Origin: an uncultured delta proteobacterium
Lineage (GTDB): Bacteria; Myxococcota_A; Polyangia; Haliangiales; Haliangiaceae
Length of the DNA stretch: 64,000 bases
Direction: 5' to 3'
NCBI GenBank assembly: GCA_963848295.1
Contig: CAWKDB010000002.1
Coordinates: 1,088,001-1,152,000 of the forward strand
The stretch's first letter is position 1. Each line of letters starts with the position of its first letter. The notes under the pieces are model-generated. The model was not told the origin of the DNA, searched no databases, and was given only the letters and a program-made list of their open reading frames with translations. The position numbers were made by a program, and so were the translations under genes. This document shows, in pieces, positions 1 through 64,000 of the stretch.

Positions 1-3
1 CCG

Positions 4-2945
4 GTGTTCGAGATCGAGGAGTCGACCGCCGCGTTCGCGCAGAAGCTCGCGCGGCAAGCGCGCGGTGCCGAGATCCTGGTCGGCGGTCGCGTGTACCGCG
101 CGGCGCGCGCCGAGTGGACCTTCGAGGCGTTGCCGGCGATCGACTTGCCCGAGGATCTGGTCTCGCCGACCGGATCGCGAACCTCGGCCGACGAGGACAC
201 CGATCCCGGCGTCAAGCGCGCCCGGGTGTTCCGGCTGCGCGGTCCGAAAGAGCGGGCGCAACGGCTGCGCGAGAGCCGGGACCTGGTCCGGCTGCACGGC
301 CGCGACCTCGAGCTCAAGGCGCTACGCGATGCGTGGCGCGACGTCTTGGTGTCGCGGCGCAAGCGCCAGCTCGTGATCGTCGGCGACGCCGGCGTCGGTA
401 AGCGCGCGCTCGTGCGCACGTTCCTCGACGGCGTGGCGCCGAGTGAAGCGGTCGTCATCCGTACCCATGCGCGGGTCGGCACCGCGATGACTCCGTACGG
501 CGTGATCGCGGATCTCGCGCGCGAGGTCCTGGGCCTCGCGGAGGACGCCGAGCCCCACGAGGTCGAGCGCCGGCTGCTCGAGATCATTCCGCTGATCTAC
601 GGCGCGGAGTCGCAGTCGCGCGAGGCGCAAGACCGCGCTCCAGCTGTTCGGCATGCTGCTCGGCGCGAAGGGGGCGTCGCCGGCGGCGGAGGTCGATGCG
701 GACACCCGGCGCCAGGCGATGCTCCAGACCCTGATCCGCGTCGAGCGCCAGCTCGAAGGCGACAAGCCGGTGATCCTCGTCGGCGAGGACATCCATTGGA
801 CCGATCAGGACAGCCAGGAGCTGTTCGCGGCGCTGCTCAAGGTCGACACGCCGCGCCCGCTGTTCGGCGTGATGACGACCCGGCCCGAGCCGCGGATCCT
901 GAAGCTGCTCAAGGACCTGGGCACCGAGATCGTCCAGCTCGACGAGCTGCCCGACGACGCGCGGCGCCAGATGCTCGCCGAGCGGTTCGTGCCGGGCCAC
1001 GACATCGCCGAGCTCGCGGAGCAAGTCGTCGCGCGCGCCGGTGGCAACCCGTTCTTCGTCAACGAGCTGCTCGATGCGCTGGTCGAGCGCGGCATCCTCG
1101 TGGCCGACGGCGATGAGGGCGAGTTTCCCGGCTTGCTGCGCTGGATCAAACGCGACGCGCCGATCTCGGTGCCGAGCGACGATCGAGGATCTGATCGTCG
1201 GCCGGGTCGACGCGTTGCCGACCGCCGAGCGCGACGCGCTGATCCACGCGGCCGTGCTCGGCCGCCACGTCTCGGCGACGACGCTCGCGGCGCTGCTCGG
1301 CCAGCCGGTGCGGCTCGAGCTCGACGAGCTGGTCCGGCGCGGGCTGCTCTCGCCGATCGACGGCGAGTACCGATTCAAGAACGACATGACGATGACCGTC
1401 GCGTACGGCTTGATCTCGGTCGAGACCCGGGTCCAGCTCCATCGCGCCGCCGCCGCGCGGATCGCGGGCGCGGCGGGCTATCGCAGCGGCCAAGACGACG
1501 CGTTCATCGCTCGCCACCTCGAGCTCGCAGGCGACGACCTCGCGGCGGCCGATCGCTACCTGCGCGCCGCCGGCCACGCGGTCGAGCTCGGCGGCAACGC
1601 CGATGCGTTTCGCCAGCTGACCCGCGCGCTCAAGCTCGTGCCCGAGGCCGAGCACGCGCGCCGGTTCGCGGCCCACAAGCTACGCGAGGAGATCATGCGC
1701 CGGCTCGCCCGTCGGCCGCAGCAGCTGCGCGAGCTCCACGCGATGCGCAAGGAGGCCGAGGCGCTCGGCGAGGCCGGCAAGCTCGCCGCCGCGCACTGCG
1801 CGCTCGCTCAGTTCTACATCGACGTCGGCAAGGCGCCGGCCGCGCTGCGCGCCGTCGCGCCCGGTCTCGAGTATGCGCGCGAGGCCAAGGACGCGCTGCT
1901 CGAAGCCGAGGCGCTGCGGCTGCGCGCCGCGATCGCGCGGCTCGTCGGCAATGCCGATGAATCGCTGCGGCTGGTCGAGCAAGCGCTCGAGCTCGTGGAC
2001 AGGACGAAACCGCAGACCGAGACCGGCCGGCTGCCGACGCCGGTGCTGGTCGCCCGCGCGACGATCCTCAACCAGCGCGGCACGACGCTGTGGAACATCG
2101 GCCGGCTCGAGGCCGCGATCGAGAGCTACGCCGAGGCGCTCGTCATCTACCGCGCGATCGGGATGGCGCGCCACGAAGCGCGTGCGCTCAACAACATGGG
2201 CATCGTGTTTGCGGCGCTCGGCGAATACGAAGAAGCGCTCGCGCACTACAAGAGCGCACTCAAGATCGATCAGGCGACCGGCGATCGCAGCGCGATCGCG
2301 CAGAAGCTCGGCAACATCGGCCAGTGCTACTCCGATCTCGGTGACGTGGTGCGCGCCGAGAGCTACCTCGGCAAGGCGATGAAGCTCGCCGACCAGACCG
2401 GTGACTTATCGGCCGCGTGCGACGCGGCGGTGTCGATGGGCCAGACCAAGATGCAGCGCGGTGATTCGCTCGGCGCGCGCGCCATGTTCGAGCGCGGCTT
2501 GAAGCTGGCGAGCGAGAACCGCGACCGCTACCAGGAAGTGCGCGCGATGCAGTACATCGCGCTGTCGCACCTCGTCGCCGGCGATCCACCCGAGGGCGCG
2601 CTCGAGATCGCGAAGACGTCGACCGAGTGGGCGCGCAAGATGCCGATGCTGGTCGGCATCATCTACGGATTGATGTTCCAGGCGCTCGCGCTGTCGAAGC
2701 TCGGCCGCCACGACGAGGCGATCGCGGCGAGCGACGAGGCGGTCCGCCTGCTCGAGGGCGCTCGACCCGAGGGCGCCGAGAACGTCTATCGTTGGCGCGC
2801 CGAGGTGCTCGCCGCCGCGGGCCGACCAGCCGACGCGAAGGCATCCGGCGCGCGCGCCGCCGCCGAGGTCGAGACCAAGGCCGCGAAGCTGCGCGACCCC
2901 GAGCTGCGCCGGATGTACATCGGCAGCCGGCAACGGACGGTTTGA
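4..2945 (+). CDS. Cyclase-homology + AAA/STAND ATPase + TPR signalling protein (5' end outside window; two apparent frameshifts near 627 and 1177)
   Basis: ORFs 4..1116, 653..1960 and 1041..2945 join into one protein: HGRDLELKAL, Walker A-like GDAGVGK, Walker B-like VILVGEDIHW, GGNPFF motif, then TPR repeats (RALNNMGIVFAALGEYEEA). Confidence 0.8.
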
Positions 2946-2997
2946 TTCGCCAGGGCGGATCCCCGGAGCGTCAGAGCGATCGTGTTATCTCCGGCCC

Positions 2998-3228
2998 ATG
3001 GCGATCGAGCTCCAAGTCCTTCATCGCAATGACCCGGCTGCCCTCGCCGAGCTGATCGAGCTCGCGATCCCGAATACCGTGATCGATGGCGAGACCGGAG
3101 TCGCTCATCTGTCCGCGGTGGTCGATGCGGAGGAGCGCGAGATGGTCAAGCGGCGCGACAGCTGGCGCTGGCTCAACTCGATCTCGCCGGGCCATGTCGA
3201 TCGCGATAACGACTGGTCGGAAATCTAA
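2998..3228 (+). CDS. Small hypothetical protein (76 aa)
   Basis: ATG start, normal amino-acid composition, fills the gap between genes. Confidence 0.6.
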   Translation: MAIELQVLHRNDPAALAELIELAIPNTVIDGETGVAHLSAVVDAEEREMVKRRDSWRWLNSISPGHVDRDNDWSEI

Positions 3229-3424
3229 GCTGACTAGGTGAGAGCCACGAGCCGAGCGAAGTGGCTCAAACAAATTTCGCTGAAAGACTCGCGCCGGATC
3301 GAACAGGTTAAAACTAATTCTCCGACGAGGAATCGCCGGTGTCGGCTGTCCCCACTGGTGTCCGCGGGTCCCATACATCAACGCGAACGATCGCGAATGC
3401 GACACGCGCAACGACGGTAACGAC

Positions 3425-3440
3425 GGGCACGCTCTGTGCT
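3425..3440 (+). promoter_or_regulatory. Candidate sigma-54 (-24/-12) promoter
   Basis: GGGCACGCTCTGTGCT has GG-N10-GC spacing and matches TGGCACN5TTGC closely; 13 nt before ATG 3453. Confidence 0.45.
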
Positions 3441-3452
3441 CCTGCGTTCGTC

Positions 3453-4448
3453 ATGCGCCATCTACTTTGCTTAGCCTCGATCACCCTCCTCGGCTGCGGC
3501 CGCCACGGCCTCGATGACCATCCCGATGGAGGCGGCTCCGCGGTCACGGATGCCGGCCCCGACGCGAGCTGCGGCAGCACGCACCTCGACCTGACGTACG
3601 TCGCACCGAACTTGATGTTCGTGATGGACCGGTCGTGCTCGATGAAGAAGGATCTCGACGGGACCCAGACCACGAAGTGGCAGGCCGCGATCGCCGCGAT
3701 CACGCACGTGATCGCGAGCTACACCACGTTCGTCCAGTGGGGCATGACGCTGTTCCCCGATACGACCGGCGACTCGTGCTCGCAAGACGCGATCCCGATC
3801 CCGCTCGGCGCGAGCAACGGCGACGCGATCACGACGCTGCTCACCGACGCGCTCGACCCGGCCAACGCGCTCTACCCGTCCGGCCCGTGCGTCACGAACA
3901 TCGACACCGGGATCGAGCAGGCCGCTACCGACCCCGGCCTAGCCGACACGACGCGCAAGAGCTACCTCATGCTCGTGACCGATGGCTCGCAGTCGAAGTG
4001 CGAGGTCGGCGGTGGCGACGCCGGCACCGAAGCCGCGGTCGCAAGTCTGTTGACCGCCGGCGTGCCGACGTTCGTGGTCGGCTTCGGCAGCGAGGTCGAC
4101 GTCAACGAGCTCACGAAGCTCGCGAACCTCGGCGGCGAAGCGCTGACCGGCTCGACCCCGTACTACTCCGCGGACACCGCCGACGAGATCGATATGGCGC
4201 TGCAATCGATCGCGGAAAAGGTCGCGAGCTGCAGCTACAAGGTCGACCCCGCTCCGCTCGACCTGAACCTCACGTATGTCGTGTTCGATGGCCACGAGCT
4301 CGTGCCGCACGACCCGGCGCACTCGGACGGCTGGGACTACGACGACGGGTCCGAGATACTGACCCTGTACGGCGACTACTGCACGCGAGTCGAGGACCTC
4401 CAGGTCACCGGCATCGACGTGACTTACGGCTGCCCGCCCGCGCTGTAG
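3453..4448 (+). CDS. von Willebrand factor A (VWA) domain lipoprotein
   Basis: Lipobox LLGC; MIDAS motif DRSCSM, LVTDG and TFVVGFG. Start moved to ATG 3453. Confidence 0.85.
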   Translation: MRHLLCLASITLLGCGRHGLDDHPDGGGSAVTDAGPDASCGSTHLDLTYVAPNLMFVMDRSCSMKKDLDGTQTTKWQAAIAAITHVIASYTTFVQWGMTLFPDTTGDSCSQDAIPIPLGASNGDAITTLLTDALDPANALYPSGPCVTNIDTGIEQAATDPGLADTTRKSYLMLVTDGSQSKCEVGGGDAGTEAAVASLLTAGVPTFVVGFGSEVDVNELTKLANLGGEALTGSTPYYSADTADEIDMALQSIAEKVASCSYKVDPAPLDLNLTYVVFDGHELVPHDPAHSDGWDYDDGSEILTLYGDYCTRVEDLQVTGIDVTYGCPPAL

Positions 4449-4525
4449 CCCGGACGATGGCCGGGGTACCGACCCGCGCTGACTTGCCGCATGACAGCGG
4501 CGCCGAGATCTGCAAGGGTGCAGCG

Positions 4526-5194
4526 GTGAGCACCGAGCCGATCCGGCCGATCACGCCCCCCGCGCGCCGGCGCGTGTTCTCGGGCAAGCGGATGCTGCTC
4601 GGGATGCTCGGGATCGTCGGGGCGGCCTTCGTGTTCCTCGTCGTGACGTTCGTGACCCGGCCGCCGGATCCGAAGCTCGACGACCTCGGCAAGGTGCCGG
4701 CGTTCTCGCTCACCGACGAGCGCGGCCAGACGTTCACCCAGGAGGCGATGCGCGGGCGGGTCACCATCGTCAGCTTCATCTTCACGCGCTGCGATACGAT
4801 CTGCCCGACGACCACGGCGACGATGGAGCGGATTCAAGAGAAGACCCAGGACGCCGCCGATCGGATCAAGCTCGTGTCGTTCACGATGGATCCGACGTAC
4901 GACTCGCCTCCGGTGCTCGCCGCGTACGCCGCGAAGTTTCACGCCGACGGCGAGCGCTGGCGATTCTTGACCGGGCCACTCGAGACGATCCGCGCGCTCG
5001 CCGAGCACACGTTCATGTTCGGGATGCCGCGCGCCGCGGACAAGCCGGGCGGCGTGCCGAACATCGTGCACCGCGGGCTGTTCTTCCTCGTCGACGGTGG
5101 GCTGCACGTTCGCGGGTTCTACGACTATCAAGATATCCCCGCGCTCGACGAGTTGATCCGCGACGCGCGCTTCCTGGCGCGGACGACGACGTGA
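4526..5194 (+). CDS. SCO1/SenC family copper chaperone
   Basis: N-terminal TM helix, FTRCDTICP (CxxxCP), DPTYDSP, WRFLTG and distal His; 3' part of ORF 3635..5194, GTG start inferred. Confidence 0.9.
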   Translation: MSTEPIRPITPPARRRVFSGKRMLLGMLGIVGAAFVFLVVTFVTRPPDPKLDDLGKVPAFSLTDERGQTFTQEAMRGRVTIVSFIFTRCDTICPTTTATMERIQEKTQDAADRIKLVSFTMDPTYDSPPVLAAYAAKFHADGERWRFLTGPLETIRALAEHTFMFGMPRAADKPGGVPNIVHRGLFFLVDGGLHVRGFYDYQDIPALDELIRDARFLARTTT

Positions 5195-5209
5195 GATAGT
5201 CGCGCCGCG

Positions 5210-6208
5210 TTGGACTCCGCGCTCAACATCACGCAGCTCGTGATCGGCATCGCGGTGCTCTACTGGGGCGCCGAGTGGCTGATCCGCGGCTCGGCGGCGA
5301 TCGCGCGCACGTTCGGGGTCAAGCCGCTCGTCGTCGGGCTCACCGTCGTCGCGTATGGCACGTCGGCGCCCGAGCTCGCGGTCGCGACCCAGACCGCGCT
5401 CGCGAACAGCCAGCCGATCGCGCTCGGCACCGTGATCGGCTCGTGCGCCGCGAACATCTCGCTGATCCTCGGCATCACCGCGCTGATCGCGCCGCCCACG
5501 ATCGACGGCCGGATCATCCGGCGCGAGGTCCCCGTGCTGATCGGCTCGGCGATCGCGGTGCCGATCTTGTTTCGCAACGGCGTGCTGTCTCGGTTCGAAG
5601 GCGCGCTGCTCGTCGCGTGCGCGGTGGTGTTCACGATCGTGACGCTCACGGTGTCGGCGCGGCTCGATCCCGACGACGACGCCGATCCCGGCGACTCCCG
5701 GCGCGGCGCCGAGGCGGTCGAGAGCGGCGAGAGCCTCGGCGGCAAGGCGCGGCCGAACAAGTCGCGGCTGCTCGCGGCGTTCTACTCGACCGCCGGCCTC
5801 GTGCTGCTGGTCACCGGCAGCAAGCTGTTCGTTCGCGGGGGGCGGTCGATCGCGGCCGAGGCCGGGATGTCGGATCGGATGCTGGGCCTGACCGTGATCT
5901 CGCTCGGCTGCGCGCTGCCCGAGCTGATCAGCTCGGTGATCGCGGCGACCCGCGGGCAAGCCGCGCTGGCGATCGGCTCGGTGATCGGCTCGAACCTCTT
6001 GAACGTCTTCCTGGTGCTCGGCATCACCGCGTACCTCAGGCCGATCCGGCTCGGCGAGCAGAGCCACTTCGTCGATCTCGTCGGCCTGGTCGCCATCACG
6101 CTGCTCGGTGTGTTGATGTTGCGCGGATCGCGCAAGATCTCTCGCTTCGAGGGCGGCATCCTCGTGGCGGCCTACGTCGCGTTCGTCGTGGCCTGCGCGA
6201 AGTTCTAG
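5210..6208 (+). CDS. Calcium/sodium (CaCA, YrbG-like) antiporter
   Basis: Two alpha-repeats GTSAPEL and GCALPEL, IGSN motif, many TM helices. Confidence 0.9.
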   Translation: MDSALNITQLVIGIAVLYWGAEWLIRGSAAIARTFGVKPLVVGLTVVAYGTSAPELAVATQTALANSQPIALGTVIGSCAANISLILGITALIAPPTIDGRIIRREVPVLIGSAIAVPILFRNGVLSRFEGALLVACAVVFTIVTLTVSARLDPDDDADPGDSRRGAEAVESGESLGGKARPNKSRLLAAFYSTAGLVLLVTGSKLFVRGGRSIAAEAGMSDRMLGLTVISLGCALPELISSVIAATRGQAALAIGSVIGSNLLNVFLVLGITAYLRPIRLGEQSHFVDLVGLVAITLLGVLMLRGSRKISRFEGGILVAAYVAFVVACAKF

Positions 6209-6348
6209 GAATCTCGCTCAGATCGCCCGTCCTTCGGGTTGAGGTGCGACCATCGCACCTCGATGCCGACCGGCGGTCTCGTTCGCGCGATGTGAAGACA
6301 GCGATCGGTGCTTCTGTTCGCCCGCTCGTAAACGCTACAACGCCAGCT

Positions 6349-7794
6349 ATGAGGACCGGTTATCTCGCTCTCGTGGTGTCGATCGCTGGGGCGGGTGTCG
6401 CGTCGGCGGCTCCGGTGCTGCGCGATGTGATGCACACCGTGACTCACGACCCGTCGGAGCCGGTGCCGTCCCAGGTCAACTCGCACACGCTGTTCCTCAA
6501 CCCGTGCACCGGCGGTTGCGTCGTCCGCAGCGGCCAGACCGACTCGGGCACCGGCACCTCCGACATCGGCTCGGGCACGCTCGCCGCGTTTCCGTACAGC
6601 ACCACGGTGTGGAACGACACCGTCGCGTGCGTCACCCGGATCATGGCGCCGTTCAACATCCAGGTCGTCACGACCAAGCCCGCCGGCGACTTCTTCGAAG
6701 TGATGATCGCCGGCAACTCGTGCGACATCCTCCCGCAGAGCGAGTGCGGGGACGTCGGCGGCATCGCCGATTATCCGTGCCAAGGCCCGGGCGATTGCTT
6801 CGAGTCGTACATCCCCGACGCGCTGGTGTTCGACTTCGCGAGCTCGATCGGCAACGACGCGAACTACCTGTGCGGCGTCGCGGCCCAGGAGATCGCGCAC
6901 GCGTGGACCCTCGATCACACGATCGAGACCACCGATCCGATGACGTACAACGGCTACGCCGCGAACCTGACCTACGCGAACGGCGCGAAGTGCGGCAGCG
7001 ATTGCCTCTACTCGTGTGCGAGCGGCGGCGGCACCTGCGACGCGTTCGGCGTGAAGTGCACCGGCAGCGGCGGGACCGCGACCCACGCGTGCCTCGGCAG
7101 CGGAGCCGCGACCCAGGACGAGATCAGCATCATCACCGGCCTGTTCGGACCGTCGTCGACGAACCCGCCGGTCGTCGCGATCACGTCGCCGAGCAACGGC
7201 GCGTCGGTCGGTCAGGGCTTCCCGGTCGACGTCACGTGCACGAACAGCGACGGCGTCACCTCGGTCGCGCTCGCGATCGACGGCACGACGAGCGCGACCT
7301 TGACCAGCTCGCCGTACACGTTCTCGACGCCGGCCACGCTGCCGATCGGTCCCCACACGCTGACCGCGACCTGCACCACGACGCTGAACGCGACCGCGAT
7401 GGCGTCGGTCTCGGTCACGGTCGCGAACAAGTGCACGAAGAACGCGGACTGCACCACGACCGGCGACATCTGCTACGAGGGCGCGTGCATCGCCGGTCCC
7501 GACGCGCAGGGCGGCCTCGGCACGACCTGCACGAGCAACTCGATGTGCTCTTCGGATTCGTGCGCGAGCGACGGCACGAACAGCTACTGCGTCGTGCCGT
7601 GCGACCTCAGCCACGATCAATGCCCTTCGGGCTACGGCTGCCTCGCGGACGGCACCGGCGGCGTGTGCTGGCCCGGCGTCAGTAACGGCGGCGGCGGCGG
7701 CGGCGGGTGCAACACCGGCGGTGATTCGACCGGCCCTGTGACGCTCTTGCTCGGCTTGGCTGCGCTGTTGATCACGCGCCGCAAGCGCCGGTAG
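6349..7794 (+). CDS. Secreted Cys-rich metzincin-like protein with Ig-like domain and MYXO-CTERM-like anchor (paralog 1)
   Basis: Signal peptide MRTGYLAL..., QEIAHAWTLDH + DPMTY, PVVAITSPSNG Ig-like domain, GGC-TM-RRKRR tail. Confidence 0.8.
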   Translation: MRTGYLALVVSIAGAGVASAAPVLRDVMHTVTHDPSEPVPSQVNSHTLFLNPCTGGCVVRSGQTDSGTGTSDIGSGTLAAFPYSTTVWNDTVACVTRIMAPFNIQVVTTKPAGDFFEVMIAGNSCDILPQSECGDVGGIADYPCQGPGDCFESYIPDALVFDFASSIGNDANYLCGVAAQEIAHAWTLDHTIETTDPMTYNGYAANLTYANGAKCGSDCLYSCASGGGTCDAFGVKCTGSGGTATHACLGSGAATQDEISIITGLFGPSSTNPPVVAITSPSNGASVGQGFPVDVTCTNSDGVTSVALAIDGTTSATLTSSPYTFSTPATLPIGPHTLTATCTTTLNATAMASVSVTVANKCTKNADCTTTGDICYEGACIAGPDAQGGLGTTCTSNSMCSSDSCASDGTNSYCVVPCDLSHDQCPSGYGCLADGTGGVCWPGVSNGGGGGGGCNTGGDSTGPVTLLLGLAALLITRRKRR

Positions 7795-7907
7795 ATCCCC
7801 CTACTATCAGTAAGTTGAGTTAGCGAACCCACCGTCTCGCGCGACGTCAGCGCTAGATCGCGCTTTCCCTCTAGGTCGCGCAGGTATTGCCGCGATATTA
7901 GACAGAG

Positions 7908-9350
7908 ATGAACCGTACTCGCGTGGCTGTAGTTCTGGCCGTGACTCTCGGCGCGAGCGCCGGATCGGCCGCGCCGATCCACGAGGTGCTCGGGCATCCG
8001 AACTTCGCGGCGATGGCGCCGGTCCCGATGTTGACCAACTCGCACACCGTCTACCTCAACAAGTGCGCGGGCGGTTGCATCGTCCACACCGGCGACACCG
8101 ACGCGCGCACGAGCACGTCCGACATCGCCTCGGGTCAGCTCGGCGCGTTCACCGGGACCGACACCCAGTGGTCGAGCATCGTCAGCTGCGTCAAGGGCGT
8201 CATGGCGCCGTTCAACATCACGGTCACCGATACCGATCCGGGTGCGACCACCTCGCGGTTCGAGGTCATGGTGGCGGGTAAGGCGTGCGACATCCTGCCG
8301 GGCTCGATCTGCAACGGCATCGAAGGCGTCGCCGACGCGATCTGCCAGAGCCCGGGACAGTGCTTCGTCCCGTACCTGCCGAACGGCCTGGTGTTCGCGT
8401 TCTCGACGACCGAGCAGAACCAGGTCACGCTGATCTGCGGCACGATCGCACAGGAGGTCGCGCACGACTGGACGCTCGATCACGTCATCGAGTCGAACGA
8501 CCCGATGACCTACAACAACTACGTGACGCCGCTCAGCTACCAGAACGGCACGCGCTGCGGCAGCGACTGCTTGTACCAATGCCCGAGCGGCACGGGCTCG
8601 TGCAACGCCTACGGCACGACGTGCACGGGCAGCGGCGGCAGCGCGACCCACATCTGCCAGAGCACCGGTCAGGCGACCCAGAACGAGGTCGACACGATCA
8701 ACGCCCTGTTCGGGCCGCAGGGCGCCGCGGCCCCGACGCTGAAGATCACGTCGCCGGCCGACGGGTCGGCGGTCCAGGCCGGGTTTCCGATCGACGTCAC
8801 CTGCACGTCGCCCGACGGCATCCTCGAGGTCGACCTGTCGGTCGATGGCGTCGCGACCGCGACGCTGACCGCCGCGCCGTTCAACTTCGTCGCACCGTCG
8901 ACGCTCAAGGACGGCACCCACACGATCTCGGTGCTGTGCGGCACGACGAAGCAGGCGATCGCGACCGTCACCGAGAACCTCATCATCGGCGAGAAGTGCA
9001 GCAAGGACGCGGACTGCACCGAGACCGGATACATCTGCTACGAGGATGCGTGCATCGCCGGCCCGAACGCGCCGGGCGGCCTCGGCACGACGTGCACGAC
9101 GAACGGGATGTGCGCGTCGGGGTCGTGCACGAGCGACGGCACGAATTCGTACTGCGTCGTCCCGTGCGACACGAACAACGACCAGTGTCCGTCCGGCACC
9201 GGCTGCCTGGCCGACGGCAACGGCGGGGTGTGCTGGCCCGGCGCGAGCCATGGCTCCGGCGGCGGCGGCTGCAACACCGGCGGCAACGGCACGCTCGTGG
9301 TCGTGCTCGGCCTCGGCTTCCTCGTGCTCGGCCGGCGGAGGCGCGCGTGA
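7908..9350 (+). CDS. Secreted Cys-rich metzincin-like protein with Ig-like domain and MYXO-CTERM-like anchor (paralog 2)
   Basis: Signal peptide, QEVAHDWTLDH + DPMTY, Ig-like domain, GGC-TM-RRRRA tail. Confidence 0.8.
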   Translation: MNRTRVAVVLAVTLGASAGSAAPIHEVLGHPNFAAMAPVPMLTNSHTVYLNKCAGGCIVHTGDTDARTSTSDIASGQLGAFTGTDTQWSSIVSCVKGVMAPFNITVTDTDPGATTSRFEVMVAGKACDILPGSICNGIEGVADAICQSPGQCFVPYLPNGLVFAFSTTEQNQVTLICGTIAQEVAHDWTLDHVIESNDPMTYNNYVTPLSYQNGTRCGSDCLYQCPSGTGSCNAYGTTCTGSGGSATHICQSTGQATQNEVDTINALFGPQGAAAPTLKITSPADGSAVQAGFPIDVTCTSPDGILEVDLSVDGVATATLTAAPFNFVAPSTLKDGTHTISVLCGTTKQAIATVTENLIIGEKCSKDADCTETGYICYEDACIAGPNAPGGLGTTCTTNGMCASGSCTSDGTNSYCVVPCDTNNDQCPSGTGCLADGNGGVCWPGASHGSGGGGCNTGGNGTLVVVLGLGFLVLGRRRRA

Positions 9351-10840
9351 AGACGCTGGCGCTCGCCGGGTTCGCGATCGCACTGGCATCGACCGCGCAC
9401 GCGGATCCACGCGGGCCGACGCCGCTCCACACGATCGACGAGGATGCGCGGCCATCCTATGCCACGCGCCCGATCGACTACATGTTCCCGATCACGATCG
9501 ATCCCGCGAATGTCGAGCCCACGATCTCGAACAACATCATCTATCTCAATAACTGCCAGCCGAACGGCTGCACGCTACGCCCGGGCACCACGGACTCGCG
9601 CACCGACACGTCGGAGCTGCTCCAGGGCGAGGCCGTGCTCACGCCATTCGACGACAGCGATGCGACGTGGAACGCGGTCGTGCAGTGCATGCAGGACGTG
9701 TTCTATCCGTACAACATCCAGATCACGACGACCGATCCGGGCAGCGCGCCTCACTTCGAGATCATGATCGCGGGCAACCCGACCGACATCGGGCTGTCGA
9801 GCGGGTATGGCGGCGTGTCGCCGTACGCGTGCGGGGCCTCCGGCGGCTATATCCCGAACGCGCTCGTGTTCGACTTCTCGAAGGTGTGGGGCGGTCGCGT
9901 CGAGGATCTGTGCTCGACCGCGGCGCAGGAGATCGCGCACTCGTTCACGCTCGACCACGCGGACGATCCGTCGGACCCGATGACGTACTTCACGTCGTTC
10001 ACCACGCGGCGCTACTTCAACAGCAGCGCGCAGTGCGGCAGCGACTGCGTCAACAGCAAGAGCCCGCAAGGCCCCGGCGTCGGCGGCTATACGTGCACCG
10101 GCGCCGCTCCGGGGATGGGCACCTCCGGTCCGCAAGCTCACCCGTGCGTCTGCACCGGACAGGCCACGCAGAACGAGAACGGCAAGTGGACCAGCCTGTT
10201 CGGCGCGAGCTCGATGGCCGGACCGACGGTCGCGATCACCAAGCCGCTCGACGGCGCCGCGGTCCAGGCCGGGTTCGTCGTGGACTCGACCGCGACGAAC
10301 ACGATCGGTGTGACGAAGGCCGAGCTCTACATCGACGGCACGCTGGCCAGCACGGTCACGAGCTCACCGTACATCTTCAACTCGCCCGCGACGCTCGGGC
10401 CCGGCGCACACGTCGTCAAGGTCACCGCGTACGATCACTACGGCGACACCGGCAGCGCGCAGGTCAACGCGATCATCGGCACGCCGTGCAAGTCGGCGTC
10501 GGACTGCACGAACAGCAACGACGTGTGCATCGCCGGTCGCTGCCTGCTCGGCCCGGGCCAGCCGGGCGGGCTCGGCGCGACGTGCATGAACGGCCCGGAC
10601 TGCGACTCCGGCCAGTGCACGAGCGACGGCACGAATTCGTACTGCGCGACGTCGTGCGATCTCGGCCAGGGCGAGTGCCCCTCCGGTTTCGGCTGCCTCG
10701 ATTCCGGCAACGGCGTCGGCGTGTGCTGGCCGGGCTACGACGACGGCTCGAGCAAAGGCGGCGGCTGCCAATCGGGCGGCAACACGACGTTCCTCGGCTT
10801 GGGCTTCGCGCTGCTGTTCCTGCGCCGTCGCAAGAAATGA
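9347..10840 (+). CDS. Secreted Cys-rich metzincin-like protein with Ig-like domain and MYXO-CTERM-like anchor (paralog 3)
   Basis: GTG start overlapping the previous stop (GTGA), QEIAHSFTLDH + DPMTY, GGC-TM-RRRKK tail. Confidence 0.8.
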   Translation: MKTLALAGFAIALASTAHADPRGPTPLHTIDEDARPSYATRPIDYMFPITIDPANVEPTISNNIIYLNNCQPNGCTLRPGTTDSRTDTSELLQGEAVLTPFDDSDATWNAVVQCMQDVFYPYNIQITTTDPGSAPHFEIMIAGNPTDIGLSSGYGGVSPYACGASGGYIPNALVFDFSKVWGGRVEDLCSTAAQEIAHSFTLDHADDPSDPMTYFTSFTTRRYFNSSAQCGSDCVNSKSPQGPGVGGYTCTGAAPGMGTSGPQAHPCVCTGQATQNENGKWTSLFGASSMAGPTVAITKPLDGAAVQAGFVVDSTATNTIGVTKAELYIDGTLASTVTSSPYIFNSPATLGPGAHVVKVTAYDHYGDTGSAQVNAIIGTPCKSASDCTNSNDVCIAGRCLLGPGQPGGLGATCMNGPDCDSGQCTSDGTNSYCATSCDLGQGECPSGFGCLDSGNGVGVCWPGYDDGSSKGGGCQSGGNTTFLGLGFALLFLRRRKK

Positions 10841-11667
10841 GCCCCCTTGCGCGCGCGTCCGCCGCCGCGTACGCCCGGCTCCTGGTCACCGGCGACACGC
10901 TCGCCGACAAGCTCGCGCCGGCGCCGGCCGAGCTCGACTTCGCGGGCGGTGCGGCCGAGCGGATCGCGGCGCCGGGGCGACCGGCCGGGCTCGCGATCGT
11001 GCCCGGCCGCAAGTCCCGAGTGCCGCCGGTCGCGGGGATGCGCGATCCGGCGCAGCGCGCACGCATCCTCCACGCGCTCGCGAACCACGAGCTCCAGGCG
11101 ATCGAGCTGTTCGCGTGGGCGGTGCTGGCGTTCCCCGCCACGCCGGTCGCGTTTCGCAGGGGCCTCGTCGCGATCGCGAGCGACGAGCAGCGCCATCTCC
11201 AGCTCTATCTCGACCGGCTCGCCGCGCACGGGATGCGGTTCGGCGATTGTCCGGTGACCGGACACTTCTGGAACAAGCTCGACCACCTGAGCGGTCCACT
11301 CGAGTTCGTGTGCGCGATGGGCCTGACGTTCGAGCAGGCGAACCTCGACTTTGCCGGCGACTATGCGGCCGCGGCGCGCGCGGCCGGCGACACCGCGACC
11401 GCCGACGCGCTCGCGCAGGTCCACGCCGACGAGATCGGCCACGTCCACTTCGGTTGGGTGTGGCTGCGCCGGCTCGCCGGCGACGACAGCGGATCGTTCG
11501 ACGCGTGGCGGGTCTACAACGACCACGTCAAGTTCCCGCTCGGACCCAGGCGCGCTCGCGGTGCTCGCCTCGATCGCGACGCGCGCCGGCGCGCCGGCAT
11601 CGACGAGGCCTTCATCACCGCGCTCGCCGGCGTCTCGCCGACGCGACCGAGCGGCGAGCCGCGATGA
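10837..11667 (+). CDS. Ferritin-like (DUF455-type) diiron protein
   Basis: LHALANHELQAIEL, DEQRH, FEQANLD and DEIGH carboxylate/His ligands; ATGA overlap with the upstream gene. Confidence 0.85.
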   Translation: MSPLARASAAAYARLLVTGDTLADKLAPAPAELDFAGGAAERIAAPGRPAGLAIVPGRKSRVPPVAGMRDPAQRARILHALANHELQAIELFAWAVLAFPATPVAFRRGLVAIASDEQRHLQLYLDRLAAHGMRFGDCPVTGHFWNKLDHLSGPLEFVCAMGLTFEQANLDFAGDYAAAARAAGDTATADALAQVHADEIGHVHFGWVWLRRLAGDDSGSFDAWRVYNDHVKFPLGPRRARGARLDRDARRRAGIDEAFITALAGVSPTRPSGEPR

Positions 11668-12507
11668 TCCTGTGGGCGAACCTCGATCAGGAAGCGCGCT
11701 GGGCGGGCGTCCAGCTCAAGCCCGACGTGATCAAGCTGATCCGCGGCCTGGCCGATCAGCTCGCCGCGCTCGCGCCCGCGGGCGAACCGGTCGAGCTGTG
11801 GCGGCCCGGCGACGGCACGCCGCCGCGCTGGGACCTCGCCTGGGCGGATCCCGAGGCCAAGGCGGTCAACGATCGCCGGTTCGCGCTCGGGCTGGGGTTC
11901 GCGCTTCCGGGGGCGCGCGTGGTGTCCTCGCTCGCCGAGCTCGATGCGCACATCGCGGAGCAAGCCTCGATGGCCGAGACCTGGGCCCGGTCATCATCAC
12001 CGAATGGGAGCGCGGGTGGATCGCCCGCCTGGGTGTGCAAGGCGCCGTGGACCGCGGCGGGCCGCGACCGGTGTTTCGGCGAAGGTGCGCCGACCGCCGA
12101 CCGGCGGACGCGGATCGAGCGCCTGCTCGCCAGCTTCGGCGCGCTGGTGTTCGAGCCCTGGCTCGACCGCATCGTCGATGTCGGCGTGTGCGCGGCGATC
12201 GATCGCGCCGGCGCCGTCGTCGCGAAGCCGCCGCACCAGCTGAAGACCACGCCACGCGGCGGCTTCGCCGGCATCGATCTCGTCCCCGCCCCCGCTCGCC
12301 GCGGGCGAGCTCGACCGCCTCGCCGCTGCGGTCGCCGCCGCGGGCGCGGCGCTCCATCGCGCGGGCTACGCCGGGCCGTTCGGGATCGACGCGTTCGCGT
12401 ATCGCGAAGGGGGCGAGCGCAGGTTCCACCCGCTGTGCGAGCTCAACGCGCGCCACACGTTCGGCCACGTCGCGTGGGCGGCGGGGCGATTCGACCCGGC
12501 GGTGTGA
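11664..12507 (+). CDS. ATP-grasp-like protein (apparent frameshift near 12290)
   Basis: WVCKAPWTAAGR and FEPWLDR; after the shift GYAGPFGIDAF...CELNARHTFG, ending at TGA 12505-12507. Confidence 0.7.
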
Positions 12508-12558
12508 GACCCGAGTCCCGGACGTGCGCGGACCGAGCTCCAACGATAATGTTTCGCC

Positions 12559-13446
12559 ATGGCCGAGCTCGATGCGGTGATCGACGCCTGCCGCGCCGCG
12601 CTCGATCGACGAACCGCGCCCCCATTCGGCGGCGCGGCCGACCGGGGACGAGCCCCCGCCGTCGACCGTCCGGCCGGTGTCGTCGTGTTGACCGGAGCCG
12701 GCGTCAGCGCCGAGAGCGGCATCCCGACGTTCCGCGGCAAAGAGGGTTACTGGACGGTCGGCGCGCGCGAGTACCACCCGCAGGAGCTCGCGACGTTCGA
12801 CGCGTTCTCGCACATGCCGTGGGACGTCTGGGCCTGGTACCTCTATCGGCGCGGCGCATGCCGGCGCGCCGAGCCGAACCCCGGCCACCGCGCGCTCGTC
12901 CGGCTCGATGCCGCGCTCGGTGACCGGTTCGTCCTGGTCACCCAGAACGTCGATGGCCTGCATCGCCGCGCCGGCAGCCCGAACGCGCGCACGTTCCCGA
13001 TCCACGGCGACATCGACCTCATGCGATGCGCCGCCGAGTGCGGGCCCGACCCTTGGCCGATCCCCGAAGCCGTGCCGGCGCTCGCGCGGGGCGAGCCGGT
13101 GACCGAGGCGAGCCGCGCCCTGCTCCACTGCCCGCGCTGTCACGGCCCGGGCCGCCCGCACGTGTTGTGGTTCGACGAGACCTACGACGAGCGCCGGTTC
13201 TTTCTCGACACCACGCGCCGGCTCGCCGCCGAGGCCGCGCTGCTCGTGATCGCGGGGACGTCCGCACAGACCAACCTGCCGTGGCAGATCGTCTCGCTCG
13301 CGGCGAAGGGTGGTGCCACCATCGTCGACATCAACGTCGAGCCGAACCCGTTCGGCGACATCGCGGCGCGCACCGGCGGCGAGGTCCGGTCGCCGTCCGC
13401 GATCGCCTTGCCCGCGATCGTCGATGCGCTGATCTCGCCGTCGTAA
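12559..13446 (+). CDS. cobB: NAD-dependent deacylase, Sir2/CobB family
   Basis: GAGVSAESGIPTFR, TQNVDGLH, HG, two Cys pairs and GTS motif. Confidence 0.92.
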   Translation: MAELDAVIDACRAALDRRTAPPFGGAADRGRAPAVDRPAGVVVLTGAGVSAESGIPTFRGKEGYWTVGAREYHPQELATFDAFSHMPWDVWAWYLYRRGACRRAEPNPGHRALVRLDAALGDRFVLVTQNVDGLHRRAGSPNARTFPIHGDIDLMRCAAECGPDPWPIPEAVPALARGEPVTEASRALLHCPRCHGPGRPHVLWFDETYDERRFFLDTTRRLAAEAALLVIAGTSAQTNLPWQIVSLAAKGGATIVDINVEPNPFGDIAARTGGEVRSPSAIALPAIVDALISPS

Positions 13447-13496
13447 AGCGGCACAGCCCTTTACTCCTGAGTCGCGTTTCGGCAGGGTGAACCTCG

Positions 13497-15416
13497 ATGT
13501 CCTCGCCCGAAGACAGCACACCCGTGCCGCGCGAGGTCAGCACGATCAGCGAGGTGACCGGCGAGGTGACCGTGCTGCCGCCCGAGGAGGCGAGCAAGGT
13601 CATCGACGAGATCAAGGCGGTCGCCGAGAGCCGCGGCGAGGACTCGGACGTCATCGAGCTCGTCGAGCTGCGGCCGAGCGGGATGATCCCGGCGATCGAC
13701 GCGGCCGCCGCGCTGGCCGCGACCGACGACGAGCTCGGCATCGACGAGCTGCGCGATGCGTGGCCCCTGCTCGATCTCGACGAGCGCGGCGACGGCTTGC
13801 GCGTCTTGCCGCGCGAGGACGCCGAGGAGTTCTTCATCTCGCTGATCCCGAGCGACCAGGCGGCGATGCTGGTCCACTTCCGCGCCGGGCAACGCCGCCA
13901 GTGGATGCGCCTGCTCGAGCCCGACGACGTCGCCGACGTCATCCAGAGCACGCCGGAAGAGCATCGCAAGATGCTGCTCGCCTTGCTCGACGAGCCGACC
14001 CGCAAAGAAGTCGTCGCCCTGATGCAGTACGCCGAGGACGAGGCCGGCGGCCTGATGTCGACCCGGTTCGCGCGGCTCCGCCCGCACATGACCGCGGACG
14101 AGGCGCTCAGCTACTTGCGCCGGCAAGCGCGCGCGAAGCTCGAGACGATCTACGTCGCGTACGTCACGGACAACGACCAGCACCTGCTCGGCGTGGTGTC
14201 GTTTCGCGATCTGTTCGCGGCCGAGCCGGCCAAGACGGTCGGCGAGATCATGACGACCGATGTCGTCCGGGTCACCGACGAGATGGATCAGGAGACGGTG
14301 TCGCGGATCTTCGCGGAGCACGATCTCAACGTCGTGCCGGTCGTCGACAAAGACGGCAAGATGAAGGGCATCGTGACGGTCGACGACATCGTCGACGTCG
14401 TGCAAGAAGAGGCGACCGAGGACATCCAGAAGTTCGGCGGCCTCGAAGCCCTGGACATGCCGTACCTCGCGTCGAGCCGGCGCGAGATGATCAAGAAGCG
14501 CGCGCGCTGGCTGACGATCCTGTTGATCGGCGAGATGTTGACCGCGACCGCGCTCGGGTTCTTCCAGCACGAGCTCGATAAAGCGATCGTGCTGTCGCTG
14601 TTCCTGCCGCTGATCATCTCGAGCGGCGGCAACTCGGGCTCGCAGGCGTCGACGCTCGTGATCCGGGCGATGGCGCTCGGCGAGGTCCGCGTCGCCGATT
14701 GGTTGCGGGTGTTCCGCCGCGAGATCCAGATGGGCGTCGTGCTCGGCGCGATCCTCGGCAGCGTCGCCGCCGTTCGCGTGATCGTGTGGGGCGCGGCCGG
14801 CGCGTACGAAGGCTCGGCCGGTCAGCACTTCGTGTTGATGGGGATCACGGTCGCGATCAGCCTGGTCGGCTGCGTCATGTGGGGGACGCTGATGGGCGCG
14901 ATGCTGCCGTTCGCGCTGCGCAAGGTCGGTGCCGACCCCGCGAGCGCCTCGGCGCCGCTCGTCGCGACGCTGGTCGACGTCAGCGGCATCATCATCTACT
15001 TCACGATCGCGAGCACGATCCTGACCGGCAGCGTGATCCGCTCGGTGCCGGACGCGTGCACGGTCGCGACCTCCGACGACATCGCGCAGGTCTTCCACGA
15101 GAGCTTCGAGCGCCAGCCATCTGTGAAACCCACGGGCGACAAGCTGAGTCGTTGCGTATGGAAGCGCGCCAAGGTCGAGCTAGGCGTCCATACCGAGCTC
15201 ACCGATCGCGACTCGTTCGACGACGCGATGGAGACGCTGCCCGGCGCGGTCAAGAAGGTCGCGATCGGCGGTGAGGCCGCATTCTACGAACAGAACGCGA
15301 GCGTGCTCTACGCGTTCAAGGGCGACACGAAGGTCGCGATCAGTCTCGCGGGCCAGACCGGCCCGGCCGAAGCCGACGAGACCGCGCTGATGGCGAAGAT
15401 CCTCGGCAAGCTGTAG
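13497..15416 (+). CDS. mgtE: Magnesium transporter MgtE with extra C-terminal domain
   Basis: N-domain, AGGLM, CBS pair, GGNSGSQ and DPASASAPLVATLVD. Confidence 0.93.
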   Translation: MSSPEDSTPVPREVSTISEVTGEVTVLPPEEASKVIDEIKAVAESRGEDSDVIELVELRPSGMIPAIDAAAALAATDDELGIDELRDAWPLLDLDERGDGLRVLPREDAEEFFISLIPSDQAAMLVHFRAGQRRQWMRLLEPDDVADVIQSTPEEHRKMLLALLDEPTRKEVVALMQYAEDEAGGLMSTRFARLRPHMTADEALSYLRRQARAKLETIYVAYVTDNDQHLLGVVSFRDLFAAEPAKTVGEIMTTDVVRVTDEMDQETVSRIFAEHDLNVVPVVDKDGKMKGIVTVDDIVDVVQEEATEDIQKFGGLEALDMPYLASSRREMIKKRARWLTILLIGEMLTATALGFFQHELDKAIVLSLFLPLIISSGGNSGSQASTLVIRAMALGEVRVADWLRVFRREIQMGVVLGAILGSVAAVRVIVWGAAGAYEGSAGQHFVLMGITVAISLVGCVMWGTLMGAMLPFALRKVGADPASASAPLVATLVDVSGIIIYFTIASTILTGSVIRSVPDACTVATSDDIAQVFHESFERQPSVKPTGDKLSRCVWKRAKVELGVHTELTDRDSFDDAMETLPGAVKKVAIGGEAAFYEQNASVLYAFKGDTKVAISLAGQTGPAEADETALMAKILGKL

Positions 15417-15443
15417 CCGTCGAGCCATGCTACGGTCAGTGGC

Positions 15444-16331
15444 TTGCTGGCGACGCGCGTGCTCCACTACCGCGATCCGGCCTCGGTCGTGCTCGGGCTC
15501 AAGCAGCTTCGGCGCCAGGGCCTGACCCCGCGCGGCCTGCTGTTCGTCGCGCTCGATCCGCGCGGCGAGACGTCGCTCGCGATGCCCGAAGATGTCGACG
15601 CGGTCGCCGAGATCCGCGTCGGTGACAAGCTGACGCTCGAGCCGCCCTGGCAGGGCCGGTACTTTCACTTCGATGCGATCCATCGCCTGCCCGGCGATAG
15701 CGTGCTGTGGAATGGCGATCGCCGGCTCGCCGACACCGGCTCCGCGCCCGAGGTCGCGTGCGCGATCTCGGAGTGGCTCAAAGGCGCCTCCGCGAAGAAC
15801 GTGTTCCTCGGGTGCGCGCCGCATGTCCCCGGCTCGTGGTGGTCGCCCGACCACCGCTCGGCCGTCACCGATCTGCACGCGCTCGGCTATCTCGATTGCG
15901 TCGTGACGACAAACGGGGTGCTCGCGCGCAAGATCGACGACGGCCGGCTGTTCCACCTCGCGTTCTCCGCGCTGCGCGCGCATGGCACGCCGACCGAAGG
16001 CTGGCAGGAGGTGTTTCGCTCCGAGCTCGGCAACATCTTGCTGCTCGAGCGCCGCGTGTTGCAGTCCCGGCTCGTGCTGACCTGCGAGAAGGGGCTCGTC
16101 GAGATCGACGTCAGCCACCTGCCGGATGTCGTGATCGAGACCGCGCGCGTGCCGATGCAATCGGGCTTCGGCGTGGTCGGGCGGATCGACGGCGGCGCGT
16201 TCGCCGTCACCGCCGGCACGATCGAGCCATGGGGCCTGACCAACATGTCGCCGGCGATGCTCGTCGGCTCGCCGACCGAGAGCCTGCTCGATCTGCCGAA
16301 GACGCTGCGCGCGATGAAGCTCGACGACTGA
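15444..16331 (+). CDS. Hypothetical protein (295 aa)
   Basis: Clean ORF with genome-typical codon usage; no recognised family. Confidence 0.8.
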   Translation: MLATRVLHYRDPASVVLGLKQLRRQGLTPRGLLFVALDPRGETSLAMPEDVDAVAEIRVGDKLTLEPPWQGRYFHFDAIHRLPGDSVLWNGDRRLADTGSAPEVACAISEWLKGASAKNVFLGCAPHVPGSWWSPDHRSAVTDLHALGYLDCVVTTNGVLARKIDDGRLFHLAFSALRAHGTPTEGWQEVFRSELGNILLLERRVLQSRLVLTCEKGLVEIDVSHLPDVVIETARVPMQSGFGVVGRIDGGAFAVTAGTIEPWGLTNMSPAMLVGSPTESLLDLPKTLRAMKLDD

Positions 16332-16368
16332 GTGTAAGCGCCCCGCGTAAACTCGAACGGCGTTGCGC
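16332..16368 (+). promoter_or_regulatory. Shared upstream motif, copy 1
   Basis: GTGTAAGCGC followed by GCGTAAAC-N8-CGTTGC, upstream of ORF 16401. Confidence 0.45.
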
Positions 16369-16400
16369 TCGCGATGGCGCGCGGGATATCTGTCGAGCCG

Positions 16401-16559
16401 ATGCGCAGAGCATGGTTCGCGGTCGTGATCCTGGCGATCTCGTTGTTCGCGGCTTGCGGGCACAACTCGGCGGTCCCGCAAGACTCCGGAGTCGCCGATT
16501 CCGGCTGTGCACCGTGCACGCTCGGGCAAGGCGAGCTCGGCGCGTGTTGCGTTCGATAG
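16401..16559 (+). CDS. Small Cys-rich lipoprotein (52 aa)
   Basis: Signal peptide with lipobox FAAC; C-terminal CTLGQGELGACC. Confidence 0.65.
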   Translation: MRRAWFAVVILAISLFAACGHNSAVPQDSGVADSGCAPCTLGQGELGACCVR

Positions 16560-16615
16560 CTGTGGTCGACCGTGACCGGCCCTGACTCACCGCGACGGTG
16601 CCGCGATCCGCGTCA

Positions 16616-16655
16616 GCGCTTACACGCGCCGTGTAAGCCCTAAAGGTGTTGCTCG
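16616..16655 (+). promoter_or_regulatory. Shared upstream motif, copy 2 (palindrome)
   Basis: GCTTACACG-cgc-CGTGTAAGC palindrome, then N8-TGTTGCTCG, upstream of ORF 16699. Confidence 0.55.
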
Positions 16656-16698
16656 GCTCTGCGCTCCGGCGTTTTATTCGCGCGAGAAAAGGAAGCCC

Positions 16699-17529
16699 AT
16701 GAAGCTCAAGCTGGTGATCGTCGATCTAGAGATTCCGAAACATGTGAAGCGGCGGATGCTGCGCATCGGCCTGCCCGTGGCGGTCCTGCTGATCTGCGGC
16801 GGGGTCGTCTTGGCGGCGGGACTGCACACGTGGAGCGACGGCGATACCCTCGCGTCGACCGATCTCAACGGCAACTTCTCGGCGCTTCAGGATCAGATCA
16901 CGAGCCAAGGCACGTCGCTGGGCGGCACTCCGCTCGCCTCACCGTTCTCGCCGATCGCCGGACAGGTGCTCGCGTATGACGGCTCGGCGTGGACGCCCAC
17001 GGCGATCACCTCGACCACGGGCCAGTTCTTCCCTCCGAATGACACCAACGCGACCGGCGTGCTCGAGAAGTATAACGCGGGCGCGCCGTACACCGTCGCG
17101 AGCGTCACCATCACCGCCCCGAGCGCGGGCCTCGTTCAGGTCTCGCTGGATGGACAATTCCGCGACTGGGAGCACGTGGGGCCCAACACCTATCCGGTCA
17201 ACGGCGGCACCACCGCTGGAAAGGATGACGACTTCACGTGCAAGCTCGCGCCGAATCCGGGAAACGCGAACGCCGTCACGGGGTCGGCGCCGGTAGCATG
17301 GCACGTCGGCAGTGAGGTCACGGGCTGGGGCCCGATCGGCGACCCGTTCACCCAAGCGTTCGCCACGTCCTACCCATTTGCTGTCCCGGCGGCGGGCACG
17401 TACGAGTTCGACTTCACCTGCTACTCTTTGTCGTGCAGCGACGTCGTGACCACGGGGACGTACGGCTGCGACGTTCCGGCGGCGCACATCTACGGCATCT
17501 ACTTCCCGGCGATCTCCACGTCGAACTGA
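16699..17529 (+). CDS. Exported fibre/adhesin-like hypothetical protein
   Basis: TM/signal segment, TWSDGDTLASTDLNGNFSAL, GQVLAYDGSAWTP, then a beta-rich C-terminal domain. Confidence 0.7.
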   Translation: MKLKLVIVDLEIPKHVKRRMLRIGLPVAVLLICGGVVLAAGLHTWSDGDTLASTDLNGNFSALQDQITSQGTSLGGTPLASPFSPIAGQVLAYDGSAWTPTAITSTTGQFFPPNDTNATGVLEKYNAGAPYTVASVTITAPSAGLVQVSLDGQFRDWEHVGPNTYPVNGGTTAGKDDDFTCKLAPNPGNANAVTGSAPVAWHVGSEVTGWGPIGDPFTQAFATSYPFAVPAAGTYEFDFTCYSLSCSDVVTTGTYGCDVPAAHIYGIYFPAISTSN

Positions 17530-17569
17530 GCTAGTTGCCGACGCGCTCTCCGATCACTGACCAGCCGGA

Positions 17570-17701
17570 TCAGCCGAGCGTGCACTGACCGATCGTCGAG
17601 TGGCCCATCTCGCACGTGTCTTGGGTCTGGTGGTTCGAGATCGATCCGCACGACGACGCCCCGAAGATCAAAGCGCACAAGAGGAGAGCCCTGACGACCA
17701 T
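17570..17701 (-). CDS. Small Cys-rich lipoprotein (43 aa)
   Basis: MVVRALLLCALIFGASSC signal/lipobox-like segment; C-terminal CEMGHSTIGQCTLG resembles the ORF 16401 product. Confidence 0.6.
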   Translation of the reverse strand: MVVRALLLCALIFGASSCGSISNHQTQDTCEMGHSTIGQCTLG

Positions 17702-17731
17702 GAGCTTGCTCGTACCCTGGCGACCGCGCCG

Positions 17732-17769
17732 CGAGCAACATAATTGGCGCTTACACCGCGCCTGTAAAC
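17732..17769 (-). promoter_or_regulatory. Shared upstream motif, copy 3
   Basis: On the minus strand TTTACA-N7-TGTAAGC-N8-TGTTGCTCG, upstream of ORF 17701. Confidence 0.55.
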
Positions 17770-17780
17770 AAGAGGGCCGC

Positions 17781-18791
17781 CTACGACCGGTCGTGCCCCG
17801 CTCGCTGGTGAGCTCGATAGATCGCGACGAGCTCTTGCCGCGACTCGGCCTTGAGGCGCTTCGCGGCGCGCGCGAGGAGCACGCGCACGGTCGAGTGCGC
17901 GAGACCGAGCTCGTAAGCGATGATCTTGTTCGTGCGGCCAGCGGCGGCGGCCGCGACGACCTGCGACTCGCGCATGGACAGTGCCGACAGCCCGGCGATC
18001 TCCGCCCGCGGCGGGTTCTCGACCGCGATGACATAGCGCTTTCCGGCGTGATCGAAGTGGTCGAGGAGCGTGAGCTCGGCGTCGACCAGAGTTCGCCATG
18101 AGTCTACGGCGCCGTCGGGATCGTGATCCCGCATCGGTCCGCGCGCGGCTTCCATCCGCAACACGGCATCGCGCAGCGCGCGGCGCAAGCGGTCGGCGGT
18201 CTTGCCGTCGGCTGCGTGCTCGCACCGGCCCGTCGTGTCGAGCACCGCGGTTGCCGCATCGGGCGATGGCGCGATCGTTCCATATCGCCTCAAACGAAGC
18301 GCGCTCGCCATATGCGACGCGACGCGGGTCCACCTGTCGGCTTCGTTTGGACCTCGAGTGCGTGCAGCGGGGAGCGGCACCGCGAGCGTCACCCCGATGC
18401 CGGACGGGTCGTACGCGTTGATGTTGAGGACGTCTCGGATCCCGGCGTCCAGCATCGGCCGCGTGCCCGGCATCTTCTCGAGCGGCCCGAGCTCCGAGCA
18501 CAGCCCGAAGCTCTGCGCGCGCCACGTCTCGTCGACGTGGCTCGGTGCCATCGCTTCGAGCGACCTGGAGAACACCTCAGGCGCGACCACGAGATCTTGC
18601 TCCACGCAGGTACCCGCGCGCAGCGATCCGACCGCGCCCTCATAGACGCACGCGAGCACGCCGCATCCTTGATCGGCGATCGGCGCCGCGGCGCGCAACA
18701 TGGCGCGCAGCCAGTCGGCCTCCGAATTCCCTGGACCGTAGGTGGCCTCGATGACGCCGATCAGACCTCGATCGCGCTGGCTCATTGGCAC
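17781..18791 (-). CDS. LuxR-family HTH transcriptional regulator
   Basis: C-terminal LSMRESQVVAAAAAGRTNKIIAYELGLAHSTVRVLL HTH; GAF-like N-terminal region. Confidence 0.9.
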   Translation of the reverse strand: MPMSQRDRGLIGVIEATYGPGNSEADWLRAMLRAAAPIADQGCGVLACVYEGAVGSLRAGTCVEQDLVVAPEVFSRSLEAMAPSHVDETWRAQSFGLCSELGPLEKMPGTRPMLDAGIRDVLNINAYDPSGIGVTLAVPLPAARTRGPNEADRWTRVASHMASALRLRRYGTIAPSPDAATAVLDTTGRCEHAADGKTADRLRRALRDAVLRMEAARGPMRDHDPDGAVDSWRTLVDAELTLLDHFDHAGKRYVIAVENPPRAEIAGLSALSMRESQVVAAAAAGRTNKIIAYELGLAHSTVRVLLARAAKRLKAESRQELVAIYRAHQRAGHDRS

Positions 18792-18889
18792 CGAGGTCTA
18801 TCAAACGCGCGCGCTGCGGGGCAACGAGCGATCCTGCTCGATCGCTACCGTCTACGCGGGCATATTGCCACACCCCGATTTCGGCGAGC

Positions 18890-19117
18890 TCACGGCGAGC
18901 CCGACACCGCTGCGATCCACATCAGGCCGATCGCGAGCAATGCGACGCTCGTCAGCGGCCACAGCCCGACCGCGTAGGCGGCGACCGTTCGCAGTTGCTC
19001 GCGCACCGGGACGCGCGGGCGGCGCTGCCGGCGCACCCGTGGCGCAGGCGGCGCGGGCACGAGCTGGCCTGCGGTCCTCACGATCCGAGCCTGAGGAAGC
19101 GAGTCGAAGGACAACAT
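18890..19117 (-). CDS. Small membrane hypothetical protein (75 aa)
   Basis: ATG 19117, C-terminal TM helix. Confidence 0.5.
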   Translation of the reverse strand: MLSFDSLPQARIVRTAGQLVPAPPAPRVRRQRRPRVPVREQLRTVAAYAVGLWPLTSVALLAIGLMWIAAVSGSP

Positions 19118-19169
19118 GGCTTCAGTATGACGCCTGAACGCGCGTTGGCATTCAGGTAACGTCAGCGCC

Positions 19170-20888
19170 ATGCCCGCCGCGCTCGCCGATCTCTCGCTCG
19201 GCTTTCGCTCGTCCTACCTCGATTACGAGCGCCTGAGCGCGCAGTTGCGCGCGTGGACCGACGCATATCCCACCTTGTGTCGGATGTCGTCACTCGCGCG
19301 CACTCCCGAAGGCCGCGACGTGTGGCTCGTCACGATCGGGCCGGAGCCCGAGCGCATTCGCCCGGCGGTGTGGGCCGACGGCAACATGCACGCGGTCGAG
19401 CTCGCCGGCTCGAGTGTCGCGCTCGCGATCGCCGAGGATGCGTTGCGCCTCCACCTCGATCCGGGCTCGATCGAGCTAGCGCCGGCCGTGCTCGCGCGGT
19501 TGCGCGACGTGTTGTTCTACATCGCGCCGCGGCTCTCGCCCGATGGCGCGGAGCACGTGCTGCGCACCGGTCGCGTCGTGCGCTCGGTGCCGCGCGACGA
19601 ACGCGTCGCTCGCGGCAAGCCGCGCTGGCTCGCGCGCGACCTCGATGGCGACGGTCAGATCTTCGCGATGCGCGTCGTCGATCCCGCAGGTGAGCTCGTC
19701 GAGGCGAAGGAGATGCCCGGGTTGCTCGTCGAGCGCACGATCGAAGATGCCGGGCCGTTCTACAAGCTGTACCCGGAGGGCGTGATCGAGCACTTCGACG
19801 GCAAGACCATCCCGTCGACCCATCCGTTCAGCGACAACCCGGTCGATCTCAACCGCAACTTTCCGTGGTCGTGGGCACCGCAGCACGAGCAGGACGGCGC
19901 GGGCGCCTTCGCGGTGAGCGAGCCCGAGGCTCGCGGCGTGGTCGCGTTCGCCTCGGCGCATCCCGAGATCTTCGCGTGGTCGAACTATCACACGTTCGGC
20001 GGCGTGCTGATCCGACCGCCCGGCGACACGCCCGACGGCAAGATGAACCAGGAAGACCTCGCGGTGTTTCGCCAGGTCGAAGCGTGGATGACCGAGCACA
20101 CCGGCTATCCGACGGTGTCCGGCCACGACGAATTCCTGTACGAACCCGACAAGCCGTTGCGCGGCGACCTCAGCGAGTACGCGTATCGCCAGCGCGGCGC
20201 GATCGCCTACGCGATCGAGCTGTGGGATCTGTTCGCGCGCCTCGGCATGCCGCGGCCGCCGAAGTTCGTGCAGTATTACGATCGCGTCACGCGGGCTGAT
20301 CTCGTCAAGCTCGCGTGGTGGGATCGCGACGAGAACGCCAGTCGCGTGTTCCCACCCTGGCGGTCGTTCGACCACCCGCAGCTCGGTAAGGTCGAGATCG
20401 GCGGCATCGATCCACGCGTCGGCTTGTGGAACCCGCCGCTGCACGAGCTCGCGTCGCTGTGCGCGAGACAAACCCCGGTGTTCTTGCGCGTCGCCGCACT
20501 CGCGCCGCACCTCTCGATCGCGCGGATCGATCGCCACCCGACCGCCGACCGCCTGACCCGCGTCGAGCTGCGGATCGAGAACGACGGCTATCTCGGCACG
20601 TACGGGTTGCCGTCCGCGAAGCCGCTCGACTTCAACGAGCCGCTCTATGCGACCGCGATCGCGCACGGTTGCGAGCTCGTCGATCCGGGGCGCGCGTATC
20701 AGAGCATCGGTCACCTCGATGGCTGGGGCCGCGGGTTGTACAGCGGCGCGAACCTGCCGGCCTATCCCGGGACGCGCGGGTCGACGAACGCGGGGTGGCT
20801 GACCTACCTCGTGCGCGGCCACGGCGCGATCGAGGTGCGAGCCGGGTCTTGCCGCGCCGGGTTCATCACCGCACGAGTGGAGGTCTAG
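19170..20888 (+). CDS. M14 family zinc carboxypeptidase
   Basis: HAVE (HxxE), SPDG, DLNRNF, YHT and YAIEL motifs. Confidence 0.9.
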   Translation: MPAALADLSLGFRSSYLDYERLSAQLRAWTDAYPTLCRMSSLARTPEGRDVWLVTIGPEPERIRPAVWADGNMHAVELAGSSVALAIAEDALRLHLDPGSIELAPAVLARLRDVLFYIAPRLSPDGAEHVLRTGRVVRSVPRDERVARGKPRWLARDLDGDGQIFAMRVVDPAGELVEAKEMPGLLVERTIEDAGPFYKLYPEGVIEHFDGKTIPSTHPFSDNPVDLNRNFPWSWAPQHEQDGAGAFAVSEPEARGVVAFASAHPEIFAWSNYHTFGGVLIRPPGDTPDGKMNQEDLAVFRQVEAWMTEHTGYPTVSGHDEFLYEPDKPLRGDLSEYAYRQRGAIAYAIELWDLFARLGMPRPPKFVQYYDRVTRADLVKLAWWDRDENASRVFPPWRSFDHPQLGKVEIGGIDPRVGLWNPPLHELASLCARQTPVFLRVAALAPHLSIARIDRHPTADRLTRVELRIENDGYLGTYGLPSAKPLDFNEPLYATAIAHGCELVDPGRAYQSIGHLDGWGRGLYSGANLPAYPGTRGSTNAGWLTYLVRGHGAIEVRAGSCRAGFITARVEV

Positions 20889-20889
20889 C

Positions 20890-21711
20890 TTGGCGCGCTA
20901 CGCGATCGGCGATATTCAAGGTTGCATGGCGAGCCTCGAGCGCTTGCTGTCGCTGATCGCATTCTCGCCGCAGCGCGACGAGCTATGGCTGGTCGGGGAT
21001 CTCGTCAATCGCGGCCCGCGTTCGCTCGACGTGCTGCGCTGGGCGCGCGACATGGGCCCGGTGGTCACGACGGTGCTCGGCAACCACGACCTCCACTTGC
21101 TCGCGCGCGCCGCGGGCGCCGATAAGGAGAAGCCACGCGACACGCTCGACGACGTGCTCGCCGCGGCCGATCGCGATCGCCTGATCGATTGGTTGCGCGC
21201 GCGGCCGTTGCTCGTTCACGACGACCGGTTCGCGCTCGTGCACGCGGGCTTGCATCCGCGATGGACGATCGCCGACGCCCGTGCGCGCGCCGCCGAGATC
21301 GAAGCCGAGCTCGCCGCGCCGACGTGGCGCGCGTTCCTCGCGCAATCGAACGGCCCCGCGCCGCGGTGGGATTCGCGGCTCGGCGGCGGTGACCGCTGGC
21401 GCGCGATCCTCGGTTACCTCGTGCGCGTGAGGGCGTGCCGCGCCGACGGCAGGCCGATCGCGGACTTCGACGGGCCACCGGCGCAAGCACCCGCCGGCGC
21501 GATCCCGTGGTTCAACTTGCCCGATCCGGCGTGGGCGACGCACACGGTCGTGTTTGGCCATTGGGCCGCGGCCGGGCTCCAGCTCGGGCCGCATCACGCC
21601 GGCGTCGACACCGGCTGCGTGTGGGGCAACACGCTGTCCGCGCTGCGGCTCGACGACAGGATGGTGTTCCAGATCAAGAGCGTCGAGCGCGCATCCGGGC
21701 CGATCCGGTAA
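20890..21711 (+). CDS. apaH: Symmetrical bis(5'-nucleosyl)-tetraphosphatase
   Basis: GDIQGC, GDLVNRGP, LGNHDLHLL, VHAG, FGHWA and DTGCVWG. Confidence 0.95.
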   Translation: MARYAIGDIQGCMASLERLLSLIAFSPQRDELWLVGDLVNRGPRSLDVLRWARDMGPVVTTVLGNHDLHLLARAAGADKEKPRDTLDDVLAAADRDRLIDWLRARPLLVHDDRFALVHAGLHPRWTIADARARAAEIEAELAAPTWRAFLAQSNGPAPRWDSRLGGGDRWRAILGYLVRVRACRADGRPIADFDGPPAQAPAGAIPWFNLPDPAWATHTVVFGHWAAAGLQLGPHHAGVDTGCVWGNTLSALRLDDRMVFQIKSVERASGPIR

Positions 21712-21722
21712 CGCGCGGCGCG

Positions 21723-22826
21723 CTACTTCTTCGGCTTGGTGAGCTCGATCGGATCGACGTTGACGTCGGCGGTCGAGAACTCGACATCCACCGACTCGCG
21801 CTTCTTGCGCGCCAGCTGGGGCAGCGTCGGTGCATTGCTCCCGGTCGGCATGACGTCGTGATCATGAGTCGGCTGGGCGTCGTGCGCCGCGGGGTTGCTC
21901 CGCATTCGCGCCTCGCGCACGTTCGCGCCGAGCGCGCTCGTCGGATCGACCCCGACCGCGCTCTTCATCACCTGCGAGAGCGCCGACGCGAACTCGGTCG
22001 CCGATGCGAACCGTTCGGCCGGATCGGCCGCGAGCGCGCTGTCGAGCACCACGGCGAGCGCCTGAGGCACGTCGGGTCGACGATCGCGAATCGGTGGCAC
22101 CGCGCACGCGCGAATCCGCTTGAAGATCTCGATATCGTTCTTGCCGTCGAACAACCGCTCGCCCGCGAGCGTCTCCCACAGGATGTTGCCGACGCCGAAC
22201 AGATCGGACTGCGCGGTGTTCGGCTTGCCGAACGTGACCTCGGGTGCGAGGTACGACAGCTTGCCCTTGACCGTGCCGGGTGCGGTCAAGCTCGCGACGC
22301 GATCGCGCGCGCGCGCCAGCCCGAAGTCCGACAGCTTGACGACGCCGTTCGAGCCGAGCAGCACGTTGTGCGGCGACACGTCGCGATGGATGACCGGCGC
22401 CGGCGTCCCGTCGGGAGCGCGCCGATCGTGCGCGGCGCCGAGCCCGCGCAGCGTGCCGATGCCGATCGCGACCGCGATCGGCCACTCGACCTTGTGGCCG
22501 GCGTCGTGGTGGCTCTTGATCAGCGCACCGAGGTCGATCCCTTCGACCCACTCCATCACGAGGTAGTACGAGCCGTTCTGGCTGACGAAGTCGTGGACCT
22601 GGACGATGTTCGGGTGCTGGAGCTCGCTGCCGACGCGCGCCTCCTCGATGAACATCTCGACGTAGTTCTTGAGCGCGCGGAACTCCGGCTTGATGTGCTT
22701 GATCGCGACCGCGCGCTGGAACCCGGCGGCACCGCGCGACACCGCCTTGTAGACGGTCGCCATGCCGCCTTCGCCGCAGACCTCTACCAGCTCGTACTTG
22801 CCGTCGATCAACTCCCCGGTGGTCAC
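21723..22826 (-). CDS. Ser/Thr protein kinase
   Basis: GEGGMATVY, VAIK, HRDVSPHN, DFG, YLAPE. GTG 22826 chosen because a TATACT box lies 9 nt upstream. Confidence 0.92.
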   Translation of the reverse strand: MTTGELIDGKYELVEVCGEGGMATVYKAVSRGAAGFQRAVAIKHIKPEFRALKNYVEMFIEEARVGSELQHPNIVQVHDFVSQNGSYYLVMEWVEGIDLGALIKSHHDAGHKVEWPIAVAIGIGTLRGLGAAHDRRAPDGTPAPVIHRDVSPHNVLLGSNGVVKLSDFGLARARDRVASLTAPGTVKGKLSYLAPEVTFGKPNTAQSDLFGVGNILWETLAGERLFDGKNDIEIFKRIRACAVPPIRDRRPDVPQALAVVLDSALAADPAERFASATEFASALSQVMKSAVGVDPTSALGANVREARMRSNPAAHDAQPTHDHDVMPTGSNAPTLPQLARKKRESVDVEFSTADVNVDPIELTKPKK

Positions 22827-22895
22827 GTCGGCCCTAGTATACAGATCGTAGACGTCCACGTGCACGTGTCACGTCCACATGGACGATCGGCAGCG

Positions 22896-24910
<2,015 letters not shown>

Positions 24911-24956
24911 CGCGGCGACTGGATAGCACGAACCGCGACGGAGCGCGCGTCGGGAT

Positions 24957-25310
24957 CTAGCGCGGGGGCGCGGTCTTGCCGCGGCGGCGTTCGCTGCGTG
25001 CGACCAGCGTGCTCGGTAGCGTGCCCTCGCGCTCGAGCTTCTTGATCTCGTCGCCGAGCGCGCGCAACACCTTGAGCCGCGCCGCATCGTCGCGGAACCG
25101 ATCGACGAGCTCGCCGTACAGCTCGCGCACGGCATCGCCGTCGGGCGGACTCGCCATCACCGAGCGCAGCACCGCGACCCGCCAGCGCAGCTCGAGCTCG
25201 CCGCCGACCTCGAGAGCGAGCGCATCACCGACGGCCCGTTCGCTCGGGATCTTCGCGCGATCGGCTTCGCAACGCTCGACGAGCGCGGCTAGTCGCTTGG
25301 CGGCGGACAT
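24957..25310 (-). CDS. Hypothetical protein (117 aa)
   Basis: MSAAKRLAAL... 3' part of ORF 24957..27440; helical composition, TACGCT box upstream. Confidence 0.7.
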   Translation of the reverse strand: MSAAKRLAALVERCEADRAKIPSERAVGDALALEVGGELELRWRVAVLRSVMASPPDGDAVRELYGELVDRFRDDAARLKVLRALGDEIKKLEREGTLPSTLVARSERRRGKTAPPR

Positions 25311-25406
25311 CACGCGGCCAGCGTACCATGCGCGTCCCGCGTTTCCCGGCCTGTTACTCGAGGTGATCCGCGACGACGATCGAGACGCTGAGCTATGCTC
25401 GCCGCC

Positions 25407-26741
25407 ATGCGCGGGATGGCCAGCATCGCACTCGTGGCTTGCGCGCTCGCGGCATCGGTCGCGCACGCCGACGGGATCTCCGACGACGAGCTCGCGAAGA
25501 AGAACACCGGCAGCTACCTGACCGGGCTGCCATTGATCAACTACTCGCCCGACACCGGCGTCGGCTACGGCGCCCGCATCTACTACTACTACGACGGCGA
25601 TCGCGACGACTCGCGGTTCAAGACGACGCCGTACCTCTATCGCGTGTTCCTGCAGGGCTTCACGTCGACCCGCGGCCTGCAGTTCCACTGGCTCGACTTC
25701 GACGCGCCGAAGATCTTCGACACGCCGTTCCGTATCCGCAGCCAGCTGATCTACGAGCGCAACATCAACCAGAATTATTTCGGTCAGGGTAACGCCGCGC
25801 TCGACCCTCTGCAGTTTCCCGGCTCGCCGGCGACGTTCAAGTCGTTCGCGAATTACAGCGCCGCGCAGCAACAGGTCACGAACGGCCAGACCTATGGCAA
25901 GTACGACCAGTACGACCTGCTGCGGCCGATCTATATCGCGAGCGTCGAGCGGCTGTTGCTCCACGACCACGTGCGCGTGCTCGGCGGCGTCGGGTTCTCG
26001 TACGCGCGGATTCGCGATTACACCGGCCAGCAGGTCGACGCCACCGACCCGACCGGCGGGGCGACGACCGCGACCGAAGCCCCGACTCGACTCAAGACCG
26101 ATTGCGACGCCGGCACGCTGGTCGGCTGCAGCGGCGGCTGGGACAACTTCTTGCGATTCGGTATCTCGTACGACACGCGCGACTACGAGCCCGATCCGAA
26201 GCGCGGCGTATTCATCGACGCGGCGGTCGACGCCGGCACGGTCGCGCTCGGCTCGGAGTATGACTACGTGCGCGCGATGATCGCGGCGCGCGGGTTCTGG
26301 AGCCCGGCGCCCGATGCGATCGACCTCGTGCTCGCCGACCGCTTCGTGTTCGAAGGCCAGACCTCGGGCACGCCGTTCTTCAGCATGGACACGTTCCCGT
26401 TCACCGACGATCCGCGGACCGGCCTCGGCGGTCAGCGCACGATGCGCGGGTTTCGCCAGGATCGCTTCGTCGGGCCGATCATGGCGCTCGATAATGTCGA
26501 GGCGCGCTGGACGTTCGCGCACGCCTGCTTCTGGCGGCAGAAGTTCGCGTTCATCGTCGTGCCGTTCCTCGATGTCGGCCGTCCGTATAGCCGGATGTCC
26601 GATCTGACGGTGCGCGATCTGCGCGCGTCGTACGGCGGCTCGCTGCGCATCGCCTGGAACCTCGCGACGCTCATCACGATCGACTACGGGTTCTCCGCGG
26701 AGGACACTGGCTTCTACGTGAACTTCAACCACATGTTTTGA
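25407..26741 (+). CDS. Omp85/BamA-type beta-barrel outer-membrane protein without POTRA domains
   Basis: Signal peptide, YSPDTGVGYG, YDTRD, LGGQRTMRGF (VRGY-like) and terminal Phe. Confidence 0.85.
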   Translation: MRGMASIALVACALAASVAHADGISDDELAKKNTGSYLTGLPLINYSPDTGVGYGARIYYYYDGDRDDSRFKTTPYLYRVFLQGFTSTRGLQFHWLDFDAPKIFDTPFRIRSQLIYERNINQNYFGQGNAALDPLQFPGSPATFKSFANYSAAQQQVTNGQTYGKYDQYDLLRPIYIASVERLLLHDHVRVLGGVGFSYARIRDYTGQQVDATDPTGGATTATEAPTRLKTDCDAGTLVGCSGGWDNFLRFGISYDTRDYEPDPKRGVFIDAAVDAGTVALGSEYDYVRAMIAARGFWSPAPDAIDLVLADRFVFEGQTSGTPFFSMDTFPFTDDPRTGLGGQRTMRGFRQDRFVGPIMALDNVEARWTFAHACFWRQKFAFIVVPFLDVGRPYSRMSDLTVRDLRASYGGSLRIAWNLATLITIDYGFSAEDTGFYVNFNHMF

Positions 26742-26792
26742 ATCCTGTTCTCCAGGATTGGACCGATGGCCGGACCAATGTATAACCGCGCC

Positions 26793-27800
26793 ATGAAGCG
26801 ATTCGGGCTCGTCCTGGTCTTGGCCGCGTGCACGCACGCCGATCCGAATGCGGTCCAGAGCTTCGCGTTCGGACCGTTTCAGCTCGACGCCGATCAAGAG
26901 ATCACGGACGAGTGCGTCCAGATCTCGCTCGACAACGCGACCGACCTCTACGTCAACCAGGTCGAGTTCAAGAGCGGACCGGGGCTGCACCACTCGAACT
27001 GGTTCTACGTACCGGAGCGAATCTTCGCCGGCGATGACGGCGTGTTCACCTGCGCCGACCGCTCGTTCGACACCGAGGCCGCGGCCGTCTACGGCGGCGT
27101 GTTGTTCGCGCAGTCGACGCAAGCGACGCACGACGTCCAGCAGTTCCCCGACGGCGGCGCGATCAAGATCCCGAAAGGCTCGAAGCTCGTCGCGCAGATC
27201 CACCTGCTCAATGCGACCGACTCGCCGCTGACCGTCTCGCCGACCATCGCGATCACGCCGATCGCGGAAGCCGACGTCACGACCCACCTCGCCGCGATGT
27301 CGTTCGAGGACGAAGCGCTCGGCCTGCCACCGAACATGCAGTCGTCGTTCACGGTCGATTGCGACCTCGGTCCGTTGCACCAGCAGCTGTTCGGCCGCGC
27401 GCCGGACTTCAACATCTATTACGCGCTCGCCCACTATCACGCGCTCGGTACCGGCATGACGGTGTCCGCGGTCAGCGAGGACGGCGCGACCGTAACACCG
27501 GTGTTTCAGACGACCGCGGAGATCGGTGATTCGCTCGGGAGCACGATCGATCCGGTGTTCCCGATGACCGGCTACTCGCGGATTCGCTTCACGTGCGACT
27601 ACTTCAACAACACCAGCCAGACCGTCTCATGGGGTGTCGGCAACCAGGAGATGTGCGTGTTCCTCGCGTTCACCGACTCGACCTACCAATGGGGCGGCGG
27701 CGATCCGAACGAGGAGGCACCTGGCAATCCTCTGCAAGTGAGTAACGTGATGACGTTCTCGAACTCGTGCAGCGTGTTCGCGAACGACAACACGCACTGA
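26793..27800 (+). CDS. Copper type II monooxygenase-like (PHM/DBH-like) lipoprotein
   Basis: Lipobox LAAC, GLHH, QIHLLN, AHYH and QEMC copper-ligand pattern. Confidence 0.75.
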   Translation: MKRFGLVLVLAACTHADPNAVQSFAFGPFQLDADQEITDECVQISLDNATDLYVNQVEFKSGPGLHHSNWFYVPERIFAGDDGVFTCADRSFDTEAAAVYGGVLFAQSTQATHDVQQFPDGGAIKIPKGSKLVAQIHLLNATDSPLTVSPTIAITPIAEADVTTHLAAMSFEDEALGLPPNMQSSFTVDCDLGPLHQQLFGRAPDFNIYYALAHYHALGTGMTVSAVSEDGATVTPVFQTTAEIGDSLGSTIDPVFPMTGYSRIRFTCDYFNNTSQTVSWGVGNQEMCVFLAFTDSTYQWGGGDPNEEAPGNPLQVSNVMTFSNSCSVFANDNTH

Positions 27801-27972
27801 CGGTGTTTCATAACGCGGCGCGTGGGCTCGAGGGCCGGACTCTGCCGAAGCGATGCCTCGGCACCGCGGCTCGACCGCGGCGCACTGCCATCAGGTGATC
27901 GCGCAAGTGCTGGTGACGTCGCTCGGAATCCTCCGTAGCGTGGCTGCGCGCTGAAAATGCGCGGGAGGCCCC

Positions 27973-29250
27973 ATGCTGGTACGGCAAGCTCGGCTCGGTT
28001 CGCTCGTCATCTCGTTCGCGATCGGCTGCGGTGGCGGCGGCAATGGCAACGGCGCCGATGCGCATCACAACGTCGATGCCGCGGGCACGCACCCCGACGC
28101 GGGAAATCCGGCCGGCCTCGTCGCGGTGCCGCTGACCGCCACCGGCGCGCTGGTGTTTACCGCGCCGATGAAGTTCGGGACACAGTCGTTCGACATGCTC
28201 GTCGACACCGGCTCGTCGTCGACCGGCGTCGCGGCGACGTCCTGCACGAACTGCGAGGTCAGCTCGACGTACACGCCGGGCAGCGGCGCGACCGACCAGC
28301 ACGCGACCGCGAGCAGCTCGTTCGGCGATGGCACGTCGTGGAGCGGCGAGGCCTACGCCGACACCGCGGCGATCGGGGCCGGCTACGCGGTGAAGCTCGA
28401 CTTCGTGGCGATCACGACCTCGAATGGATTCTTCCGCGGCGGCTACGACGGCATCGTCGGCCTCGGCCCCGACGATCTACTGTTGCCGCATACGACGTCC
28501 TATATCGACGCCGCGGTCACGGCGGGCATGCTGCCGCAGTTCGCGTTCGAGGAGTGCGCGAACGACGGCACGATGTGGCTCGGCGGCTATGACAACGCCG
28601 CGGTCGCCCAGCCGGTGGTGTTCACGCCGATGACCGGCGCCGGGTACTACACGGTCGGGATCGCGGGCATGGCGGTCGGCGCGACCGATCTCGGCCTGAC
28701 CTCGGCGTCGTTCGGCGACACCATCGTCGATACCGGCACGAGCATCTCGTTCATCCCGGCCGCGGCGGAGAACGCGATCCTCTCGAAGTTGACCGCGAGC
28801 GCGGGCTACCAGGCGGTGTTCGGCACGCAAGCGCTGAGCGACGGTGGCTGCGTGAGCTCGCAGCTCAGCTCCGCACAGGTCGACGCGATGTTGCCGGCGC
28901 TCGGCATCACGTTCCCGGCGACAGGCGGCGGCGCCTCGACCGCGGTGCCGGTCGCCGCGACGCGGTCGTATCTGTTCGACGAAGGTGGAGGCACCTATTG
29001 CTTCGCGTTCGCCAACGCCGACCAGCTCGGCGGGATGTCGCTGATCGGCGGCACGCTGCTCGACGGCGTCATCACGGTGTTCGATGTCGCCAACCACGAG
29101 GTCGGATTCGCGCCCGAGGCCGGCTGCCCGACCAATGACATCGGCCCCAGGCCGGCGATGGTCACGCACGGCAGCCCCGACCACCCGTGGTGGCTCGATG
29201 ATCCCCGCGTCCGCGTCCCGCCGGTCGCTCGCGCGAAGTACACGAGGTAG
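27973..29250 (+). CDS. Pepsin-like (A1) aspartic protease lipoprotein
   Basis: Two catalytic motifs VDTGSS and VDTGTS, DGIVGLG, SLIGG and VFD...VGFA; lipobox AIGC. Confidence 0.9.
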   Translation: MLVRQARLGSLVISFAIGCGGGGNGNGADAHHNVDAAGTHPDAGNPAGLVAVPLTATGALVFTAPMKFGTQSFDMLVDTGSSSTGVAATSCTNCEVSSTYTPGSGATDQHATASSSFGDGTSWSGEAYADTAAIGAGYAVKLDFVAITTSNGFFRGGYDGIVGLGPDDLLLPHTTSYIDAAVTAGMLPQFAFEECANDGTMWLGGYDNAAVAQPVVFTPMTGAGYYTVGIAGMAVGATDLGLTSASFGDTIVDTGTSISFIPAAAENAILSKLTASAGYQAVFGTQALSDGGCVSSQLSSAQVDAMLPALGITFPATGGGASTAVPVAATRSYLFDEGGGTYCFAFANADQLGGMSLIGGTLLDGVITVFDVANHEVGFAPEAGCPTNDIGPRPAMVTHGSPDHPWWLDDPRVRVPPVARAKYTR

Positions 29251-29289
29251 GCGCGCCGCGAAACCCACGCGCTGTATAGTTCGCGGCGC

Positions 29290-30257
<968 letters not shown>

Positions 30258-30258
<1 letters not shown>

Positions 30259-30881
30259 TGAACATGCTCGTCCGCACGCTGCTCGTCGTCGTCATGGTGA
30301 TCGCGCTCGTGTACGTCGTGTCGCGCCATCACCACGACAAGACGTTCGCGCCCGGCGAAGGCAGCGGAGCGAGCACCACGCCGCCCCCGAGGCCGACCGC
30401 GACCACAGTGGCCGCTAAGCCGGGGCCGACCCACGAGCTGCGCACTGTCACCGCCGCGCAACGCGCCGAGATCGCCGCGCAGATCGCCGCCGCCCGCGCC
30501 GCACGCGCCGAGCGCAAGCCCACGGCTCCGGCCCAGCCGGCCACCCCGACGGATCCGAACCAGGACTACGCCGCCTACGCCGACTCGTTCGCAGTCGGGA
30601 TGAGCGATGCGCTCAAGCCGCTGATCGGGATGCTCGGCAAGTGCATCCGGGACCACGGTGCCGACGCCGGCAGCCATCACGCCGCCGCCGTACAGATCAC
30701 GCTCGACGGCGACCCCGATGTCGGCACGTTGATCACGACCGACTCGATCGCCGACGGCACCGGCCAGCCGATCAGCCCCGCGCTCGACGACTGCGTGCGC
30801 GGCGTGCTCGACGCCGCCGAGCTTCCGCCGATCAAAGAAGGCGCGACGCTCAAGACCCAGTTCACGTTCGACCTCGATTAG
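30258..30881 (+). CDS. Membrane-anchored hypothetical protein
   Basis: TGATG overlap with tdh, N-terminal TM, C-terminal domain with two Cys. Confidence 0.7.
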
Positions 30882-30938
30882 TCGCGCCGGCGATTCGCAG
30901 CTTGCGCGCGACGCCGGGCTCTGAAAAGCTGCGCGCGC

Positions 30939-32126
30939 ATGTACACGAATGCGAAGTCGGTGTTCGCCGGTGCGCTCGCCGAGATCGAGGCCGCCGGTTT
31001 GTGGAAGCACGAGCGGCTGATCACGTCGCCGCAAGCCGCGCACATCACGACCAACGGCAAAGAGGTCATCAACTTCTGCGCGAACAACTACCTCGGGCTG
31101 TCGTCGCATCCGCGCGTGATCGCGGCGGCGCGCGCGGCGCTCGACGATCGCGGCTACGGCCTATCGAGCGTGCGGTTCATCTGCGGCACCCAGGATCGCC
31201 ACAAGGAGCTCGAGGCCGCGGTGTCGAAGTTCCTCGGCACCGACGACACGATCCTGTACGGCTCGTGCTTCGACGCGAACGGCGGGCTATTCGAGACGCT
31301 GCTCGGCGACGACGACGCGATCATCTCCGACGCGCTCAACCACGCGTCGATCATCGACGGCGTGCGGCTATGCAAGGCCGAGCGCCATCGCTACGAGCAC
31401 GACGACCTGAACGATCTCGAGGCCAAGCTGAAGGCGACCGCGGGCAAGCGCCTGCGGATGATCGCGACCGACGGCGTGTTCTCGATGGACGGCGACATCG
31501 CGCGCGTCGATGCGATCTGCGACCTCGCGGACAAGTACCACGCGCTCGTCATGGTCGACGACAGCCACGCGACCGGGTTTGTCGGCAAGACCGGGCGCGG
31601 CTCGGCCGAGCTGCGCGGCTGCCTCGCTCGCGTCGACGTCTTCACCTCGACGCTCGGCAAGGCGCTCGGCGGCGCGTCGGGCGGCTTCACGTCGGGCAAG
31701 AAGGAGATCGTCGACTTGCTGCGCAACCGGTCGCGGCCGTATCTGTTCTCGAACACGCTCGCGCCGCCGATCGTCGCCGGTTCGCTCGCCGCGATCGCGT
31801 TGATCACCGAATCGACCGCGCTGCGCGACAAGCTCGAAGACAACACCCAGCGGTTCCGCGCCGGCATGGAGAAATCCGGGCTCGCGATCCGCCCGGGCAC
31901 CCACCCGATCGTCCCGGTCATGCTCGGCGACGCCAAGCTCGCCGCGGACATGGCGCAACGCCTGCTCGACCACGGGATCTACGTCATCGGGTTTTCGTTC
32001 CCCGTCGTGCCCAAGGGCCAGGCGCGCATCCGGGTCCAGCTGTCGGCCGCGCACTCGACCGAAGATGTCGATCGCGCGATCGTTGCGTTCGCGGCGGTCG
32101 GCCGCGAGCTCGGTGTCGTGGCGTGA
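30939..32126 (+). CDS. kbl: Glycine C-acetyltransferase (2-amino-3-ketobutyrate CoA ligase)
   Basis: [42 protein letters not shown] and ARIRVQLSA. Confidence 0.97.
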
Positions 32127-32359
32127 CCGCCGAAGACATCATCGCGAAAATCCGGACCGCGATTCCGGATGCGGTGGTCGAGCTCTCCGACCTCACCGGC
32201 ACCGCCGACCACTGGAAAGCCTCGATCGTTTCGGCTGCGTTCTCGGGCAAATCGCTGCTCGAGCGTCATCGCCTGGTCATGGCCGCGCTCGTCGAGGAGA
32301 TGAAAGGGCCGATCCACGCGCTCACGCTCGACGTCAAGACACCCGACGAAGTCGCATAA
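32123..32359 (+). CDS. BolA/IbaG family protein
   Basis: DHW...[18 protein letters not shown]...IHAL...TPDE; GTGA overlap with kbl. Confidence 0.92.
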
Positions 32360-32404
32360 CCGGTAGCACCCTGCCCGGTCCCGTGCGATCGTCGGGGCTC
32401 GTCC

Positions 32405-35215
32405 ATGGGCGCGGACGCTGTCGTCGAAGAGCAGTTCGGACCCTACCTCGTGTACGAGCGGTTGGGCGTCGGCGGTATGGCGACGGTCCACCGCGCGCTC
32501 GAACGCGGGCTCGAAGGCTTCGAGCGGGTCGTCGCGCTCAAGCGCTTGCTGCCGCACCTCGCGGAGGATGCGAGCTTCATCAAGTCGTTCGTGCGCGAGG
32601 CGAAGCTCGCTTCGCTGCTCAACCACATCAACATCGTCCAGATCTACGAGCTCGGCCGCGTCGCGGCCGAGTACTTCATCTCGATGGAGTACATCGACGG
32701 GCGCGACGTCCGTCAGGTGCTGCGCCATGCCCGCCGCGTCACCGGGCCGCCGCCGATCCAGATCGCGATCGCGATCATGCTGCAGCTGTGCGATGCGCTC
32801 GATTATGCACACGCGAAGGTCGACGAGCATGGCCAACCGCTCGGCCTCGTGCATCGCGACGTCTCGCCGTCGAACGTGATCGTGACGAGCACCGGCCAGG
32901 TCAAGGTCATCGACTTCGGCATCGCGAAGGCGCAGTCGGCGCAGCTGCGAACCCAGACCGGGCGAGTCAAGGGCAAGCTCGCGTACATGGCGCCCGAGGC
33001 GATCGCGGGCGGGCGCGACCTCGATGCGCGCTCCGATCTGTGGGCGTGCGGCGTGATCCTGCACGAGCTGTGCACCGCGCGGCCGCTGTTCGCGAGCAAG
33101 AACGAGTACCAGACCCTGCTCAAGGTCCAGCGCGGCGACATCATGCCGCCGTCGACGTTCAACCAGTCGTGTCCGCACGAGCTCGATCAGATCACGCTGC
33201 GCGCGCTCGCGCGTGACCCCGACGATCGATTCGCGAACGCCGGCGAGCTGCGCGAGCAGCTCAACGCGGTACGCAAGCAGTACAACTTGCAGACCGGCTA
33301 TCGCGACCTCGCGTCATGGCTCGCTTGGGCATTCTCGGTCGAAGCGCCGAGCGGCGGGTTCGCGGCGGCGAGCACGCACGATCAGAGCGGCAGCGGTCTC
33401 GGCAGTAACAGCAACGTGATCGCGGCGGGCAGCGGGGAACCGGCGCGCACGCCGGTCAACAAGCACGTCACGCCTCGGCCACCGCGCAATCGCGACGACG
33501 ACGAAGCGGTCGAGATCGCATGGGGCGGCGGCGAGGTCGAGGCCGGACCGATCCTGCTCGACGAAGTTCCAGATGTCTCGTCCAAGCACCTCGCGGTCCA
33601 GCCGGCGCCATACGACGACGACGACGATGACATTCCGACGCCGCTACCGAACCCGGGGGTCGACACCGACGAGCACTTCATCATCGCGCTCGGACCGGCC
33701 GATGCGAGTGACTTCGCCAAGACGGTGATGCGCGGTGCGGCGCCGCCCGATCACTTACCGATCGATCCGCTCGCGCCACCGCCCGCGGCGGGTTCGACCA
33801 CGAGCGCGCAGCGCGTGCCGCGCACGAAACCGGGGACCGCGCCGGCACGCGCGAGGACCGCGTCGAGTGACCCGCGCCGCCCTTCGGCGCCGCTGCCGGC
33901 GGGTGACATGCCCCCGCCGTCGAATGACCCGCGCCGCCGTTCGGCGTCGCTGCCGGCGGGCGACGTGCCCCCGCCGTCGAATGACCCGCGCCGCCGTTCG
34001 GCGTCGCTGCCGGCGGGTGACATGCCCCCGCCGTCGAATGAACCGCGCGCCAGCTCGGCCGCGATGGAGCCGTCGCTCGCGCTCGCGAACGCGCGGTCCA
34101 AGCGCGTCACCGTGATCGGCGCGGCGATGGTCGAGGCGCGCAGCCAGTCGAACCGGCGCTGGCCATACGTGCTCGTCACGCTGGCGATCGCCGGCGCGGC
34201 GGCGACCGGGATCACGGTGTACGCGACCCACGACAAGCTCGAGCCGAAGACCGACCCCGTGGCGCAGCTGCCGGTCGCCGGCAACGCGACGCTCAAGTTC
34301 ATGACCGAGCCTGCGGACGCCGAGATCAAGGTCGACGGCACCGCGCTCGCGGCCGGGGTGACGGCGATCGAGCTGTCGCCCGGCCTGCATCAGATCGAGA
34401 TCCATCACGATAATCGCAAGTCCTGGCTGACGTCGATCGAGCTCTCGGCGCGCGAGCTGCAGACCCTGCGCGTCGTGCTCGAGCCGCTCGGCATCACGAG
34501 CGGCGACGCGACGCTGATGTTGTCGACCGAGCCCGAAGGTCTCGAGGCGGTGATCGACGGCGAGCTCGCGACCCGGCACACGCCGCTCAAGCTCCCACTC
34601 AAGCCGGGTCCGCACACGTTCGCGGTGCGCAAGGACGGTGTCGAGGTCTGGCATCAAGCGGTCAACGCCGAGCCTGCGGTGGTCTACGAGTTCAATCCGT
34701 CGTTCACCGCGGACAAGGCGCTCGAGCGCGAACAGCACAGCGCCCCGGCTCACATCGCACCGATCCCGCCGGCTCAGCCGAAGCCCGAACCTCCGCCTGC
34801 CAAGCCTACGCCACCGACGCCCGAGCCCGCCGAGCGCGTCTCGCCCCCGGTGCCGCCTCCTGCGCCGATGTCCATTCCCATTCCCGTGCCCGTGCCCGCG
34901 CCCGCGCCTGCGCCGGTGCGGACCGTCGCGCCGAGTGGGCCGCCGCGGCTCGTCGCGCCGACCGCGGTGACGAAGGTCTCCGGCGAAGTGCCGAACCTCG
35001 TCGCCTCGCCAGGGTCGGACATTCCGGTCGTGATCGCGGCGAAGCTGTGCATCGATGTCAGCGGCCATGTCACGTCGGTCGATGTCGTGTCCAAGCTCGA
35101 GCGCCGCACCGCCGAGGCGTTGGCCGACGGGCTGCGCAGCTGGCGCTACGCACCGTACAAGCCCGGCGGCGTCGCATCAGCGGCGTGCTTCGCGGTCACG
35201 ATGCGGTCTCGGTGA
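32405..35215 (+). CDS. Membrane Ser/Thr kinase with PEGA domains and TonB-C-like C-terminus
   Basis: Kinase motifs HRDVSPSN, DFG, YMAPE; TM segment; two PEGA-like repeats (TEPADAEIKVDG); Pro-rich linker; WRYAPY end domain. Confidence 0.9.
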   Translation: MGADAVVEEQFGPYLVYERLGVGGMATVHRALERGLEGFERVVALKRLLPHLAEDASFIKSFVREAKLASLLNHINIVQIYELGRVAAEYFISMEYIDGRDVRQVLRHARRVTGPPPIQIAIAIMLQLCDALDYAHAKVDEHGQPLGLVHRDVSPSNVIVTSTGQVKVIDFGIAKAQSAQLRTQTGRVKGKLAYMAPEAIAGGRDLDARSDLWACGVILHELCTARPLFASKNEYQTLLKVQRGDIMPPSTFNQSCPHELDQITLRALARDPDDRFANAGELREQLNAVRKQYNLQTGYRDLASWLAWAFSVEAPSGGFAAASTHDQSGSGLGSNSNVIAAGSGEPARTPVNKHVTPRPPRNRDDDEAVEIAWGGGEVEAGPILLDEVPDVSSKHLAVQPAPYDDDDDDIPTPLPNPGVDTDEHFIIALGPADASDFAKTVMRGAAPPDHLPIDPLAPPPAAGSTTSAQRVPRTKPGTAPARARTASSDPRRPSAPLPAGDMPPPSNDPRRRSASLPAGDVPPPSNDPRRRSASLPAGDMPPPSNEPRASSAAMEPSLALANARSKRVTVIGAAMVEARSQSNRRWPYVLVTLAIAGAAATGITVYATHDKLEPKTDPVAQLPVAGNATLKFMTEPADAEIKVDGTALAAGVTAIELSPGLHQIEIHHDNRKSWLTSIELSARELQTLRVVLEPLGITSGDATLMLSTEPEGLEAVIDGELATRHTPLKLPLKPGPHTFAVRKDGVEVWHQAVNAEPAVVYEFNPSFTADKALEREQHSAPAHIAPIPPAQPKPEPPPAKPTPPTPEPAERVSPPVPPPAPMSIPIPVPVPAPAPAPVRTVAPSGPPRLVAPTAVTKVSGEVPNLVASPGSDIPVVIAAKLCIDVSGHVTSVDVVSKLERRTAEALADGLRSWRYAPYKPGGVASAACFAVTMRSR
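33862..34048 (+). repeat. 57-bp in-frame tandem repeat, about 3.3 copies
   Basis: Units begin at 33869, 33926 and 33983 and encode DPRRRSASLPAGD(M/V)PPPSN. Confidence 0.95.
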
Positions 35216-36012
35216 TTCGCGCGTTCGCCGCCGAGCTCGACGCGCGCAACCGCGACAACCTCACGCGGACCGCGAGCTACCTCGAGCTCTACGCCTACAC
35301 CCGCGCGCATCCGCCCGAGCTGCCGTGGTTGCTGATGGCACACGTCGTGTCGCGCAATGCCGGCTACTCGATGTCCGATCTCGCGCGCCGGCTCGCCGCA
35401 CCGGCCGGCGATCCGGTGCTCGCGCCGCCGATGCGCACGCTGTTCGTGCTGCTCGAACGCGGCAACTTTCTGATCTTCTACGATGCCTGGCACCACGTCT
35501 GCGCGTTTCTCGCCGGCGACACCGCCGCCTTGGCACCACCACGCACGCCAGTGTTCATGTGCGAGGCGTGGCGGCGCTTCGCGGCAGCCGGCAGTGACGA
35601 ACGCGCGCTTGTCCTCGATCTCGTTCACAACGAGCAGCACCTGATCGAGCGCCGCGCGGTGCATCACCCCGACCTGCTCCCCGGCCTCCGGCTCCTCGAG
35701 CTGATCGAAGTCACGGGCCGCGAGCGCCCGATGATCTTTCCGTGCTCGGCGGCGGAGATCAAGGTCGGCGGCTTCGGTCATCTCGATCGACGGATCGCGA
35801 CCGGCGCCCGGATCTTCGACGAGGTCATCTCCGACCGCGCTCGCCGCGACGCCGTCTTCGCGTGGTGCGCAGCGCACCCTCACACCGGCTCGCGCGAGGT
35901 CTACGGCGGCCCGCCCGGCCCGACCGTCACCGACGCCTGGCCGCTCTCGCTCGTCCAATCGCTCTGGCCAGCCATCCACTCGCCGCCGGATCCCGATCCG
36001 CTCTATCCTTGA
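35212..36012 (+). CDS. DUF2515-like protein
   Basis: NRDNLTRTASY, PELPWLLMAHVVSRNAGYSMSDL, LERGNFLIFYDA and HTGSR. Confidence 0.7.
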   Translation: MIRAFAAELDARNRDNLTRTASYLELYAYTRAHPPELPWLLMAHVVSRNAGYSMSDLARRLAAPAGDPVLAPPMRTLFVLLERGNFLIFYDAWHHVCAFLAGDTAALAPPRTPVFMCEAWRRFAAAGSDERALVLDLVHNEQHLIERRAVHHPDLLPGLRLLELIEVTGRERPMIFPCSAAEIKVGGFGHLDRRIATGARIFDEVISDRARRDAVFAWCAAHPHTGSREVYGGPPGPTVTDAWPLSLVQSLWPAIHSPPDPDPLYP

Positions 36013-36077
36013 TCACGATCGATCCGGCATTGCCTGTTGCCCGTCGCCTGTTGATCAATTGATCAATTTCTCAACTC

Positions 36078-36479
36078 TCAGGAACTGGGCGTGGCGACCA
36101 CCACCCCATGAAACATATCCATCCCACACGCGAACCCGACTTCTCCGGTCGCAGGCACGGTGACCGGAACCTCGACCGGCTTGCCGAGCGGAAGATCGAC
36201 GAGCTTGCCGTCCGGCGTCTTCAACTTCGAGATGCAATCCAAGGCCGCGGTGCGCGTGAACACCAGGACGAGCTTCTCGCCCGGCTTGCCCGGGATCCGC
36301 GCCGGCGTATAGCCGTCCTTGTTCGCCTCGATCGCGATCCGGGTAGTGCCGTCGGCGCTCGTGACCCGCGCGACTTCTTGCGCGACCGCGCTACCCGCTT
36401 TGTCGCCGGCGGGCGCGGCCTTCTTCGAGCAGCCGGCGAACAGCGATAGACCGAAGACGACGAGCAGGGCGCGCTTCAT
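36078..36479 (-). CDS. Cupredoxin-domain lipoprotein
   Basis: Lipobox FAGC, GYTP and FACGMDMFHG. Confidence 0.88.
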   Translation of the reverse strand: MKRALLVVFGLSLFAGCSKKAAPAGDKAGSAVAQEVARVTSADGTTRIAIEANKDGYTPARIPGKPGEKLVLVFTRTAALDCISKLKTPDGKLVDLPLGKPVEVPVTVPATGEVGFACGMDMFHGVVVATPSS

Positions 36480-36498
36480 AGCGCGACCATAGCACCGC

Positions 36499-37530
36499 TC
36501 AGGCGAGGCGGGCCGACACCGTGCCGGTCGGCGACTGATCGACCGCGGCGAGCGGATCTTCCCAGTTCTCGAACTGGAGGATCCCGAGCTCGGCGAACCG
36601 CGTGCGCTGGCGATCGCTGAGCAGGCCCATCCGCTTGATCGCGGGCACGATCTTCGCGAACAGCATCTGGCGGAACATCACCTGGCCCTGGTTGTTGAGC
36701 GCGATGTCCATGCACTGCTTCGCGGGCAGGCCCTGCTTCTCCCAGACTTCTTGGAACAGGAAGCGATCGCGCATCAACCGCGCCGCCTCGAACACGAAGT
36801 CTTCGCGCTCGGCGCGCACCGACTCCGGCTGGTCCTTGTAGTAGTCGCGCAGCGACAAGATACCGAACGCGACGTGGCGCGCCTCGTCGCCCATGACATA
36901 GGCGGTGAGCTGCTTGAGCAGTGGCTCGTCGGTGTGGTTGCGGATCATGCCGAACGCGGCGAGCGCGAGGCCCTCGACCATGATCTGTGCGCCGAGGAAC
37001 TTCATGTCCCACCGGCTGTCCTTGAGGATCATGTCGAACAGCGTGCGCAGGTGCTTGTTGATCGGATACATGAACCCGATCTTTTCGTGGATGTAGCGAT
37101 TGTAGACGTCGACGTGACGCGCCTCGTCGACGACCTGCGTCGAGGCGTACAGCTTGCTATCGAGATCACCGACCGAATCGACGAGCTGCGCGACCGCGAG
37201 CAGCGTGCCCTGCTCGCCGTGCATGAACTGCGACAGCGTCCACGAAAACACCTCGATGTTCGTGTCGTTGCGCTCCTTCTCGGTCATCTTGTTGTAGATG
37301 TCCGAGCCGTACAGCGGCATCATCTGCTCGGCGCCGAGCGGGCGCTGCAGATCGACGTCGGTGCTCCACGGCAAGACCTCGTCGGAGATCCACTGCGCGC
37401 GCGTCGCCTTGTCGTACAGGTCGCGCAGCCGCTCGCGCGTGTCCTGGTAGCCCCACGTAAACGTCACGTCGAGCATGGCTTCGAGCGTCTCGATCGAGGG
37501 CGCGGTGACGGCGTCGGCAGTGGCGACCAT
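36499..37530 (-). CDS. Ferritin-like diiron oxygenase (AurF-like)
   Basis: HGEQG, two DEARH motifs and VEGLALAAF. Confidence 0.85.
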   Translation of the reverse strand: MVATADAVTAPSIETLEAMLDVTFTWGYQDTRERLRDLYDKATRAQWISDEVLPWSTDVDLQRPLGAEQMMPLYGSDIYNKMTEKERNDTNIEVFSWTLSQFMHGEQGTLLAVAQLVDSVGDLDSKLYASTQVVDEARHVDVYNRYIHEKIGFMYPINKHLRTLFDMILKDSRWDMKFLGAQIMVEGLALAAFGMIRNHTDEPLLKQLTAYVMGDEARHVAFGILSLRDYYKDQPESVRAEREDFVFEAARLMRDRFLFQEVWEKQGLPAKQCMDIALNNQGQVMFRQMLFAKIVPAIKRMGLLSDRQRTRFAELGILQFENWEDPLAAVDQSPTGTVSARLA

Positions 37531-37547
37531 GGCGGCTCCTTGGAAAG

Positions 37548-37561
37548 TGAAACTTGTTTCA
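37548..37561. promoter_or_regulatory. Candidate TetR operator
   Basis: Palindrome TGAAAC-TT-GTTTCA in the 74-bp gap between the divergent oxygenase and TetR genes. Confidence 0.6.
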
Positions 37562-37604
37562 GTTTGTCCTGGCCCCGCGCTCGGGTCAAGGGCATTGTTG
37601 AAAC

Positions 37605-38264
37605 ATGGCGCGCCGAGCAGCCGATCGCACTCCCGAGGCCGTGCTGCGCGTGGCGCCGATGCCGGACTTCCCGCAGGAGCGAGCGCGACGTAGCTACCAG
37701 GCGCTGATCGACGCGGCGACCGTGCTGTTCGGCGAACGCCCCTACGACGAGGTCGGCACCCCGGAGATCGCGGAGCGCGCCGGCGTGTCGGTGGGCACGT
37801 TCTATCGCTACTTCGACGACAAGCGCGACGTCTACCTCGAGATCGCGCGGCGCACGATGACCCAGGCCCACCGCGACACGATCGAGCGGCTCACCCCGGA
37901 GCTGTTCGTAGGCTTCGCGCGCCACGAGACGATCGCCGGTGCGATCGGGATCCTGTTCGATCACGTGCTCGCGCATCCCGCGCTGACTCGCAGCCTGATG
38001 GAAGTCTCGCTGCGCGACCCCGCGGTCGCCGAGGTCAAGCGCGCCTACGACCAGCTCGCGGTCGACAAGCTCGCGACGCTGATCACCGCGATCACGCCGC
38101 GCTCGAAGGTGCCGGATCCCGAAGCCTTCGCGTACGTCCTGTACTCGTCGGCGATGCAGACCGCGTACGGCGTCGCGGTGCAATTGCTCCCCGCTGCCGT
38201 CGATCGCGATCGCGCCAAGGCTGCGCTCGTCGCCACGATCGAGCGCACGCTGTTTCCGGGGTAG
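37605..38264 (+). CDS. TetR/AcrR family regulator
   Basis: IAERAGVSVGTFYRYFDDK HTH. Confidence 0.93.
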   Translation: MARRAADRTPEAVLRVAPMPDFPQERARRSYQALIDAATVLFGERPYDEVGTPEIAERAGVSVGTFYRYFDDKRDVYLEIARRTMTQAHRDTIERLTPELFVGFARHETIAGAIGILFDHVLAHPALTRSLMEVSLRDPAVAEVKRAYDQLAVDKLATLITAITPRSKVPDPEAFAYVLYSSAMQTAYGVAVQLLPAAVDRDRAKAALVATIERTLFPG

Positions 38265-38301
38265 CGTGCGACGATCGCCGCGGTCGCCCCGTCCGGAGGT
38301 C

Positions 38302-39000
38302 GTGCGCAATGTGCTCGTGCTCGCCTGCGTCGCCGCGTGTCACGGCCCACCGCGCCGCGAGCTGGTCTTCGAGCTCGACGCGAAGGCGACCGGTTGCACG
38401 CCGGATGCGAGATCCCTCGAACGCGCTGCGGCCACGCTGCGCGATCGGTTCGAAGGCTTGTCGGAGGACCCGGCCACGGTGTTCGTCGCCGACGGCACGG
38501 TCATCGCGTCGCTCCCGACGTCGGTCGACGAGAGCGAGATCCCCATGCTCGCCGACATCGCACGACGGACACCAACTCTCGCGATCGATCGAATTGCCGA
38601 CGACCGCCCCAGCGCTTCGTCACTCGGCGATCACGTCGCTCACGTGCTCAGACCCGACGGCCCGACGCGCGTACTCGCGACTACCGGCGTGACGGGTGCC
38701 GCGATCGATCGCGTCCAAATGATCTACGCGACGCCGGATTCCCCCGCGGTCCAGATCGAGCTCACGCCCGACGGAGCCCGCCGGATGGCCGCGCTCGCCG
38801 GCCAGCATGTCGCGGTCGTGCTCGACGGCGTCATTCGCGGTGACTTCGTCTTGCCCAGCTCGATCGGAGCTCGAGTCACGCTCGTGACGAGCGGGGCGAC
38901 GGCGGACGAACGCGACCGGAACGCATGGGACATGACGGCTATCCTCAAGACCGGCGCCGCGACCTGCCCGCTCGTGCTGCGCTCGTCGGCGACGCGATGA
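38302..39000 (+). CDS. Lipoprotein resembling the SecD/SecF periplasmic P1 domain
   Basis: Lipobox VAAC, TLRDRF, PAVQIELTPDGARRMA and VAVVLDG; no transporter TM helices. Confidence 0.65.
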   Translation: MRNVLVLACVAACHGPPRRELVFELDAKATGCTPDARSLERAAATLRDRFEGLSEDPATVFVADGTVIASLPTSVDESEIPMLADIARRTPTLAIDRIADDRPSASSLGDHVAHVLRPDGPTRVLATTGVTGAAIDRVQMIYATPDSPAVQIELTPDGARRMAALAGQHVAVVLDGVIRGDFVLPSSIGARVTLVTSGATADERDRNAWDMTAILKTGAATCPLVLRSSATR

Positions 39001-39001
39001 G

Positions 39002-39838
39002 CTACACGTCGATGTAGGCGCCCTCGCCGGCGGCGAACACTGGCACGGCGGTGCTCGCGGCGGTCCGCGCGACGACCTCGTCGATCATGTCGTCGGTCGC
39101 GTCCGGGCTGTGATGGAACAGCGCGAGCTGTTTCGCACCGGCTCGCTCGGCGACGACCACGCCGGCGTGCGCGGGCGAATGGCCCCAGCCGCGGCGCTGC
39201 TCGTAGTCCTCGTCGGCGTGCATCGCGTCGTGAACGAGCAGGTCAGCATCCTGCGCGATCGCGAGCGCTTCGGGCAGCGGATCGTCGGGCGACGGATACT
39301 CGACGTCGGTCAGCAGCGCGACGATCTTGCCGTCGCACGCGATCCGAAATGCCGTCGTCCAGATGCTACCGTGCGGCACCGCCGCGGTCATGACCTCGAA
39401 GCCGGGCAGCGTGATCGTCGTGCCGGGGATGAACGTCTCGATCGTGACACCGGCCGCGAGGTTCTCGAGCCCGTTGAGCGGGCTGTAGTGCGGCGCGAGC
39501 TGATTCTGCAGCGTCGCCTCGAGCGGCAGCGTCGCCGGATTCGCGCCCATGATCCGGATCTCGTTGCCCTTGATGAAGAACGGCGTGAAGAACGGCAGGC
39601 CCTGGATGTGATCGAGGTGGGTGTGGGTCAGGAGGATCGGCAGCACGCCGGCGCCCTTGCCGAACTCGGCCGCCATCAGCTCCTTCGCGAGCTCGGTCGC
39701 GCCGGTGCCCAGATCGATCAACAAGCGTTGGCCCGCATCGCTGACCAGCTCGATCGACGTCGTGTTGCCGCCGTAGCGCAGGAAGTCTCGCCCGCTCATC
39801 GCGAACGAGCCCCGCACGCCCCAGAACCGGAGCTTCAA
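39002..39838 (-). CDS. MBL-fold metallo-hydrolase
   Basis: FWGVRGS, YGGNT, THTHLDHIQG, WGHS and FHHSP. Confidence 0.92.
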   Translation of the reverse strand: MKLRFWGVRGSFAMSGRDFLRYGGNTTSIELVSDAGQRLLIDLGTGATELAKELMAAEFGKGAGVLPILLTHTHLDHIQGLPFFTPFFIKGNEIRIMGANPATLPLEATLQNQLAPHYSPLNGLENLAAGVTIETFIPGTTITLPGFEVMTAAVPHGSIWTTAFRIACDGKIVALLTDVEYPSPDDPLPEALAIAQDADLLVHDAMHADEDYEQRRGWGHSPAHAGVVVAERAGAKQLALFHHSPDATDDMIDEVVARTAASTAVPVFAAGEGAYIDV

Positions 39839-40749
39839 CTCGCCCGCCCGATCGCGACCGTCATGCCTTCGAACGCGGTCAGCACTTCGACGCCGACCGC
39901 GGCACCCTTCGCGAGGTACGTCGCCGCGATCACGTCCATCTGCTCGTCGCTGTGCGACGGCGCATGATGATAGAGCACGAGCCGCCGCACACCGGCCGCG
40001 ACGCAGATCTCGATCGCATGATCGGGCGTCGAGTGGCCGTAGTGCGGGAACCTCATGTACTCCTCGGGCAAGAAGTGCGTGTCGTAGACCACGGTGTCGA
40101 CGCCGCGTAGCCTCGAGATCAACCGGTCGTGCATCGCTTGCAACGCGTCGCGATCGACTTGCGACAGCGGCTCGAGCCCCGACAAGAAGTGCTGCTTGTG
40201 CAACACCTTGTCGAACGGCGCGGTGTCCGAGACGTAGGCCCAGGCCGAGCCGTCGCCGTCGATGCGGTAGCCGACCGAGCCGAAGGGGTGGTTGAGCGCG
40301 ATCGGCGTGACCTCGACGCCACCGATCGAGAACGCGACCCCGGGCTCGACCTGATGAAACTTGAATTGCGCGGGCACCGAAGCGAGCGGCAGCGGGAAGA
40401 ACTCCGCGCGCGTGATCCCGCCGATCACCTGATCGAGCTCGTTCGCGGCGGTGAGCAGCGCGTAGATCGAGATCTGGGTGCCGGGGATATAGGCCGGCGA
40501 GAAGAACGGCAGGCCTTGGATGTGGTCCCAGTGGACGTGCGACAGCAGCACGTGGTACTGGCCGGGCGCGCCGTTCGCCTCGCGCGCGAGCTTGTTGCCG
40601 AGCGCCCGCAAGCCGGTGCCGGCGTCGACGATCACGCAGTCACCCGCGTCGGTGCGCACCTCGACGCACGACGTCTGGCCGCCGTAGCGGACGGTGGCAG
40701 CGCCGGGCACCGGGTAGCTGCCCCGCACGCCCCAAAAGGTGATTTGCAT
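39835..40749 (-). CDS. MBL-fold metallo-hydrolase (paralog)
   Basis: FWGVRGS, SHVHWDHIQG, YGHS and YHHAP. Confidence 0.92.
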   Translation of the reverse strand: MQITFWGVRGSYPVPGAATVRYGGQTSCVEVRTDAGDCVIVDAGTGLRALGNKLAREANGAPGQYHVLLSHVHWDHIQGLPFFSPAYIPGTQISIYALLTAANELDQVIGGITRAEFFPLPLASVPAQFKFHQVEPGVAFSIGGVEVTPIALNHPFGSVGYRIDGDGSAWAYVSDTAPFDKVLHKQHFLSGLEPLSQVDRDALQAMHDRLISRLRGVDTVVYDTHFLPEEYMRFPHYGHSTPDHAIEICVAAGVRRLVLYHHAPSHSDEQMDVIAATYLAKGAAVGVEVLTAFEGMTVAIGRAS

Positions 40750-40837
40750 GTCTGGCGGCCAATTCTATCCCGCCCCGGCCAGTTCCCCAAAAGTCGCGGG
40801 GTTTTCGTCGGCTCCGTCATGGGTTATGTCACGGGAC

Positions 40838-41872
40838 ATGAACCCTCAGCCGCGCATCCTGGTCATGGGCGCCGGTGGCATCGGCGGCATCGTCGCCGCG
40901 ACCCTGACCGAGGTCGGCGCCCCGGTGACCGCAGTGTCGACCAACCTCGAGATCCGCGCTGCCGTCGACAAATCGGGCTTCAGGTTGGTCGACGAAGGCG
41001 AACAACGCACGGTGCGCGGTTGGGTCTCGCCCGCGCCCGAGGGCCGCTACGACCTGTGCGTGCTCGCGACCCAGCCGCCGAACGTCGAGGACGCCGCCCT
41101 GACCGCCCTCACCCACCTCGCCGACGATGCCGAGGTCGTCGTGCTGCAGAACGGGCTGTGCGAAGAGCGCGTCGCCTCGATCGTGGGCGAGCGCCGGGTG
41201 ATCGGCGCGATCGTCGCGTGGGGTGCCTCGATGCCGGAGCCCGGGCGCTACGAGCGCACGGCATCGGGCGGGTTCCAGATCGGCCGGCTCGATGGCGAGA
41301 TCGACGAGCCGGTGCGCCGGGTCGCCGAGCTGCTCGAGGCGATCGGCCCGGTGACGATCACGAAGAACCTGCGCGGCGCGCGGTGGAGCAAGCTGGCACT
41401 CAACTGCGCGGTGTCGGCGGTCGGCACGATCGCGGGTGAACGGCTCGGTCCGCTCGTCCGGGTGCGGCGCTATCGCCGGCTCGCGCTGGAGGCGATGACC
41501 GAGGCCGTGACCGTCGCGAAGGCCGAAGGCATCGCGCTCGAGAAGGTTGCGGGCACGCTCGACCTCGAGTGGATCGCGCTGTCGGAAGCGGATCGCGCGT
41601 CGCGTGGCTCGGCGAGCCTGACCGCGAAGCACGCGCTGCTCCTCGCGGTCGGCCTGCGCTACCGCCGGATGCGGTCGTCGATGATCGCGGCGATCGAGCG
41701 CGGCCGGACGCCCGCGATCGATTTTCTCAATGGCGAGGTCGTGACGCGAGGCAAGGCGCGGGGCATAGCGACGCCGTTCAACGAGCGCATCGTCGAGGCG
41801 GTGTGGGACATCGCGAAGGGCAAGACGAAGGCGTCGCGCGAGACGCTCGACAAGGTGTGCGGCGGGGAGTGA
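40838..41872 (+). CDS. Ketopantoate reductase (PanE/ApbA) family oxidoreductase
   Basis: GAGGIG, LQNGL, WSKLALN and SSM...IDFLNG. Confidence 0.85.
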   Translation: MNPQPRILVMGAGGIGGIVAATLTEVGAPVTAVSTNLEIRAAVDKSGFRLVDEGEQRTVRGWVSPAPEGRYDLCVLATQPPNVEDAALTALTHLADDAEVVVLQNGLCEERVASIVGERRVIGAIVAWGASMPEPGRYERTASGGFQIGRLDGEIDEPVRRVAELLEAIGPVTITKNLRGARWSKLALNCAVSAVGTIAGERLGPLVRVRRYRRLALEAMTEAVTVAKAEGIALEKVAGTLDLEWIALSEADRASRGSASLTAKHALLLAVGLRYRRMRSSMIAAIERGRTPAIDFLNGEVVTRGKARGIATPFNERIVEAVWDIAKGKTKASRETLDKVCGGE

Positions 41873-41882
41873 CGCGGCGGAG

Positions 41883-42055
41883 ATCGCGAACGCGCGCGCT
41901 GGCGAAGCTGTCACGGGGTCCTGCGCGCGGCGCGCGATCGGCGGTGCGGGACAACGGGCGGTGCATCGCGTTTTGCTACGCCGGCGCATGATGATCGACT
42001 TGGAAGTTACGCGCTTGGACCCCGTGCAGCTCCGCCTTGCGCGCGCTGACGCGAT
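41883..42055. repeat. Long hairpin element, left copy (core 41915-42023)
   Basis: Core is the reverse complement of 50537-50645 at 101/109 nt (manual alignment); flanks pair with each other. Confidence 0.85.
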
Positions 42056-42211
42056 CGCGATCGCTGTCCTGGATCGGGACAGCGACGGTGTGTTCGAGAT
42101 CCGGACCTCGGGTTTCGGAAAAGCGCGCTTGAAAAACGCTGCGCGAATCTTGTAGAAAGATGCAATGAGGTCGTGTGGCGGGTTGGTAGCGCTGGTGACT
42201 GCTGCGTGCCC

Positions 42212-44523
42212 CAGACTTCGGGACGCTGATCTCATTGGAGTTGGGTTTCGAAGCGTAGGGGAAGGCGCTTGTGATCACTCGGCAGGATCAGGCCGCGCTG
42301 GGTAAGATGACCGAGCAGATGATGAATCGCGTCGAGCTCGGATCGATTGGCTGCGGGCGCGAGGCGGACGATGATGGCGTGTTCGGTGATTGCCACCTTT
42401 GCCGGCGCGGCGAACAGGTTCGCGACGAGCTTCTTCGCCTCTCGGGGCCGGCTCATGTGCGGTGCGGCGATCGCGGCCAGCTCGGACTCGGCGTTGGCGC
42501 AGACGACGCGGATGACGTCGATGACAGTCTTGAGCTTGCCCGTGTGGCGGACGAGCTTGCCGGCGAGCTCGGTCTCTTCGACGGCGGCGTGCTTCGGAAA
42601 CAGCGGGCGGAGCGCCTCGAGCTGCCGCTGCCATTCGAGCGACTCTGCGAGCTCGCGTTCGACACGCTCGCGTCGCTTGTCGTCCGCGGCCAGCCGCGCC
42701 AGCTCGCGGCGTGCGTCGCCCTCGGCGGTGCGCCAGACCCGCAGCGCGCGCTCGAGCTTTCGACGTGCCGGGTTCGGGATGATCGTCCCGGGTGGATACG
42801 GTTCGACGCGCCGGCCGTCGAGCTGGTTGATGCCCCAGCGCTCGACCCCGTGCTTGAAGCCGTTCTCCTGGCGCCAGCGGAGCCACAGGATCTCGACGAG
42901 CCGCTCCGCGGGCAGCTTCGAGGCGGCGAGCAAGCTCACCTGTCGACCATCTTCGGTGCAGACCATGATGCGACGAAGGCGCCCGCGACCCTCGCCGAGA
43001 TTTCGCAATCGGCTCTCGTGCAGCCCGACCTGTTCGCCCGCGATCGTCGCCGCTGTAAACGCCGTCGCCGGCAGCTCGGCGTAGGGCTTTCGCTCGTACG
43101 TGACGAAGTCGAAGTGGGCCTCGCGCAGCGCCGCGAGTTGCGCGGCAAACGCACCACCGCGATCGAAGGCGAGCAGGATCGTCTCGTCGGGGCCGAGCGC
43201 TTTGCGCAGGCGCTGGCCCAGGGGCAGCAGCCACTCGGTCAGGTGATCGTGCGACGGCACCGGCACGCGAAACATCGGCCGGCCGTCCTCGTCGTGGACG
43301 TAGTAGTCGGTCGTCCCGGGCAGCACGCGCTTGGCCTGCATCCGCCAGCCCTTTCGCACGACATGCTTGCCCGTATACGGCCGTAGATGGTTGTCGACGT
43401 AGAAGATCGCCGGGGCGCCGTCGCTCGCTGCGGTTGCGATCAGCCGCTCGGCCATCCGTGCCTCCAGCGCGGCGCCGGCGTCGGTCTGTGCGAGCAATCG
43501 ACCGAGGATCTTGCGGACCCCGCTGGCCGTGGGCACGCGCTCGGCGCGCAGCAGCGTCGCGCCGGTCGGTGTCGCGAGTCGGCGCACACCCTCGACGACG
43601 AATTGCTTGAGCGCGAGCGCACAGATCACCGCGTCGAGCGCGATCCGCAGCCCATCGGGATGCCGGCCCTCGAACGCGCGCTGCGCCTCTTCGTGCAGCC
43701 CCATCTCGCCGGCAAGCGCGAGCAAGATCCAGCAGCCGGCGTGCTGCACGAGCTTTCCGCCGCGGACCGGCTGCGCCGTCATCGGCACCTGATCCTTGTC
43801 GTCGAATTCGTCGGCCGTGACCGGATCGTCGCCGAGGTCGACATCGCGATCCGGTCCGGCGATCAGCAGTGCGAGCTGCCCGGCGATCGCGGTCGGCGCG
43901 GCCTGCCGTGCCGCCTCGACAGGGCTCCCGGCGGCGCGCTCACGACGCCAGTCGTCCCAAACGCGCCACACCGTCGAATACACGAGGCGCTGTTTGCGCG
44001 GCTGTTCGCGGTGCGCGTCGATCGGCATTCGCCCCGCGTCGAACATCGCGTACCAAACAGTTCGCAACTCCCGCGTTACCTTCGTAACTCCTCCGCGTCG
44101 CGGTCCCAGCACCGCAGCAAACCCCGCGGCTTCTTCCTTCCGCCGCAGGCGCCGCAAATGTTCGTCCGTGATCCCGAATGCTGTTGCCAGTCGCCCGAGG
44201 TGGAACTGATCGGTTTTCGCGAGCGTCACTGCCAGTACGTTGCGAGGGCCGCGGTCATCGTCGTCCAGATCGAACCCGCCGATCAGCGTCCCGCCGATGT
44301 ACACGCTCGCGATCGTGTCCCGGACGATCACCACCCCGTCCGACGAGAAACGCCGGATTTCGTGGGCGGGCTTTGGCGACGGCTCAGGCAAGGCGAGGTC
44401 GAGAGCTTCCATCGTTGCCAAGACAACCGCCAGCGATCCGAAATTCCCACAATCCATCGATCTAATCGAATTCTCGTAAACCCGCGTCATTCGATCAGTT
44501 CACGAAATGCGGCCCGAACTCTG
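42212..44523 (-). mobile_element. Complete insertion sequence, 2312 bp
   Basis: TIRs CAGACTTCGGGACGC / GCGGCCCGAACTCTG (13/15 match) and direct repeat GTGCCC at 42206-42211 and 44524-44529. Confidence 0.9.
42232..44490 (-). CDS. DDE transposase (IS4-superfamily-like) with N-terminal HTH
   Basis: FYVDNH, AFDRGG and RWRQENGFK catalytic-type motifs; fills the element. Confidence 0.88.
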   Translation of the reverse strand: MTRVYENSIRSMDCGNFGSLAVVLATMEALDLALPEPSPKPAHEIRRFSSDGVVIVRDTIASVYIGGTLIGGFDLDDDDRGPRNVLAVTLAKTDQFHLGRLATAFGITDEHLRRLRRKEEAAGFAAVLGPRRGGVTKVTRELRTVWYAMFDAGRMPIDAHREQPRKQRLVYSTVWRVWDDWRRERAAGSPVEAARQAAPTAIAGQLALLIAGPDRDVDLGDDPVTADEFDDKDQVPMTAQPVRGGKLVQHAGCWILLALAGEMGLHEEAQRAFEGRHPDGLRIALDAVICALALKQFVVEGVRRLATPTGATLLRAERVPTASGVRKILGRLLAQTDAGAALEARMAERLIATAASDGAPAIFYVDNHLRPYTGKHVVRKGWRMQAKRVLPGTTDYYVHDEDGRPMFRVPVPSHDHLTEWLLPLGQRLRKALGPDETILLAFDRGGAFAAQLAALREAHFDFVTYERKPYAELPATAFTAATIAGEQVGLHESRLRNLGEGRGRLRRIMVCTEDGRQVSLLAASKLPAERLVEILWLRWRQENGFKHGVERWGINQLDGRRVEPYPPGTIIPNPARRKLERALRVWRTAEGDARRELARLAADDKRRERVERELAESLEWQRQLEALRPLFPKHAAVEETELAGKLVRHTGKLKTVIDVIRVVCANAESELAAIAAPHMSRPREAKKLVANLFAAPAKVAITEHAIIVRLAPAANRSELDAIHHLLGHLTQRGLILPSDHKRLPLRFETQLQ

Positions 44524-44692
44524 GTGCCCGAGCGCTGACTTTGTTCTGAGCATCGATGCCAGGACGTAATTCAGTTGGCTGTTCCCACCGTGTCTTAGAA
44601 TCGACTCGCGAGTGCGATGCCTGCCGCGATCACGGCACGCGATCGGGTTCGGTGGCGTCGGATCTGCGCATAGCGCTTCTCGCCGCGACGCT

Positions 44693-45094
44693 CTACGTTG
44701 TCATCACGACGTCGATGTCCACGTTCGCGCCGAGTGCTACAAGCGTGATTAATAGCTCTACGGGGAAATGCAGAGCCGGGATCGTGGACGACGTGAACCA
44801 CACTTCGAGACAGACGTTGCAGCCTGATCGAGTCAGGTCCAAAAATCGGTTTTCCCGTCCTTTGACTCTAGCAAGCAGGCCGGCAATGAACGCGGGCAGC
44901 TCCAGACCCGCGTCGGCGTCATTCGGTTCCTGGCTGCAGAGCTTCCAGCAGTGTCGCTTTCGTTTTCGGTGCTCTCCGGGTGGCGGAAACCGCTCTCCCT
45001 TCCGCCAGCTCGTATCGGCGGTCATATCTAGTTGAAGCTGGATATGGTCGGGATCGAGATCGTCGCTAAACACTGCCAGGTTGACCGTCAACAC
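44693..45094 (-). CDS. DUF4279-like small protein
   Basis: DDLDPDHI...SWRKGE...WKL...LGANVDIDV pattern; lower GC than the flanks. Confidence 0.7.
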   Translation of the reverse strand: MLTVNLAVFSDDLDPDHIQLQLDMTADTSWRKGERFPPPGEHRKRKRHCWKLCSQEPNDADAGLELPAFIAGLLARVKGRENRFLDLTRSGCNVCLEVWFTSSTIPALHFPVELLITLVALGANVDIDVVMTT

Positions 45095-45164
45095 GGACGC
45101 ACTCTACGCGAACGCGTGCCAGCGGAGCGTAGCCTACCGTCGCATGTGACTGCGAGCCGGCGTC

Positions 45165-45941
45165 CTACCACGTCGTGAACGGCTGGCCGATACCTACGTC
45201 CTCATACCAGACGTGCTCGCGGAGCTGGCGGGCGAGCATCGTTCGGATCGCGGTCCCCGTCGATGTCAGCGGCACTCCGTTCTCGAAGCCATCGCCGAGC
45301 TGCGGATCCTCGAGAGTGGCCTTCGCCGCGATGGCGTAGGTCGCCGCCGCGATGATCTGAGCCACGAGTGACGCACCGCTGCGCCCCGCCGCCGTCCGGA
45401 ACCACGCGCGCTGCTCGGTGCTGATCTCGCCGCGCTCGATCGAGGCGACCTTGGCACGAGCCTCGTCGATGATCATCGGCGCCGAGTTGATTTCGACCAG
45501 CGTCGCGATCCCACGGCGCAGGCGGGCGAGCGCGGCCTCGTCGGCCCGCGGACACGGCCCGAGCTCCTCGACGGTGAACTCGAAGTCCGCGCGTAAGGGA
45601 CCCGCGGTGATGAACTCGCGCGCCAGCGGAAACAGGTTCCGGTTCGCGATCTCCAGGCGCGCCGGCACCATGCCGTAGTGGGTCTCGAGCACGAAGCGTG
45701 GGTCGAACTCTAGCTTCACGTTGAGCAGCATCAGGTACAGCTGCCATTGCTCGATCGAGGTCGTGCGCCCCCCGCGGACCGTCAGCTCGAATGACACGCG
45801 GTACGCTACTCCTGGATGACCTGCGGCGGCAACTGACGTGGATGCGACGTGCGCAATGCGCTTGTCGATGCCACGCGCTTCAACTCCCCGTGGTGAGAGA
45901 TCCGCCGGTTCGAGTACGACCTCAACATCGAGATTTGGCAC
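45165..45941 (-). CDS. Hypothetical protein (258 aa)
   Basis: Long ORF with normal composition; no recognised family. Confidence 0.65.
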   Translation of the reverse strand: MPNLDVEVVLEPADLSPRGVEARGIDKRIAHVASTSVAAAGHPGVAYRVSFELTVRGGRTTSIEQWQLYLMLLNVKLEFDPRFVLETHYGMVPARLEIANRNLFPLAREFITAGPLRADFEFTVEELGPCPRADEAALARLRRGIATLVEINSAPMIIDEARAKVASIERGEISTEQRAWFRTAAGRSGASLVAQIIAAATYAIAAKATLEDPQLGDGFENGVPLTSTGTAIRTMLARQLREHVWYEDVGIGQPFTTW

Positions 45942-45970
45942 CGAACCTTATCGGGTCACTACGCCGGCGC

Positions 45971-46084
45971 ATAGAGTTGGAGAAGGTGTTCCGCAGCCTC
46001 CCGAAGCCAAGTGCGCTTCGCGATGCGAACGAGGCGAAGACACGCATCGTCTACATCGACCGTATCTTGAACGCGTGCGGCTGC
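45971..46084 (+). pseudogene. Possible fragment of an HsdR-N-like (restriction-type) protein
   Basis: NEAKTRIVYIDRILNACG resembles the NEAxTRxxxIDxIL N-terminal motif; no continuation. Confidence 0.3.
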
Positions 46085-46250
46085 GCGCTACGGCGAGCGG
46101 CGGATCGGAAAGTCAGTCCGCAGTTGCGGAGCCAGGGTGCCAAGGAAGACGCAAAAAGGCTAGGATCGAGCACCTCGCAATGTCGATACGTAGCCTCGCG
46201 TTCGCGACCGTGCTGGTGGCAACGTCGCAAGCCATCGCATCACCCTGTAC

Positions 46251-47468
46251 CGTCGCCGGACCCGCCGGACCCGACCGGAGGTCCTTTCGTCCAGCCGGCA
46301 ACAATCGACGACGAATCCCGCGAGTCGCGTACCTGGCCCTCGCGGGTGGTCGCGCCCTGCCCCACTGCGCGACCGACGCAGCGATGGTTCACCATGCAGC
46401 GGCGACGCACGACGGTCGGTCGAGCGTTAATAGCGATGGCGGTGGAGTCGCTCAGAGCGGGACGAGCGGGACGGGTTCCGTAGCAACGCCGGCGAACCGC
46501 GCGAGCCAATAGGTGCCGGATGGAAACAGCGAGGCAACTCGCGTCCTCCAAACCGCGAGCGCGAAGCGGTACGCGGCAAGAAACGAGTGGTACTTGCCGA
46601 GCGCCTCTGTGCGTGACTCGGTCCGGCCCGCGAAGCGCGGACGTAGGTTGCGCCGAGGCACGACAGAAGAGGGCGCCTCGTCCCAGCGTTGCTCCAGGAT
46701 TCGGCGGCGCCCGCAGACCGACGCACCGGTGTTACGCCGCTCCTCCGCAGCCTCGCGCTCGACACGCTCGACGCCCGCGCATACTTCGGCGATGAACGCG
46801 TCGGCCGGGCCGAGCTCGGCAGGAATCGTCATGCGGAGCTCGATCTCGTCGGGCAGCGCACCCGGACCACGAAAAAAGTGACGGGGTCGCGTTGCCCGCA
46901 GGCCCCGCCCCGACACGAGATTTGTGTACGTGTTCACGCCCGGCCAGTGGTGGACGCGCGCGACGAGACCATCTTTGACCGGATTGGTGATGGCATAGAC
47001 GACTTTGGCGATCACGGTCTCCCGATCGAGCAGCCGGGTCACGCACGGCTCCTCCGCGGCCCAGAAGTTCTCCCACCGCCCGCGCAGCGCGTTCTGGCTA
47101 CGAGCGACCAGGCTATGAAAGTACGTGAGGAACTCGGGATAGCGACCGTCGCGGTCGTAGATCGTCGTATGGTGGTGATTCGACTCCGCGACCGTATGGA
47201 CCACCTCCATCCCGCAGCGCTGCGCAGCGACCGCGAGGCAGTAGGCGTATGCGTTGTTCGTCGCGGCATCGGGCCGCAGCAAGAACCACCGGTTCGCACA
47301 ACGCCGAGTGATCAAGTGGAACTGGTTGCGAAGGACTTGGCGAGGTCGCGTCACGCGCATGACGTTCGCAAGAACCGCTCCGTCCCAACCCCGTGATCCT
47401 TGGAGTGCGTTTGTCCGAGCTGTCCGAGTTTGGCCGGATCCGGCCGGACAATGACCTCCGGTTCGGTC
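46251..47468 (-). mobile_element. HUH/Y1 transposase unit bounded by inverted short hairpins
   Basis: GGACC-cgaccgga-GGTCC at 46267-46284 and inverted GACC-tccggttc-GGTC at 47453-47468 flank the transposase; left part is duplicated. Confidence 0.65.
46452..47360 (-). CDS. HUH Y1 tyrosine transposase (RAYT/IS200-like)
   Basis: HLITRRC, SNHHH (HUH-like), NFW, YAITNPVKDGLV...WPG. Confidence 0.88.
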   Translation of the reverse strand: MRVTRPRQVLRNQFHLITRRCANRWFLLRPDAATNNAYAYCLAVAAQRCGMEVVHTVAESNHHHTTIYDRDGRYPEFLTYFHSLVARSQNALRGRWENFWAAEEPCVTRLLDRETVIAKVVYAITNPVKDGLVARVHHWPGVNTYTNLVSGRGLRATRPRHFFRGPGALPDEIELRMTIPAELGPADAFIAEVCAGVERVEREAAEERRNTGASVCGRRRILEQRWDEAPSSVVPRRNLRPRFAGRTESRTEALGKYHSFLAAYRFALAVWRTRVASLFPSGTYWLARFAGVATEPVPLVPL

Positions 47469-47472
47469 TGGC

Positions 47473-47718
47473 GCCGATCTTCCATCGGCGTACTTCGTGG
47501 TCGACGAAACTGAAGGGGCGTACGACGCCATGGTTCTGTACGCGGCGCTAATGGAGGATTGGGCACGTTCAGTTCTGGGATCCGGGAAGAGCATTTCTGA
47601 GGTCTATCCGGTTGCTGCCGAACCAACGCGCGCAAACGCCATCGCTCTTTTGTCGCGGGTAGCGTTCATCCGAGAAGCTGTACTTCCAAACGTCCGTGCG
47701 ACGATGAACGCATCTTAG
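47473..47718 (+). pseudogene. 5'-truncated DUF4826-like gene
   Basis: DLPSAYFV...YAALMEDW...YPVAAEPT...LSRVAFI begins directly after the hairpin at 47453-47468. Confidence 0.5.
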
Positions 47719-47741
47719 GGCCCGCGCGCCGGGCCGAATCG

Positions 47742-48569
47742 CGTCGGCCGGACCGCCCGGACCCGACCGGAGGTTCTTTCGTCCAGCCGGCAACAATCGG
47801 CGACGAATCCCGCGAGTCGCGTACCTGGCCCTCGCGGGTGGTCGCGCCCTGCCCCACTGCGCGACCGACGCAGCGATGGTTCACCATGCAGCGGCGACGC
47901 ACGACGGTCGGTCGAGCGTTAATAGCGATGGCGGTGGAGTCGCTCAGAGCGGGACGAGCGGGACGGGTTCCGTGGGTTCCGTAGCAACGCCGGCGAACCG
48001 CGCGAGCCAATAGGTGCCGGATGGAAACAGCGAGGCAACTCGCGTCCTCCAAACCGCGAGCGCGAAGCGGTACGCGGCAAGAAACGAGTGGTACTTGCCG
48101 AGCGCCTCTGTGCGTGACTCGGTCCGGCCCGCGAAGCGCGGACGTAGGTTGCGCCGAGGCACGACAGAAGAGGGCGCCTCGTCCCAGCGTTGCTCCAGGA
48201 TTCGGCGGCGCCCGCAGACCGACGCACCGGTGTTACGCCGCTCCTCCGCAGCCTCGCGCTCGACACGCTCGACGCCCGCGCATACTTCGGCGATGAACGC
48301 GTCGGCCGGGCCGAGCTCGGCAGGAATCGTCATGCGGAGCTCGATCTCGTCGGGCAGCGCACCCGGACCACGAAAAAAGTGACGGGGTCGCGTTGCCCGC
48401 AGGCCCCGCCCCGACACGAGATTTGTGTACGTGTTCACGCCCGGCCAGTGGTGGACGCGCGCGACGAGACCATCTTTGACCGGATTGGTGATGGCATAGA
48501 CGACTTTGGCGATCACGGTCTCCCGATCGAGCAGCCGGGTCACGCACGGCTCCTCCGCGGCCCAGAAGT
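47742..48569 (-). mobile_element. Second, 5'-truncated copy of the Y1 transposase unit
   Basis: Near-identical to 46251-47068 with a 9-bp duplication near 47966; lacks the HUH-encoding 5' part. Confidence 0.9.
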
Positions 48570-48570
48570 C

Positions 48571-48656
48571 ATCTACCTCGACATGTCCCTGCTCGACGAC
48601 AACTACGCCGCAGCAGCGTGACCACCCAGCAACTCGTGATGATCTCCTTCACGCAT
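48571..48656 (+). mobile_element. IS256-like transposase 3' remnant, copy 1
   Basis: Encodes IYLDMSLLDDNYAAAA-stop; last 60 bp repeated at 48965-49025. Confidence 0.5.
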
Positions 48657-48694
48657 CGCGGCCCGCAAAGTAGAATACGTGGCGAGATACCGCA

Positions 48695-48955
48695 ATGTGG
48701 CGAGCGATCAAGAAAATGTTGGGCCTGCCGACCGAACCGGAGAAGGCCGCGAGACAAGCGTTCAGCAAACGCCATCCCGACCGCATCATGTGGACCACTC
48801 TCGCGGCCAATGAAACCACTCGGTTCGTCGTCGGCGTTTTCTACGCCTGGGGAGGGATACCTCCCAGATACCGCTTCTACGCCGTGGAGAAAGCGACGAT
48901 GGCGGCCGAGGAACTACAAGACGACGCGGCGTACCGACCCAAGATCTGGCGGTGA
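48695..48955 (+). CDS. Small hypothetical protein (86 aa)
   Basis: ATG start, TAGAAT box upstream, normal composition. Confidence 0.65.
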   Translation: MWRAIKKMLGLPTEPEKAARQAFSKRHPDRIMWTTLAANETTRFVVGVFYAWGGIPPRYRFYAVEKATMAAEELQDDAAYRPKIWR

Positions 48956-48964
48956 CATCGACTT

Positions 48965-49049
48965 CGACAACTACGCCACCGCCGCGTGACCAACCAGCAA
49001 CTCGCGATGATCACCGTTCACGCATTCACACAAGATTTCGGACTTGACC
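48965..49049 (+). mobile_element. IS256-like 3' remnant, copy 2, with putative terminal IR
   Basis: DNYATAA-stop, then TCACACAAGATTTCGGACTTGACC, resembling IS256-family right ends. Confidence 0.5.
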
Positions 49050-49349
49050 CGGCTGCGCCCGCAGTACATCAAGCTCGATCGCGAGCTGATCATCGGGATC
49101 GATCGCGACCCGGAGCGCGCAGCGTTGGTCGGTGCGCTCGCTGATTACGGCACGCGAACCGGTGGGTGTGTGGTCGCCGAGTCGATCGAAACCGAAGCCG
49201 AGCTTCGCGCGGTGACCGCCGCCGGTGTCCACTGCGGCCAGGGCTTCCTACTCGGTCGCCCGGGCGATCTCACGGATGCGCCGTCGCCGATCGCAAGGCT
49301 CGGCACCCATGCGCCATGCCGGCGCGCCTCGACCTCGACGACGACGTGA
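49050..49349 (+). pseudogene. C-terminal fragment of an EAL phosphodiesterase
   Basis: RPQYIKLDR, VVAESIET and GQGFLLGRP; N-terminal part absent. Confidence 0.85.
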
Positions 49350-50293
49350 CGCCGACGTTGTCGCGCCTGGTCGACGACCTCCACGGCTTCGATGATTTCG
49401 CACAGGCGCTCCATCACGTGACCGAGTGCGCCCGTGAATTGATCGACGTCGAGCGGGTGAACCTGCGGCTCCTCGACGAGACCCGTACTCGATTGCTGAT
49501 CGCGGCTCGTTCAGGGCCGCCCATGCACGAAGATCAACGAACCGAATTCCGCATCGGCGAAGGGCTGGTCGGCTGGGTCGCGGCGAATGGGATTCCGCTC
49601 CGCCTCGCATGTGCCGACGAGGATCCGCGATTCGCGCTGAGGTCTAACCTCGCGGCGCCGATCGGGTCATTCGTCGGCGTGCCGGTGCTCGATGCCGACG
49701 GGTGTATCGGAGTGCTCTCGGCCGCCTCGACGCTGAACGCACGATTTTCGCCGTCCGATGAGGCTCGGCTCCGGCTCGTCGCTGGAATCGTTTCGCCCCA
49801 CTTGCAGATCGTGCGATTGCGCCGGCTCGCCAAGACCGACCCGTTGACGTGCGTGCTCAATCGGCACGCACTCGACGACGTGCTACCCGAGATCCCGCAG
49901 GGCGATGCGAAGTTCTCGGTCGCGATGATCGATCTCGACCACTTCAAGGCGATCAACGACCGGCTCGGCCACGCAGCTGGGGATGAGACGCTGCGCGCGG
50001 CAGCTGCCGCGATCATCTCGGTGCTCCGCCGTGACGACGATGTCGTACGGATCGGCGGCGAGGAGTTTCTGGTCGTGTTGCCCGGAGTCGACGTCGAGAC
50101 CGCCCGGGCGATTGCAGATCGCGCGCGCATCCGAATCGCTGAAGCGGACGTGCTTCCGGCGGAGCGGATCACGGCATCCGCCGGCGTGACCGAGCGCCGC
50201 CCAGATGAAACACGCGAGCGCCTGCTCCATCGCGTCGACGCGGCTCTCTATCGGGCCAAGGCACTCGGGCGCAACCGCGTCGTCGTTGAGTGA
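49316..50293 (+). CDS. GAF-GGDEF diguanylate cyclase
   Basis: GEGLVGWV GAF, DPLT, DLDHFKAIND, RxxD I-site, GGEEF and LYRAKALGRN. Confidence 0.95.
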   Translation: MPARLDLDDDVTPTLSRLVDDLHGFDDFAQALHHVTECARELIDVERVNLRLLDETRTRLLIAARSGPPMHEDQRTEFRIGEGLVGWVAANGIPLRLACADEDPRFALRSNLAAPIGSFVGVPVLDADGCIGVLSAASTLNARFSPSDEARLRLVAGIVSPHLQIVRLRRLAKTDPLTCVLNRHALDDVLPEIPQGDAKFSVAMIDLDHFKAINDRLGHAAGDETLRAAAAAIISVLRRDDDVVRIGGEEFLVVLPGVDVETARAIADRARIRIAEADVLPAERITASAGVTERRPDETRERLLHRVDAALYRAKALGRNRVVVE

Positions 50294-50503
50294 AGTCTCG
50301 CGACGCCTGTCGCCATCGTCAGCAGTTGCCATTGTTCATCCCCGACCGGAGATTCCTCAGACGCGACCGGGTTCAGAACCGACCGGAGGTTCTGGCGTAC
50401 CGGCGCTCGTGACCGACCGGCCAAGTTGCCCGCGCCCCGCGATCGCCCGCATCTCGTCTGCCCCCCATCGCTCTCGAGGGGGGTTGTCGCGAGGTGCGCG
50501 CGA

Positions 50504-50676
50504 TCGCGGCTGCGCGCGCGACCGGAGCGGGACCTTGGGGTCCAAGCGCGTAACTTCCAAGCCGATCATCGTGCGTCGGCGTAGCAAAACGCGATGCACC
50601 GCCCGTGGTCCCGCACCGCCCACCGCGCGCCGCGCGCGGGAACCCAAGGTCACCGCTCCAGCGCGCGTAGCCGCGA
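50504..50676. repeat. Long hairpin element, right copy (core 50537-50645), inverted relative to the left copy
   Basis: GGAGCGG-GACCTTGGG pairs with CCCAAGGTC-a-CCGCTCC around the conserved core. Confidence 0.85.
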
Positions 50677-50749
50677 GGGCGCAACGCTGCGAGAGCGCGC
50701 GCAGCCGCGAGGGCGCAACGCTGCGAGAGCGCGCGCAGCCGCGAGGGCG
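50669..50749. repeat. 34-bp tandem repeat, about 2.4 copies
   Basis: AGCCGCGAGGGCGCAACGCTGCGAGAGCGCGCGC at 50669 and 50703, partial at 50737. Confidence 0.9.
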
Positions 50750-50759
50750 TGACGCCGCG

Positions 50760-51902
50760 TCAGGCCAGCAAGTAGCGGACGAGAGCACGCACGCGCGGCT
50801 CGAACGTCGCGATCACCGCGAACTCGTCGGGCGTGTGAAACAGCCGGCCGCGCGGGCCGAGGCCGTCGATCGCGGGGACGCCGAGCGCGGCGAGCGTGTT
50901 CGCATCGGAGCCGCCTCCGACGAGCGGCGCCTCGTCGGCTTGCAGGCCCTCGGCGCGCGCCGCGGCGGCGTAGCGCTCGACGAGCGCGGCGGTGCCGGGC
51001 AGAGGCCCGAGCGGCTGCCGGCGCAGGCCGCCTGCGATCGAGAACGTCGCGCCGGTCGCGTCGCTGACCTCCCGCGCGGATCGCTCGATCGCCGCGAGCA
51101 ACGGGTCGGCTTGGGCGGGCTCGGTGATCCGCAGATCGATCTCGCAGCGCGCCTCGGCGGGCACCGTGTTCGCCGCGGTGCCGCCCGCGACCAGACCGAC
51201 GTTGACCGTGACGGTGCCATCGGGCGCGCCGAGCGCCTGCACGCGGTCGATGAACCGAGCGAGCGCCCAGATCGCGTTGATCCCGAGGGCCAGATCGTTG
51301 CCGGCGTGCGCGGGCTTGCCATGCGCGGTCACGACGAGCTTGCCGGTGCCCTTGCGGCGCGTGACGATCGCGTCGGTCATCCGGCCCGCCTCGAACACCA
51401 ACCCGGCGCTCGCGTCGCGCGCGAGCTGCTCGATCACGCGGCGGCCGTCGACCGAGCCGGTCTCCTCGTCGGCGACCGAGATCACGCCGATCGGCAACGC
51501 GGCGAGCGCGCCGGCGTCGGCGAGCGCGGCGAGCGCGGTGCGCACGATCGCCAAGCCGCCTTTCATGTCGAGCACGCCGGGGCCGTAGACGTTGAGGTCA
51601 TCGCGGCGAAAGCCTTCGAACGTGCCGGGCGGGAACACCGTGTCGTGGTGACCGACGAGCGCGGTGCCCGGTCGCGAGCCCCATGCGGTCGTCGTGAAGG
51701 CGAGGTGATCGCCCGACGCCGCGCCGGCAATCCGCTGCGCGGAGACTCCGGGCAACGCGAACGCGCGAGTCAGCTCGTCGGCCATCCGGTTGCAACCCGC
51801 GTGGTTGCCGGTATGCGAGTTGATGTCGACCCACGCCTCGACGAGGTGCCACAGCTCCGGCATCCGGCGCGACACCGCCGCGAGCGCTGCTGCCGTCGTC
51901 AC
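50760..51902 (-). CDS. M20 family metallopeptidase (carboxypeptidase G2-like)
   Basis: GHHDTVF, GPGVLDMKGG, DEETGS, FEAG, GGSDAN and HTPDE. Confidence 0.93.
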   Translation of the reverse strand: MTTAAALAAVSRRMPELWHLVEAWVDINSHTGNHAGCNRMADELTRAFALPGVSAQRIAGAASGDHLAFTTTAWGSRPGTALVGHHDTVFPPGTFEGFRRDDLNVYGPGVLDMKGGLAIVRTALAALADAGALAALPIGVISVADEETGSVDGRRVIEQLARDASAGLVFEAGRMTDAIVTRRKGTGKLVVTAHGKPAHAGNDLALGINAIWALARFIDRVQALGAPDGTVTVNVGLVAGGTAANTVPAEARCEIDLRITEPAQADPLLAAIERSAREVSDATGATFSIAGGLRRQPLGPLPGTAALVERYAAAARAEGLQADEAPLVGGGSDANTLAALGVPAIDGLGPRGRLFHTPDEFAVIATFEPRVRALVRYLLA

Positions 51903-54100
51903 GTCGCGACGCTACCACGCGGTCGCGGCCGAGCCGCGCCAAAGCCCGCGAGCGCCGCGAACACCGCGAGCCCGGCGAGCCCGACGAGCGCGAACGTCGC
52001 GCCCGCGGCCATCCCCGGCACCTTGTAGTGCCAGTGCACGTGATGATCTCCAGCGGGCATCGCGACCGCGCGCCGGATCACGTCGGCGACGATCCACGGC
52101 GCCGGCGCGCCGTCGATGTCGACCGTCCAGCCGGCGGTCGCGGTCGACGACACGACCGCGTAGCCGTCGAGCTGCGACTCGCACTGAAGCTCGATGTCGC
52201 CTGCGGTCCACGCGTCGATCTCGCACGGCAGCGGTGCGCGAGTGCCATCGTGCGGCTCGCCCTGGCCGGCGAGCACGACCGAGCCGCGCGGCACGCTCGT
52301 GCCGCCCCCGATCGGAAACAGCAACGCGAGCGCCGCGGCGTCGTGGCTCGCCCAGCGATAGCCGATCATGACCGAAGCGGCGGGCGCGCGCGGGAGCGTC
52401 ACGAGCGACCACGAGTCATGGCGGCCGAGCTCGGCGAACCCCGACTTACTCTCGACGACCACCCGCGGCAGGATCGCAAGCTCGATCCCATAGCGATCGA
52501 GAAACACGCCCGGCTCGTGCGACGACTCGATCCACATCCGATCGAAGATCGGCGGCCGCGCGGGATCGTCGTAGCGCACCGACGTCAGCCCCCACGGCGA
52601 GCCCGAAGCGCCGGATAACGTCGCCATGGCCTCGTCGAGCGACTCGTCGCGATCGGTCAGCGATGCCGGGCGAAACAGACGGCGCGGCACGTGGGTCGCG
52701 CGGATCGCGAGCGTAGCCCACGCCGGCGGATCGGCGACCTCGGCGCGATCGACGACCGGCGCGACTTGCGGCACGGCGCCGACGCTCGGGGCCGCGACGA
52801 GCGCGAGCACGACGACCGCGAGCTTGCCGGGCGCTCGCCACGCGCAGACCGCCGCGCCGATCATCGCGGCGACGCCGAGTGCGCCGACGAGCAACGCGCG
52901 GTCGAGGCCGTCGGGGATGACCGCGTGGGTCGCGCGCCAGATCGCGAGGGCCGCAACGCCGAGCGCGGTGACCGCGGCGGCGAGCAGCATCGCGATCCGC
53001 GCGCGCCGGTCACCGCGTAACAACGCGTCGATCCCCGACGCTGCGTACGGTGCCGCGATCGCCGCGACGACGCCGAGCTGGAGCTCGGGTGCGCCGCACC
53101 ACGCCGGCCAGCCGGCCGAGCCCCGGCCGATGACGAGCGCGAGCCCGACTCCCGCGATCATCGCGACCGCGATCCGCCGAGGCGCGCGACCGATCGCGGC
53201 GAGCGCGAGCAACGGCGCGCCGATGAACAGCGAAGGCGCCCAGCCGCGGGTGGTCGTCGCGCCACCCGCGACGACGAGCTCGACGATCCGCGCGAGCGGC
53301 ATCGCGTGCACGCGCGCCCCGGTCTCGCCGCCGATGGCGAGGACCGCCGGCAGCCATTGCGCCGCCGCGATCGCTAGTCCGCCGCCGATGGCGACCGCGA
53401 TCGCGCGCCAGGTGGCGGCACGCGCTGCGACGGAACCGCGCCGCGCTTCGGCTGCGAGCGAGCCCCGCCCGTCGAAGTTGCGCGCCGGGGCGGCGACGAG
53501 CACGGCGAGGACGAGGGCGTCGACCAACACGCCGAGCTCGCCGGCGAGCCCGATCGCGCCGATCACGATGCCGAGCAGCGCCGCCGCCCGCGCCCGCTGT
53601 CGCCGATCCGTGGCCCGTGCGAGCCCGAGCGCGAGCGCACCGACCCATGGCACGTGAGCGAGCGCGGGCAAGGCGCCGCGCAGCGTCGCGCTCGCGAGCA
53701 CGCCGGTCGTCACCAGCAAGATGCCGCCGACGAGCGCGCCGGGCTCGCGGGCGCCGAGCCGCCTCGCCCACACCGCGACGCCGAGCGCGGCCCACACCAG
53801 GTGCAGCACGAGCACGAGATCGAGTGCGAACGGCGTCGCGGCGAGCCACGTCGCTGGATAGGCCGCTCCATGACTGGGCTCGGCGACCAGCGGCACACCG
53901 AGCGCCGAACCTTCCCACCACGCGGGCCACGCACCGGCTTGCACCGCCTCGGCCGCCGCGAGCCGCGGCGGCGCGACCTCGGTGTGGTAGCGCACGTCGT
54001 CCCACGTCTTGCCGCCGATCACGATTCGCGCTTGCAGCACGAGCACCGCGATCGCGAGCGCGAGCCCGAGCGCGACCCGTGACGACAAGCGCGGTGACAT
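51899..54100 (-). CDS. YfhO-like multi-pass membrane protein (GT-C-like)
   Basis: WPAWW...GVPLVAEP...YP N-terminus, many TMs, GWTVDIDG...RAVAMPAGDHHVHWHY C-terminus. Confidence 0.75.
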   Translation of the reverse strand: MSPRLSSRVALGLALAIAVLVLQARIVIGGKTWDDVRYHTEVAPPRLAAAEAVQAGAWPAWWEGSALGVPLVAEPSHGAAYPATWLAATPFALDLVLVLHLVWAALGVAVWARRLGAREPGALVGGILLVTTGVLASATLRGALPALAHVPWVGALALGLARATDRRQRARAAALLGIVIGAIGLAGELGVLVDALVLAVLVAAPARNFDGRGSLAAEARRGSVAARAATWRAIAVAIGGGLAIAAAQWLPAVLAIGGETGARVHAMPLARIVELVVAGGATTTRGWAPSLFIGAPLLALAAIGRAPRRIAVAMIAGVGLALVIGRGSAGWPAWCGAPELQLGVVAAIAAPYAASGIDALLRGDRRARIAMLLAAAVTALGVAALAIWRATHAVIPDGLDRALLVGALGVAAMIGAAVCAWRAPGKLAVVVLALVAAPSVGAVPQVAPVVDRAEVADPPAWATLAIRATHVPRRLFRPASLTDRDESLDEAMATLSGASGSPWGLTSVRYDDPARPPIFDRMWIESSHEPGVFLDRYGIELAILPRVVVESKSGFAELGRHDSWSLVTLPRAPAASVMIGYRWASHDAAALALLFPIGGGTSVPRGSVVLAGQGEPHDGTRAPLPCEIDAWTAGDIELQCESQLDGYAVVSSTATAGWTVDIDGAPAPWIVADVIRRAVAMPAGDHHVHWHYKVPGMAAGATFALVGLAGLAVFAALAGFGAARPRPRGSVAT

Positions 54101-54149
54101 CGCGGGGATTTACCCGCAAAGCCGGCGCGTGTGCAAAGATGCGGACCCG

Positions 54150-54500
54150 GTGTCGACACGATTTGCTCCCGCGCTGGCCCTGGCGCTCTGCCTCGGCGGG
54201 TGTCACCGCGCCGACGAGGCGGCGTGCCCGATCGTCACCGGCCGGTTCTACGCCCTCGCCCTGCACGACCTCGACGCTTCCAAGGTCGACGACGCGACGC
54301 GGCGCGCGGTCCAAGCGCAGCTACCCGCGATGCGGGATTCGCTCGACGAGATCTGCCGCGCGAGCGGCTGGTCGCCGGCGGTTCGCGCGTGCCTCGCGAA
54401 CGCACCTGATCACGACGCTTTTACGACGTGCGAACAGCAGTTAACCCCCGAGCAGCGTCGCGATCTCGACCGTGCGGCCGCCGGCGCCGCCGCCCGCTGA
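54150..54500 (+). CDS. Small Cys-containing lipoprotein
   Basis: Lipobox LGGC; C...GWS...CL...C...LTPEQ pattern. Confidence 0.7.
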   Translation: MSTRFAPALALALCLGGCHRADEAACPIVTGRFYALALHDLDASKVDDATRRAVQAQLPAMRDSLDEICRASGWSPAVRACLANAPDHDAFTTCEQQLTPEQRRDLDRAAAGAAAR

Positions 54501-54604
54501 CGAGCGGCCCCCAGCCCCGTAAGGCCCGCTCGGCCGGCGTCCTTGCTCCGCCGGACAGCCGACCGATCGATCGGCCTCGCGGCCGTGGTAAACCCCGGCT
54601 GTAA

Positions 54605-54913
54605 ATGGAGATCGATTTTCCGTACGCGCTCTCCGAAGAAGAGGCTCGCTTGCGGCTCGAGGTCCTCGGCAAGTATCTGGTCAGCCGCCACGGCATCAAG
54701 GTGACCTGGCTCGATACCCAGCGCGCGCAGTTCTCGGGCAAGTACCTCGTCGTCAAGATTCATGGCGAGCTGACGATCGGCAACGGTCACGCGCAGTTCA
54801 AAGGCGAGGATCCGGGCTTTCTGTGGCGCAACAAGGCCAAGGACTACATCCACGGCAAGCTCGCGAAGTACCTCGATCCCGCCGCCACGATGGCGACGCT
54901 GCCGACGAGCTGA
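54605..54913 (+). CDS. Hypothetical protein (PHA-granule-region-like, 102 aa)
   Basis: FPYALSEEEARLRL start; compact alpha/beta composition. Confidence 0.7.
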   Translation: MEIDFPYALSEEEARLRLEVLGKYLVSRHGIKVTWLDTQRAQFSGKYLVVKIHGELTIGNGHAQFKGEDPGFLWRNKAKDYIHGKLAKYLDPAATMATLPTS

Positions 54914-54914
54914 C

Positions 54915-55439
54915 ATGCGCGCCGCGTTCGCGTTCGTCGCGTTGACCGCGGGCGTTGCCGGCGCCGCCCCGATGCCCGGGCCGGCTCGCGAGGTCGGCGA
55001 TCTCGCCAAGCTCGTCGCTGGCAGCTGGAAGTGCAGCGGGACGATCGAGAGGCTCCCGGTCGCCGGCACGATGACGACGAAGCTCGAGGTCGGCGGCGCC
55101 TGGATTCACGAGACGATGACGCTCACCGCGGGCGACCCGAAGACCGGCATGACCGTGACGGCCGAGGGCTTCAACACGTACAGCGCGGCGACCAAGACCT
55201 GGCGGCGGATCGCGGTCGACAGCATGGGCAATCACTACGTCGGAACCGCGCCGGCGACCGCCGACCACAAGTTCGAGTGGGCGATGGAGGTCACGCAGCC
55301 CGCGGGCCCGTCGGTGCTCCAACGAGGTCACACCGATATGTCGAACCCGGCCAAGGGCATCAAGATCGCGATCGACGAGAGCCCGGACCACGGCAAGACG
55401 TGGATCCCCGGGCTGTCGGCTCGCTGCACACGCAATTAG
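54915..55439 (+). CDS. Secreted DUF1579-like beta-barrel protein
   Basis: Signal peptide, LVAGSWKC, VDSMG and SPDHGKTW. Confidence 0.7.
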   Translation: MRAAFAFVALTAGVAGAAPMPGPAREVGDLAKLVAGSWKCSGTIERLPVAGTMTTKLEVGGAWIHETMTLTAGDPKTGMTVTAEGFNTYSAATKTWRRIAVDSMGNHYVGTAPATADHKFEWAMEVTQPAGPSVLQRGHTDMSNPAKGIKIAIDESPDHGKTWIPGLSARCTRN

Positions 55440-55573
55440 CGGCAACTAGCGAGCGAGCGAATCGCGCGCGCGACCGCTCGATCGGCGTCGCTCGGCCGCA
55501 ATCCGTTGCGTTCTAACCGGCGCTGCATGCGCTCGATGATGCTCCACAGCGACAGGTCATTCTGAGCCTTCAT
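55436..55573 (-). CDS. Possible small protein (45 aa)
   Basis: ATG 55573 preceded by GAGGA; amphipathic helical sequence. Confidence 0.4.
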   Translation of the reverse strand: MKAQNDLSLWSIIERMQRRLERNGLRPSDADRAVARAIRSLASCR

Positions 55574-55698
55574 GTGAATCCTCACGTCCGACAGGCGTTG
55601 CCGATCTAACCGACGCGGCCGAGCTGACATTCCAACGACATCGGATCGCCCCGGCGGTTGCAAGCGCTGGCCCTGTGGTCCGATGTAGGTTCGCCGTC

Positions 55699-56469
55699 GT
55701 GAAGCTCGTCACCTGGAACATCAACTCGGTGCGCGCTCGCCAAGCGCGCCTGATCGCGTGGCTCGAGCGCACCGCGCCGGACGTGATCTGCCTGCAGGAG
55801 ACCAAGGTCGAGGACAGCGGCTTTCCCGTCGACGCGTTGCGCGGCGCGGGCTACGAGGTCGCGCTCTACGGCCAGCGAAGCTACAACGGGGTCGCGATCG
55901 CTTCGCGCCTTCCGTTCACCGATGTCCGCCGCGGGTTCGACGACGGGGGCGAGGCCGATAGCGAGGCTCGCTTGATCGCCGCGATGATCGATGGCATCCG
56001 CGTGATCAGCGTCTACGTCCCGAACGGACAGGATCTCGAGTCTGACAAGTTCGCGTACAAGCTGCGCTGGCTCGGTCGCTTGCGCCGCTACCTCGATCGC
56101 ACCGCCACCCCGACCACGCCGCTGGTCGTGTGCGGCGACTACAACATCACGATCGACGATCGCGACGTCTGGTCGCCGGAAGCCTGGGCCGGCAAGATCC
56201 ATTGCAGCCCGAGCGAGCGGGCCGCTCTCGCCGAGCTCACCGCGTTCCCGCTCGTCGATCTGTTTCGCAAGCATCATCCCGATGGCGGCGCGTACTCGTG
56301 GTGGGACTACCGCGGCGTCTCGCTGTTCAAGAACCAAGGACTCCGCATCGACCACCTGTTCGCGACCCAGCCGGTCGCCGATCGCTGCACGGCCTGCGAG
56401 ATCGATCGCGAGGCGCGCAAAGGCCGAGATGCATCGGACCACGCGCCGGTGATCGCGACGCTGAGCTAA
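55699..56469 (+). CDS. xth: Exodeoxyribonuclease III
   Basis: TWNINS, CLQETK, YNGVAI, YVPNG, GDYN, RIDH and SDHAP. Confidence 0.96.
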   Translation: MKLVTWNINSVRARQARLIAWLERTAPDVICLQETKVEDSGFPVDALRGAGYEVALYGQRSYNGVAIASRLPFTDVRRGFDDGGEADSEARLIAAMIDGIRVISVYVPNGQDLESDKFAYKLRWLGRLRRYLDRTATPTTPLVVCGDYNITIDDRDVWSPEAWAGKIHCSPSERAALAELTAFPLVDLFRKHHPDGGAYSWWDYRGVSLFKNQGLRIDHLFATQPVADRCTACEIDREARKGRDASDHAPVIATLS

Positions 56470-57329
56470 GCGGCCGGGCGCGCCGGCTGCGGTGCGACGC
56501 GCGACGGAATCCGCGACGGTGCGGGTGATGCGACCGCGATCTCGGGCACGATCGCCGGAGTGCGGCGTTGTGCGAGCAGCCGATATGCAGTGACGAATCG
56601 GCTGACCGCAGTGACGCCAGAGGTCAGGGCGCAGAGCGCGAGCGTCCCGCCGACGATCGGCACGACCGTGCTCGCCGCATCGGGCGCAGCGCCATACCAA
56701 GCAGCGAACAGCGTGCCGCCGGTGACGAGCACGATCCGCTCCGCTCGCTGCATCACGCCGACCTGCATCGCGACGCCGAGCGCTTCGCTGCGCGCGCGCG
56801 TGTAGCTCACCATCATCGATCCGCCGAACGCCGCGATCACCGCGACGAGCCACAGCGAGTCGTGCAGGAACCACGCGTAGCCGATGAACACGAACAGCTC
56901 GCCCCAGCGATCGCTGACCGAGTCGAGTAACGCGCCAGCGGCCGTCTGCTTTCCAGTCAGGCGGGCGAGCCGACCGTCGAGGACATCGAGGATGCCGGCG
57001 AACGCGTACAGCCAGACCGCGATCGCGAGCTGCCCGATCGCGAGGAACGCGCCCGTGGCCGCGCACAGCAACACCGACACCAGCGTGATCGTGTTCGGCG
57101 AGACGCGATCGACGAGCACGCGCTCGATCGGGCGGATCAACCACACGAGGAAGCCGGCGAGGAACGGCCCGAACAACTGGTTATGCTTGACCCCGTCGAG
57201 CTTCGGCGCGCGGCCCGAGATGCACAGCACGGCGTAGGCGATCAGCGCCGCGACGAACATCGCGAGCAACGTGAGCGCGGGTGCTAGGAGATAGAACCTA
57301 TCCACGGGACCTGAGGCGGACTGCCACAT
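56466..57329 (-). CDS. CDP-alcohol phosphatidyltransferase family protein
   Basis: PNTIT, DVLDGRLAR...GALLDSVSDR, SYTRAR and RAER. Start uncertain. Confidence 0.92.
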   Translation of the reverse strand: MWQSASGPVDRFYLLAPALTLLAMFVAALIAYAVLCISGRAPKLDGVKHNQLFGPFLAGFLVWLIRPIERVLVDRVSPNTITLVSVLLCAATGAFLAIGQLAIAVWLYAFAGILDVLDGRLARLTGKQTAAGALLDSVSDRWGELFVFIGYAWFLHDSLWLVAVIAAFGGSMMVSYTRARSEALGVAMQVGVMQRAERIVLVTGGTLFAAWYGAAPDAASTVVPIVGGTLALCALTSGVTAVSRFVTAYRLLAQRRTPAIVPEIAVASPAPSRIPSRVAPQPARPAA

Positions 57330-57479
57330 TTGGGTTATCACGCCAAGCGCGACGCGTCCAAGGCGATCGGCCGGCAAGTCGAGGACAAGATCCCGAAACT
57401 GTTGCGAACCGCCTCATGTTTCGTTTGGTGAACGCGAATGTGACCCAGCCGCGACCGCCCATTTGCGTATAGTCGCGCC

Positions 57480-58787
57480 ATGCGCTGGTTTGTCGCCGGA
57501 GGCGTTGCAGCGGCGTTGGTCGCGGTCGCGCCGGCAGCCCGCGGCAATGGCCGGCCGCCGCTCACCAACGGAGTCTACCTCCAGCCCGGCGACGCGCACT
57601 CGATCTACGTGCGCTCGACGTTCGGCCTGCTGATCAGCCACGACGACGGCTGCACGATGCGCTGGGTGTGCGAGAACAACATCGGTTACGCCGGGACGTT
57701 CGATCCGAAGTACGCGATCGGCGGCGACGGCACGATCTTCGCGACGACGTATAGCGGCCTGCGGATCAGCCGCGACGCCGGGTGCAGCTTCACCACCGCT
57801 GCCGGCGGCTTGCCGGCCGACGCGTGGATCGACGCGCTCGATATCGGTCCAGCCGGCGAGATCTGGGTCGGAACATCGACGACCGGCGCGACGAACGACG
57901 TGTTCTCGTCGAACGACAACGGCGTCACGTTCACCTCGCGCGGCATGTTGTCGGCGACGATCTGGTGGAAGAGCGTCAAGGTCGCGCCGTCGAATCCGAT
58001 GCGCGTCTATGTCGCGGGCTATCAGGTCGCCGGCACGCTCGCCGACGGCGGGATGATGCCGCCGACCGGTCACTTCTTCCGCAGCGACGATGATGGCGCG
58101 ACCTGGACCGAGTCGGCGATGGCGGGCGTCGTGTTCGGCGCGATGCCGTACCTGGTCGTCGCCGCGATCGATCCGACCAACCCCGACATCCTCTACGCGA
58201 TCTCGCCGGGCGCGAATCCGCCGGGCGGCGACCAGCTGTATCGCTCGGCCGACGGCGGCACGACGTTCACGTCGGTGCTGTCGACGCCGATGCCGATCAG
58301 CGACGTCGTGATCCGCGACGCGAACACGGTCATCGCCGCAACCGAGAACAGCGGGTCGTTTCAGTCGACGACCGGCGGCACGTCGTTCGCCGCGATGGCC
58401 AACCCGCCGCAGCTCGCCTGCCTCAAGCAGAACAGCGATGGCTCGTTGATCGGCTGCGGGGCGAACTGGACGCCGGACTTCGCGTCGGTCACGAAGTCTC
58501 CCGACGGCGCGGCGTGGACCGATGTCTGGCGGTTCGTCCAGCTCGCCGGCCCGCTCGATTGCCCGGCCGGCACCGCCGAACATGATATCTGCGACCTCCA
58601 GCAGTGGTCGAACTTACAGATGCAGTTCGCGTCGACCGGCCCGACCTGCGGCGCTTATATCGTCGATGCGGTGCCGGTGGACAGCACCCCGAAGAAGAGC
58701 GGCGGTTGCTGCGACGCCGGCGACGCGACCAGCGGCCTCGTGCTCGGCGTGCTCGTGCTCGGGCTCGTCGGCCGGCGGCGACGGTAA
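57480..58787 (+). CDS. Secreted BNR/Asp-box beta-propeller protein with MYXO-CTERM-like anchor
   Basis: Repeated SxDxGxT(W/F) boxes, signal peptide, GGCC-TM-RRRR tail. Confidence 0.85.
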   Translation: MRWFVAGGVAAALVAVAPAARGNGRPPLTNGVYLQPGDAHSIYVRSTFGLLISHDDGCTMRWVCENNIGYAGTFDPKYAIGGDGTIFATTYSGLRISRDAGCSFTTAAGGLPADAWIDALDIGPAGEIWVGTSTTGATNDVFSSNDNGVTFTSRGMLSATIWWKSVKVAPSNPMRVYVAGYQVAGTLADGGMMPPTGHFFRSDDDGATWTESAMAGVVFGAMPYLVVAAIDPTNPDILYAISPGANPPGGDQLYRSADGGTTFTSVLSTPMPISDVVIRDANTVIAATENSGSFQSTTGGTSFAAMANPPQLACLKQNSDGSLIGCGANWTPDFASVTKSPDGAAWTDVWRFVQLAGPLDCPAGTAEHDICDLQQWSNLQMQFASTGPTCGAYIVDAVPVDSTPKKSGGCCDAGDATSGLVLGVLVLGLVGRRRR

Positions 58788-58827
58788 GCTTGCGCCGCAG
58801 GCGCGCGACTGGCTACGATCGTTTTTC

Positions 58828-60063
58828 GTGCGCCGCGTTGTCCTCGGTTTGCCGTTCGCCATCGCATGCGCGCATGCGCCCGCACCGGTGGCGGCGCGCG
58901 ATGCTCCGGCGCTCCCGGCGAACCAGACCCGGCACTACACGATCTGGCTCGGCGGCGCGCGGGTCGGCACCGCGACCGAAACCGAGGTGTGGAGCGCCCG
59001 CGGCCTGCGGTTCGAGCGCGAAGAGATCATGCATTTCTTGCGCGGCGAGTCGGAGGTCGAGCTCGCGACCACGATCGACATCGATGCCGACCTCGGCCTC
59101 GTGCCGTCGCGCGTGCGGTGGATCGAGCGCAGCCGCGAGGTCCATGCCGAGGAGGCGATCCGCGTCGAAGGCCACTGGCAGACCAGCACCGGCGCTCGTT
59201 TGCCCGATGACGCCGTGCCCGCCGAGCTCTTGCCGCTGATCGTGCGGCGCGATGGTGCGTTCGCCGGCGCGGTGTTCCTGCCGGCGCGCGACTTCGTCGC
59301 GGGTGCCGGTCGGATCGATCCGGTCGCACCGGGCCGGATGGCCGCCAGGCTCGAGCTCGCAGGCGGATCGCTCGCGATCGCCACGATCGATCTCGACCGC
59401 GACGGCACGCCAGAGCGGGTCGTCGACGGCGAGGGCGTGATCGCGATCCGGGCGAGCGCGACGCAAGCGTCCGCACCCTACCCGGCCGTCGATCTGATCG
59501 CGGCGACCGCCGTCCCGATCTCCGGCGGGGTCCGCCACGGCCGTGCGCTGCACCTCGACGGTGACCTGGCGCTGCCGCCGGTGCCCGGCCAACTCGCGCG
59601 CCCGACCGCGGACGGCATCGTCGTCCAGCTCGGCGTTCACTGGCCAGGCGACCTTCCGCCGGGGCCGCCCGGACCCGATCGCGGGCGCGAGATCACCGCG
59701 CTCGTCGCCGAGATTCGCCATCGCATCGCGCCGGATCTCGGCGCGGGCCCGGCCGACACGCGCGATGCCGCCGCGACCGCCGGCGATTGCACGACGTACG
59801 CGCTCGCGTTCGCCGCGCTCGCGACGAGCCATGCGATCCCGACCCGCGTCGTCACCGGGCTGCGGCTCGACGGCGATCGCCTCGTGCGGCATCGCTGGGC
59901 GGTGAGCTGGACCGGCCGCGCGTGGATCGCGGTCGACGCCGCTTTCGGGGCGGCTCCTGCCGGCGGCGAGCTCGTCGGGCTCGCGATCCACGACGCCGAC
60001 GACGCGGGCCTGGTCTCGGGCGAAGCCGCGCTGACCCACGTCCGCGGCGCGAGCTGGGAGTAG
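58828..60063 (+). CDS. Transglutaminase-like domain lipoprotein
   Basis: Lipobox AIAC, GDCTTYA, PTRVVTG, HRW and W..VD triad pattern. Confidence 0.8.
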   Translation: MRRVVLGLPFAIACAHAPAPVAARDAPALPANQTRHYTIWLGGARVGTATETEVWSARGLRFEREEIMHFLRGESEVELATTIDIDADLGLVPSRVRWIERSREVHAEEAIRVEGHWQTSTGARLPDDAVPAELLPLIVRRDGAFAGAVFLPARDFVAGAGRIDPVAPGRMAARLELAGGSLAIATIDLDRDGTPERVVDGEGVIAIRASATQASAPYPAVDLIAATAVPISGGVRHGRALHLDGDLALPPVPGQLARPTADGIVVQLGVHWPGDLPPGPPGPDRGREITALVAEIRHRIAPDLGAGPADTRDAAATAGDCTTYALAFAALATSHAIPTRVVTGLRLDGDRLVRHRWAVSWTGRAWIAVDAAFGAAPAGGELVGLAIHDADDAGLVSGEAALTHVRGASWE

Positions 60064-60071
60064 CAAACCGC

Positions 60072-61004
60072 TCAGCCGCCGGCGCGGCACGCCCACAGCG
60101 CGCGCTGCACGGTCGGTTCGTCGAGCCCGTCGCCGATCAGCACGAGCTCGCTGCGCCCGCCGTGCCAAGCGCCCGCGTCGCTCAGCGCGGTGCGAATCCC
60201 GGCACGCTCGACGAAGCCGCGGCGGTCGCCGACGAGCCGGACGAAGCCCTTCGCCCGCACGAGCCGGTCGCCAAGCGCCTCGAGCACCGCGAGCACGCGA
60301 TCGCCGAGCAGCGGCGCGTCGTCGACGAACGACACCGCGACGAGCTGATTGCCGTGGTGATGCGATCCCGCCGCGGCGACGTGATGCCGGAGCGCGCGCT
60401 TCTCGGTGACCCACGCCGTCATCGCGAGGGCGCCGGCATCGTCGCGCGGGAAGCTCGCGCGTTCGGCCGGTAGCGCGTGCGCATCGAGCAGCGCGTGACA
60501 GCGGCGGACCGCATCCGGGGTCGCGATATCGAGCTTCGCGAGCAGCACGCGATCGGCGAACTCGACTTGCTCGCGCGCCTCGTGGCGCCGCGCGATCGCC
60601 TCGCCGCCGCTCTCGGCGTCGACCACGCAGACCACCCCCGCAGGTGCGATCCGATCGCGCACCGCGGCGGGGACCTTGACGAGCCCGTCGAGGATCGCGG
60701 CCGGCTCGGCGATCCCCGTCGTCTCGAGCACGACGCAGTCTGGCTGCGAGCGCGCGACGATGTCGCCGATACCGTCCCAGAGATCGTTCTTGAGATCGAC
60801 GCTACAGCACACGCAGCCGCCGGCGAGCTCGAGGACGTCGTTGCCGCGGCCGATGATCAACTGCGTGTCGATCGAGATCCGGCCGAGCTCGTTGACCAGC
60901 ACCGCGATCTTGCGGCCGTGCGCCGCCGCGAGCATCGCGTTGAGCGCGGTGGTCTTGCCGGCGCCGAGCCAGCCGGTCAGGATCGTGAACGGAACGCGAG
61001 ACAC
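60072..61004 (-). CDS. CobW/COG0523 family metallochaperone GTPase
   Basis: GWLGAGKTT, NELG, GCVCC, ETTG and RAKG. Confidence 0.92.
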   Translation of the reverse strand: MSRVPFTILTGWLGAGKTTALNAMLAAAHGRKIAVLVNELGRISIDTQLIIGRGNDVLELAGGCVCCSVDLKNDLWDGIGDIVARSQPDCVVLETTGIAEPAAILDGLVKVPAAVRDRIAPAGVVCVVDAESGGEAIARRHEAREQVEFADRVLLAKLDIATPDAVRRCHALLDAHALPAERASFPRDDAGALAMTAWVTEKRALRHHVAAAGSHHHGNQLVAVSFVDDAPLLGDRVLAVLEALGDRLVRAKGFVRLVGDRRGFVERAGIRTALSDAGAWHGGRSELVLIGDGLDEPTVQRALWACRAGG

Positions 61005-61008
61005 CGCG

Positions 61009-61374
61009 CTATCGCTCGAACAGCGCTCGCTCGATCACGTTCGCGAGCACCTCGCGGACGAACGGGCGGACGACGAACGCATCGGGCCCACCCTCCGCGC
61101 CGACGTCGTAGATGTCGATGTACGCCGACGTCATCATCACGATCGGGATCGCCTTCGTCGCCGGATCGGTCTTGAGCCGGCGGCAGACTTCGGCGCCGTC
61201 GATTTTCGGCAGATCACTGTCGAGCAAGATGACCTCGGGCGGCTCGTGACCGACGCGAGCGAGCGCGCTCGCCCCATCGCGCGCGATCTGCACGACGTGA
61301 CCGCGGCCGGACAACACCTTGACGATCAGCCGGACGACGTCTTGCTCGTCATCTATGACCAGGACGCGCGCCAT
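61009..61374 (-). CDS. Single-domain response regulator
   Basis: RVLVIDDE, ILLD, LPKIDG and IPIVMMT. Confidence 0.92.
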   Translation of the reverse strand: MARVLVIDDEQDVVRLIVKVLSGRGHVVQIARDGASALARVGHEPPEVILLDSDLPKIDGAEVCRRLKTDPATKAIPIVMMTSAYIDIYDVGAEGGPDAFVVRPFVREVLANVIERALFER

Positions 61375-62291
61375 CAGTCGTTGTCGATCACCGAGCGCAG
61401 GCAGGTCTCGGCGACGGGCGAATCCCAGTCGCGCTTGTTTGTGATGTACATCCGGATCCGGCCGGCGCGATCGATCAGCGCCGACTCGGGCAGCTTGTTG
61501 ATCCCCCACGACGCCGCGATCTTGCCGATGTTGCCGTCGCCCTCAGGGGGATCGAGGTAGACATTGAACGGCACGCTGCCGGCCGGCAGCGCGCGCTTGT
61601 AAGCCCACAGCGCGTCGGTGATCGACACCTCGTCGCCGGCGGCCTTCGTCGCATCGAACACGCGTTGTGCAAACTTGTCGCCGTGCGCCGCCGAGATCAC
61701 GCTCAACACTTCACCGACGCGCTCCTCTTGTGGATGAGTCCGCAACACGCGGACGTACGCCGCGACCGCCGCGTCATCATCGCCGGTGACCGCTCGGGCA
61801 TCGGCGACCGCAGCCGTAGGCGCGAGCGAGTCGATCAGGCCGATCAACGCTTCGCTCCACGTGTGGTCCGATGCCAGCGCGATGACCTTGAAGTCGTCGC
61901 CGCCGAGATCGTTGGTGAGGCCGCGGATATGCGGCTTCTCCGTCGTGCACACGCCGCACCACGACGCCCAGAAATTGAGCAGCACGACCTTGCCGCGGAA
62001 GTCCGACAGCTTGACCGGGTTGCCGTTGTTGTCGATCGCGGTGAAGTCGGGAGCGATGGTGGGCAGCTTGCAGGGCTTGCCGCCGCACACCGCGCTGTTC
62101 GGCATCTCGGGGCCGAGCGAGGCGCACGCCGCGCGCGTCTCGCGTTGCGCGGCGATCGGGACCATCCACAGAAACAGCGCGGCCGCACCGACGCCGATCG
62201 AGGCGACCAGCGCGGCGATCGTCAGCGATCGCGGCGCGAACCACACACCGCGCGGACTTTCCACCGCGGGTCGAGTAGGCGCATCAGCCAT
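61374..62291 (-). CDS. TlpA-family thiol-disulfide oxidoreductase with large insertion
   Basis: TM anchor, APDFT, NFWASWCGVC and LPESALIDR. Confidence 0.88.
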   Translation of the reverse strand: MADAPTRPAVESPRGVWFAPRSLTIAALVASIGVGAAALFLWMVPIAAQRETRAACASLGPEMPNSAVCGGKPCKLPTIAPDFTAIDNNGNPVKLSDFRGKVVLLNFWASWCGVCTTEKPHIRGLTNDLGGDDFKVIALASDHTWSEALIGLIDSLAPTAAVADARAVTGDDDAAVAAYVRVLRTHPQEERVGEVLSVISAAHGDKFAQRVFDATKAAGDEVSITDALWAYKRALPAGSVPFNVYLDPPEGDGNIGKIAASWGINKLPESALIDRAGRIRMYITNKRDWDSPVAETCLRSVIDND

Positions 62292-62329
62292 CGACGGCAG
62301 TGTAGCCCGGTTTCCGCTATGCTCAAAGC

Positions 62330-63427
62330 GTGTCTCTTCGCGGGTCGCTCAGCACGATGGCCGCCGAGGACGTGCTCGAATGGGTGGCGAAGCGGAAGCT
62401 GTCCGCGCCGATCTCGTTCGAACGTCGCGGCACCGAGCGCAGCCTCGTCGTTGAAGAAGGCACGATCGTGTGGGCGAGCAGCAATCGCCGCGACGAACAG
62501 CTCGGCGTGATCCTCGTACGCAGCGGGCTGGTCGCCGAGCGAGCGCTCGCCGACGGACTGGAAGCTAGAGCCGAAACCGGCGTGCCGCTCGGAAAAGTCC
62601 TGCTGATGTCAGGACTCATCACCGAGGCCGATCTGGTCGAGATCCTTGCAACCAAGATCCGTGAAACCGTGACCGATGTCGTGACCTGGACCGATGGCCA
62701 ATTCGATGTCGTGCCGCGCGGCCAGACGGCGTCGACCGGGGTCAGCGCGCACCTCGCGATCGACATCTGCCTGACCGTCGCGCGCCGGCGCAGCGAACGC
62801 ATGACCGAGATCATGGGCGTGCTCGGCGCGGACGACGTGACGTTCTACGTACCTCCCGGCGCGCTGCCGCCGCGGGCGAGCAACGGCGACATCGTCGATC
62901 TCGCGAAGGTCTGGGCGCTCGCGGGCGATCGTCACACCGCGGCAGACATCGCCGCGACGTTCTCCGGTGAGCGGTTCGACGCGTACGACAAGCTCGCGCA
63001 GCTCGTGCAGTCCGGACAGCTCGTGATCGATCGGCGTACGCGCGAGCGCACGAACTCCGCGGTCGAGCTCGCCGCCGGTGCACGCGGCCGGTTGCGCGCG
63101 GGCGATCGCGCGGGAGCGCTCGCGATGGCGAGCCAGGCGCTGCATCAAGATCCGAGCGATCCGGAAGTGCGCAAGACATTCTCCCAGATCGAGCGCGCCC
63201 GCGTCGCCGAAGTCGCGAAGCGGCTGCTCGCGAAGCATCGGGTGCCGAAGAAGTTGCGCGAACCGACGCCCGACCTCGGGCTGTCCACCCAGGAGCTCGA
63301 GCTCGCGAGTCGCGTCGATGGCCGCTGGGACCTGCTGTCGCTCGTCAAGTCGACCAGCCAACGCGAGTCGGACGCGCTGATCGCTTTCGCGCACCTCGCC
63401 GAGCTCGGCGTCGTGGAGCTCGGCTGA
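62330..63427 (+). CDS. DUF4388-like domain protein
   Basis: LRGSL start, LGVILVRSG, LGKVLLMSG, WTDGQF and a TPR-like segment. Confidence 0.8.
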   Translation: MSLRGSLSTMAAEDVLEWVAKRKLSAPISFERRGTERSLVVEEGTIVWASSNRRDEQLGVILVRSGLVAERALADGLEARAETGVPLGKVLLMSGLITEADLVEILATKIRETVTDVVTWTDGQFDVVPRGQTASTGVSAHLAIDICLTVARRRSERMTEIMGVLGADDVTFYVPPGALPPRASNGDIVDLAKVWALAGDRHTAADIAATFSGERFDAYDKLAQLVQSGQLVIDRRTRERTNSAVELAAGARGRLRAGDRAGALAMASQALHQDPSDPEVRKTFSQIERARVAEVAKRLLAKHRVPKKLREPTPDLGLSTQELELASRVDGRWDLLSLVKSTSQRESDALIAFAHLAELGVVELG

Positions 63428-63428
63428 C

Positions 63429-64000
63429 GTGGCGGAGGCGTTGCAAGCGCAGACGGTCGATCGCAAGCGGCTGCTGCCGCGAAGCGGGATCGGGGTCGAC
63501 GAGGCATGGCTCGTCATCGCCCCGCCCGGTAATCCGATCATTCGGCTCGATGCGCGGCTGCTCGATCGCGTCGAGCTGATCGGCCGGTCGACGACGGCAC
63601 CGCTGATCGCCTCGGGGCTCGCGACCGCCGGGCTCGCCGCCGCCGCGTTGTCGCTGTTGCCGGGCGGCCCGCTCACCGCCGCTGGCTTCGCGTACCTCGT
63701 GCACGAGCGGTTCAGCGAGGCGCGCCGGCGGGCGCGCAGTCGCGACCTGTTGCTCGCGCTCGGCGATCTCGAAGTCGCGTTGCATGTCGCCGATGGGCCG
63801 GAAGCGGCCAAGGGCATCGCGGATCGACTCGCTCCGTACACGCGCGACGCCCCGATCACGCGGCCCGAGGTCTACGAAGACGCGAAGCGGCGGATGCGCG
63901 CGCAGGCCGAAGGCAAAGGCGAGGCGAGCGCGCGACGCGAGATCGAGCATGCGCTGCTCGTCGGCAACGACGTCGTGCATATGCGCGGCGACTATCTTCA
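63429..64000 (+). CDS. Membrane hypothetical protein (runs off the window)
   Basis: GTG 63429 directly after the upstream stop, open to the end, with a hydrophobic segment. Confidence 0.65.
   Translation, partial: MAEALQAQTVDRKRLLPRSGIGVDEAWLVIAPPGNPIIRLDARLLDRVELIGRSTTAPLIASGLATAGLAAAALSLLPGGPLTAAGFAYLVHERFSEARRRARSRDLLLALGDLEVALHVADGPEAAKGIADRLAPYTRDAPITRPEVYEDAKRRMRAQAEGKGEASARREIEHALLVGNDVVHMRGDYL

Follow-up and report, generated by a model that had tools for sequence, protein, structure and literature searches.

The two long inverted hairpins that bracket an 8.4-kb island in the window (the whole 64,000-nt stretch of DNA analyzed) are best explained as copies of the two types, A and B, of a young 170-nt repeat, probably copied as single-stranded DNA (ssDNA) in trans by the neighboring Y1 transposase in the manner of REPINs; we hold this explanation with slightly less than even confidence. 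On the sequence evidence, the Y1 enzyme likely both moves the hairpin repeat and targets it. The island itself would not be one element but an accumulation of such events inside a stable A-B pair.

The hairpin pair and the island between its copies

No inverted repeat in the window is longer than the hairpin pair (163 nt at 80%). The core at 41915-42023 and the reverse complement of 50537-50645 differ by eight mismatches over 109 bp, as the initial annotation had claimed. Its claim that both copies fold is borne out as well (z-scores from -3.9 to -5.5): as ssDNA, the left hairpin has z-scores of -4.69 and -5.48 on the plus and minus strands and the right hairpin -4.57 and -3.92, with none of 200 shuffles as good in any of the four cases. 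Comparison, folding, and alignment assign the left hairpin (41884..42053, plus strand) to type A and the right one (50506..50676, minus strand) to type B. Type A begins just behind the host gene panE (ketopantoate reductase; 40838..41872, plus strand; Pfam ApbA and ApbA_C), whose stop lies 11 nt before it; type B is followed by tandem 34-nt copies of its outer end (50677..50750, minus strand) and then by the host gene for an M20 peptidase (50760..51902, minus strand). The stems do pair within each of these two copies, but what had been taken for copy-specific stems are specific to subtypes A and B. Similarly, the bulged T is present in both window copies but is not a family-wide feature: by eye, in the family alignment of nine A and six B copies, it occurs in eight A copies and in a single B copy, the window's own.

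The small inner hairpins are both present, at 42061-42085 and at 50461..50483; the second was not found at other copies. The first belongs to an A-side flank (42054..42210, plus strand) that runs into a small lipoprotein gene beginning at 42165 (ATG) and that also follows A at two other, nonorthologous sites (three in all). The lipoprotein gene is cut by an unrelated DDE insertion sequence (IS) (42211..44524, minus strand), which encodes a 752-aa Transposase_29 protein with weak IS1380/IS1634 matches and has inverted ends, a 4-bp target duplication, and seven near-identical full copies in the genome. The cargo comprises a DUF4279 protein (44693..45094, minus strand), a 258-aa ORF without family (45165..45941, minus strand), and an EAL fragment with a GAF-GGDEF gene (49044..50293, plus strand).

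In the middle lies the Y1 cassette. Its gene (46452..47360, minus strand) encodes a Y1/HUH transposase of ~302 aa and class-2 type (N-H-x-H, Y-x-x-x-N-P), flanked by a downstream (46267..46284, plus strand) and an upstream (47454..47468, minus strand) short inverted end. Next come a 73-aa ORF without family between Y1 ends (47497..47718, plus strand), a tandem duplicate of the cassette's 3′ two-thirds (47742..48569, minus strand) with its own downstream end at 47759-47776, and an 86-aa ORF (48695-48955) between 60-nt direct repeats (48597..49025, plus strand). The initial annotation saw copies of the Y1 end motif on the inner side of both hairpins. The copy at 50375 is genuinely left over from the downstream end of a Y1 cassette, scoring 56 where the best of 300 shuffles reached 31, but it is not the outer boundary of the window's Y1, because it faces away from that gene; it is part of a remnant (50375..50453, plus strand) of another cassette, whose gene would have lain between it and hairpin B. 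The copy at 42103 is missing from the two other copies of the A-side flank and is doubtful. The proposal that all mobile debris lies between the hairpins holds for transposase genes (none by Pfam among 16 of the ORFs outside), and no long multi-copy DNA was found outside them within the window; it fails for small multi-copy repeats, which occur at 36016-36084 and 54529-54585.

A repeat family in two sister species

This assembly holds 12 full copies of the ~170-nt repeat (E ≤ 7e-38) and one half copy (E = 2e-10); the best hit in the reversed genome, our control, has E = 0.043. A covariance model detects the repeat in two of 91 congeneric genomes, those of two sister species of soil myxobacteria, and BLASTN in 60 relatives returned short GC-rich matches only; since 30 and 13 candidates per genome were scored, respectively, distant families could be missed. 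The repeat has no Rfam match at gathering score, the kind of match that would have told against an undescribed system. We found no published description of it, a point on which the lists of terminal inverted repeats (TIRs) in the figures and supplements of PMC3733652 may bear.

The arms are 52%-65% identical between types A and B and 78%-100% identical within a type. The cores are 83%-99% identical (~90% between types), near the genome average of 88.8%, and do not group by arm type. Of 49 stem pairs, 11 change on both sides, and 96.6% of cells are paired compared with 90.2% when shuffled. All of the double-sided changes lie in the outer stem, where they amount to roughly three to four block switches between subtypes (counted from the alignment), which arm-to-arm template switching could produce without selection; we therefore did not accept covariation from copy to copy as evidence that selection has acted. 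Since the covariation consists of such switches and the core is conserved no better than the genome average, the initial view of a structure-selected element is unsupported. Two further candidate identities were also discarded: a coding-gene remnant (deletions of 5 and 14 nt in the core break the frames) and an integron attC site (by eye, its core motifs were not seen).

All but one of 18 copies lie at most 83 nt behind a stop codon, in one orientation. The initial annotation had opposed its reading to a common 3′-of-gene repeat with no link to Y1 loci or variable cargo; the position is indeed 3′ of genes, yet both a Y1 link and variable cargo are found (see below). The repeat might alternatively be a functional 3′ RNA structure (for stability or termination), selected and homogenized by gene conversion, at which mobile DNA collects passively because convergent intergenic gaps tolerate insertions. 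Besides the position and orientation of the copies, slightly better folding of the sense-strand RNA (mean -99.0 vs. -92.6 kcal/mol) and the retention of G-U pairs by core changes are consistent with this. However, the outer stem has no strand bias (nine G-U vs. seven A-C), no terminator pattern occurs within 41850-42250, the repeat is confined to two species and missing at orthologous genes of the sister, and neither its core conservation nor Rfam lends support. The polarity relative to Y1 would also be left unexplained, and we consider this alternative very unlikely.

Comparison with sister G112 shows two clean empty sites: one of 8 nt, vs. 226 nt here, where a lone A was gained between co-directional genes along with just 65 nt of flank, and one of 7 nt, vs. 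1842 nt here, holding half a B together with a Y1 cassette. No target duplication was seen at either site; two further flanks were uninformative or nonhomologous. A 10-bp flanking direct repeat occurs at one A copy of the sister, the only one among 15 copies. This pattern is unlike the target duplication of fixed length made by a classical DDE MITE. At the panE-M20 junction, which the initial annotation proposed to compare in relatives, no repeat copy follows panE in any of 29 congeners. In the sister, contigs break off within panE and M20, and the shared-site comparisons below exclude the window's own junction. One congener carries an unrelated hairpin family at this same junction, with no adjoining Y1 in the loci checked and no match to 14 of its Y1 loci.

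The repeat is thus best read as young, gene-less, and REPIN-like. The last part of this reading had been proposed initially and is supported by an ssDNA hairpin that is dispersed, extragenic, gene-less, and polymorphic in presence and absence.

The Y1 transposase, its ends, and the hairpins

Three of the four full Y1 loci lie within 5 kb of a copy, a distance that covers 1.4% of the genome (binomial P ~ 1e-5), which upholds the proposed link of the core to Y1 loci. Two of them abut a hairpin at 6-7 nt, and at all four linked loci (one of them in the sister) B lies upstream on the strand of the Y1 gene, in the order B-gene-A. None of the 11 other Y1 genes is within 5 kb of a copy (nearest, 5.1 kb). 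Hairpins are missing from one full Y1 locus and from the orphan ends at C10:547-552 kb, and the majority of hairpin copies are without a nearby Y1.

The Y1 family itself is present in 73 of 91 congeneric genomes. Its HUH and class-2 Y-x-x-x-N-P motifs (N62, H63, H65, Y123, N127, P128) are kept in all 31 homologs; the protein matches NF047646 below cut-off (E = 2e-7), its Atlas neighbors are Y1_Tnp, and PDB gave no match. By length and motifs, compared with Table 1 of PMC6006769, the cassette appears TIRtron-like. Inward short inverted ends flank the gene on both sides at four of four loci in this genome and, by a loose pattern, at 20 of 27 homologous loci. These ends do not fit GGGGWSAS and are confined to the loci of this Y1; for two other Y1 genes of the genome, ends of the GGGGAC type are scattered over 53 and 31 places. 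No long hairpin was found beside homologs in other species among scorable flanks (the single high-scoring flank is a run of N), by a detector that separates only modestly (controls scored 25-26 and 32, and 40 background windows reached at most 25). The hairpin as an end served by Y1, as first suggested, therefore stands in part: Y1 loci adjoin copies, but the enzyme has short ends of its own and its homologs in other species lack the long hairpin. Derivation of the hairpin from Y1 flanks was rejected, the likeness to Y1 downstream flanks not being significant (best E = 0.35); one B copy alone shares 8 nt with the short end.

These ends bear on a second alternative, in which another transposase or recombination spreads the hairpins and the Y1 cassette only prefers landing there, as several IS families use REPs. 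In addition to the Y1's own ends, it is favored by Y1 arrays that cut B at differing points, by a 98.3%-identical pair of Y1 copies adjoining B copies with different stem blocks, by other mobile DNA at hairpins (a MITE inside B and an intron fragment), and by the congener's hairpin family. Against it, the half B and the Y1 cassette are jointly missing from the 7-nt empty site, the repeat shows no tie to any other transposase, and the two clean sites lack target duplications. We judge this alternative unlikely, although it deserves serious weight.

Inner content differs between the sister species at four of four shared sites, compared with seven of 45 control convergent junctions; at 26 further controls only one gene matched, so convergent junctions vary often anyway. 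The gene-capture hotspot seen by the initial annotation is thus upheld as regards variable cargo, but not as regards capture by Y1. B and A could instead be the true ends of a composite B-[Y1]-A that enters convergent junctions and exchanges or captures inner DNA. Inverted pairs are A-B in five of five cases (none A-A or B-B), the B-gene-A polarity is fixed, the sister has a collapsed B/A hybrid hairpin (L081), and one site has held three different cargos. The lone A, the failure of cargos to recur elsewhere together with their ends, cargo that is ordinary island content, and homologs in other species without such ends all speak against a composite, and we rate it as quite unlikely. We give similarly little credence to a bolder version: that a TIRYT-type Y1 recruited B as its left pad and A as its right pad and swaps or captures cargo of kilobase size (RHS toxin cassettes, immunity-like genes, toxin-antitoxin pairs) at convergent junctions, an integron-like but HUH-driven system caught within two species of its origin.

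Under copying in trans, our preferred explanation, the repeat would be gained or lost just behind stop codons as the neighboring HUH enzyme copies the hairpin as ssDNA. The Y1 cassette, itself bounded by short inverted ends, would land in or beside B; its ends are seen to cut into hairpins. Deletions and duplications from these ends might then shorten hairpins and build tandem arrays, with the DDE IS and a second MITE joining in. Because the core is shared, copies may recombine, which would homogenize cores and carry inner flanks between sites. Against this explanation stand the copy number of only about ten, far below that of typical REPINs, the 10-bp direct repeat, which is unlike HUH insertion, the Y1-hairpin junctions, which by eye have no cleavage motif in common and in some cases show microhomology of 1-3 nt, the Y1 locus without hairpin and the many hairpins without Y1, the lack of significant likeness between the hairpin and Y1 downstream flanks, the frequent variation of convergent junctions in general, and the wide spread of the Y1 family with no such hairpin in the scorable flanks of other species.

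In the literature compared, we found no tested substrate for TIRYT-type Y1 enzymes. These loci offer a candidate: the hairpin is defined, occurs in two types, and keeps a fixed polarity relative to the gene; sister species provide both empty and filled sites; and two recent copies are 98% identical. From them one may learn how a REPIN-like family arises, and whether turnover of antagonism genes in myxobacteria is driven by HUH enzymes. Should the hairpins be no more than passive targets, the genome simply has a further species-specific repeat alongside several others.

Comparison with known systems

The following comparisons refer to the parts of each publication consulted. REPINs and their RAYT genes (Bertels and Rainey 2011, PMC3116915) resemble this family in several respects: the hairpin lies outside genes and carries none, its two inverted arms enclose a spacer, compensatory changes occur, copies cluster in tandem, and a Y1 gene adjoins. 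In REPINs, however, arms are conserved over the spacer, copies number in the hundreds, and the foot is GTAG/GGAG; here the core is conserved while arms vary by subtype, copies number ~10, and no such foot is seen at the base of the stem (alignment, by eye). Unlike the RAYT, the Y1 gene here is bounded by other, short ends, with three of four loci adjoining the repeat.

The E. coli REPtron/BIME system (Ton-Hoang et al. 2012, PMC3333891) likewise has two repeat types inverted around a Y1 gene, which can be deleted with the flanking repeats kept or be replaced by a toxin-antitoxin pair. REPs there measure 30-40 nt and carry a GTAG guide, vs. a 170-nt hairpin here; there is one REPtron per genome, and kilobase cargo turnover is not described in the part of that paper compared. 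REPs also serve as IS targets (PMC1525189), mobile elements inserting at palindromic repeats as here, although other IS families with fixed insertion points are involved there and junctions vary here.

TIRtrons/TIRYT (Di Nocera et al. 2013, PMC3733652; subclass 2.1/2.3 of Quentin et al. 2018, PMC6006769) resemble the cassette: inverted repeats pointing inward flank a class-2 Y1 gene of ~300 aa. The TIRs of some TIRtrons are long and self-complementary and make up dispersed families, and GGGGWSAS is the consensus of most, not all, TIRs. The short end of the focal Y1 differs from that consensus and stays at its loci, and the dispersed partner here is a separate 170-nt hairpin of two oriented types.

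Two arm types of one hairpin repeat

The two hairpins, A at 41884-42053 (+ strand) and B at 50506-50676 (- strand), are placed behind the stops of panE and of the M20 peptidase gene. The inverted 109-bp core of the initial annotation is present as described: 41915-42023 and the reverse complement of 50537-50645 differ by 8 mismatches and are included in the longest inverted repeat of the window (163 nt, 80%). The long hairpin claimed for both copies also holds (ssDNA folding z of -3.9 to -5.5; zero shuffles equal either). A match of the core to a known Rfam entry would have counted against the initial proposal, and the repeat gave none at the gathering score.

The genome-wide search proposed for the core, run as a profile search on the 7.8-Mb assembly (G000), finds a dispersed family in which 12 copies are full and one is a half, all well above a reversed-genome control; two shorter remnants were picked out by eye. 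Contig C7 repeats a stretch of contig C10 at 98.6% and therefore adds no independent copies. C8 (locus L008) matches the same stretch (C10:3590-3595 kb) at 89%, with different cargo, and probably stems from a related lineage that was binned with the assembly. With both set aside, the family numbers 9 full copies at 8 sites. The stems, initially described as differing copy by copy, instead form two types, with arm identities of 52-65% for A versus B and 78-100% inside one type; the cores do not group by arm type.

Out of 49 stem pairs, 11 are altered on both sides, all in the outer stem. The proposal of covarying stems around a conserved core stands only in part: these changes are mostly subtype block switches, and divergence among the cores is close to that of the genome as a whole. 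As judged from sequence, the hairpin structure is conserved, but neither covariation nor core divergence would imply constraint by selection. Orientation is constant and the distance to the preceding stop codon is ≤83 nt in 17 of 18 copies tested, a placement that bears on a functional 3′ RNA, which we regard as very improbable. In the single exception, a four-helix-bundle gene and what we take, from domain V-VI features, to be a group II intron fragment intervene; at L004:10870-11520, directly outside a B hairpin, a group II intron 3′ fragment overlaps a four-helix-bundle (23S IVP) gene.

A covariance-model search that scored 30 candidates in each of 91 genomes of the genus finds the repeat in G000 and the sister species (G112) only; the two are 88.8% identical over 470 kb aligned. 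An exact 22-nt pattern occurs in only one Kofleriaceae assembly among species genomes and in four contigs of one metagenome, which are the same sister organism. Other repeats of the window include a second small family with 19 exact-seed copies (54529-54585), a member of which is inserted inside a sister B hairpin (L229:1537-1629) with a 7-bp duplication, and an intergenic repeat of ~50 nt (36016-36084; at least 20 genome matches). Three tandem Ig-domain paralogues lie ~1.5 kb apart at 6349-10840. Apparent frameshifts in an ABC-F-like gene and another (23870-24960, 11660-12570) are possibly assembly errors.

Turnover of hairpins and of the DNA between them

Inverted pairs consist of one A and one B at all five sites, both species pooled. 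These are the pairs of the window, of C10:3946 kb, of C10:3590 kb (present in C8 and L077 too) and of the radA site in the sister, with a collapsed B/A hybrid as the fifth. At the four sites common to both species the inner DNA is unlike: a Y1 cassette versus a lipoprotein and an SpvB-domain RHS-like gene; three distinct contents; tandem B-B versus a Y1 cassette accompanied by a duplicate of the radA end; and Fic, HipA, and XRE genes versus next to nothing. The predicted variable cargo is therefore borne out (4/4 shared sites). As a control, among 45 convergent junctions at which G000 and the sister share both genes, 7 differ by >150 nt (26 further junctions had one gene unmatched). On this comparison the excess turnover is real, though convergent junctions are variable anyway. 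One flank of 150-320 nt follows A at three non-orthologous sites, which would fit recombination between copies or co-movement. That a composite cargo element has the hairpins as its actual ends, a reading on which both the A-B pairing and the site with a lone A bear, is improbable.

The lone-A site measures 226 nt in G000 and 8 nt in the sister, and the site of half B with a Y1 cassette 1,842 and 7 nt; comparison with these empty sites reveals no target duplication. At a third sister site a resident gene is present and the hairpin absent, and one A of the sister, flanked by a 10-bp direct repeat, is absent from G000. The suggested comparison of the panE-M20 junction found the repeat behind panE in 0 of 29 congeners (G010 included), most of which have a convergent gene directly behind panE. 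The only congener with M20 adjoining panE (G072) carries a different, 138-nt hairpin in the gap (L109:1351-1488). This belongs to G072's own repeat family (61 matches, arms conserved, loop variable), unrelated to A/B and without a neighboring Y1 at 14 loci checked.

The island also contains an unrelated DDE IS (42211-44524) with a 4-bp duplication; full copies of it, nearly identical, number 7. Other cargo comprises DUF4279, GAF-GGDEF, an EAL fragment, ORFs without assignment, and a partial Y1 duplicate. Direct repeats of 60 nt (48597-48656 and 48965-49025) flank an 86-aa ORF; in each, a short frame runs to an Ala-rich tail that looks like a degradation tag.

The Y1 transposase and known systems

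The HUH and Y-x-x-x-N-P residues of the Y1 transposase (46452-47360, - strand) are invariant in 31/31 homologues (G075 included); they make up the class-2 signature given in PMC6006769. G075, like G010 above, comes from a genome flagged as unpublished, and the conclusions stand without either. The four full loci of G000 all lie between arrays of a short motif that points inward. The association of Y1 with hairpins is upheld: three of the four lie ≤5 kb from a copy, two of them at 6-7 nt, compared with 1.4% of the genome so close and 0 of 11 other Y1 genes. Read along the strand of the gene, B lies upstream at all four linked loci (the sister case being two contigs whose joining through shared repeats is inferred), and A is downstream in three. 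The short-end arrays truncate B at differing positions, and 50375-50453 is a remnant downstream Y1 end, whose missing gene would have adjoined B in the same polarity.

An obligate link is argued against by the presence of the Y1 family in 73 of the 91 genomes, by homologue flanks in other species without A/B-type hairpins, by one full locus and orphan short ends of G000 with no hairpin nearby, and by the lack of detectable likeness between hairpin and Y1 flanks. The hairpins might be a passive target of Y1; we consider this rather unlikely. Tentatively, and with a little less than even confidence, we favor a young REPIN-like repeat that Y1 would copy in trans, with the hairpin as its putative substrate. 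The Y1 cassette would also land next to B, wearing hairpins down, and the common core would permit recombination, homogenizing copies and carrying flanks between sites.

The model for such action is E. coli TnpA_REP, for which PMC3333891 describes hairpin binding and low-specificity cutting of nearby ssDNA. The focal Y1 between its inward short motifs has the TIRtron layout described in PMC3733652. G000 also holds two typical TIRtrons (C10:2679995, C10:1101414), with GGGGAC-type ends at 53 and 31 places, and a third multicopy Y1 group of ~240 aa (C10:261773 and about eight related loci, two copies frameshifted), in which a motif upstream is conserved and inverted ends are not evident. We found no description of the hairpin repeat in the literature, a comparison that extends neither to ISfinder nor to the figures on TIRs in PMC3733652. 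The initial REPIN-like reading survives in behavior rather than in form: although the conserved arms and GTAG foot of REPINs are missing from the family, the repeat behaves like a REPIN adjoining a TIRtron.
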